Assembly (NCBI RefSeq): GCF_964204865.1 | Contig: NC_135253.1 | Coordinates: forward strand, 6,944,001-7,008,000 | Direction of reading: 5' to 3' | Source of the DNA: Styela clava | Taxonomy: Eukaryota | DNA length: 64,000 nt | Shown: positions 1-64,000 of the stretch, piece after piece | How positions within the stretch are numbered: position 1 is the first letter of the stretch | Layout of the letters: the number at the start of each line of letters is the position of its first letter | The notes under the pieces: model-generated | Database searches by the model: none | Told to the model about the DNA's origin: nothing | The model's input: only the letters and a program-made list of their open reading frames with translations | Position numbers and translations under genes: made by a program

Positions 1-925
1 CAAATTGGCGTTATCCACCAAGCCACAGTTAATGGACCCTATAAATACGATAAAAAATGAAACCTATAAAAATTAAACAGGTTCAAGATTTCTCCTGCCA
101 TTTTACGTGGACAGTATACAAACACAAGATAGGTGACATGTGATGTGACCGAAGTCTGAGACAAACTTCCAATAGACAATCACAATAAAAGTTGTGAATT
201 TCTTATTTCGCATCGAGTTTTCGCATAAGACTTGTGAGAGTGGAATGACAAAACAAGATTGTAAAATATTGTCGTGCTCGTGTGATTCACGAAACTGTAG
301 TATGTGTATTCGTGGGAATAGCACACTTAGCAACCAGCCTAGCAAACCAGCTTAATTAGATGAAACTGTGTCATGATTTTATTTGGCTTATAACGATATT
401 TGAACAAACTATAACCAGTTTTATTCTTAGATTTTGAAAGGTCCTGAACGAATGACGTAAATGTATTAGTCATTCAATGATGAACTCAGTGTGGACGTAC
501 GTAAAGAATGTACGTGTATATTCGATCCCATGATTTGTCAATGAGACAGGAAATAATACAGCGTTTGCAACAACATAAAGTAGGTTACATTAAATTCTAC
601 AACTGCTAAAAAGCCAGAAACTGGTGGTTGACTATGCCGAATAAGTTCAGATAGATATAGCAAGGTAAACAAGCAGCTTTTGAAAGTCAAGAAGTTATTT
701 GAAAAAATTCCAAAGTGGAACTTATTCTACAATGTCATTAGACAGTTCTGAGTAAGACGGTACCGACGTGTTTGTATGTGAGTCGTATATATTAATAAAA
801 CCAGACTAGAAAACAACCAACAATCTGCTTACCGTTTATCAACTTACACTGCTCACTTACATCAACTTACACTTCACCAAATTAATATTAAAAAATTTAA
901 GTGTAATAGATTAGCATGGTTCCAT

Positions 926-1084
926 TACATTTGAACCCACGACAATTGCACTTGCATACTATTGCACACATGGGATTTTTTTGTTTTGTTTTAAGAATAT
1001 TTGAACCCATACTGACCCTAACCCACGGGTTTTAGTACCCGCATATAGATTGAACCCGCGGATATACACGTGGGTTCAAATGTA
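926..1084. repeat. Small MITE-like inverted-repeat element
   Basis: 16-bp inverted repeat TACATTTGAACCCACG (926-941) / CGTGGGTTCAAATGTA (1069-1084). The TTGAACCC motif also recurs internally, and a related fragment lies near 32229. Confidence 0.55.
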
Positions 1085-1281
1085 CATGGGTAAATGTACG
1101 GTCAATGATTAGCATACATCACTATTTCTTGAAAAGCTTGATTCAGTTTATTTTTTGAACGATCACGAAAAACTCAATAAAATATATCCTATCTATATAT
1201 ATATGTAATTTTTCCTGCAGGCAATATATAAATTGTTGTTCAAGTATTTGGTCTTATCAGAATTATACCGACTGAGGCACA

Positions 1282-2194
1282 ATGAATCTGTATCTTACTT
1301 CCTGTCTTGTTTTGATGACATTGGCAAAGTGTTGTTTCATGCTGGAGCAGGTACAGGTGACAATGGAAGAAGGTAACGTTTGTATTTGTTATCTGTATTA
1401 CCTCAATTATTTTTAATACTTTGTTATACTTGCCGTTTTTTAATATAGCCTGGGAATTACATGGAAATTTATTGAACGCCCAAATATTAAATATATAAGT
1501 TTGGAAAACTGTTATGTATGTTATGTTATGCCTATGTTGATGGTGCAATGTTGAAAATCTAAATATATATTTTATTTAATTTCAAAGTTATTGTAGAAGA
1601 ATTTTTTGGACCAATTGTTAGGAAATAAGAATATATACGGAGATTGAATAATTAGTTAGACAACTGGCGAAGCATAAATACATATTGCTTGTTGGCATTG
1701 GCATTTATGTTCAAGTTTGATTTATTTTCCAAATCGCAACTTGATAAATCTTTCAATACTTTTAACGATTGTGATTTGTTCAGAAGTGGATATCTGCTCC
1801 CTTCCCTATGTTAAAGGGCCATGCAAAGCTAATTTTGAGAGATGGTACTACGATGGAGAAACATGCACTACATTTCAATACGGAGGATGTAAAGGGAACA
1901 ATAATAATTTTCTGTCGGAACACGAATGCTCTGTGCGATGTCCGAGTGCGTATTTTCATAAAAACTTTAATAGAGGAACTAAGATGTAAAACTTCATATT
2001 TGATTTAATTTTGGATATTTTTAGTTGACTGCCTTGCACCAGCCAAAAAGGGCCAATGCAAAGCAAAACTTGAGCGATTTTACTACGATGCCTACATGAG
2101 CGAATGTATCAAGTTTGAATACGGTGGATGCAACGGAAATACGAATAACTTTCGTTCAATCGAGCAGTGCATGGATGCATGTCAAAAGAAATAA
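1282..2194 (+). CDS. KuA: secreted protein with two Kunitz/BPTI domains (P1 Lys, Lys)
   Basis: Exons 1282-1372 (signal peptide MNLYLTSCLVLMTLAKC...), 1784-1945 (CSLPYVKGPCKANFERWYY...YGGCKGNNNNF...CSVRC) and 2025-2194 (CLAPAKKGQCKAKLERFYY...YGGCNGNTNNF...CMDACQKK*). GT-AG introns are both phase 1. Each domain has six canonical Cys. Confidence 0.9.
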
Positions 2195-2926
2195 TCGATA
2201 TATTCGTACTCTTGAACTTTCTAGTGAGTATAGCGCAATTTGTTCAGATAACTCAGCACATGGTAGTGAGGCATGGATATATTTATTGAATTGTATACAA
2301 TAATGTCAAATACTTTTACATATAGGGCATTTTATTCCCAATATATAAAGAAAGATTGGAAATAAAGACAAATACCTATATATGGGATTTTAAAGTCGAA
2401 TTATTCAAAACGTGTGGTGCTTCAACATGACTACAAATTCGCAAAAAATGCCAATATTTTAAAATATTTAAACTTATATATTTTATAAATGTAAACACAT
2501 TTCAGAGTTTCTAAATTATGTCACCTAAACTAAAAACGATGTCAATTTAATTCTTGAATATACTAGAAGTTGACACAATTTTTTTCAATGAACGGAAAGC
2601 AAAATTTTCAATTGCTTCCTTTCATTTAATATTTCATTTACATTAGCTCTCATTGAGCTGAATATTTATATTGTGTTAATGAACGTTACTTATTGACCAA
2701 CGATTTATGCTTACACATTAGGGCGTTATAACTTCGGAACGCAGCATATGAGACACATGTTTTACAACTATCAATGAAACGAACTTATTATAAATACAAA
2801 ATATTAGCACCCGACAGAAACCTTGCATATAGTATGAATAAATAACAAATTCAGTAAATCCTCCCATCTCAAGTGTAGGAAGACTTTACCTGATGGTCCA
2901 AACAACTCATTAATATCAATATATAC

Positions 2927-3212
2927 AACGAGAATATCGGTCAGAGACCGAAAACTTATCGATCGAAAGTTAGGGGATCCCCAAAACAGCGCTCCTACTC
3001 CATAGTGACACCTTGTGTCCCATCACTAATTAATTAATAACTCGCTAATTATACGACATATTTCGCCCGAAATCAATAGGTTTCTGGTCCGAGATATGAT
3101 GATTGCACATGCAAAATCTGGAGCAGATTCAATCTCGCTTCCGTGAGATACCGCGAGCATCTAACAGACAAATACCTATCAACATACTTACCGGTTAAAA
3201 TCGATAGGTAAT
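2927..3212. mobile_element. Helentron-associated (HINE/DINE-1-like) non-autonomous element, copy 1
   Basis: Homologous over ~290 bp to 33004-33305. Has subterminal ACTTATCGAT, a terminal hairpin (ACTTACCG...TCGATAGGT) and a short ACAG-type repeat. Confidence 0.6.
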
Positions 3213-4287
3213 GAGGCGCCAATAGGTTAACAAACTCTAACTAACTAGTACTTGATATACATGATATTACACGTTACACATGATATTATTTCCATGAACG
3301 TTTTGTGTTTTTAGATTTCTTTATTCGCTGAAGATGGATGAAGATAAATTACAGATACGACGTTTCTCTCTCTCTCTCTTCAATAAAACAATCAATTTTG
3401 AAATTTATTCATCACCCCTCAACTTGTAACACATTTTTGCCTTTAAAGTGATATAGTTTCCAATACATTTGCTGGATATGGACAACAATTGTGAGCTCAA
3501 AAATGAAATTTACATCATAAGTCAACCTAAAATTACGCTTCCACTTTGTTCACTGTATTTTTATTCCATAATTTACATGCTAGACAGTCGACTGTTATTG
3601 ACTTATTGACTCTGTAATCGTTCAGATTGTAATGAAAACCTCAATATTGTACTTTTATTTGTGTGACAAATATACATCGGTCATGAAAACGGCATTGATT
3701 GATTTATTGGTGATCAACATGCAAGTCCAGTTTAAAATTTATTTCATGTTGCTATTTGTGTGAACAGCATAGAGTGACTGGGAAATATCAATCGATGTTA
3801 GAATGTTCAAATATTTTATGAAAACAATAACATTTATATATTTTAGAAAAAAAAGACAGCAATAGATAATAATGTTTTCCCACGTAATTTTGCTAAATCC
3901 GATTCTGGAATATGATCTATTCTTCTAGTCCATTGCACGACATACCGTATATTTATCTCCGAATAAACGGTTTAAATAAGAGTGGATTGCATATTCTAAA
4001 CAATAAAAGTATGAAGCAAATGAAGGAATTAGAATATATTTGGGAACGATTCATAAAATAATTTATTATTTCAGATATGATATGCTTAATTTTACCCTGC
4101 ACAAATTGAGATTATCGTAAATCCATAATTATGAATTGAAGTTGGCTTTGACAATGCGTTTAAGGATAGGCATAACATTGCCTTTATCTGCAAATACAAA
4201 ATAACAATCTTGTAGATCAATATTTTTCATAGTAGGCTACTGTGTAGTAATTGCTCCCAACGGAAGATTGATGCATGTTCAAAGCTA

Positions 4288-6599
4288 CACTCTACGAAAT
4301 ATTTACCGGTAATCGCCTGGCATTACATATTACAGGAATACAGTTGTGAAATTTTAATGTGATTTAGGGTAAAGATTACTAGAATTTTCGGTAAAATCGC
4401 TGTTGATCACCTGTGAATTTCACAGGATATCCCTAGTAATTCTCACAGGTTTTATCCGGTAATTTCCATCGGCAATACGTAGTAATATTTACCGACGCTA
4501 GCCTGTGAATTTACATTACAAATTAGGTGAATTTACATTCAGAACCCGGTAAAAATTACCGTAGATATCCTGGCATTACATTTTAAAGGACATAATCAGT
4601 GAAAATCACAGACTATTTTAGGTAACAAAGTTTATTTATAAAATAAATGTAAGCGTGAAATGAAATGAGAAATTGTATAGTGAAAAGTTAGCAACGCGGA
4701 GTAGACATAAACTTCTCGTTGAAGAAGTTTCGCTGGTAGGGTGTCCGTTTATAGTCACTTTAAACAAGTCTCTATTGACAGTCCCTGATATCCCGAGAAG
4801 AGAATGGTCTTGGTAGATGGGAAGTCTTTCCGGGTTAATCTTTCCCAGCATGCTGAATGTATTGCACTATCCACTTGCTTTCACGAACTCATGGCACTTT
4901 CCTCTTCATATCTCCAAGTCTAAAATGGAATGTACAAGAAGTTTCATCCAAAATTTGAAAATCTTATTTATTAGCGTGTACCAGCTAGCAGTCATTAAAA
5001 TATCCCACCTTTCTATAAACTTTCATATTTTCTTTAAGTCTTCACTTGGCAAAAATCTGTGGGCAATCAATCGATAAAGAGTTTTCTAGTATATTGCCAA
5101 ATTTTGTAGATCAGATGGAAATGGTACCTGAAATTATATTCAAATGGAATCAAACATTTAATACTCACTAAAATTGACATACCAAATACTTGTTACCAAA
5201 GCAGATGACAAAGTATCTTTTATTGCAATTCAAAAATTAACATTATAACCAACCTCAAATACTTCTTCTTCCTTGAAATAACACATTAGTAAATCCAAGA
5301 ATGTCAAATTTTTTGAAGACCAAGCCTGGAATTTTTCAGAGTCCAGTGTTGTGGCTGACAATTTGTTCATGCCTTCATAAATTAGAAGAGAAACCACTGT
5401 TGAGAAGAAGTGTATCCATATCCAAACTTCATTATATAACTTCATTTAATAATGACTAATTTATGTACATTTTTAATTTCACAAACTCAAAGCATGCACC
5501 AGTAAATTGGGCTGGCCTAAATCAAATATTTAATTATCCCCATTCCCCATACTGCAGTACTGTCATAAATCTTGAAACAATTTTTGAATATGTAATATCG
5601 AATATGTTCAAATTAGGTATATAAATCTGATCAGTGAATAATTATATAATTAAAAGATACCTGTATATTTCAAAGCCATATTCTCCGAGCTACAGTCTGA
5701 CAGTGTATTAATGCTGTGATACAGTAACAGAATGATGGTTTAACATCACCCTTCTGCCAGTCTGCCCTTTTCCCAGTCTCTTGTTCCACGTACAGATGTC
5801 TCAGTGTATAGACAGAGAGATGTCATTTTCCCTTATTTTCATTCAGTAATTAGACACCGACAATTCGAAGTCAGAAAGCCTAGATCTGTAAAGATGGCAA
5901 GATGGCATATTGTATTTTTATTCCAGTATTCCCCAGCTTCCTGCATTCGTCACTTTACTGCAGTACCCTGGTACCAGACTGCCAGAGTACTGACAAAAAA
6001 TTGGGACTTATTGGAAATACGAATCAAGTTCAGGCTGGATTAGGTATCCATAGACATAACACTGTAACATGAATGTACTGACAGACTGACGTACGCTAGT
6101 CTAACCAACCTTGTACTGATATAGCTGTATCTGTGTATAGCAGAATAGATTAATTTGGTACGGCAGATCTTGACCTACTACTGTACTACAATCACACTGA
6201 ACAATACAATAATATTTAGCACTAAACAACACATCACCCACACTGGCATTACTGAATTACCTCACAGAAATACTGCCAACTTAGTAATAACAAAAGCAAC
6301 TAAGATATAACTGCTGTCGACTGACGTAGGCTATATCGTCTTGTCAGAGTCCAAAAGTCTGGAATTCGTCAAACGAACGAAAAAATTAGGGAGTAGAGCA
6401 ACCAAAAACGGCGCGTGATAATATACCATCTGGTTGGCTGCCCTCTCTTATTAGTGAGCGCGTGCAACCTCGACTAACGCCACGCCCCCTATGTCGATAA
6501 ATATGACCGACATTGTTTGGTGAATCGGTTTACCGAGACGATTTTTTATTTTTTTACCCCTAAAATGACGGTAAAATTTACCGAACAATTCTTAGAGTG
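4288..6599. mobile_element. CACTA/EnSpm (CMC)-like non-autonomous DNA transposon
   Basis: Termini CACTCTA...TAGAGTG are flanked by TA on both sides. The imperfect TIR extends to ~16 bp, and subterminal repeats are dense (TTTACCG, TGTGAATTT, CTGGCATTACAT) in 4288-4610. The paralogous site at ~15605-15630 is empty. Confidence 0.7.
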
Positions 6600-7242
6600 T
6601 AGCTGAAACAACAAAGGTTGTCGACGATTGTATGTATTGCAAATGTGTATTACGCGCATGCAATTGATCACGTTGTAGGTCGTAAGTATTCAAAACATTG
6701 AATTGAATTAAATTAGCAAATTAATTTAAAATTACAAAATAGGTATAGGTGAAGATGATAAATGTAATTGAGCTTCGTTTGTTTAATTAAGATGATTATT
6801 TAACCAAGTATTATATTCAAAACGTAAACTTTGATTCTCGGAAGCACGATACCTTCATTGCATGTGTAATATGAAAAGCGGCCGCAGTTGAGTACATGGG
6901 TGTACCAAACTGAGGCGCAACAAAACGTTTTTCCGACAAGGTCTATAATTTTAGTTGCAAAAAGGAAATATCAATCTTATTTAGATAAGATAAAGTTAAT
7001 CTTTTGGAAATCGATACTTAAAAAAAATACTTTGTTGAATTATATTTACAAATGATCTGGTACGCAATATTTGAGGCAACTTGTGGATTCGCATATATAT
7101 CGTAAAATAAGCCTTTTAATTTAAAACGTAACAAATTGCACTATTGATTGGGTAACTTCTGCACTGACTGTGTGAAATATGTAAGACAATAAGATCTGTG
7201 ATTCTCAGCACTAGAGTATGTCAGACATTTGAGCAGCGTTTG

Positions 7243-8082
7243 CTACTCTTTATGAAACATGATTGTATTTACTTCATAGATAACTTCAAGTTGAATTTCA
7301 TTGTCCTGTTTATCATTTAACTCCCATATCTCTTTTATTCGATTCATCATTTCATCCATAGGATCTTTGTCACGATTATTCATTGTTTTACGATATTCTC
7401 CGATTGTATCAAAATATCCTCTAAAAGTATGAAAAGTGTCATACTTGAAGAAAGTAATGTTTCCGACCCATCTCTTAGTAGGATTTGCCAGTTGATCAAA
7501 AATTGGTTCATATCTTTTTTCTACTAAACGATTTCGAGGATGAGCGTAAATTGCTTTAAAGAATACTCGTATTGCTTGACGATAGTCGTGCTCCAATGCT
7601 AAGATTCTTCCTGTATCCATATCGATAACTTCTTTATGTAAATATGCATATAACGCCACACAACAGTTACGTTTTAATACTCTCTCACATTCACTTTCAA
7701 ACAGAGTGATATCCAGCCAATGAGCAGCAGTTGCACAATTAACAAATTCAATGCTATTATCTGGAAGAGGAAACTTTCCACTGTTGACCAATTGAAATTG
7801 CACGTTTTTCTCATTATTCTTTTCAATTGCAACTGAAATCTGGCCAGCACTTATGTCTATTCCCAGTACGGACTCGAAATAAGGGAAAAACAGACATGTA
7901 GCCTGACCACCTCCGCAGCCTACATCCAACATTTTTCCCAATTTGGTAAATGGTGCAGAAGAATTAATTTGCAAATGTACCTCTTTCATAATTTTTTCTG
8001 CAACTTCTTGAGAGTAAGGCGGACGAAATTTGTCATAATCTTTTGCTAGATTCCTTGTTTCATAATACCCCAGCAATTCCAT
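7243..8082 (-). CDS. Class I SAM-dependent methyltransferase (Methyltransf_11/25 type, Tmt1/Crg1-like small-molecule MTase), copy 1
   Basis: Intronless 279-aa ORF from ATG 8082, which matches the start of copy 2. The track's start at 8112 is a TTG. Contains N-terminal A.DY.K.RP.Y, motif I MLDVGCGGGQ, post-I VLGIDIS, and FPLPDNSIEFVNCATAAHWLD. Confidence 0.92.
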   Translation of the reverse strand: MELLGYYETRNLAKDYDKFRPPYSQEVAEKIMKEVHLQINSSAPFTKLGKMLDVGCGGGQATCLFFPYFESVLGIDISAGQISVAIEKNNEKNVQFQLVNSGKFPLPDNSIEFVNCATAAHWLDITLFESECERVLKRNCCVALYAYLHKEVIDMDTGRILALEHDYRQAIRVFFKAIYAHPRNRLVEKRYEPIFDQLANPTKRWVGNITFFKYDTFHTFRGYFDTIGEYRKTMNNRDKDPMDEMMNRIKEIWELNDKQDNEIQLEVIYEVNTIMFHKE

Positions 8083-8818
8083 TATTACAAGAACAAATTT
8101 TCTATTGCTCAAAAATATACAGCGTATTTATTGTTTTGCATTCCTGATAAAATTTTTGTAAAGTATAATAACATATATATATCTGAGACGTAGCAAAACA
8201 CCTGAAAACAAACTGACTTTCTGTCAACTGTTTTATTTCAAATTTAATTTAATATAACTTTAAACCTTGAGAAGAAGGTAGACAATAGAACATTGAGTTG
8301 TTGTAATGCCAAATACTAAACAGATCTTGTCTAAATTTATAAAATAAAATTGTAACACGGAAATAAAGATAATCAACTTTAACAAGATCATTGATCAAAA
8401 ATTTACATCAGAGGTAAACCTACAACTAAGCTTTCACTTTGTTCACTGTATTTTTACCCCATAATTTACATATTGGTCCTTCGACAAATAATTGACTGAT
8501 TGACTTTGTAATCGTTCAGATTGTAATGAAAACCTAAATATTGTACTTTCTTTTTTGTGACAAATATACGTCTGTCATGAAAACGGCATTGATGTTTTAT
8601 TGGTGATGAACATTCAAGCCAAATTTTGAAAGTTATTTTATGTTGCTATTTGTGTGAATAGCATAGGCATAGAGGATCTTAGAAACGTTGACCGATGACA
8701 GAATGTCAGAATGTTTTATGAAAACAACGACATTTACATATTTTAGTAAAGGACAGCAATAAATAATATTATTTTGCATATAATGTTGCTAAAACCGATC
8801 CCGGAATATTACCTAATC

Positions 8819-9282
8819 CAGCGTTTCTTAAACTGTGTTCTGCGGAACACTGATATTCCGCGAGCTTTTTCGAAGTGCTCCGCGGGACAGGGATCGGAAT
8901 TGCGACTAAATTGGTGGCCATGGCGATCTCGGAATTACTGCGGCGCCTATTGGGTCGTAAATTTGTCTCCCAACTTTCGACAAGGCGAACAGTTCTTGCT
9001 ATCTAAAAGGCGGACAAGCCTCGTGCCAGTCTGGAAAGCGTGGTATTTTTGTCAACCGTTCATTATCGTTATTTAGAAACCATTTTGTGGAAACCATCCT
9101 TCTCAATAGACTGTTGGCTCAGAACTGCAAGCCTCAAAAGATGGCGCGTGATAAGCAGGTTGTGCAAGTTGATGCATAAAGTAAAATCAGTACACAATGT
9201 TTTATGATCAATTTTGCCTTCAGATTTCTTGGCGAGATAAAAAGCAATGGTGTTCCGGAGCCAAACAATTTGGGAAACGCTT
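8819..9282. mobile_element. hAT (Buster/Charlie-type) MITE in unit 2
   Basis: Ends CAGCGTTTCTTAAACT / TTTGGGAAACGCTT with 8-bp TSD-like flanks ACCTAATC / ATCTAGTC. Duplicated at 14766-15227. Its ends are related to 33638-34407. Confidence 0.8.
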
Positions 9283-10164
9283 ATCTAGTCCATTGTACAG
9301 CAGCATAACATATTTTTACCTCCAAATAAACGGTTTATATAAGAGTGAATTGTATGTTGCAAGTAATAAAAGTAAGTTACGCCAGAATAAGGCAAATAAA
9401 GGAATTGGAATATATTTGGAAACTATTCATTAAATAATTAATTATTCCAATTATAATTTGCTTAATTTTACCCTGCTCAAATTGAGATTACCCTAAATCC
9501 ATATTTATGAATTGAAGTTGGCTTTGAAAATGCGATAGTAATAACGTCGCTCACACTTTTGTATTATATCTGCAAATACAAAATACCATCCTATTTATCA
9601 ATAGTTTTTATAGTAAGCTACTGTATAGTAATTGCTCTTTACGGAAGATTGGTGCACGTCGTGCAATGTCATTTTCATTTTACGTGCATAAAATTGGTCA
9701 CGTGTAGGTCGTAAGCATGACAGCATGCACTAATTCAAAACATTAAATAAAATTAGGATTGCAAATTAATTTGAAATTTCAATATCGGTATAGATAAAGA
9801 TGATGACGGTAATTGCGCTTCGTTAGTTTAAGAAGATGAATAAATCAAATATTATATTCAAAACGTGAACTTTAATTCTCGGAAGCACGACACCTTCATT
9901 GCATGTGGAATGTGCACAGCATCTGCACTCTGCAGCAGGGTACATATGTACACCAAAGTGAGGCGCAACGAAAAGCTTTTCCGACAATGTCCACAATCTT
10001 AGTTGCAGAAAAGAAATTAATAATTTTATTTAAAAATTACCTTGTTGAATTATATTTACAAATGATCTGTTACGCAACATTTGTGGCAACTTGTGGAATC
10101 TCATATATATTGTAAAACAAACCTTTCATTTAAAAAGGAAGGAAATTGCACTACTGATCGGAAT

Positions 10165-10344
10165 CTACTTGTCGGACTGATATTTCCCCGATATAGTGAA
10201 TCTGCCTGTATACTTTTATTATTGTGTATTTTTGATTTGAAAGTAGAAAAGCATTGTTTTTAATCTTGGTCGGCACGCGGAAGAATTTTGTCATTAAATT
10301 TATCCGATTTCGGCACGCGAGCCGAAAAAGGTTGACCACCCCTG
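10165..10344. mobile_element. Orphan end of a hAT-type MITE at the deletion breakpoint of unit 2
   Basis: Ends GGCACGCGAGCCGAAAAAGGTTGACCACCCCTG, a typical Charlie/Buster end. No matching other end is visible. Similarity to the repeat unit stops at ~10160. Confidence 0.6.
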
Positions 10345-10499
10345 AATTCTAGACCAGTAGTTCCCAAACTTTTTTTAACCATCGCTCCCCTAAAGTAGTT
10401 TATACAACTTCATCGCTCCCCGGCAACACAGAAAATGTAAAGTCAGAAACGAATATATTACAGACCAAATAAGAAGACAAATCATAGTTTATAGTGTTT

Positions 10500-10700
10500 T
10501 CAATGAGATAGAGGAGCTTGGTGTTCTTCAGCGAGTTTTTTATTATATCAGAAATTACCCCGTTTACTGGTGGAAAGGCGATTTCGTTGTTTTGATAGCA
10601 ATAGTAGCACGGCTGAAAAACCCCTTTTCGCCATGTAATAGATCGGAAATGAAAGAATCCATGATTTTACCTCCTCAAAAACCGCCGTGTACTCTTGCCT
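10500..10700 (-). pseudogene. Degenerate C-terminus of a Buster/ZBED8-SCAND3-like hAT transposase
   Basis: Frameshifted minus-strand translation gives ...RGFSAVLLLLSKQRN... and the terminal KLAEEHQAPLSH*, resembling the hATC dimerisation region and the Q.H.SH end of Buster transposases. Confidence 0.6.
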
Positions 10701-11181
10701 TATAGCATTTCACTTCCTAAATTCACCCCATTTCACATTAAAATAATGAAAACAGAGTTAATTTTCCCAAACTTATAATATTGATTTTCGTACATCTCAT
10801 TCATTCCGACAGCCTGATGAACTGCACCAAAAAACTTCGGTAAAATTCATCCCCGATTCCTCATCCTACTACGGCCTCCAGTCCGATCACCAGTCCATAA
10901 TTAATCAGCCATCTGATTTTGGATTCATGGACTCGGATGTGGAAGAAGCCGTGACCGACTATCGGCTACGGCCCAGGGGTCGGCAAATTTTATGTCGCTC
11001 ACGGAACAAAATTCAGGGTTGCTAGTCTTTTGCGGGTCGCATATATTTTTTGGAAGTTAAAAACGGAACAGCGCGCGAAAACTGCGACGATTCGTGAACT
11101 CAACTCAGTCGTCTTTTTAAAAAAATATTACAATGACATGTAATGTGACACTGTCTTGTTTCTGCATCACGCTGGATAGCT

Positions 11182-11364
11182 TTACGACGCCAAGATTGGA
11201 ACATTTTCTAAATGGACATCACTATTCCCGGTTCTTTGCTTGTTCTTTGTAATGTTCATTTTCGAAAATAATTGTTTGCACAAATATATACTTCCAAACA
11301 TCGAAGTGAATATTTTCGCATGATTTGTGAAATTTTGATGAAGATTTTCTTCAAGAAGATACAT
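11182..11364 (-). pseudogene. C-terminal fragment of a SPIN/GTF2IRD2-like hAT transposase
   Basis: FTSMFGSIYLCKQLFSKMNITKNKQRT..SDVHLEN matches the hATC consensus SMFGSTYLCEQLFS.M...K...RSRL.D.HL. Confidence 0.75.
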
Positions 11365-13171
11365 TCTTACAAAAATTAAGCAGTGATGAATCTCTCGAAT
11401 AGAATATGAATTTTATTTCCTTATTGCATTGCTATATATTCGAATATTGACTGCGCTATTGAACCCCTGCCATCAGCATCAACTTTTCTTTGTGTTTCCA
11501 TTTGTCTAATTATAATTAAATTGTAGGCTCGTTAAACGAGTACCTGTTCAATAGAATTTTTAGGATATATATAATACAATTTAGTCCAAGCGTGTCTAAC
11601 GATAAATTCTGTTACGTATAAAAATGTAATTTACTCCTCGAGCGTAGATTATAAATGAAAAATTTTCATCGTCAAAACCGCTGTTTGGATGTTTCCCCGG
11701 GCATAGACTTCCTTGTTTACTTCGTGACATTGGTCAATCAGCAAGATGCAAAAAAACGTAACAATGCCCCCTTTCGCATCCGCTCAGACACATTCCTCAC
11801 TCAGACAGATTTTCAGGCGTGGTCGTGAACATTATCTCATTTTCGCGTTTTTGAATTATATTCGTTAGTTTTTAGTTGTTTTTCGGAAATTTAAACATAA
11901 ATCAAATAAGTCAATGATTACTTTGTCTTCCTATGAGTTTCAGTTTAAATACAGTAATCAAAAGTTAGTGTAGAAATAGCTGTGATAAACTAGGCTAAAA
12001 TTCTTTATCGGTACTTTTAAAAAACAGATTGTTGAATGGTGTGTATTAGAATGATAGTTTGAAACAAATACCCCATTTTACAGGCAACAACTCGCGAAAC
12101 CACTCTTAAAATAAGCACCGAAAATTTTAAAATGGTAAAGTATGGGAAGAATTTTCCGCGGTCAAAGGTCGCTGGAAGGTCCATTCAGTGAATCGTCCCG
12201 GGCCAGATTATTTTACTCAGGCCGTATTTTGCCGAACACTGGGATACGCAAACTACCGTTGCTTACTGCGAAGACGAGTCCAGAAATTCTCTCGCGTGTG
12301 ATAATCGCCCACGTGAGAACATAAAACAGGTTTCGCGAAATCGCCCAAGTTTTTCGCCCCCCTCTGTATCGTTTTTGCCCACTGGGGGGCGATATCGCCC
12401 AATTTGGGAATTCCTGTTCTAGACCATTGCACGACATACCATATATTTACCTCCGAATAAACGGTTCAAATAAGAGTGGATTGTATATTCCAATCAATAA
12501 AAGTATGAAGCAAATGAAGGAATTGGAATATATTTGGGAACGATTCATAAAATATTTAATTATTCCAAATATGATTTGCTTAATTTTACCCTGCACAATT
12601 TTTCCATGCAATTTTTTTTGTTGTAGGTCGTAAGCGTTCAAAACATTGAATTGAATTAAATTAGCAAATTAATTTGAAATTACAAAACAGGTATAGGTAA
12701 AGATGATAAAGGTAATTGAGCTTCGTTGGTTTAAGATGATTATTTAACCAAGTATTATATCCAAAACTTAAACTTTGATTCTCGGAAGCACGATCCCTTC
12801 ATTGCATGTGTAATATGAAAAGCGTCTGCAGTTAAGGTCATGGGTGTGCCAAACTGAGACGCAACAAAGGTCTATACTTTTAGTTGCAAAAAGGAAATAT
12901 TAATTCTATTTAGATAAGATAAAGTTAATCTTTTGGAAATCGATACTTAAAAAAAAAACTTTGTTGAATTATATTTACAAATGATCTGGTACGCAACATT
13001 TGAGGCAACTTGTGGATTCGCATATATATCGTAAAATAAACCTTTTAATTTAAAACGTATCAAATTGCACTATTGATTGAGTATATTCTGCGCTGACTAT
13101 GTGAAATAGGTAAGACAATAAGATCTGTGATTCTCAGTACTAGAGTATGTCAGACATTTGAGCAGCGTTTG

Positions 13172-14020
13172 CTACTCTTTATGAAACATGATTGTATTTA
13201 CTTCATAGATAACTTTAAGTTGAATTTCATTGTCCTGTTTATCATTTAACTCCCATATCTCTTTTAGTCGTTTCATCATTTCATCCAAAGGATCTTTGTC
13301 ACCTGTAACGCGATTATTCATTGTATTACGATATTCTCCGATTGTATCAAAATATCCTCTAAAAGTATGAAAAGTGTCATACTTGACGAAAGTAATGTTT
13401 TCGACCCATCTCTTAGTAGGATTTGCCAGTTGATCAAAAATTGGTTCATATCTTTTTTCTACTAAACGATTTCGAGGATGAGCGTAAATTGCTTCAAAGA
13501 ATATTCGTATTGCTTGACGATAGTCGTGCTCCAATGCTAACATTCTTCCTGTATCCATATCGATAACTTCTTTATGTAAATATGCATATAACGCCACACA
13601 ACCGTTACGTTTTAATACTCTCTCACATTCACTTTGAAACAGAGTGATATCCAACCAATGAGCAGCAGTTGCACAATTAACAAATTCAATGCTATTATCT
13701 GGAAGAGGAAACTTTCCACTGTTGACCAATTGAAATTGCACGTTTTTCCTAATATTTTTTTCAATTGCAACTGAAATCTGGCCAGCACTTATGTCTATTC
13801 CCAGTACGGACTCGAAATAAGGAGAAAACAGACATGTAGCTTGACCACCTCCGCAGCCTACATCCAACATTTTTCCCAATTTGGTAAATGGTGTAGAAGA
13901 ATGAATTTGCAAATGTACTTCTTTCATTATTTTTTCTGCAACTTCTTGAGAGTAAGACGGACGATATTTGTCATAGTCTTTTGCTAGGTTCCTTGTTTCA
14001 TAATATCTCAACAATTCCAT
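13172..14020 (-). CDS. Class I SAM-dependent methyltransferase, copy 2
   Basis: Intronless 282-aa ORF, highly similar to copy 1 with the same motifs. It has 3 extra residues (VTG) near the C-terminus. Confidence 0.92.
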   Translation of the reverse strand: MELLRYYETRNLAKDYDKYRPSYSQEVAEKIMKEVHLQIHSSTPFTKLGKMLDVGCGGGQATCLFSPYFESVLGIDISAGQISVAIEKNIRKNVQFQLVNSGKFPLPDNSIEFVNCATAAHWLDITLFQSECERVLKRNGCVALYAYLHKEVIDMDTGRMLALEHDYRQAIRIFFEAIYAHPRNRLVEKRYEPIFDQLANPTKRWVENITFVKYDTFHTFRGYFDTIGEYRNTMNNRVTGDKDPLDEMMKRLKEIWELNDKQDNEIQLKVIYEVNTIMFHKE

Positions 14021-14765
14021 TATTACAAGAACAAATTTTCTATTGCTGAAAAAGATACAGCGTATTTATTGTTTTGCATTCCTGGTAAAATTTTTGTAAA
14101 GTATAATAACATATATAAATCTAAGAAACCTGAAAACAAACTGGCTTCCTGTCAACTGTTTTATTTCAAATTTAATTTAATATAATTTTATAATAATTTT
14201 TTTAATATAAACCTTGAGAAGAAGGTAGACAATAGAACATTGAGTTGATGTAATGCCAAATACTAAACAGATCATGTCTAAATTTATAAAAAAAAATGAT
14301 AACACAGAAATCAAGATAATCAACTTTAACAAGATCATCGATCAAAAATTTACATCAGAGGTAAACCTACAACTACGCTTCCACTTTGTTCACTGTATTT
14401 TTACCCCATAATTTACATATTAGTCCTTCGACAAATAATTGACTGATTGACTTTGTAATATTTCAGATTGTAATGAAAACCTAAATATTGTACTTTCTTT
14501 TTTGTGACAAATATACATCTGTCATGAAAACGGCATTGGTGTTTTATTGGTGAAGAACATTCAAGCCAAATTTTGAAATTTATTTTATGTTGCTATTTGT
14601 GTGAATAGCATAGGCATAGAGGATCTTAGAAACGTTGACCGATGACAGAATGTCAGAATATTTTATGAAAACCACGACATTTACATATTTTAGTAAAGGA
14701 CAGCAATAAATAATATTATTGTGCATATAATGTTGCTAAAACCGATCCTGGAATATTACCTAGTC

Positions 14766-15227
14766 CAGCGTTTCTTAAACTGTGTTCTGCGGAACACTGA
14801 TATTCCGCGAGGTTTTTCGAAGTGCTCCGTGGGACAGGGATCGGAATTGCGACTAAATTGGTGGCCATGGCGGTATCGGAATTACTGCGGCGCCTATTGG
14901 GTCGTAAATTTGTCTCCCAACTTTCGACAAGGCGAACAGTTCTTGCTATCTAAAAGGCGGACAAGCCTCGTGCCAGTCTGGGAAGCATGGTATTTTTGTC
15001 AACCGTTTATTATCGTTATTTAGAAACCATTTTGTGGAAACCATCCTTCTCAATAGACTGTTGGCTCAGAACTGCAAGCCTCAAAAGATGGCGTGATAAG
15101 CAGGTTGTGCAAGTTGATGCATAAAGTAAATTCATTACACAATTTTCTATCATCAATTTTGCCTCCAAATTTCTTGGCGAGATAAAAAGCAATGATGTTC
15201 CGGAGCCAAACAATCTGGGAAACGCTT
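14766..15227. mobile_element. hAT MITE in unit 4 (segmental duplicate of 8819-9282)
   Basis: Same ends and interior as 8819-9282, with flanks ACCTAGTC / ATCTAGTC. Confidence 0.8.
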
Positions 15228-16230
15228 ATCTAGTCCATTGCACAGCAGCATAACATATTTTTACCTCCGAATAAACGGTTTATATAAGAGTGAATTGTAT
15301 GTTGCAAGTAATAAAAGTAAGTTACGCCAGAATGAGGCAAATAAAGGAATTAGAAAATATTTGGAAACTATCCATTAAATAATTAATTATTCCAATTATA
15401 ATTTGCTCAATTTTACCCTGCTCAAATTGAGATTATCGTAAGTCCATATTTATGAATTGGAGTTGGCTTTGAAAATGCGATGTTAATAACATCGCTCACA
15501 TTTTTGTATTATATCTGCAAATACAAAATACCAATTCTATTTATCAATAGTTTTTATAGTAGGCTACTGTATAGTAATTGCTCTTAACGGAAGAATGGTG
15601 TACGTTCAAAGCTGGCTTGAAACAAAGGTTCATTTTACGTGCATAAAATTGGTCACGTGTAGGTCGTAAGCATGACAGCTTCCACTAATTCAAACATTAA
15701 TTAAAATTAAGATTGCAAATTAATTTCAAATTTCAATATCGGTATAGATAAAGATGATGAAGGTACTTGCGCTTCGTTAGTTTAATAAGATGAATTAATC
15801 AAATATTATATTCAAAACGTAAACATTGTTTTTTGGAAGCACGACACCTTCATTGCATGTGGAATGTGCAAAGCGTCTGTACTCTGCAGCAAGGTGCATA
15901 TGTGCACCAAAGTGAGGCGCAACGAAAAGCTTTTCCGACAATGTCCACAAAAGAAATTAATAATCTTATTTAGATGGGATTAAACAATCTTTTGAACATA
16001 GATACTTGAAATAAAAATTACTTTGTTGAATTATATTTACAAATGATCTGTTACGCAACATTTGTGGCAACTTGTGGATCCCCATATATATTGTAAAACA
16101 AACCTTTCATTTTAAAAAGTATGAAATTGCACTACTGATCGAGTAAAGTCTGCGTCAACTATAAATAGATGAGACAATAACAATATTGATTCTCAGTATT
16201 AGAGTATGTCAGACATTTGAGCAGAGTTGG

Positions 16231-17003
16231 CTACTCTTTATGAAACATGATTGTATTTACTTCATAAATAACTTTAAGTTGAATTTCATTATCCTGTTTA
16301 TCATTTAACTCCCATATCTCTTCTAGTCGATTCATCATTTCATCCAAAGGATCTTTGTCACCTGTAACGCGATCGTATCAAAAAATCCTCTAAAAGTATT
16401 AAAAGTGTCATACTTGACGAAAGTAATGTTTTCGACCCATCAAGTAGTAGGATTTGCCTTAGTAGGATTTGCCAGTTGATCAAAAATTGGTTCATATCTT
16501 TTTTCTACTAAACGATTTCGAGGATGAGCGTAAATTGCTTTAAAGAATACTCGTATTGCTTGACGATAGTCGTGCTCCGATGCTAATATTCTTCCTGTAT
16601 CCATATCGATAACTTCTTTATGTAAATATGCATATGACGCCACACAACCGTTACGTTTTAATACTCTTTCACACTCATTTCAAACAGAGTGACATCCAAC
16701 CAATGAGCAGCAGTTGCACAATTAACAAATTCAATGCTATTATCCGGAAGAGGAAACTTTCCACTGTTGACCAATTGAAATTGCACTTTTTCATATTATT
16801 ATTTCCAATTGCAACTAAAATCTGGCCAGCACTTGCACACATGTCTATTCCCAGTACGGTCTCGAAATAGGGAGAAAACAGACATATAGCCTGACCACCT
16901 CCGCAGCCTACATCCAACATTTTCCCCAATTTGGTAAATGGTGCAGAAGAATGAATTTGCAAATGTACTTCTTTCATGATTTTTTTCTGCAACTTTCTGA
17001 GAC
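16231..17003 (-). pseudogene. Methyltransferase copy 3, pseudogene
   Basis: Colinear with copies 1 and 2 but 5'-truncated at ~17003, with no start region. Has an insertion/frameshift near 16835, a local duplication of AGTAGGATTTGCC near 16445-16473 and a deletion near 16373. Confidence 0.88.
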
Positions 17004-18600
17004 TTAGAATTGGCACTCTAAACATGCATTTATTTTAGTCAGTGTGCAGCAAAATTTTATAGCGAGCCATCTGGAACTCGCAGCCTTGAACATGGCAATA
17101 CTTTTGTCATGGTCCGTTTTAATGGGGTTGCACACATTTGGATTTCCAACTAGGCAGTCCCTAATGTCATAGCAAATTGATTATGTCTGAGATATTCTTC
17201 GCTTATATGTTATCTTTTCAATTTATTTTTAACCAACTTTTTATATACTGCTATCTAGTATTTTATTGATGTGACACCGGATTAGGATAGAAGTTAGTCA
17301 ACGCGGTTTAAAGATTGTTGCTTTTCATATAACCACAAATATTTTAAAAATCTGGTCTGATCTGTTCCTTTGTTGAATTTCATTTAAAATTGATAATTTA
17401 AATATTTTTTGTCGAGTTTGAACTGTAAATGTATTCCATATTAATATTATATATAATAGGAATCCAGTGAGTTGGGACGGAACAGAAAAATAGGTTTCAT
17501 GAACAAGCCTGGTAAATCGCCGGTATCTCGAATAACACCACAAACCTCAAGATGCCATTGCTAGCACCATTTACTTTCATACACCCCATATAATATTTTC
17601 CATTATATCATTGTCCAATGGTTGGAAGTTTTCGAAAAAGTTTCTCATGAAATTGAATTTTAATTAGCGTACTTGGGAATACAGTATGCACAGTTATTAG
17701 TAGATCATCAATATGTCAAATATATAGTTACTTATAAATAAGGAGGCATATAGTGGGCCGATACATTTTATTTTTAATAGTATTTTTATTTGTACAAAAA
17801 TAATTGCTATAGCATAATTAGTTGTGGTTATGGTATGTCCATTCAAATTGCAGGCAATTCGTAGAAATATTCACTCATCAAAATATCCTCAAATAAACCG
17901 GAAAAGGTACGAAGATGTATAATTAACAATTGTTTCGGCGTGAGCTAATCGGAAACAAAGAAGCAAATATTCCGGTTCATGTGAGTCATTCGACGCACGA
18001 AAATAAAGACATCTCGTGAATGCAGCTATACCTTCATCTCACAATAAGTTTAATAAAATATAATATCAATTGAACGAAGGTAATATTGTCTAGCTTGCAG
18101 CCCACTCACATTTATATTAACTCAACGAAAGTATTCACAATAAAGTGGAGCAAAATAAGACATATATATAAATCAAATTACAATATAAAATTTTGTTCTG
18201 ATTCTTAATTGCAAATTGACCATGCCACAAAATTCTGAAATTAATCACTTTCTGACAAAATATAGGACATGCTATTGGATAGGAAAATTTGACACTCATA
18301 ATTTGTTTTGATGTTTTATCTTTTTATTGGAGATATATTACTAGCTGAGAAACTAGAAATTATAAGCTTTTGAGTACAGTATCAATACTAAGATATGTTT
18401 TTTGATCTTGTCCCAACGTTTGTAACCTGGCATAAGCGCTCGCGTCTGCATACGCAGAAAACTTCGACGTTTTTTCGTATATTGTGTGTTGTTAAAGCAT
18501 CATTTCGGAAAGACGAAGAGTAACATTACCGAGGTTTTTAGATTGGTTTGTATAGAAAATCATTATCGTGTTATGCAATTGTTTGCTATTATTTTTATAG

Positions 18601-21600
18601 CAATCTGTCAGCAGTTTATAATATACCCGGCCAAAGATTGTGCTAGCTAACTGATTTCTTTTATGAAAACACTTTGCGGAAACGGATGAACCGACGGTAT
18701 ATCGACGACAATCGAGTAACTCAGTTTAGAACTAATATTCAGGATGGAAGCAGATGCACGATACTTTGTGTTGTTTCTAGTATATATAAATTTATATTCA
18801 ACAAAAGGTATGTATATACATTTTGTGATGTAAATAAATTGCGTCAATTCCATATTCAAGAGCTAAAAGTATAGAAAATAGAAAGCCAGAATAAGGTAGA
18901 TTTTACTATGTTTTGTAAATATCTACTATCTATTGATAATTCAGGATTTTCTCGAGGTTAATATTCTTTTTCTTGTTTATTCAGGTGACAAAGCGCAGCT
19001 AGTCATTGATGCAATCAACCTTGACTCGGCCACCATTCTCTCGTTGCTTCCTGACTTTTCCGATGATTTTGTCATTGATCTAAATATAAATCCCAACGAC
19101 GAACAGGAGATGATATATGGAATAAACATTCTCGATGGCGAAGGAATCATTGACAAGGTTGTGTGGCAAAATATTTATTATTAGAATAGATAAACTTGAA
19201 ATACGAATATTTCCCGGTGTAAGGATAGTTCAATTATTACTTTCTTATTATTTAACTTATACAGAATAGTAGAAAAAAGAGTGTGTTACATGGGCAGAGA
19301 TAAAAGAATGTATTTATTTATCCTGTAATCACACAAACTTGAAAAGCACTTCAGTTTTAAATTCAAAAGTACTGTTTTAGTAAACAAAATATAATATTGA
19401 TACTCTTTTTTTAGTCATGGATAATAGATCGACATGAATTAATATCATGCACTTGCAAATTGTGAGTAATATATATTATTAAGATCATTTTTGTAGATTT
19501 TGTATTAAGATCGGCTTAAAACTGCAGTTCCTAATTTGCATTGATTTGAATCTGGCAACTTGAAATGCCCATTCGAACTCACACAAGTCTAATTGATTAA
19601 TTTGGGAGAGCGTTACGCAATCGAATTAAATAATAATCATAATTTTCGGTATCAACCATATTTAATGAATGCGTCAACAAAAAGTTTTTAATCCTAATAG
19701 ATGATTTCTAAATTATTTATATTACGATTTATATCTAATACGGTATGAATTTAATGATCTATGAAGCTATCACATATTCACGCAGCCTTTTTTTCACTTT
19801 AGTTATCCAAAAGATGCTGAAATAGCTTTCATGATAGACGGTCCGCCGCATTTGGATGTATTATGGTTTTCAAATCATGACAGAGATGACGACATTGTCA
19901 CATCAAGAGTAGGGTATTTATTATTACGCATGAATGGATGTTTCTCATTAGAGCATTAACGTTCGGTTTTATGCTGAAATGGGCCACGCACTGAGTATCT
20001 TGGGGAAAACCTGTAGTTATTCTGTATTTTCTAAACAAAAATGCCCTTTGACCTCACATTATTCTTTTCATTCAAACTTTTTTCCCTGTTCAATCCGTAA
20101 TTACTTCATGAACTGAGCTTTTTGTCAATAATTTTGCGAGAAATCAAAAAAGAATGATTCATAAAACTTTATGTTTTATTGGCTGATGAAATCATTTAAT
20201 AGGGCCAATAAAAATGTTCCGTGAGTACATCATTCGTGTTGTCAACATCGCCAATATGAATTCATAAACACAATTAAAGTCAGTAAATTTCTATTTTAGC
20301 GAAAATCAAAAAATCATCAATGAAGCTTAGTTATAGATATTACATTGCATATAGTATAACCATTATATTATACGTGGTGTACGCAGAGTTTCATATCCCT
20401 GGCGAGAAGTTACATGTGACACTCTAAAAAGTAATATTATAGCGAAAATATATTTAGTTGATCGTCTCCACATCTTTGTTTTATTTTCAATTTACTTTTT
20501 GTCAGGTTTACGGATTTGTCCCGCAGGATGAATTTATGGCCAATTCTGTGGTGCTACACACATCTGAAAGCGAAACAACATTTGGGGAATGTGATATGAA
20601 GTATTTTGTCGCACAATTCCATGGTTTCCCCCATACAATGGTCAACATCAATTTCTATGCGTACAACCGCCTTGTAAGTAAATAATTTAGAAAACAGTAT
20701 AATTATTCCATCAAATGTTTTTATTTTGTAATATGTATATTTGGTATGTAGGAGTAATTCCCTTTAGATATCTTTTGGAAATATATTGCACTTCTAAATG
20801 ACTTCAGTCACTACTTCTATTTTGTTTTGCAATTGGTCTATTCCGACAACTAGGTATGCCAAGGCTGCTGCCATTAAAGCACCAACCGTACCATCCGCTA
20901 TTATTCAGGTCCAGTAGTCAAAAGTGTAGAATTCTGCTGCCATACCTCTATTACCTATTTGTAATGAAAACTTTTTGTGATAGAGCTCAAATGTTATTCT
21001 GCCTGACCGATGGGAAAACGAAGCTTTTTATGATGGTTTTTTTGATGGAATATACTTGGTTGAAAGTCTTGCTTCTGGCGCTCCAAAAAATGTCATGTTT
21101 GGCTATTCTGCGGCTTCTGAGTAAGTTCACTTTTCTGTAGATGTTTTGCTTTTTCAAAGAACTGTTCGCAAACATTTTTAAAATTGATTTTTTATTATTT
21201 TTTTTTTTTTTTATAATAACCAAGTTCTTGTTATATTTATTTTTTATTTTTCTAACTGTTGTTTTTTAGAATAAATGGGAATCTATTTTCTGACACCGAC
21301 ATTCAAAATTACATGAACGCACTATTAGAAAAGATGTGTCCCATAATTTCCCAAGGTATGCTGTTTCGGGTATTTATTGTTGTTCATCTAAACAAGTATC
21401 CTGTAAGAAATATTTTTCATTTTTAAATACTCCCAATAAATCAAAAGTCTATTAAAATTGATATTATTATATAGATTAGTTATGATGCGATTTATTAATC
21501 TTCCACCCGGCAAAGGATATAGCTTTATACGAGACTTTATTAACCAGCAAAACAATGCTAATAACCATTATCATTCCCGGAAAATATTTAAGAAGTCGCA

Positions 21601-24600
21601 TTAATTCATTGTTCATTTTGATTTTTTCTTCTTTTAATTAATATATTTGTATTTTTTTTGTGAGATCTCGGATGCTGTGAAAATGGCAAGATGACTGCAT
21701 ATTTTTGTCCAGATAAAAGGATTTGCAAATGTAATCCCGGATGGACTGGTGCTTGCTGTGATACAGGTAAGTGGCCTATTTTATTGTTTGCATGAATCAT
21801 AGTCATGAAGTTGCGATTTATTTAACTTCGATCAAGATCAAAAGGTCAGGCTTATCAAAATTATACTTTAGAATGTATAAATGGCGAAGAAATTTACTTG
21901 CCACCGTATGGAACATCTACTTGTAAGTGTGATAATGGCTGGGGAGGACAATCTTGCACTGAAGGTATTTCTTCTATTATTTGACGTTGTAATCATTTTT
22001 GGACACGAAATGAACCTATAGAGATCGATTTGTTATTATGGGGTTGTCGTGGTTAGTATTATTCTTTTTCTTGTTGTTATGAAAAATCTCTTTTTTTTTA
22101 ATTACTTTAGATATTACTTTGAAATTTCCAGTGGTTGAAGATTTTTGTTGTCGCTAGAGGGCGACTTTTGTATGCGCTGTGAAAATTGTTTGTTCTTGTG
22201 TCCAAGTTTGCGATCGTTATAATCTGTTGGTCTACTCCAGTTAAAGTTGTAAAGATTACCGTACCGATAGTGTGGAATATTTTATACCAGTACTTCTTTT
22301 TGTTTGACACCGTGCCATATATTTTATTAGGTTGTAATATTGAAAATTAAGCAGTGGACTGCCGTCTCATTTACATGTTCAAACAAAAAGTGCAGGAATA
22401 ATTGTTCAAAAACTTCATTATATTTTTCTAGCAAACCATCTTTCAATTTTTTTCAATGAGTTCAATTCAAAATCTCCAGTGTGTGGATCGTTTATAACTC
22501 ATCATAAATCGTATTCATATGACTTTAGCAACCAAAACCTTATAAGTTTTTATCTACCTGGTGGTTATCAAATGATAGAAATGCACGACGTGAGTATATT
22601 CAAATTGTCGATTGATTCTAAAGCCATTGTAATTTTTTGTTTCATAAGCGAATATGACGTGACACCGAAAATTGCAAATAGCGTTTTTTTTTTTTATACC
22701 AGACGAATAAATATTTTGCATTTGTTTTTGTGATTGTAAACTTTGATAGTTTTTGTCCAAGTATTATTACGCAAACATAACGGACAAGAATTTAACATAT
22801 TGTTCAAGTCAAGAATACCATATAATTTAGGTTGTATTATCATATCAAAAACACTTTCGGTATTTCTAATTCCACAAATATTTAATGCTCCATATTTCTG
22901 GCTTTGTTGATAGCGAATGGCGACGATGCAGAGAAAAAAAATTATTAGCTGTTTCAGCAATCGTTCTATGTTTATTTTATTAGTATTTTTTTAATAAATT
23001 TATTAACAATTTATTTGATATATTCAGCCAAGTATCTTCGTAGAACTAGGCAGCTTTGAAGAACACAATGAAAATAATCATCATCATATTTTGGACGATT
23101 GCGTTACTTGTGGACTTAGAGAGAATTCCGGAAAGTATGCAGATCTCATTGATTTACGAACATAAAACAATTGAATAACAATACTAAATTAACGTTATGA
23201 CATGGCATATACATTGAGTGAAAATTGTCTAAATTTTTAATGTCCGCAAAGATGACAAAAAATAATTGAGTACCAAAAAGTCGAATAAACATAAACTTTT
23301 AACATGATAAAAAAATTATCTTTTAGTTTGCTAGGGGTAGATTGGAAAGCGGGATTTGATAATGATTTTACTGTAGTAGGATGGATTGCAAATGATGAAA
23401 TGGACTGGGATATATTTGGTCTTGATGTGAGTATCATTTTTGAAATAAAGAATCTAAAACATTACTGCATGATTTGTTTTTAATAAATATATAGCATTTT
23501 ATATCACTGTAATATTATAGTACAAAAAACTTATAAAAATGTATAATCCTTTTTCATACATGATAAATTTGCATTTGCGGCAACTACTTCATAATTAAAA
23601 TTTGACGTGGTAAATTTGATGTAAAAATGAATCTGATTTATCGTTAGAGAATGTTGTGCAGCAGCCTTATTCCCATTCGAATTTTTTCAGGCGTATATTG
23701 GGATACCAGACTTCTATGACAGCGATTCGACATTAACCGGGGATAAAACAGTTGATGATTGCAGAATGGTGTACAAGTTATTACAGAGGTTTTCCTCATT
23801 TGCACCTGGAACGACTGTAGAAATATATTTCACCGCAGGAGATGTGCGGGTTAGTTGAATATAAAGTATTTTTCATAGTCACGAGAAATAGCCAGTCCGT
23901 TTTCTTTTCTATACAGTCTATACAAATAGGCAATATTTTACGACATGCAGGCCTTACCAAGTTGTCAATCGGGTGTGTTATAAAACTCGTGTAATTTTTT
24001 TTTAAGCAAGATGTGTACGTACCTATGGATCGTTCTGTAGCTGTGGTAAACCGAATGATTTCAGATTTGCAGTTTTCAAAGTTTGATCAAGTTAATAAAA
24101 GTCACCAATTTTTTGCTGAACTTTTAACTAAATGAGAACACTTTTTATTCCGTATTGGTCGAACGCCTCATTATTGCTTGCCGCCAAGCTTATCAGAAAA
24201 TTTTTTCTCGGTTTCAACGGTAGTGGAACTAATGTGCGATCGTCAAATATTTATGAATTGAACATTTGTTTGACGTGTTGTTTTTTGCTGGTCTATGAAT
24301 ACCTGTTTGTATTTGAATTCATTTATTGAAAATAATACTTTATCATTATTTTTGTTTCAAATCAATATACCCGGGAAATAAGGTATTCGAATTTACATAT
24401 GAACCTTAAAACAAACTCTTGAATTTTCAATAAAACTTCTGAAAAGAGTCACATTCAATATAATCAAACGAATTCATCCATGTAATATTTAGTACTCGAG
24501 AATGCCTACGGATCAAACCGCTCGGACCGAGATGCTTGACGGTGGATGTCTATGTTTTTCCAGCGAATTTTTTACAGAGTATTTTATCAATGGATCTCCT

Positions 24601-26179
24601 GCTAACGTCATGATAGGATACTTTCTTGCAGTAAGGTACGTATTCCAATTGCATATCAATGATTGGATATTCTAATAACTACCTTTTGATAACTCATCAT
24701 AAATTGTCGATTTATTACAAAAATTTAATTTTTAATGAATGTTAAATAAAATGAGTTCAAAAGGCACAACCACTTCAAAGTAAAATTCCGACTTGAAAAA
24801 AAAATACATCGAGTGATTAGACAGAATTAGATATATACAGTATATATAAACCAGAATAACAACATAATAGTAATAATAATAATGAAAAAACATGTACACT
24901 TCGGGTCTGAAAATAGCGGGTATTTTTTTAAATAATCAATTTTTCAACTTTGAGCAATCGTAATTTTCAAATCCCTAAAAGCTCAGCAATATTTGTGCTA
25001 AGGCACATCTCAAATTTTTTATCATTTTCAGCTTTGACGATCAAAACTTTGATCCGTATGAGATACCAGATGAAGAGTTGATGAACGTTATCGATTGTTT
25101 GATGGAATCAGTCTGTTCAGTCGTGTCACGAAGTATGCATAAATAAATTCATAAACATAATACAAACAAAATTTCACTGAGTAGGTGATAGTGTTATTGA
25201 AACTATAACTGGCATATATATGCAATTTCTAATTCACTGAAATTTATCTTATATCGACGAGCATACCGTGTATTTATTTATCAACTTGCCTGCGATTGAG
25301 AAATGGACATTAAGACAAAGTATAGGAACGTTGGAGTTCTCTTAATACCTGAAATAACCCTTCAGAAGGAAATTGTCGTGATTGAATTGCATATGATACT
25401 ATTGATTTTGTGCAAGAAATCAAATAATAATTGTATCAATTGTCAAGTTTCCAGATATGTTTGGAATTTAAGCATTCTAGAAAAGACATATATCACTCAT
25501 CCGTTAGATGTAGGTTTTTAGCCTACAAATTCAAATCAGTCACGAAAATTAATATTCTATATTTGGTTATATAATTCGTATTACAAGATATGCATAGGTT
25601 AGATTTCAAAAATTTAAACCATAAAATAGGATGCATTCATGGCACACTGACGGGAACCAGTGGAACCGCATTGGAATGCGTATGCTCGCCTGGATGGATC
25701 GGCGTCCATTGTGATTTACGTAAGTGATAAAGATTATGTTCTACATAATTTCAAGTGATGCGATGCGCTAGTTTGTGTTCAAATGAAGCAACGCTGTTTT
25801 TAAACCAATCTAATATTGAGTTCATTGCTAAACCAGCTAATTTGCTGCTTATTTCACCTATATTATTTTCGCAGAAATCATCTAATTATAGGACAGTTTT
25901 TCAGTAATTTTCGAAATGTTGTTTGCACTCTTTTAATCCAGTTATTATGGCTGGCTTAATATTTTTATTGATAATTAACAACTAAAACTGGGTTTATTAA
26001 TAACGCTATGCTAAAACGCAATAGTGAACTGAACGTAGTAAGTTATGCTTAAATATGTCATGCAATAAACCTCGGCTATGTTATTGCCCTCTGTTTCTTT
26101 GTAACCCGACATCAAGCAATCTCAAGCCATATCATAATATTGTGAGAATCTTTTTTCAAACTATGTTTCAGCTTGCTAA
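18601..26179 (+). CDS. Multi-exon gene, likely extracellular: two copies of an unrecognised ~240-250-aa module, each followed by EGF-like repeats (5' end unresolved, possibly partly pseudogenised)
   Basis: Phase-compatible exon chain of ~590 codons: 18985-19157, 19415-19461, 19803-19908, 20506-20673, 20984-21120, 21270-21355, 21665-21766 (EGF, CKCNPGWTGACC), 21872-21964 (EGF, CKCDNGWGGQSC), 22480-22589, 23028-23134, 23327-23426, 23691-23849, 24007-24045, 24493-24635, 25032-25132, 25630-25719 (EGF, CVCSPGWIGVHC), 26172-26179 (PC*). Candidate exons 18601-18779 and 22111-22260 contain in-frame stops. Confidence 0.7.
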
Positions 26180-27753
26180 CTTCTCATTGTCGATGCGTCA
26201 GAAAAAGGAATCCTGAGGAGGAATTGAATATGATTAATTATATCTGATTACATGGTATCTTAGACAAATAAATATACATCACTTCAAAAATGCCATTTAT
26301 TCGAGTTGATAGAAAAATATCGTTTAAATTAAAGTTCGAATACGCCATAAATTGAATGTTCCTATGTTGAATAATGGGAGGAATAAATATAGGAAAATTC
26401 GAATATTTGTCTCTATGGAATTTCATGGGCTTGCAGATAAATTTTACTTGCAAACTAATGGATGTTATGAAAGCGAACAAATGCTTATTCATCTTTGAAG
26501 AGAAAGGAAACAATAAATAAATCATAACTGCCTGTCGATCAGACATCGAGTAATTTGAACTTTAGTTATTATGACGTTATCTGTGGTACGAGGTACGAGG
26601 TAGGTAACCTTTGTAAACAGACAAATATAGGAGTTGGGCTGTTTCGTAGCCCCAGGATTCATCAACATTTATCAGATCGAACGCGCATTTTTAAAATGGA
26701 CCTTATAATCAGGTGTCATAATCAAGTGTGGTGTCAATTTGGAGATCAAATGAAAAGATGTACAACTGTACTTATCAGGTTACCAAGTCAGACAGTTACT
26801 AGCATTAGTAATTTAAAACAACGGAAATAACTCAATTATATAATTTTGTACAAAGCAGAATGCATAATATGCTCTGGGTTCGTAACGTTTTGAAATATTG
26901 TACACGTAAAATACTTGCAAGCGTGACTGTCTGGTTATAGAAATTTTATTTTAGTATTATTTACTTAAGTCTAATTGACAAATATAAAAAAGAGAACATT
27001 GATATTCACTACTCTTGTGTGTGGATAAGCGAAAAAATCTAATGATCTGATGCGTGTAATATACTACTGTATATATTTAAGAAGTAATTATATCAAACAA
27101 CTATACCACATAATTGCGAAACTATCTTTTGTATAGTGCTGTTGTACTTTTTGATTACAATATATTTTTAGTTAAACTCATATGAACGATCAAATGTGTA
27201 CTTGCTTTGAACGAAATGTCAAATTAAAGGAATGTGATTACATTTTGAAGAGTACGAGTAAACCAAATTACCATACCTCATGCTGCTATTTGCATATAAA
27301 TATATGTATACTGTATTATTACAGTACGTAAGTAATGATACTAGCCTCGCTGTAAGCCTAATATTAGCCTAATAATCCCCCGAACTTGTATTATTATATT
27401 GTCCTTGATCAATATATCAAGCATTGATTTTATTAATGCATAATCAAACTGAAGAAGATGCTTGTTTCAAACTCACTCGAAAACAATTGATGGGACGCTA
27501 CAGATGTTAAAACTATTTGAATATTTTCACGATTTTCGTATTGAAGAGAACGTTGAGTGATATTTTTAGTTTGATTATAAATGATATTAAATTTCAATTT
27601 GATAAATCAAATAATGAAAAAATTATATTTAATTTTGTACAACTTTCAACTTATTTGATTAAATTATACTTCATTTGTTGTGAATTCTTTGCTCACGTGT
27701 ACTGTATAATAACTTGTAACAAATATGCGTTATGAATACAGATATTAGCTCTA

Positions 27754-29702
27754 ATGTCGAGACTAAACGGAAACGCATGGATAGTATGTGCCGTTTTGTT
27801 ATATCTTATGTTTCCTACAACAACAAAAGCTGGTGAGTCGAGCATTCATTCTAATCTTTATTTCTCTTTACTGTGCGAGCACGATTTTTGTCATGCTCAA
27901 TCTTCAGAGTGCCTAAAATGCCTATAGTTTTGATTGGAATCATGTTGTTAAATATCCAACAATAAGCTAACCTACGTTCCTAAAACAAAAAAGTTTGAAT
28001 GTTTCATGTAGCACATTTTCACATTTTTTAATAAATATATACAATAAACCTCATTATACTAGTCTAAAGCAGCGGTTACCAAACTATGGGTCGCGACCCA
28101 CTGGTGGGTCGCAAAAAGAATTTTAGTGGGTCGTGAAAAGATGTAGAAAGCTTTGATTAATAATACTGGAGATTAGGATCGGTATACGTAAATCGACTCG
28201 AATACGTAAATCTTCAAAAAAACATAAATTGAATATAAATTCTAATCTGTGAAAGTTTCCGTCTTACGATCTTCTCAAAGGAACAAAAATTTGCTATACA
28301 AAGAATGACCATGTGGCTTTTTTACGCATAGTAGTTTTGTACACGGTACAGCACTTTTTACCGTGTTTCCCCGAAATTTAGACAGGATTTAGATTTATTT
28401 TTGAAGAATAACACTATGTTTTATTTTGGAAGAGGTCTTTTGTGTTCATTTATCAAAAATAAAATTACACTGTAGAAAATCACGAGATTTTTAATAAACA
28501 TTATATAAAAAGCACATTTTAAATTTATTTTAGGGATATGGTTTAATTATAATCATTTTTAAAATTCAAATTAGGTCTTATTTTCAGGCCAGGTCTTATT
28601 TTCGAGGAAACACGGTAGTTTTGCGATGATTAGTCATTATTGTGTTCTGTGTTATGTCATCAAAAGTTAAATGGGTCGCCATAAGCTGTGGTAATAAAAA
28701 GTGGGTCCCAACTCTTAAAAGTTCGGGAACCACTGGTCTAGAGTATTTCAAATTTCCTATCATCTTTCATTCGTTACCATTATTCGGCATCGTCGGCATT
28801 ATTCGGAACTGCAATCTGTAGGCAAGCTCTATAGATAATAACTGCAAAAAATATTAGTTTTTTTGTAATATTACACTTTAAAAGTACCATTTGATTGTTC
28901 ACAAAAGTGACTACCAGATTGAAAATAATACAGTTAATTTGCATTATCAGGCTGGTGGTGTTCAATCTTCGAAAACAAATGTGATGAAGTTCCTAAAATA
29001 TGTGAAAGTTGCGGATTTATAAATATAATAGGTATATTTGCACTTTTTATGTACTGAAGTTATTTCTATTTCTATTTCTGGTTAAATGTTATAACACAAC
29101 AACCCGTTATGGTACGAAAATTGTCTGATACCTCACTGCATTAAAAAAAACATACTAATCTGACCTTAATCGGCTAGATTGCTGTATGTCATTGCAATAA
29201 GGAATAAATACATCTTAGTATTAATTCTTGTAAATAAAATTATTCATTTTTTGCTCACCTACAATTACTAATATATTCTATAATTCATTTAAATGAGTCT
29301 TAAAATACTGCATAAAAATATCCGACGTTTTTATTCATCACAGCTTTATATTTATATGACTTCTGCGATTTAAAATTATAAACTATTCAAGATATTTTTA
29401 CCACATATATAATCATATACACAACAAGTCATAGAGGTTTGGTATCTTTTCGCTTAAATAGGTGCTCCGCATTGACCCGTTACAAAAGTAATACGGAAAA
29501 ATATTTTTTTAAAGACTGCTCAGACTTTGACTGCACTGACAAAAAAGAAAGTGGGTTTTGTAACGGCTATTTCGGACGATATTATTATGACGAGAAAGAC
29601 AAACAGTGCAAAGACTTTATATATGGAGGATGTCTAGGAACTAAGAATCGTTTCAAAACGAAAAAAGATTGTGAGAAATGTTGCGTGATCAAAGACGATT
29701 GA
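27754..29702 (+). CDS. KuB: secreted Kunitz protein with N-terminal 4-Cys segment (P1 Asn)
   Basis: Exons 27754-27832 (MSRLNGNAWIVCAVLLYLMFPTTTKA), 28951-29031 (GWWCSIFENKCDEVPKICESCGFINII) and 29515-29702 (DCSDFDCTDKKESGFCNGYFGRYYY...YGGCLGTKNRFKTKKDCEKCCVIKDD*). Introns are phase 1. Confidence 0.82.
28070..28735. mobile_element. hAT (Buster/Charlie-type) MITE in KuB intron 1, with a nested element
   Basis: TIRs CAGCGGTTACCAAACT / AGTTCGGGAACCACTG, TSD GTCTAAAG / GTCTAGAG. A second copy lies at 61437-62229. Confidence 0.85.
28361..28615. mobile_element. Nested Tc1/mariner-superfamily (Tc2/pogo-like) MITE
   Basis: TA-CCGTGTTTCCCCGAAA ... TTTCGAGGAAACACGG-TA, with repeated AGGTCTTATTTT subterminal motifs. 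Confidence 0.8.
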
Positions 29703-30756
29703 GTAAGTTCAGATTCATGTTATTCTACCACATGATTCTCCCACCAGGTTCGGTCTTACTCTACATTCACAGCAGTTTTTTTAATACTACTAGTAATTGC
29801 CATCTAAGAAAAAACAAATGCTTTTTGAGGCTAATATTTGTTACAAATTTTGGATTACCTGCATTCTTAACATTATCAAATTGGCATGAATGATTATAAC
29901 GTTGATTTTATTTGCTCTAGTTATCACAATATATTAGTAAATATCTCGACAGGCTCACAAAATGGCTATAAGTAGGCCTAATTGATTTGGAAATGTATCG
30001 AGTTTAAGTCGATTTTGACGGATGTTTTTTTGCAACGAGGCGTCCAACTGCAAATACAACTTAGATGTCGCGATGCACAAATTATATACACATACATCTG
30101 TACATGTAGTAGAAGTAAAACTATCTATCTGGGAGATGGTGAAATTATTATTTTTCAATTACAGGTGTGTTGAAAAATATGGAAATCTTTTTGACTAACC
30201 CTGACCGATGAACATTTGATGTTCATGATGAACAACAACTGATGCACAAGCCGATACAAAATATTTCATGATTCTATGGTGTTTTTTTTTATTTTATTTC
30301 TATTCTTACTATAAAGTTGCATGTTAAATAAAAAATACAATCAATGGCATTTTCATGCGTTATAATATGAATTGTAGTGATTCGCTGAGTAAGAGACAGA
30401 AGGTATTCTAGTTTGTGCAATAACTGTGTTAACAGCTAAATTCACGCTAATAGCACGTCGTGAAAGCTTTTTTAAACAGGTCATTTATCATGATCTCTGG
30501 GCATAGCTGATACAACAATTAGGCGCAAAATTAACAACATGACTTCATTTGAGAGTTCAACTAAACACTCGTTATAAAACATGCCCGGAAGAATAAATTT
30601 CTTCTATTGTTACAAAAATATATAAACACTGCCGAGATAACGACTCTTCGCGACACTGCTTCAAGACAGGCCATTTTTATATATTTATAATATTTAAATG
30701 TACATATATATAAAAAATTATTGAATGTGTATAAATCTTTCTATATTTGTAATCTG

Positions 30757-31869
30757 TTACGGGCATTCTTTTTTGCATTTTTCTTCAGTCTCAAAGTTAT
30801 TGTTGTTTCCCTCGCAACCTCCGTAAGTAAATTTTTCACATTCACAAGTTTCTTTGTTGAAGTACCATCTTTCGAACGCCGCATCGCATGGTCCCGGATC
30901 AGCTGACTTATAGCATTTTGCTGAAATCCCATAAATAACATATTTAATTGCATTTGGCAATTACATTACGGGGGCTACTATGTCATGAATATCGTAAATC
31001 AAAATGAAAATTCTTTGCTTTACTTTTATTCAATATTATTGAAGATTTTACAAAATAATTCGTAAATGTGGTGGAAGCGATTATCGTGAAATGATGGCGG
31101 AAACTGAAGGAACTTCAACTACATGAAAATTTGAACATAACACATATCAATGGCATATATTTTATTCGGAAATTAATTTTAAAACATCTATCAAAATCAG
31201 TATAGCATAATATGATACAAAATTAAAATATTTTAGAACTTACCTTGACATAGGTACGGGCAAATCCAAGGTTCCAGAAATAGGAAACAAAGATATTGTG
31301 TGCGACAGACTGCAATATTGAAAAATAAAATAGGATCATACAGCTTAAAATATTAGTATTTTTTTACCTATTTTTTCTTCAATATGTGAGATGCTCTGTT
31401 TTCATTTATATTAAAAAAAAAAATTAGAAATCTAGAAGCAAATAACTTTTTTATTGGTAGATCGTGTAGAATGCAGGCAGTAATAAATCCGATATATCCA
31501 ATATTAAAAAAAATCTGCACAAAAACGTGATCAATTTTTAATATTAGTTCACGACTTTCTCACTAATAAAGTTAACTGATTATGCGTGGTTTATACACGG
31601 ATCATATTCATAATAAAATAATACGAAATATTTTATTTTATTAACCAGCAGTAAAATAATATGATCGTTTCGTTTGACTTAAATACTTCGAACAGTCAAA
31701 AAATGCGGAACAATACATGTCAAGATTTAGTACATTGGTCTTGAAGTTTCAAAGATGATGAATATCACTTACTTTTACATTGAAAATCTTTAATGTTAAA
31801 CGTCGCTCCCGTAGACTGACCTACAATCATTAACAGAACTATGAAGCTTGTGAATTTCCTCACTTCCAT
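30757..31869 (-). CDS. KuC: secreted mini-Cys-module + Kunitz protein (P1 Asp)
   Basis: Exons 31869-31773 (MEVRKFTSFIVLLMIVGQSTGATFNIKDFQCK), 31309-31244 (ICRTQYLCFLFLEPWICPYLCQ) and 30920-30757 (AKCYKSADPGPCDAAFERWYFNKETCECEKFTYGGCEGNNNNF...CKKECP*). Introns are GT-AG, phase 1. Confidence 0.88.
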
Positions 31870-33003
31870 ACTTTGAACGTTTCTTTAAAAACTAGTATTC
31901 TCTACCTATTTTATTTAAAATATATTTTAAGAAGGGGTTTATAACAAGGCTTCCCGTTCCTAATATTACAATATTGATGACTCAAAGAAATTCCGGTAAT
32001 ATGGACTCAGAGTCGTCCATTGTCACTGCTCTGCAAATAACTGACGCTCCCATGCTGTTTCTTGTCAAGCTAACTTTTCTGTTAGGTGCCACTTTGCGCC
32101 ATATATTTGTTCCTCCGGGCAAAATACCTAGGTTGCTAAAATCAGACTTTCGTCACCTGGTACCATCGCTCACGGAAGCAAGTTAATGAGAAACAGTTGG
32201 CTATACTTTATCTCACCTGAATGAACTTATTTGAACCCACGTGTATGTATTTATATATATCGATGGCCCATTCAGCTAAAAAATGCTTTAGAAATAAATT
32301 GGCCAAAAGGTCTATATCAAAGTCTAAAGAGCTTATGGATTGTTTTGCAAAATTATTATTGTTGACGTTATTCGTGCTAGGATTGTTGTTGTTGTTGTAA
32401 AAAGTTGCATTTCAGCAAATAATGCAACAATCAGTTTCAATTTTCCTGTACTTCAAGATGAAAAAAGTCGTTCGAAGGCTATTTATTTTATTTTATGTCA
32501 AAATTGTGAATGTAGCCCAATATTCAAGTAGAATTATTTTTAAATCTTGTGTATATTGCATCACCACGTGGTCGTCTATTTTTTCTGCAAACTCAGTCTT
32601 TATCTATGGCTTTACAGGCATTGATGTAGCTTCAGAGGTTTAACGGGGAATAGCTGATTTTTTGACTCATATTAGTCAATTGACTTTCGTGTCCATAAAT
32701 AATGAGCATTTCGTTCCAGTCAGAATATAGTGACCATTGATTGATTGCCTTGTTGTTTTTGGTCACACAGGCTGGTTAGCTTATCCGGATATGAAAGGCA
32801 TTTGGAATGTTTTAGACGCAAAGTTTGTTTTGCAAAACTGTTGTTTTTGTCATTCTTCTTAGGGTTGTTGTTGTAAAAATTGCATTTCCACAAAAATTGA
32901 AAATTTAATTTCAAATAAAAGAAGTCAGAAGTGACACTTGGTAATTCAATTTTATCTGACCACTTCTAAAAATCCTTTTGTCTGAGAAACCGAATAACAA
33001 TAA

Positions 33004-33305
33004 AACAAGAATATCGGTCGGATATCGAAGACTTATCGATCGAAACTGCGGTTTTGATTCATGACTCTATATTGACACCGCGTGTCTCATCACTAATTAT
33101 TTATTAACTCGCTAATTATACTACATAATTCATCCAAAATCAATAGGGTCTAATCTGGTCGGAGATATGATAAATGCACATGCAAAATTTGGAGCAGATT
33201 GAATCTCGCCCTCGTGAGATATCGCATTCATCTAACAGACAAACAAACAGACAGACAGACAAATACCTATCAACATACTTACCGATCTTAAGATCGATAA
33301 GTAAT
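33004..33305. mobile_element. HINE/DINE-1-like element, copy 2
   Basis: Begins AACAAGAATATCGG. Has subterminal ACTTATCGATC, an (ACAG/ACAA)n microsatellite at ~33235-33262 and the terminal stem-loop ACTTACCGATCTTAAGATCGATAAGT. Confidence 0.65.
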
Positions 33306-33637
33306 AACTTCATAATCATCACGAACAGAGTAAATGTACCAGAGTGAACGATCAGTTGGGCCAATTGAAATGCAATTTTTTCCTAAATATAATATTTTTT
33401 TTGATTTTGCAGTAATTTTGTTTATAAGATTAAAATAAAAAAATAGTCAGTTTGACATCCGGCAGGCATGTGATGGTTTTAATTTAATACATTGTTGTTA
33501 AAAATAATTCATAATGCACCGCCTTATGGGTTTCCTGTCAGATCGATTTCCGAGAGCAAATTGTAAGTAAACTGCAATTCACTGTACTGCTATCACCATC
33601 ATTATCACTAATTTATACGTTTTTTCATTACTTAGAC

Positions 33638-34407
33638 CAGCGTTTCCCAAACTGTGTTCCCCGGAACACTAGTGTTCCGCGAGCGTCTTCGAAGTGTTCC
33701 GTGAATAAGGAATCAAAAACACGTCCAAAATGGTCGCCATGGGAATCTAAGGAACGTGAATTGTCGCCCAACTGACCGTTCGATATTGCAACTAGGGTGG
33801 GGTAGTGGCATTTTCGCTAACCGTCGGCCTAGCTTTTTGACTTTTAAGTTCATCATCAAGTTTACAACAATTCTGTTGGTTTTGCTATAGGCGAACAAAT
33901 AGGTGTATAGAATAAAGACAAAAGGTCAACTCTTCTTCCTCCATCTCTGCCTGATTTTACATTGAAATTCTGAAAAAATCACTCATTTTCGCTAAATTCT
34001 ATTCAGTAGATAAATAAACTGCAGGTCAGCAGCTGACGAAAGTTGGGCAAGTACTTCTATCTTCATTAGATGTATCATTAGAGGCAAACACTACGTAATG
34101 GGAAGTAAACGACATAGAATGGTAAAATGAATAAATTGATTCATATACGCAGCACTTGAATTAAGAAACAATAAAACATTTATATATAATAAATGCAATA
34201 TGTAAAATATTCAATCATATTCAGGTATGTTTAAAACAATGTTATTAGTTTTCGCGGCGCATTTGGCAACCTGCCACGAGAACCCATTGGGAACCGCTAC
34301 ATTACACCGTTTTTCTTTATAAATTTGACTCTTACATTCTTTGGTGTTCCGCGTGGCGATATAAAAAGCGTAAGTGTTCCGTGGCCGAAAAAGTTTGGGA
34401 AACGCTG
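33638..34407. mobile_element. hAT (Buster/Charlie-type) MITE, probably recent
   Basis: Perfect 16-bp TIR CAGCGTTTCCCAAACT and perfect 8-bp TSD ACTTAGAC (33630-33637, 34408-34415). Confidence 0.9.
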
Positions 34408-35069
34408 ACTTAGACTATAAATTTATCTGTGAAACTTTGAATACATTTTGCAAATCGTATTTTTGATTAAATTCGAGTTTTCCATACGAAATATACTTGG
34501 ATATTTATTTTGAGACAGCAGTAGCCTATATCCAAATCGCGAATTGAAAAATTTCTCATACGTCTGGATGCACTCAAGTAAATATTTCAACTAAACCAGT
34601 GGATTTCATACAAAACTGTATTAGTGCAAAGTTTCACAATAAAATGTGGTACATATTTTTGACCATTTTCACGAAGTTACTGCCAGCATCACTGAAATGG
34701 ACACTGTAAAGTTGTAACATCGTAAAGTTGTCCCCACTTTTATTTTTAAATTCCAAATTTTCGCATAATTTCCCGATATTATACCTCAAAACACTCGGAT
34801 TCAAACATGCAAAGATTCAAATTTTTTTTCCAAATAATATATACACATATTTGAAAATAGAGAAATTAGACAAATTGAATTATCTATCTACAACAATATG
34901 TACAGTACAATAAGCAAAATATCACATTTACCCTTTTTCAAAATTTGTTCCGATTAACTTTTATTCAAACAATAATATTTGTCTGCATTCACTGTCTTCT
35001 TATCAAAAATTTTAATTTAACTTGTAGGTAAAATTTTTGGAAGAGTAGTTTAACAAATATGCAACAAAT

Positions 35070-36223
35070 TTATGGGCAAGCTTTCATGCACTCTTCTTCT
35101 GTCTCGAAATTATTGTCGTTTCCCTCACATCCGCCATATGTGAACGTTTCACATTTGCATGTTTCTTTATTAAAATACCATCTTTCAATTGCAGCTTCGC
35201 ATGGGCCCATCTTTGCTGGTTCATAGCATTTTTCTAAAGATGTAAAATAATATTCATGTAAAATGTTATTTTTAATTTTTTGATTCAACTAAGAAATATT
35301 CTGATGCAATATAGGAAAAATATTATCGTCTACAAATAGAGTATGAAAACTCTATATATGAAATAACTAATTAACTTTGAGATAAAATATGAAAAAACGT
35401 GTACAGATACAAAGAAAATTAATATTCTAATTTCTTTGCCAATTGGTATTAAATTGGTTTAATAAAATATTTACATGTCCTATCATTTTCTTACAAACTG
35501 AAACTTTGTATGTTTTTTTAAATATTTATTAAAAATAAGTACTATTCTGAACAAATTCAAATTTTTTCAACAAATTCAAAACTTACCTTTGCATAAATAA
35601 AAACAGAGATATGGATCCAGAAGCAAGAAGCACAAATATTTTACGCGACAGACTGCAAAAATTATAATTGTGGTTATTCATTTTACGTAGGATTGCACAA
35701 CAATAGTTGCTTTTATTTTTCCCAAATTTGCTTTGAGATATAATCTGTTTTGTATCCAATATAAAAACATTCCAATCCAAAATTGAATTAATCTTCCATT
35801 AAAAAAACATGTAGAATGAAAGCCTTCTAATTCACAAATTTTACCGGAGCCGAATATTATGTTTCATTGAATTTATACACGGAGCTGTATGTTTAATTTA
35901 TGTTCATTTGTGGGTGGTCGGTTTGTAAAGCCAACCTGTTAAACACTGTATGGTATTGAATGACAAAAAAGTAATACGACTAATTTAGTTGAACGAATAA
36001 TATTTTGTGATATTCTCGTTTGACTTAATACTTTTAGCAATAAGTAGATGCAACAATATTATGTTTGGAAATAATAGGTGCGTCTTGGAGTTTCAAAAGA
36101 TAATTATGGTTGCTTACTTTTACATTTAAGTTCATCAATGTTTAACTCCGCTTCCAAAGAATGACCTACAAGCATCAGCAGGAATATGCAACATACAATC
36201 TTCTTATTTTTCAAACTTTCCAT
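35070..36223 (-). CDS. KuD: paralog of KuC, mini-Cys-module + Kunitz (P1 Glu)
   Basis: Exons 36223-36118 (MESLKNKKIVCCIFLLMLVGHSLEAELNIDELKCK), 35652-35587 (ICRVKYLCFLLLDPYLCFYLCK) and 35233-35070 (EKCYEPAKMGPCEAAIERWYFNKETCKCETFTYGGCEGNDNNF...CMKACP*). Exons 2 and 3 are the same sizes as in KuC (66 and 164 nt). Confidence 0.88.
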
Positions 36224-39200
36224 GCTTTGAATGTTTGTTCTACCTTTATACTATGTTAGTATTTAAGCTACAATGAGGCTATTAGAAATCATTGAAAAAA
36301 TCTTTTACGACAAAGAAGGGACGTAAGATTGCCATAGCCCTAGTCACAATAAAGATATACGGGTAAAGTTGTTTAATGCGGCCCAGAGTACATTAAAACT
36401 GCTCAGCAACTAACTTAAGCTCAAGCGCTATTGCTTGTGATTTTGAGACATCATTGCGATTTCTTATATTTTGGAACCCTCATTTCTATGTGCCATTTTG
36501 TGCCATTTATTTGTCCCTTCAGGCAAAATACCTACACTGCTAAAAATAAATTTTCTCACAACTTGTACCATGCGATTAGCTCACGCAAGCACGTGTTGAA
36601 ATGGTTGCAATATAATATTTGTAGTACAAATAACTTGAATTACCATGTTACCACATTCATTTTCTTGAATGTTTAAATTACACAATATGCTAGGAATTGA
36701 CTTATGGATTGTTTTGCAAAATTTTTATTGTTGGTATTGCTCTTGTAAGGTTGTTGCTGAAAATAATTCATTTAATTTCATACTATTAGTATTTATAAAT
36801 AGGAAAGTCGCTAGAACGCCATAAATAATGTATGTTATATTGAGCACATACAAATATAAGCTTCTAATATTTATATAAAAATATAATTTTCAAGACAAAA
36901 AAATTGTCAAGTTATCAACATTTCATTGAGCTAAATCATGTCATAACTCAAACACATAACACATTTAGTTATATTATTCTTCTACAGCAAACCAATCGAC
37001 CAAAAACGAAGTCAACAATATAATTTTATAACGTAACCTACTAGAGCGAGGGCTATTTGAGGCAATTATAAATAAAAGTAATTTTCTTATAATCCTGAGT
37101 AAATGCTGATTTTACGAAAAATTGCTGGCATTAGCTGATAAAGTAAGTATGTTTATAAATGTGTGAAAATTATCAGTCAGCAAGTTCAATTTAGTAAATC
37201 GCGTTTTTCGGTATAGATTCACAACAAGGTTTTTCCAGGCCGGATGATTTTCGTGGGAAATTGTTGGCAAATTTCGGCTTCTTGTACTACATATTATGCC
37301 TTATATGAAGGTGGCAATTTCAAACGACAACGGGTTCTTTATAAGTGTTCTATTAATTCGAAAGTTCCTCAGTGTAAACGCAAACTTCCGCGTCGTGAGT
37401 ATTTGCTCGGAATACCTACAATTAAATGGATTTAAACATGCATGAGTATGCAAAATTATATCATGTAACATTATTTAAAAAGAAGTAATTTCAGAGGGTA
37501 TTATTTGTCAGATTTCAACCTATATTGAGAAATTTTATTTCGCGGAAATAACCACTTTAATGTGTAGTTAAGATTTTTATAGGATTTAGTTATTAAGTTT
37601 AAAATGACGTATTAAAGAATTTACGTTAATAGTACTAGATTAACATGACCATAAATTATCAAGCATTTAACTCTTTAAAAATCGTAGTTGGACATATTGT
37701 ACCCGTGTAAATATTTAAAGGAGCACCTAAATCGGCACTTAAATGTCTCCAAATTACATGGTTCGGTGGACTAACCAACAAGCAAACGCAGTAGAAGACA
37801 AGGAAAGCGAAGTTCAAATTTGGTAAAATGCCCATATTAGAGTTGTCCTAAACGCTAAACCTGTGTCTCAATTTTATTTACCGTAAGTATAAATCAATTT
37901 ACTATCAATCGAATATGCATTTTAGTAATATTTATGTATATAACTCTGTATATCTGTATATTTAATCAATTAATCAACCTTGTGCTCTAAAGTTAGGCCG
38001 TGATATAATTATTCGTATAAATATCAGATAGAAGCTAATATTCACAGGTGCCATTGCGTACCAATGAACTTCGTATCTACTACCTTCAGGCAAAATGCAA
38101 CAATGCTGGTACGAAACTGATCATAGTTGAATGTACTTTACATCAAGCATATTCTAACAGAGGCCTAATCATAAATCATTTATGACTGAAATGTTAAAAA
38201 AAAATCATTTCATATCAGGCCATATATATATATATATATATGTCCATTAGTGGTGCTATTCATTTTAGGCGTTTACAAGACGTTGTTATCTTAAATAAAC
38301 CATCGATTGTGTCTCAGAAAATTATATAAACATAGAGGATGTTTTTTCATTGTAAATTATTTTGAAAGGGGCTAAATACTATTATAATTAAGAAAAAAAT
38401 ATGCAGAAAAGTGACATCATAACCAATGCAATAAAATCTTTTATTAAATACCAAAGTATTCAATAAATATTTATTTTCTAAACTATATTGTTACACCACT
38501 GACATATATAGGTTATATAAGAAATGGTATTTTGATTTTAAAGGTCGTTTTGTCAAATTAGGTCGTTGCAAACAAATAATTGTTTTTGTCTAAGAAACAT
38601 TGTCAAACTACTTTGTTGATTTCCGTTTTGTTCACGAATAAAATTTATTTGTTTACATTCAAACTGCAAACCTCGAAAACCCGAACAAAATTGAATTTAT
38701 AGGTGGAAGACTAACTTTTTCTCCATATAGAGATTTATACAAACAGCCATTTGGGGTGAAGATAACCACCATAAGTTTGGTGCGGTATAATCTGTCCGGA
38801 TGTTAAATGAATTGAAAAGCTGATGGGCCAAATAATACCTTAATTAGAATTAGGAGTGAAAGTAGATTTAATTGACGTTATCGGCACTATAACTGATCAT
38901 CTCACGGTCCAGGACTGCATGGATGTATAGGTGAGCAGGCATAACTTCAATCAGTGCATCGCCATACTTTTTGAAACGTGATAAGCTGAATTAAATGACG
39001 ACACATTTTTAGTGATTTTATTGCTTCTATAACTCTAATAAAATGCAGAAATATACATTAAACTAATATTGTCGGTGTCAGAACAAAATCTTCAATCGGC
39101 CGTGTCTGTTAGTGGGTGGAGTCAGGTCCCAGGTTCACACTGAAATAAAAAAAAAGACATCAGGATTAATATGTTTTTATGTTACACAGATTTTAATTCG

Positions 39201-39639
39201 GAGTAACTGAATTTTAATTTGTGTGAAAAGCTCCAATAGAAAAGGGAAGAAAATTCAAACATAAAAATCAAATAGTACTACTTTGCTAATGATACCACGT
39301 AGTTAGCGGCGGTGACCGCCGTAAACTCTTATGTTTGGAACAAGAGAGCTATGCTTAAATATATGGACACAAAAATAATTGCTTTTGTAGGGGCCGACGA
39401 ATCATATTTGCTTCCGTCGGAAAAATTTAAATTTGAGCTTATACTTTGCTCTCATGCAAAACTTTCTATAAGATCTCTCTAGATAATTCACGAAAAACTT
39501 TCAATTGTAGATTATTAGAGCGTACTTTCTTAAGTTCACATTGTAAAACTATGAATTCAACATTATTAACAGTAATGAAACATATTAAATAAACCAAATA
39601 TTTGAATTGCAAAACATACCTTGCAGCATTCGATGTCTT

Positions 39640-41240
39640 TTAAGGGCATGCATGATTGCATTCTTTTTCACTCCCGAAATTATTGTCGTTTGCTTGGCAT
39701 CCGCCGTAATAAAATTTCTCGCATTTGCAGGTCTCTTTATTGAAAAACCATTTTGCGATTCTCGCTCTGCATACACCAACTTTTTTGGGTTGATAACATT
39801 TGCCTTAAAATGGCATATATATATTTTTATAAACAAGATTTTCACGCTTTTTGAGAATGCACCGATGAATTGCATGGTAGTTAAAACTATTATTATGCTA
39901 TCAAGTTTGTGTAAGTTATTGTGTAAGATTTCACAAAAAAACGTTCGCTGAAGCTAATAAAGTAATTAGATCGGGAATGTAAAATTTTAGTTGTTATTGC
40001 TCAGTTTAACAATTGTCTTACAATTTCATCGAAACCATGCTCTATTCTTGGCTTCATAGAACTGTAATTAGTTTTATCTAATTACCAAAAATTAAAATAT
40101 TCTTTCGATAATTGACTTTAATTAAAAGCAGCAGATCCGGATAATAACTTTTATGTGACGTATATTAGTGTCAAAAACATATATATTATACTTATTAAAA
40201 ATTGGATACTAGTTTCGAAATCACTTCCAAAAATCGTCACGTCATTTATTTTTAGCAAAACGATTCTTTAACACAAAATACAATTTGTTAACGTATTACC
40301 AAATGGGACTCATTTCTGTTGTCAACTACGTTAGAGATCCTATGCAGGAATTTGCATTCGTTTGAAATTCAGATTATATAGTAATTTTCCCAATCTGTTT
40401 CAACACATGAAATCGGAAAATTTCACAATTTACGAAAAAAAATTCAAATAATATATATTTTACTCGGACAAAAACTCTGGCATTTATACAAAGATCCGAA
40501 TTTATTCTTGTTTCCTCCACAACATCCCCATTCAAATTTTTCACATGAAGCTTCATCTACGTTGAAGTAGTACTTTGGACATATTCCATCGCAATAACCC
40601 ACATCTTTAGGCTCCTGACAAACTGTAAGATAAACAGTTCATTGTAGCTACTAGACTTGAATGGGTAATAATTTACCTTAGAGCAATTAAAAATAGGTTT
40701 TCAAAATTTGAATGCAATTGATTACAAACGTAGTGTCTGATTATAAAAATTGTTTTTCCTGTTAGATATTAACTTCGAATTTTATTGTTTTATATCAACT
40801 AACAACTTCTGTAACTCCCTTTAAGCGACGTAATTCATATTGTGTTTATAAAAAAAAGTATATCCCAAAGAACCAAAGAAGCCGTCGTCGGTATAACCGA
40901 CGTCAAATATCGGTAATTTATTTGTTCAACAAATTCTCCACAAAACGCGATGAACTCAAATTGCTACGAACACAATTTCAAATATACCATAGTTAATAAA
41001 TGTTAATAAATTTTGTTTAACATCAATGCAAGCTCCACTAAAACGCAATCTCAGATTAGTTCTAAAATTCATGAAAATGCATTTATTGCTCCTGTGTTAA
41101 AATACAAAAACATTGGTCAGCTACTTACTTTTGCACTTGCTCAAGTTAGGCCAATAGTTGAAATAGTAATATGCCGAAGATAGGTTGATCAATAGCATTA
41201 AAACGACCAATACTTGGCACGTGTTTCTAAACTCCCCCAT
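39640..41240 (-). CDS. KuE: secreted two-Kunitz-domain protein (P1 Asp, Arg)
   Basis: Exons 41240-41129 (MGEFRNTCQVLVVLMLLINLSSAYYYFNYWPNLSKCK), 40622-40464 (ICQEPKDVGYCDGICPKYYFN...CEKFEWGCCGGNKNKF...CQSFCP) and 39803-39640 (SKCYQPKKVGVCRARIAKWFFNKETCKCEKFYYGGCQANDNNF...CNHACP*). Its reading frame is absent from the ORF track. Confidence 0.88.
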
Positions 41241-44200
41241 TGTTGTTGCTTTCTCTACATTCGCAAACGTGAATGCCTAGAAATGAGTACGAATGTCGTC
41301 GTTGCATCAAGGTCCCCGAGCGAAAATCAGTTATCATTAAAAGTGAGAGAAGTTTATAAGATGTCACTTATAGATAAATGAAGTTATTATGCGTCATTTT
41401 ACTAATTTGACCTATGTATTTATATATAAGTATGTTGAATAATTGAGAATAATCTCTATAAAATGCTTCAATTATTCTGGTCAGAAAATATTATTAATAA
41501 TGAGTGTATTTTATTACAGTTAACACTTAAGGCGTACTCCAAACACTGATAATATTTTAATGACACTCAAGAGGTTGGATAAGCTAATACATAAATATTG
41601 ATATTTGTTCAAAAACAAGTTTTTTATTTAGAAATTAAGATTATCCGATTTTCTACCATTTTTGTATGTGCTTCAAAATCAGAAGTTCATCGAATTGGTA
41701 TTTTATCAAAATTACTTTTACAAGTTACGCATTCGGACACAAAACTAAATAGATTACAGGAATAGGTAGTAGTTTTCGCAACAGCATTTGACGTATATTT
41801 CATTCTATTTATGACTATCTAATTTAAAGTCATTTGAAAAATTGACAGTTTTTCTTTATGAGCGTTTTATGGCAAAACGTCTTCGATAATTTTATCTAAA
41901 ACATGTTTTTTTATCAAATACAACACACTCACTACAAATCAAATGTTTGACAAAGACCTTATGTAAATTGTAGATTTTGCTGAAATTATTGCACACGAAA
42001 TGTACATATGTATCGTTTTTATATTTTTATGTTGTTTTGTAGTTCTTTTTTATTGTTGGTATTTTTCTTTACACTGCTATGAAAAAATCCTTTTCTCATT
42101 AACTACTGACTGGACCAATTGTCAGTGGTTAAAGATTGCATTTCTCACTAGAAGGCTACTTCTATTTATTCATTTAAAAACTTTCTGTGGGCTTTATGTG
42201 ATTCGTATTTTAATTCGAAATTTTGTGTAATGACCTTTTCAAAACTAAGAAAACTTATTTGTTGCGGTTATGCGACTTCTCTCGGGCTACGAGAAAGTCG
42301 GAAGTTGGCTCACCCTACCGTGCAGTAGACTAGGTGAGGTAAGTTAATTAAACCACTGTTTCGCTCTGGTCTCCGTGTGCATATATTTGAGCATCGATTC
42401 GTTGTTGTTATTATGATTGGAACAATAATGACAGAGAAAGAGAAATCTGGAAAACTTCTATTTTGCATTGACATTAATATTTATTGTCTGTTTTTTATGA
42501 ATGATATTTCGTAATCATGGATTTTTTCACATGATGATTGCTAGAAAATTGTCGCTACAAAATCAGTCATAAGGATCAGATTTTATAAGAAAAATAAGAA
42601 ATTATGAGCGCTTAAAATAATTTCATATTTGTTGGTGTTTCGATATATTTTATATTTGAATCTAGGATTTAATTTGGCGATATTTGATAGTAACCTATAC
42701 AAAGCAAAGTGTGATGGTTCTATGACCGAAATACAGACTACCGATTCTTCAAAAAATTATTGATACTACTTAGTGACTAGTAACTTAGTAACTAGTGATA
42801 CTACTTAGTTTTGGCCATGGTGATGTCCATATATTTAAGCAGTGCTTTCCTGTTTTGAAAATAGTATAATTTGACTGATACATTTACTTCTCTTTCACAT
42901 TTCCCCTTATCTCCAATATTAACACACACAGATCGATATGCTATGAGAATTATATTAAATAACTTGTCACCAATAAAAACATTAATTGTTAAAACCGTTT
43001 CACATGCTTTTACAAACGCAAATATATTAAATGCTTAATTTCATTTTTTTTTGTATATACCCATTTTGATGAGTGAGAACGGGCTACGCAAAATTTAACT
43101 TTAACAGTTTTCTTCTAGTGTCGTGACATGTTCATGACGTACATGAAATTAAACCAACCAAAAGGAACAAAATTAACAGCAGCCCAATCCCCCAACTTTA
43201 ACAAAAAAAAATTTTTTAACAAATCCCCACCGTGGTTTGCGATAAGACAAGACGATAAGTTTATTTATTGTCTAAAATATAACCATCAATATTAAAAAAA
43301 ACTCATAAATAATTCTATAATAAAACACAAAGCCATTTCATTTTTATTAATTTTTGTTGTTCATCAACAATTGCAATAAATGTATAGTTATCCATTGGTT
43401 AAACCCATTAGAACCGTCCGAAATGAGCACTGCCTTTTAAATGGTACAATTGATATTCCGTATCTTAATTAAAAACAAACAGCTTGATTATTTGATTATA
43501 GGTAACAATATGAGAAAATGCTACGCATAAAATTTTTTAATTTTTAATAAGCTTTAGAGAAGATATCGGTACCTAAAAGTACTGTTCATACTTTCTACTA
43601 TTCATTAACTTATCACTGATGTGTGTAAAATGCATTTTTGCTTCTTGTTTTGTAATGTATTCATTCTAATTTCGCTTCTAACTATGGTCATTATAAGCAA
43701 TTCCCAATTTATATATATATATATATATATATAATTCCCATTAAGTATGTTTCAACATAATAATTTATATCCAATTGTGTTTAATTTATTGCTTCTCTTT
43801 ATTGCTTCAAATTAGAGCGTAGAGAAGTCACGAACATCAAATACTCAAAAAAAATCAATTAAAATATTAATTTAAAAAATATAAATATAAAAAACATATT
43901 TGAATCATTTTCGAATGTTTTGGTTGGATTCAAATATCGAGTTACATTATTTTGCCATTGCAAGCAGGAATGACATTTTATTTCAAAAGCGCAAAAATCA
44001 ATTGTTTACCTGTTATAAGGTTACTATTTACCCTAGTGCTGGCTATATATTACTCTTGACGCAGAATGAAGAATAACAAATGTTTAAATATTCATGGAAA
44101 TACACGACAACAACCTTCTTAAAAGCGCCGAATAAAATCGCACAGCAGGAGACTTTTTGTTTGCGAAATGGAAATCATTTTAGAAAAGTCTATTGAGAGG

Positions 44201-44424
44201 AGGTAGCCAGCTCGCATGAATTGTACGGAACATGAAATCGACGCTTATCTTTGTGTAAAATATGCCACAAGTGGGCGTGTTATAAAAGAGATAAAATTAG
44301 CGACACCAATTAATTAGTCGTTTAATAATAGGTCCTAATAGATGTTAAATTTTTTTGACTTATTGTAAGTGTGAATGCTTCAGTTGAAACATTATCTAAC
44401 GATTATATTTGACCTACGTGGAAG

Positions 44425-47400
44425 ATGGATGAAGGAACCAAATTATCGCAATATGCTAAAAACACTACAGACTTCTATACACCGTAAGATGGATATTACA
44501 ATGAACTACATTTTTGATTTTTTTCTGATAAAAATGCGTTGATTTTTGATAATTACTTATTTGGATGTCGCGTAACTATATTTATTGTCATTTTTACTTT
44601 AATCTTGTTACATTTGAATACAAATTTCAGTGGATTGTATTAAGGGCGTTTAAAAAAGGATTTTCCCACCAATGAAATTACGGCGCGTATTATTTTCAGT
44701 CACTATCTTGCTTGCATGCTGTATACCAAATATTAGAAAAGTAATCAAACAGGTTTTCCAATCTATGAAAGCTCCGACTCTGTCAAACTTCAATAATGAG
44801 GACAACAATTTATCAATGAATTTTATCATTTATTTTAAATATTACGGATCTTTGCACAAAATATTGACTTTGATCTAGATTTGATCTGCTGCCATTCAAG
44901 TGATACAATTGCAGGCTGAATAAGAATTTCAGATAATATGCTTACAAAATAATCAAGTTTTTTCCTAAGATTTTGTTAATTTTTTCTAAGACCTTATGTT
45001 TGTGAGGTTCGGTATTATGAAATTGTATAAAAAAATCTTCTTTCAAATATATCAAAAATTAGCTATACATAGCGTAATCCGCAATGAACTTTTGACGTCA
45101 GTGCAAACACAAAAAACGTCTTCGATTTGAACTATTTTTTAATTATTAAACAGAGGTATTATTTCCTGCATAATTAATTGCTATTCAATACTTTTCACGC
45201 CATATGAAAAAGAAATTTAATAATTTACTTCTGGGAAAGACTGATATCGAGAAAAATATTGTTGTTGCTTAAAATTGCGTAGTCTCGTCGTACTTTATCG
45301 AATTTTATTATATTAAATCAAAGAATAGAATTAGCAGATGAAATAAAATTATTATATCATACTCATGCTCGTAAATACTCATGCGTAGATAAGCGGTATA
45401 ACGTACATATATTTCTTATTAAAATTTTTCTCATTACGTGTTCTAATTTATGTGTAAGCTACAAACTGATATAATTATTTTAGTAAGTTAATTTTATTCA
45501 GGTTGATGTACAAATTATTCACAGATAGAGAACTTATTCCCATCTTCACTTTTCTTGGTTTCTCTACAATATTTGGAACGGTTGCAAACGGAATCACATT
45601 CATGGTTATACATAAAATGAAAAAGTGAGTAATATATTGAAAAACATTGTAATACATTGAATCCAATTTAAAGGTAATTTAACGCTATCAATGCTCATTA
45701 TATTTTTAAGTTTATACGTTTTATAGTAATAAAAGGATTTTGTAAAAAAAAATTTCCATGCTTTTATTGTAATTTTTTTCATCAAACGTATTTTCATTTA
45801 AGCTTTTTGAGTACATGACAACAGCACAGAAAAATTCGTTGTTTACAATGAATACTCATTCTCCGAATATTTTAATTGTTGTGACGCAAATTTTCAGCTA
45901 CTTGCCATTGCAGTTTGTGAGGTTTTTCATCAATAAATAACTATAAACTTGTTTCACTAGTTTATACCTAACCTGATCTTCACTGTAAACAAGTCTATTA
46001 ATATTGAATAATACGAATTATAATTTATGGTAGCCTAATTATGAAAATAAGCTTGATGGAGTTAGAAACTACTGGCATCGAATTTGAATTTGAAATTGAA
46101 TAGAACTAGATATAGAATGTTAAAATTGACTATATACATAATAGGAGACACAAGCTGCGTCGTCGAATAAAATTTAATGATTATAAACACTGTGATAATG
46201 ATGCGCACAAAATAATGACAAAAAATGGTGGAACAAACACTTGTTAAGTTTGGGCCAGCAGGCAAAATCAATAATTCAACATTTACTTTAAATTCAGAAT
46301 AATCGTCACTGTTTAGTTATTATAGCTTTCTATTTCAGGACGGCTTTCAATATATTTATAATGAGTCTTTGTGTGTCGGACTTCCTTTCTTCAATAAACA
46401 GTTCATTTATGACTTATCGGTCATTAAAAGGATTTGACGATTATAGACTTCCTTTGGCATTCTGTAAGGTAAGAATACATACTAATGGAACCATACACTG
46501 CTGAGTATTCATTCAAGTCACCACGCCTAAGAATACAAATAATAGTAATACTATAAAATAATATTTAAGTGTTCTCACAGCAGACACAGACTTTGGTAAT
46601 GCCGATTTATTTATGAGTTGTTTTTTTAACATTTAATCACATTCAACGATAACCGATACATGTAGTTATAACACATACGCTAGGCGTACTCACACTTGAA
46701 TTGGATCGGAGCCAGTTTCTGGTACTCGATTTTTATGAAATTAGAGCGTGAAAAGGTGTACTCAATAAACACCAAAAATAAAAAAAATAAATAATGGTGC
46801 TTCAATTTCTTCGTCAAATTTTTCTCAAATAACTATAAGAGAAGTTGCTACAAATCTATTTATTTTTTTTATTCAAATTTCTTCTGGGTTTTATTTCACC
46901 CAAAATTTTGCCATTACATTTTAATGAAATTGAAGATTTTTTTTTTATTTCTGGTGCGCCACGTTCACTGATTTTTCTTTCTAAAAATTTGGTGCTTTCA
47001 GAACTTAACGTACCAATACCGATACACTACTTCGTGTCCATGTGTTTGAAAATTTGTATCCTGATTTAACTTGATTTATCACTTGTTTTTTGTTACGTAA
47101 AACTAGCTCGGAATAGCCGTGGATTTTTGGACGTCAATATCAACAATTCAACATATTTTGATCTTCAGTTGTTTACGTTTTTATTGCGTCAAATTTCCCC
47201 ATCGATACGGGAACGTGACAATTAGAAAATCAAAGGTAGTCAATAATTTTACTTCACAGCTGGTTGCCTAAATATTCATTAAAAAGCAAACGTGCACTCG
47301 CATTGTATGTGCAATTTTTATAGTCAATTGCCTAAAACATTTTTTAATTCTAAAATGTACCCCTATTCAAATTTACGATGAGATAAAAAATGATAGGAAG

Positions 47401-49476
47401 AAGGAAAGCAGAGGGCTTGCTTTGTTTGTCAAATTTGTTTTGATTGAACAATTGGCAATTAAAAGACAATAGAATATTTGAAATATCAATATCAAAAAGT
47501 GACTGCTCGTTAATACTTTTTTGTCAACTATGTGGAGATATAATACACAATGAATTTTTTTTGTTTGTCATAGTTCGAGACTAAATGTACATATCATTTT
47601 TCAGTGCTTAATTCTGACAGTGTGGGCAGAAACAATGTTAGTAGGATTTGTTGTTTACTTATGTTGGCCTGGATTCGAATATATTGATGACTCGAGTCCA
47701 GTTAGATACAAATGTGATATGACAGAAATATGGTAAGTACATGCCCAAGAACAGCTTTGTTCTTGTTGCTGTGTTAAATCTTTGCCGTTTTTCTTGGCGC
47801 CTTATTACTGTAAGGCTAAGCGATAGTCGCATTCTCGTTTCTTGCCTTTTCTATCTCAATGTCCCTGATTTCGTTGCTGTAGGCTTTCATAACGATTGTT
47901 TACCACATTATATAGTGACGTAATAATGAATTCGTTGTGCATATGGAAAAACTAAATTTTTCGTGTGGCCCAGCTAGATGTCTAAAGTTGGTAATATGGC
48001 CCGCCGACAAAACATGTGGCACACCCCTAGTATAGAGTATTTGGGTATATTGTAAAATACGAATCACCAACACTCAACTCTATATTATGTAGTATATATC
48101 TTTCCAAATTAACTAATACACTACATGTGTTAATTTCTGAATTTTAAACATCATATTATAATTTCACTGGTATTTACAGGGCACCAACAATGTTTTGGTA
48201 CGCCATGGTTGCGTTTCCTATTCTAATATACGCACCGATGATCTTGATTATGTTTGTATGTCTGGCTATTGCAATTGTGTTGATACATCGCAAAAGAAAA
48301 TTACGTCACAGTATGTTTTTTTGTTATTCTATGTTTCATATGTCCACGTATTTATTTGTTCGTCCGTTCTTCCAGTTTACTAGTGCAAAAGAATGCATAA
48401 ACGGTTTTCAAAGAGGTACTCAGAATGTTCACTCTTTATGAAACACAATTAGAATCTTAGGTAATAATTGAAATTAAGGTATGCAAGATTTTATCATAAA
48501 CTTTTATAAATATTTCTGACGTATTCAGAAACGATAATATACCATCCATCTGTATGAGTAAATAATGTTTGCTTTTAGTTCGAAGTGACAGAAACGATTT
48601 CAGGAAAAGTGAAAGATTCGCTTTAATTCAACTCGCTTTGATTGTCGTGTCATTTTTACTCGGATATTCAGCTGATGTGTGTAAGATTTTTATTTTTTTA
48701 TCATGCCTGTTGATGACAAGTTGATTAAAACTTTTTTACTATTCAGCATATAGAGTTACAGCCATTGCTTCTATTCAACGAGGAAAACCACTTTTAGTCG
48801 AAACGGAAGTTGTATTCAGTCTTGTCTCTCACTGCGTTTTACGATTGTCAGAATGTTTGAATCCGATATTTTACAACTTTGCTTCGAGGTAAACATATTA
48901 AAATTGAAAATGGCTTACTAATAATTTCTAAGAAAAATTAGTAACTTGGTGAACAACTTTCAAACAATTCTGCTAAAAGAATAACAGGTTGGCTGTTACC
49001 CATATACGTACAGCATTTTGAGGAAGAATAATCATCGATACTTGGATGTTTGGTTGATGCCTCCACCAATGCATTTATTTTAGTAGTATTTCAAAGTTTT
49101 TAGTATCAAACAGTTTTAAGTCTGATCGGACGTGGCAACCTTTTGTTCTTACGTAATCTTACATCAAATTATTCGAACAGAAGATATTAATTTCTATATA
49201 AATTTATTTACCCCTTAGTACATTAGTAATTTATTTAAGTATAACTTCATAAAACATGAGGGTCTATCTATAGTTCGTTGTCACCAATTATATAGATGTT
49301 CACAATCACTTTGTTAATTTTATTAATCTGTAATTCTCTACAGTGAACTTCGACATGCTACTGTGAATTTCCTGAGTGGAGGCTGTCGCATGACATCACA
49401 TACGTTTAACCGGAATGTTGGCATCCAAGCAAGAGCATCAAGAATCAATAGCATTTCAGTATCAACGCCATTGTAA
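44425..49476 (+). CDS. Orphan class A (rhodopsin-like) 7TM GPCR, 358 aa, 9 exons
   Basis: Exons 44425-44483, 45502-45624, 46339-46468, 47107-47235, 47605-47732, 48180-48310, 48579-48680, 48747-48888 and 49344-49476 join in frame (1077 nt). Motifs: TM1 GTVAN, TM2 NIFIMSLCVSD, FCK at the start of TM3, FSCLRF at the DRY position, TM4 Trp, ECL2 Cys, TM5 Pro, TM7 ECLNPIFY, and an N-terminal sequon NTT. Confidence 0.9.
47960..48029. mobile_element. hAT MITE end fragment in GPCR intron 5
   Basis: TGTGGCCC...ATGGCCCGCCGACAAAACATGTGGCACACCCCTA resembles a Charlie-type terminus. The other end was not found. Confidence 0.4.
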
Positions 49477-50498
49477 TATGAGCTTGATAACGTTTAAAGT
49501 GTGCAATTTTGCTAATATTAACAAAGAACTAGTCATTAACTTTCACGAACACGAAAACTTGTTTCACTGGACCTATTAATAACTGAGAATATATGCTAAG
49601 TGTGCTACAACAATGTCACCAGAATAAATTACCATAAACAATTGATTTTATTCGTTTTCGCAGTTTCGCGCTATGGAATTTAGTGTCAATTCATGTATTC
49701 TATGTCTATTTAAATGTCAATTAAACTAGTCACCAATTTTTTTGTTTGGAATATAAATAGAAAGATCTACAACACAGTAAGGTATGTCGGAATATTCAGA
49801 ATATGTTTTGAAGTGAGCCCTATTGTCAAAATAATTTTTATGCTTTCGATTGTGACTTATAGTAAGCGCCAATTTATCATTCATTTCGCCGCTATTTATA
49901 ACTACGATTTGCCTTCTTCGTGTTCGATATTTACGGTATACAGACTTTTCGAACCTGACGATGCGGCCCACGCAAGCTCGAGTGCGTAAATAAGTTTATC
50001 AGCAGTGCAATTTCAGGGATTGACTATTTCATCGATAAAAGTGATTTATTCTGTAGGAATTAATTTAAAAGCAAGCTGAAGACACTTTATCTAAATCTCA
50101 CCAATATAACGTGCAAGCTAAACTAACAAGCAAACTAATACATCGAATATTTCTAGAAATTATAAGAGTGCATTTTCTACAAGTAAATAATAATATTGTG
50201 AATATGATGTCTAAAATAGTTATTAAAGATTTCACTGTAACAATGCAAAATTGACGAACTGTTAAAATATATTCAAGCAACGTTTGGATTTTATTACAAA
50301 TGGAACATAAGAAATGACTTTAATAAAAACTGTATATTTCATATTGTTGTGCTTAACACCATGTTTTTTACTGTATTAGGATTTTCCAAAAATTAAAAGG
50401 CGTAAATATTGACAATGGTGATGAGCGTCTCTCATTAGGCAGTTCTCTTTTTGACCTTTCTCTTTGATTCTTTCTAAGCATTTCAGAAATTTAATTTG

Positions 50499-51561
50499 TT
50501 ACCACCAAGTTCGTTCTTCCTTCAGTCTGCAATGACCTGAATTTATAAAATCAAATCCATTGTGAAAAATAAATAGGAAATGAATAGGGGTGAACGAATA
50601 AAACAAGGAAAAATTTAATTTCTCTGCAATAGAAATATTTATAAATATTTTTCAAAAATTATATACTTTTCCTAAGATAAATACTAAATTTCTATATTTT
50701 TAATTGGACTTCCCTGTGGTCAAGCTTTACGTGTAGTGCAAAAATATTCATCAACTTTCGACTACTACTTGTAACAAATAATGGTGAGTTGACAGTTGGC
50801 TTTTAGATTAAAACTTATAAACCGATTTTATGGCTATGACTAGTGTAAAGTAGTATTTCAGAAGTTTATCTTTCAATAACGATTAAAAATGCATCAATTT
50901 TACCTTCAAATGTTTCGAATTTTACAAACGTATAGAACAGCTACGATATATATATATATATATATGAAACTATTCTTACCACATGACTCCCAACAATTGT
51001 CGGCGGTTTTAAATTTATTTGCATTTCCCATACATCCCCCATAAAGGAAGGGCATGCATCTTTGATTTTTTATGTCGTAATACCATCGTCTGTAGAATCC
51101 TCTGCAAAATCCTTCTTCTTTTGGTTGGTGGCATCCTGAAGGAATACATAGGAAGGAATAAAAGTTTAAAAAAAATAATATTGCAATAGAGGTAAAGCAT
51201 GAAGTTGTGATGACTATAATACGACGACTCGTGTAATAGCTATATATTTTGGACTGTTGTATACATATTTCCATTGACTGAAAGAGAAACTGTAGGCAGG
51301 AATTGAAAAAATTAAGATCTGTTTTAACAATAATATCATCAAGTTAAATAAATATTCCATATACATACTTGAACAGTCGGCTAGTTCTTCTCGTTGGTAG
51401 GCAGCATTGCCAAAATACTGACCATTACCATAATTGTTATAGTTGTTGTCATTGTCAATATTTCGATATAAGCTTCGACGAAAACTGTTGAACCATGAAC
51501 CCTGAGACTGTGCTACAACAGCAACTAGAACACTAGCAAACAAAATCCAACGCAAAGCCAT
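50499..51561 (-). CDS. KuF: secreted Kunitz protein with Asn/Tyr/Gly-rich N-terminal segment (P1 Arg)
   Basis: Exons 51561-51369 (MALRWILFASVLVAVVAQSQG...EELADCS), 51135-50980 (RCHQPKEEGFCRGFYRRWYY...YGGCMGNANKF...CWESC) and 50536-50499 (GHCRLKEERTWW*). Introns are phase 1. Confidence 0.85.

Positions 51562-64000: not shown

Follow-up and report, generated by a model that had tools for sequence, protein, structure and literature searches.

Positions 18601 to 26179 (+ strand) of the window, by which we mean the whole 64,000-nucleotide stretch of Styela clava DNA analysed here, carry two runs of exons that resemble one another, and the question is what they encode and whether they form one gene or two. 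The original prediction could not assign the repeated module to any known family. We found instead that, as judged by sequence and exon structure, the gene is a homologue of fuhc-sec of Botryllus schlosseri, a candidate histocompatibility ligand proposed to serve colonial sea squirts in telling self from non-self. That ligand role is its authors' own hypothesis; passages of PMC12065747 and PMC12582321 describe the protein as secreted and propose that role. The best explanation, which we hold with reasonable confidence, is that the locus belongs to the fuhc-sec family as a divergent member in a solitary ascidian, likely a single 17-exon gene with a 613-aa product.

A phmmer search of 1.84 billion proteins returned six matches at E ≤ 0.001, namely the protein itself, two S. 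clava paralogues, two EGF-repeat proteins and, at E = 1.5e-10, P0006 (UniRef100_Q2XWP5, 'Histocompatibility ligand secreted form', B. schlosseri). The joined 613-aa model matches P0006 at E = 1e-24, with 23% identity over 412 columns. With the EGF units removed and profiles built from the three homologues only, module 2 was recovered at E = 3.2e-13 and module 1 at E = 1.4e-6 in a set of eight sequences, and hhalign scored the 3' half at 99.6% and the 5' half at 60.6% (E = 8e-5). Module-level matches among the 1.84 billion proteins are confined to two styelid ascidians, in keeping with the lineage-specific protein originally proposed; a word-based alignment search returned P0005 alone, because EGF words crowded the candidates, and the range of the family in other ascidians is undersampled. 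Fuhc genes in Styela are not reported in the literature searched; the authors of a 2025 review mention comparative work in preparation, and part of what follows may be known to them or printed beyond that literature.

All features of the gene model lie on the + strand. Exon 1 (18601..18807) is the first coding exon and ends in phase 1; it holds ATG 18744, the start shared with P0003, upstream of which lie in-frame stops, and 18601-18743 is presumed to be 5' UTR. Module 1 is encoded by exon 2 (18985..19157, phase 1-0, identical to P0003), exon 3 (19415..19461, phase 0-2, with a CxC pair found in none of the paralogues), exon 4 (19803..19908, phase 2-0, where PHLDVLWFSNHDR corresponds to PYIHVAYFNNSDR of Botryllus), exon 5 (20506..20673, phase 0-0, with conserved C159, Y163 and Q167), exon 6 (20984..21120, phase 0-2, with conserved G226) and exon 7 (21270..21355, phase 2-1, the C-terminal helix). 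Two EGF-like units follow in exons 8 (21665..21766) and 9 (21872..21964), both of phase 1-1. Module 2 then occupies exon 10 (22432..22589, phase 1-0), exon 11 (23028..23134, phase 0-2, with a CxxC pair), exon 12 (23327..23426, phase 2-0), exon 13 (23691..23849, phase 0-0, with conserved C471, Y475 and Q479), exon 14 (24493..24635, phase 0-2) and exon 15 (25032..25132, phase 2-1, again the C-terminal helix). A third EGF-like unit lies in exon 16 (25630..25719, phase 1-1), the length of which fits record 3 of contig X1, and exon 17 (26172..26362, covered over 26172-26362 by the same record) supplies the last codons, a stop ending at 26179 and the 3' UTR, with AATAAA at 26267 and 26382. All 17 exons are open and have canonical donors. 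The splicing of exons 10-17 is shown by contigs judged to be spliced from their GT-AG joints, the source records not being labelled RNA; joints were recovered for exons 11 to 15, and that of 22589-23028 in four of four runs.

Much of the layout originally predicted is borne out. Both runs have the phase order 1-0, 0-2, 2-0, 0-0, 0-2, 2-1 and then 1-1 for the EGF exon, and 12 of its 13 motifs lie on the + strand within 18601-26179, the 13th (HCDLPC) spanning the last splice joint. The tandem modules with EGF units stand, with corrections of detail: module 1 has about 239 aa and two EGF exons after it, module 2 about 256 aa and one. The additional 39-nt 0-0 exon placed in the second repeat (24007..24045, +) proved to be intronic: contigs join 23849 to 24493 in three of four runs, the fourth being without cover there, and the exon is missing from RefSeq P0001 and P0002 and from all five full paralogues. 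With it removed the gene has 17 exons (the exon 7-8 joint being inferred), equal to the number given for Botryllus fuhc-sec in a passage of PMC3691228. For all five landmarks published for Botryllus, the matching exon or boundary of the present gene bears the same number; the Botryllus exon-2, exon-3, exon-9 and exon-10 primers map to exons 2, 3, 9 and 10, and exon 14 ends in the same alignment column as its Botryllus counterpart. The two proteins share a signal-like start, the lack of a transmembrane segment, the order module-EGF-EGF-module-EGF and about 20% identity from end to end. They differ in size (613 aa versus 555 aa in Botryllus), and the present gene differs further in its extra cysteine pairs and loops, a much clearer internal repeat, a weak intron-7 acceptor, a location not adjoining fuhc-tm or HSP40L, and a solitary host.

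Whether there is one gene or two turns on the joint between exons 7 and 8. RefSeq treats the halves as two loci, split at exactly this joint, so that the possibility of two separate genes raised with the original prediction has a counterpart in the annotation; homology, however, argues for one gene. The paralogues and Botryllus hold both modules in a single chain, exon 8 starts at the homologous position, and P0002, whose RefSeq start is the internal ATG 21691 of exon 8, lacks a signal peptide, its first residues falling within an EGF domain. Exon 7 would thus probably be spliced to exon 8 to give one chain, and the split annotation can be put down to low coverage. In the contigs of the four runs no transcript crosses exons 7-8 and no joint within exons 1-9 is among those listed; the missing cover of exons 1-7 weighs neither way. 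The acceptor of exon 8 is an unusual GAG, as opposed to TAG or CAG in five of five paralogues, and G at -3 occurs in only one of 77 paralogue acceptors. A split or decaying copy could therefore be envisaged, in which the GAG acceptor is bypassed to yield a secreted single module of 261 aa (stop 21479) and a signal-less 3' transcript: a competing TAG acceptor in intron 7 (21475..21479, +) would give the inferred product ending ...SQD-stop, which is the ending of P0003, the spliced contigs are restricted to the 3' half, one X4 contig is unspliced across intron 7 (21551-21706), and P0001, one named record of the 3' half, is frameshifted. We regard this as improbable. None of the 17 exons is broken, the X1 contig has no frameshift, neither AATAAA nor ATTAAA occurs between 21479 and 21665, and fragment records exist at the paralogue loci too (P0004, P0010 and P0014); moreover, cysteines and family residues are preserved in the 3' half, although a product lacking a signal would have no need of them.

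Taken as one gene, the order of parts is signal, module, EGF, EGF, module, EGF, and the 613-aa product is predicted to be secreted. Residues 1-21 resemble a signal peptide, with a hydrophobic core at residues 7-18 (11-residue hydropathy of 2.2), and the first exon, like that of the paralogues, ends in phase 1. No transmembrane segment was found in the whole chain, the best 19-residue hydropathy being 1.36, and the chain ends in an EGF unit; in both respects, extracellular appearance and want of a membrane anchor, the original reading holds. Two central EGF-like domains are present, as in fuhc-sec. Pfam PF23106 is matched above its cut-off by exon 16 (E = 1.7e-5) and by P0002 (E = 3.5e-8, 33.8 bits against 24.3). 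The units are alike to Pfam EGF-like domains (PF23106 EGF_Teneurin, PF21700 EGF_DL_JAG) in the C-terminal CxC..GW.G..C half but differ from standard ones in being short, in the reduced cysteine set of units 2 and 3, and in having no calcium-binding motif.

The genome holds five further full copies, all annotated as uncharacterized: LOC120327291 (P0005) at C4 17.55 and 17.76 Mb, and three copies of LOC120333070 (P0009) at C17 10.05-10.13 Mb, both loci having the same architecture and intron phases. All 15 intron phases of the present gene equal those of two paralogues, and 11 of 15 positions agree within two alignment columns. At intron 6 the model of the C17 10.05 Mb paralogue shows a phase of 0, which the boundary script probably produced in error. 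The paralogues are 41-89% identical among themselves; Botryllus is 24-27% identical to these other Styela copies, and the present gene 20-22% identical to all others, searches of the genome with its two halves finding no second close copy. A single fuhc-tm-like gene was found (C4 17.77-17.78 Mb); it is arranged head to head with the 17.76-Mb copy, beside a DnaJ/ZHD/C2H2 gene at 17.786 Mb that is HSP40L-like, whereas no fuhc-tm match occurs in the 64-kb window. Because there are five more copies, and because this cluster is 10.8 Mb away on the same chromosome, the present gene is probably an early-branching paralogue and not the ligand orthologue; the linkage to fuhc-tm and HSP40L expected of the fuhc-sec orthologue (the fuhc-L ligand gene) is lacking here. 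In the module trees, from which two incomplete C17 duplicates and one incomplete copy at C4 17.737 Mb were left out, it is the first branch in both halves. Tests of trees that group it with the Styela copies were borderline (P-AU = 0.073 and 0.049, with long branches and the C17 10.11-Mb copy also omitted). It would seem rather likely that its lineage separated from those of the other fuhc-sec copies before the divergence of Botryllus and Styela.

We found that module 1 and module 2 match each other at E = 2e-10 by BLASTP, with 45 of 168 residues identical (27%), and that none of 2000 shuffles reaches their score (z = 13.3; with the 39-nt exon left out, z = 13.4 and 0 of 200), which confirms the residual similarity of a tandem duplication claimed earlier. 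The likeness might nonetheless be recent rather than ancestral, if this paralogue is specific to Styela and evolves fast, and if re-duplication or partial homogenisation has affected its modules. Its module 1 is nearer to its own module 2 (score 124, z = 13.4) than to any other module 1 (58 or less), the corresponding likeness elsewhere is z = 0.2 and 2.6 in paralogues and 6.6 in Botryllus, a cysteine pair is common to both its modules and missing in the others, and a tree holding the two together is not rejected (P-AU = 0.165, in the same reduced set). Against this, the module-1 profile favours its module 1 and the module-2 profile its module 2, unconstrained trees separate the two kinds at 95/90 and 83/89, and its module 1 retains the module-1 motif of exon 4; we consider a recent origin of the likeness doubtful. 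The gene shows that members of the fuhc-sec family consist of an unnamed domain present in duplicate.

Each module is predicted to fold as a large beta-sandwich of antiparallel strands that a C-terminal helix closes, from models of pLDDT 49 and 64, the better being that of a paralogue's module 2; the disulfide-bonded EGF pair would space the two lobes. As originally stated, the module has no Pfam family: none was found for the 11 non-EGF exons of 14 scanned, nor for P0003 at E ≤ 10. Searches of the PDB by sequence gave noise only for P0003 and EGF matches only for the profile, and the ESM Atlas gave EGF-driven rows below 0.9 for P0001 and no usable match for module 1. Nor did the suggested fold searches reveal a clear solved fold: for neither model did Foldseek return a PDB chain at E ≤ 0.001, and the best structural matches were Z = 7.1 (rmsd 4.3, 156 aligned) and, for the other model, Z = 6.2 (rmsd 7.6). 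One row from a viral structure library (E = 3.3e-4, rmsd 16) was not trusted. The domains first named as possible matches, vWA-type or lectin, were found neither by motif nor by Pfam. A vWA domain has the MIDAS motif DxSxS and an alternating beta-alpha fold; the present protein has no DxSxS, no Pfam vWA match, and predicted runs of strands with terminal helices. C-type lectins are marked by WIGL, EPN/QPD and WND, none of which occurs in it or in three homologues, and Pfam gave no match. No Ig, vWA or lectin chain is among the structural matches listed, a listing which does not exclude them. An Ig domain is stated for FuHC-sec in the 2025 review; neither the present protein nor P0006 has a Pfam Ig match, and the predicted models are of middling quality.

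By analogy with Botryllus, the product is likely a recognition ligand retained at the cell surface rather than an enzyme. Haemocytes or vessel epithelium may secrete it, a membrane partner hold it at the surface, and receptors read its two wide sheet faces during recognition by haemocytes or tissues, a scheme to which we give a little less than an even chance. S. clava, being solitary, does not form colonies, and the secreted protein could instead bind glycans or belong to a matrix (tunic or mucus), its module being a carbohydrate-binding supersandwich and allorecognition a later co-option in botryllids. The top structural rows of both models are enriched for the beta-supersandwich and linker helix of glycoside phosphorylases and hydrolases (GH94, GH65, GH116, heparinase), a fold which we take to be galactose-mutarotase-like. 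The N-terminal domains of GH94/GH65/GH116 (5h3z, 7w2t, 2cqs, 7fe3) likewise have a helix after a large antiparallel sheet (Z = 5.7-7.1 over 156-167 residues), with rmsd 4.3-5.1 and 6-10% identity. Such Z values, being under 8, lie within the background of the tool, and no catalytic domain follows in the present protein. A common fold proves no function, and another copy has retained the linked fuhc-tm and HSP40L-like genes at its side; we think the glycan-binding or matrix role unlikely. It concerns function only and leaves the family assignment unaffected.

These results suggest that the fuhc-sec family is older than colony fusion. Invertebrate allorecognition genes are described as lacking conservation between phyla, and the fuhc ligand region has been described for botryllids. 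More speculatively, the fuhc-sec/fuhc-tm/HSP40L core may predate colony fusion, in a solitary styelid ancestor, FuHC-sec being a two-lobed protein made of one duplicated unnamed beta-sandwich, the present gene its earliest-branching paralogue with the ancestral symmetry preserved, and the at least six Styela copies serving self/non-self recognition by haemocytes. A solitary styelid with fuhc-sec and fuhc-tm homologues and a linked HSP40L-like gene makes the co-option of an older recognition system by colony fusion testable; the divergent copy corrects the domain picture of FuHC-sec to two copies of one module, the borders of which can be used in expression and structure work and in mapping polymorphic residues.

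That this gene itself encodes the true allorecognition ligand at work in S. clava, and is subject to balancing selection as fuhc-sec is, strikes us as very improbable: a better orthologue exists in the copy next to fuhc-tm and HSP40L, and the same picture would arise from relaxed selection or from a paralogue that is missing. Features expected of the fuhc-L ligand gene are extreme allelic polymorphism under selection, expression in ampullae and blood cells, and alleles that predict fusion or rejection. What points towards it comes from one contig of one study, the divergent one of four: in record 12 of X3, 23 of 525 exon bases (4.4%) are different, as against 1/556, 1/508 and 0/245 for X1, X2 and X4. 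In the part of the differences that was listed, 14 sites touch 12 codons, of which 8 are non-synonymous, and the species heterozygosity given in a passage of PMC7540406 is about 1.72%.

We found that P0002, the RefSeq protein covering the 3' half of the gene at 18601-26362 (+), has six phmmer matches at E<=0.001 among 1.84 billion proteins: P0002 itself, two Styela clava paralogues, the Botryllus schlosseri 'Histocompatibility ligand secreted form' (FuHC-sec) and two EGF-repeat proteins. Module profiles built from three homologues, with the target left out, match both target module 2 (E = 3.2e-13) and module 1 (E = 1.4e-6); thus the family match is more than EGF-driven. Each profile prefers the target module of the same number. 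The original prediction held that the module could not be assigned to a known family; phmmer and the profiles now place it with the Botryllus secreted ligand. In the 5' half, PHLDVLWFSNHDR aligns with PYIHVAYFNNSDR. Four published Botryllus primers named by exon, in the article portions available, map to target exons 2, 3, 9 and 10. The end of exon 14 as published (from the junction of P0015 with P0006, the Botryllus FuHC-sec protein) falls in the alignment column of target intron 14. Between the target and two paralogues, intron phases are equal at 15 of 15 introns, with 11 of the 15 positions within two alignment columns. Identity is 20-22% between the target and all other family members and 24-27% between Botryllus and the other Styela copies.

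The claimed duplication holds: the two exon runs resemble each other more than chance allows (E = 2e-10, with 45/168 residues identical and the score reached in 0 of 2000 shuffles), 12 of the 13 motifs first quoted lie on the + strand in their place, and a comparison of the RefSeq halves with one another gives E = 2e-9. In the target the repeat stands out clearly (module 1 versus module 2, z = 13.4); it is less marked in Botryllus (6.6) and can hardly be seen in the paralogues (0.2 and 2.6); module-1 and module-2 profiles still match one another (hhalign 59%, E = 9e-5). Separate-module trees part module 1 from module 2 (support 95/90 and 83/89) with the target as first branch on both sides; the trees have long branches, and the alternatives that hold its two modules together (p-AU = 0.165) or group it with Styela copies (0.073 and 0.049) are not firmly rejected. 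The available portions of PMC7344649, PMC12065747, PMC3691228, PMC12582321, PMC11507803, PMC7540406 and PMC5882950 do not describe an internal duplication of FuHC-sec.

Fold models cover module 2, in P0002 (AlphaFold2, pLDDT 49, pTM 0.56) and in the paralogue fragment P0010 (pLDDT 64, pTM 0.70), and both predict long antiparallel strands, then one helix ahead of the EGF unit. Across 14 of 14 modules a Cys and a Gly never vary, and a Tyr and a Gln are present in 13; these residues fall in predicted strands and look structural and not catalytic. Foldseek with both models found no PDB chain at E<=0.001. In a wide structure search the top matches, N-terminal supersandwich domains of glycoside phosphorylases/hydrolases (Z 7.1, rmsd 4.3, 156 aligned), lie within background. 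The vWA and C-type lectin identities were rejected, their motifs being absent.

The window is AT-rich eukaryotic DNA (C4:6,944,001-7,008,000; genome 377 Mb), and the target exons were reconstructed from splice sites. Spliced contigs from four runs of a single study give GT-AG joints at 22589-23028 (4/4 runs) and at 23134-23327, 23426-23691, 23849-24493 and 24635-25032 (3/4 runs each). They skip the extra 39-nt exon proposed for repeat 2, joining 23849 to 24493; once it is left out, 17 exons with 613 codons make up the gene. The length of a 916-nt contig is accounted for exactly by exons 11-17 and a portion of exon 10. A 1041-nt contig extends 127 nt beyond the 5' edge of exon 10 and holds an exon-9 variant, which makes it probable that exon 9 is joined to exon 10 as well. 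One contig differs by 4.4% in the coding exons, and among the listed sites the changes are mostly non-synonymous; we take this as no more than a hint.

With no mismatches, target residues 1-260 are those of P0003 (LOC120325861) and residues 270-613 those of P0002 (LOC120326943); intron 7 is therefore where RefSeq divides the gene. Exon 8 is preceded by a GAG acceptor, the corresponding site is TAG or CAG in all five paralogues, and among 77 acceptors of the paralogues one carries G at -3. Use of a TAG acceptor at 21475 would yield the D-stop ending of P0003, and none of the joints listed for the contigs of the four runs (exons 10-15) spans exons 7-8. We nevertheless consider a single chain across exons 7-8 probable, because P0002 lacks a signal peptide and starts within an EGF unit, and because all full homologues have both modules; that the target is a split or decaying copy seems improbable. 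In P0001, the older of the two records for the 3' half, exon 14 carries a frameshift, while the newer P0002 and a contig of run X1 are in frame; the shift is an assembly error or a null allele.

Searches of the Styela clava genome with the paralogues P0005 and P0009 located fuhc-sec-like copies on C4 at 17.55, 17.74 (partial) and 17.76 Mb and on C17 at 10.05-10.13 Mb, five paralogues being modelled as full open genes. The C17 copies form a tandem array (C17:10,051,000-10,125,100) of three full genes that share 80-82% identity, plus two partial duplicates comprising first and last exons; C4 has a further full copy at 17.55 Mb and a partial one at 17.737 Mb. Botryllus fuhc-tm (P0016) has a single match region in the genome (C4 17.775-17.779 Mb, matching over 5 exons at 35-59%, the best with E = 9.7e-12), within a gene at about 17.774-17.782 Mb, head to head with the 17.76-Mb fuhc-sec-like copy; in Botryllus the two are in tandem. 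About 4 kb past it, on the far side of a WD40 gene, is a DnaJ-ZHD-C2H2 gene with no introns. The cluster thus spans some 25 kb (C4:17,762,388-17,787,759): fuhc-sec-like (-), fuhc-tm-like (+), an intronless WD40 gene, which we take to be RBBP5-like, and an intronless DNAJC21/HSP40L-like gene. DnaJ-ZHD-C2H2 is the HSP40L architecture, described in the available text as 8 kb from fuhc-tm in Botryllus (PMC12065747), and GMP synthase is named as a boundary gene of the Botryllus locus (PMC11507803). Because fuhc-sec-like, fuhc-tm-like and HSP40L-like genes lie close together, and GMP synthase also lies on C4 (10.9 Mb), C4 carries a fuhc-L-like cluster. The target, surrounded by Kunitz genes, is 10.8 Mb away and fuhc-tm has no match within the 64-kb window; it is therefore a paralogue, not the syntenic orthologue. 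Long open frames adjoining a fuhc-sec-like copy (L026:9624-6900, -; C4 about 17.752-17.755 Mb) are presumably gag-pol retroelement-like.

The target is a real feature; of most value is that a solitary species carries this family together with the linked cluster. Searches of the openly accessible literature found no paper describing fuhc genes for Styela or for any other ascidian that is solitary; a 2025 review, in its available part, cites comparative work in preparation. As predicted, the protein appears extracellular, having a signal-like start and no membrane anchor, together with paired cysteines and EGF spacers. According to the accessible portions of PMC12065747, PMC12582321 and PMC3691228, mammalian cells secrete Botryllus FuHC-sec, its expression is seen in ampullae and blood cells, it can form a surface pair with FuHC-tm, and the proposal is that it shows many epitopes to fester/FcoR receptors. 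Tentatively, the Styela protein may likewise be secreted as a two-lobed ligand and then be held at the cell surface, where receptors would read it; a glycan-binding or matrix protein is a less likely reading of the same secreted, EGF-spaced chain. A partly available review mentions that tunics of Styela plicata fuse, with a specificity that is uncertain, and refers to a study on histocompatibility reactions in that species (PMC7344649).

Nine Kunitz-type motifs were found in the window by motif scan, at 1873-2191 and 29517-29699 (+) and at 30760-30960, 35144, 39643-39804, 51049, 56354-56533 and 63018-63200 (-); all six scanned pass Pfam PF00014. A tandem segmental duplication (6657-10160, 12605-16141 and 15688-17002) is 92% identical over 3.6 kb, with a third copy of 1.3 kb, and each segment holds an LDVGCGGG exon on the - strand (about 7929, 13867 and 16917), presumably methyltransferase-like; Pfam gave no match at E<=0.001 for the one such exon scanned. 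The Kunitz gene at 27756-29702 begins in a signal-like way and is matched by spliced contigs, and its first intron contains a repeat (28063-28700; copy at 61430-61873) that very many contigs match and that is probably a short mobile element.
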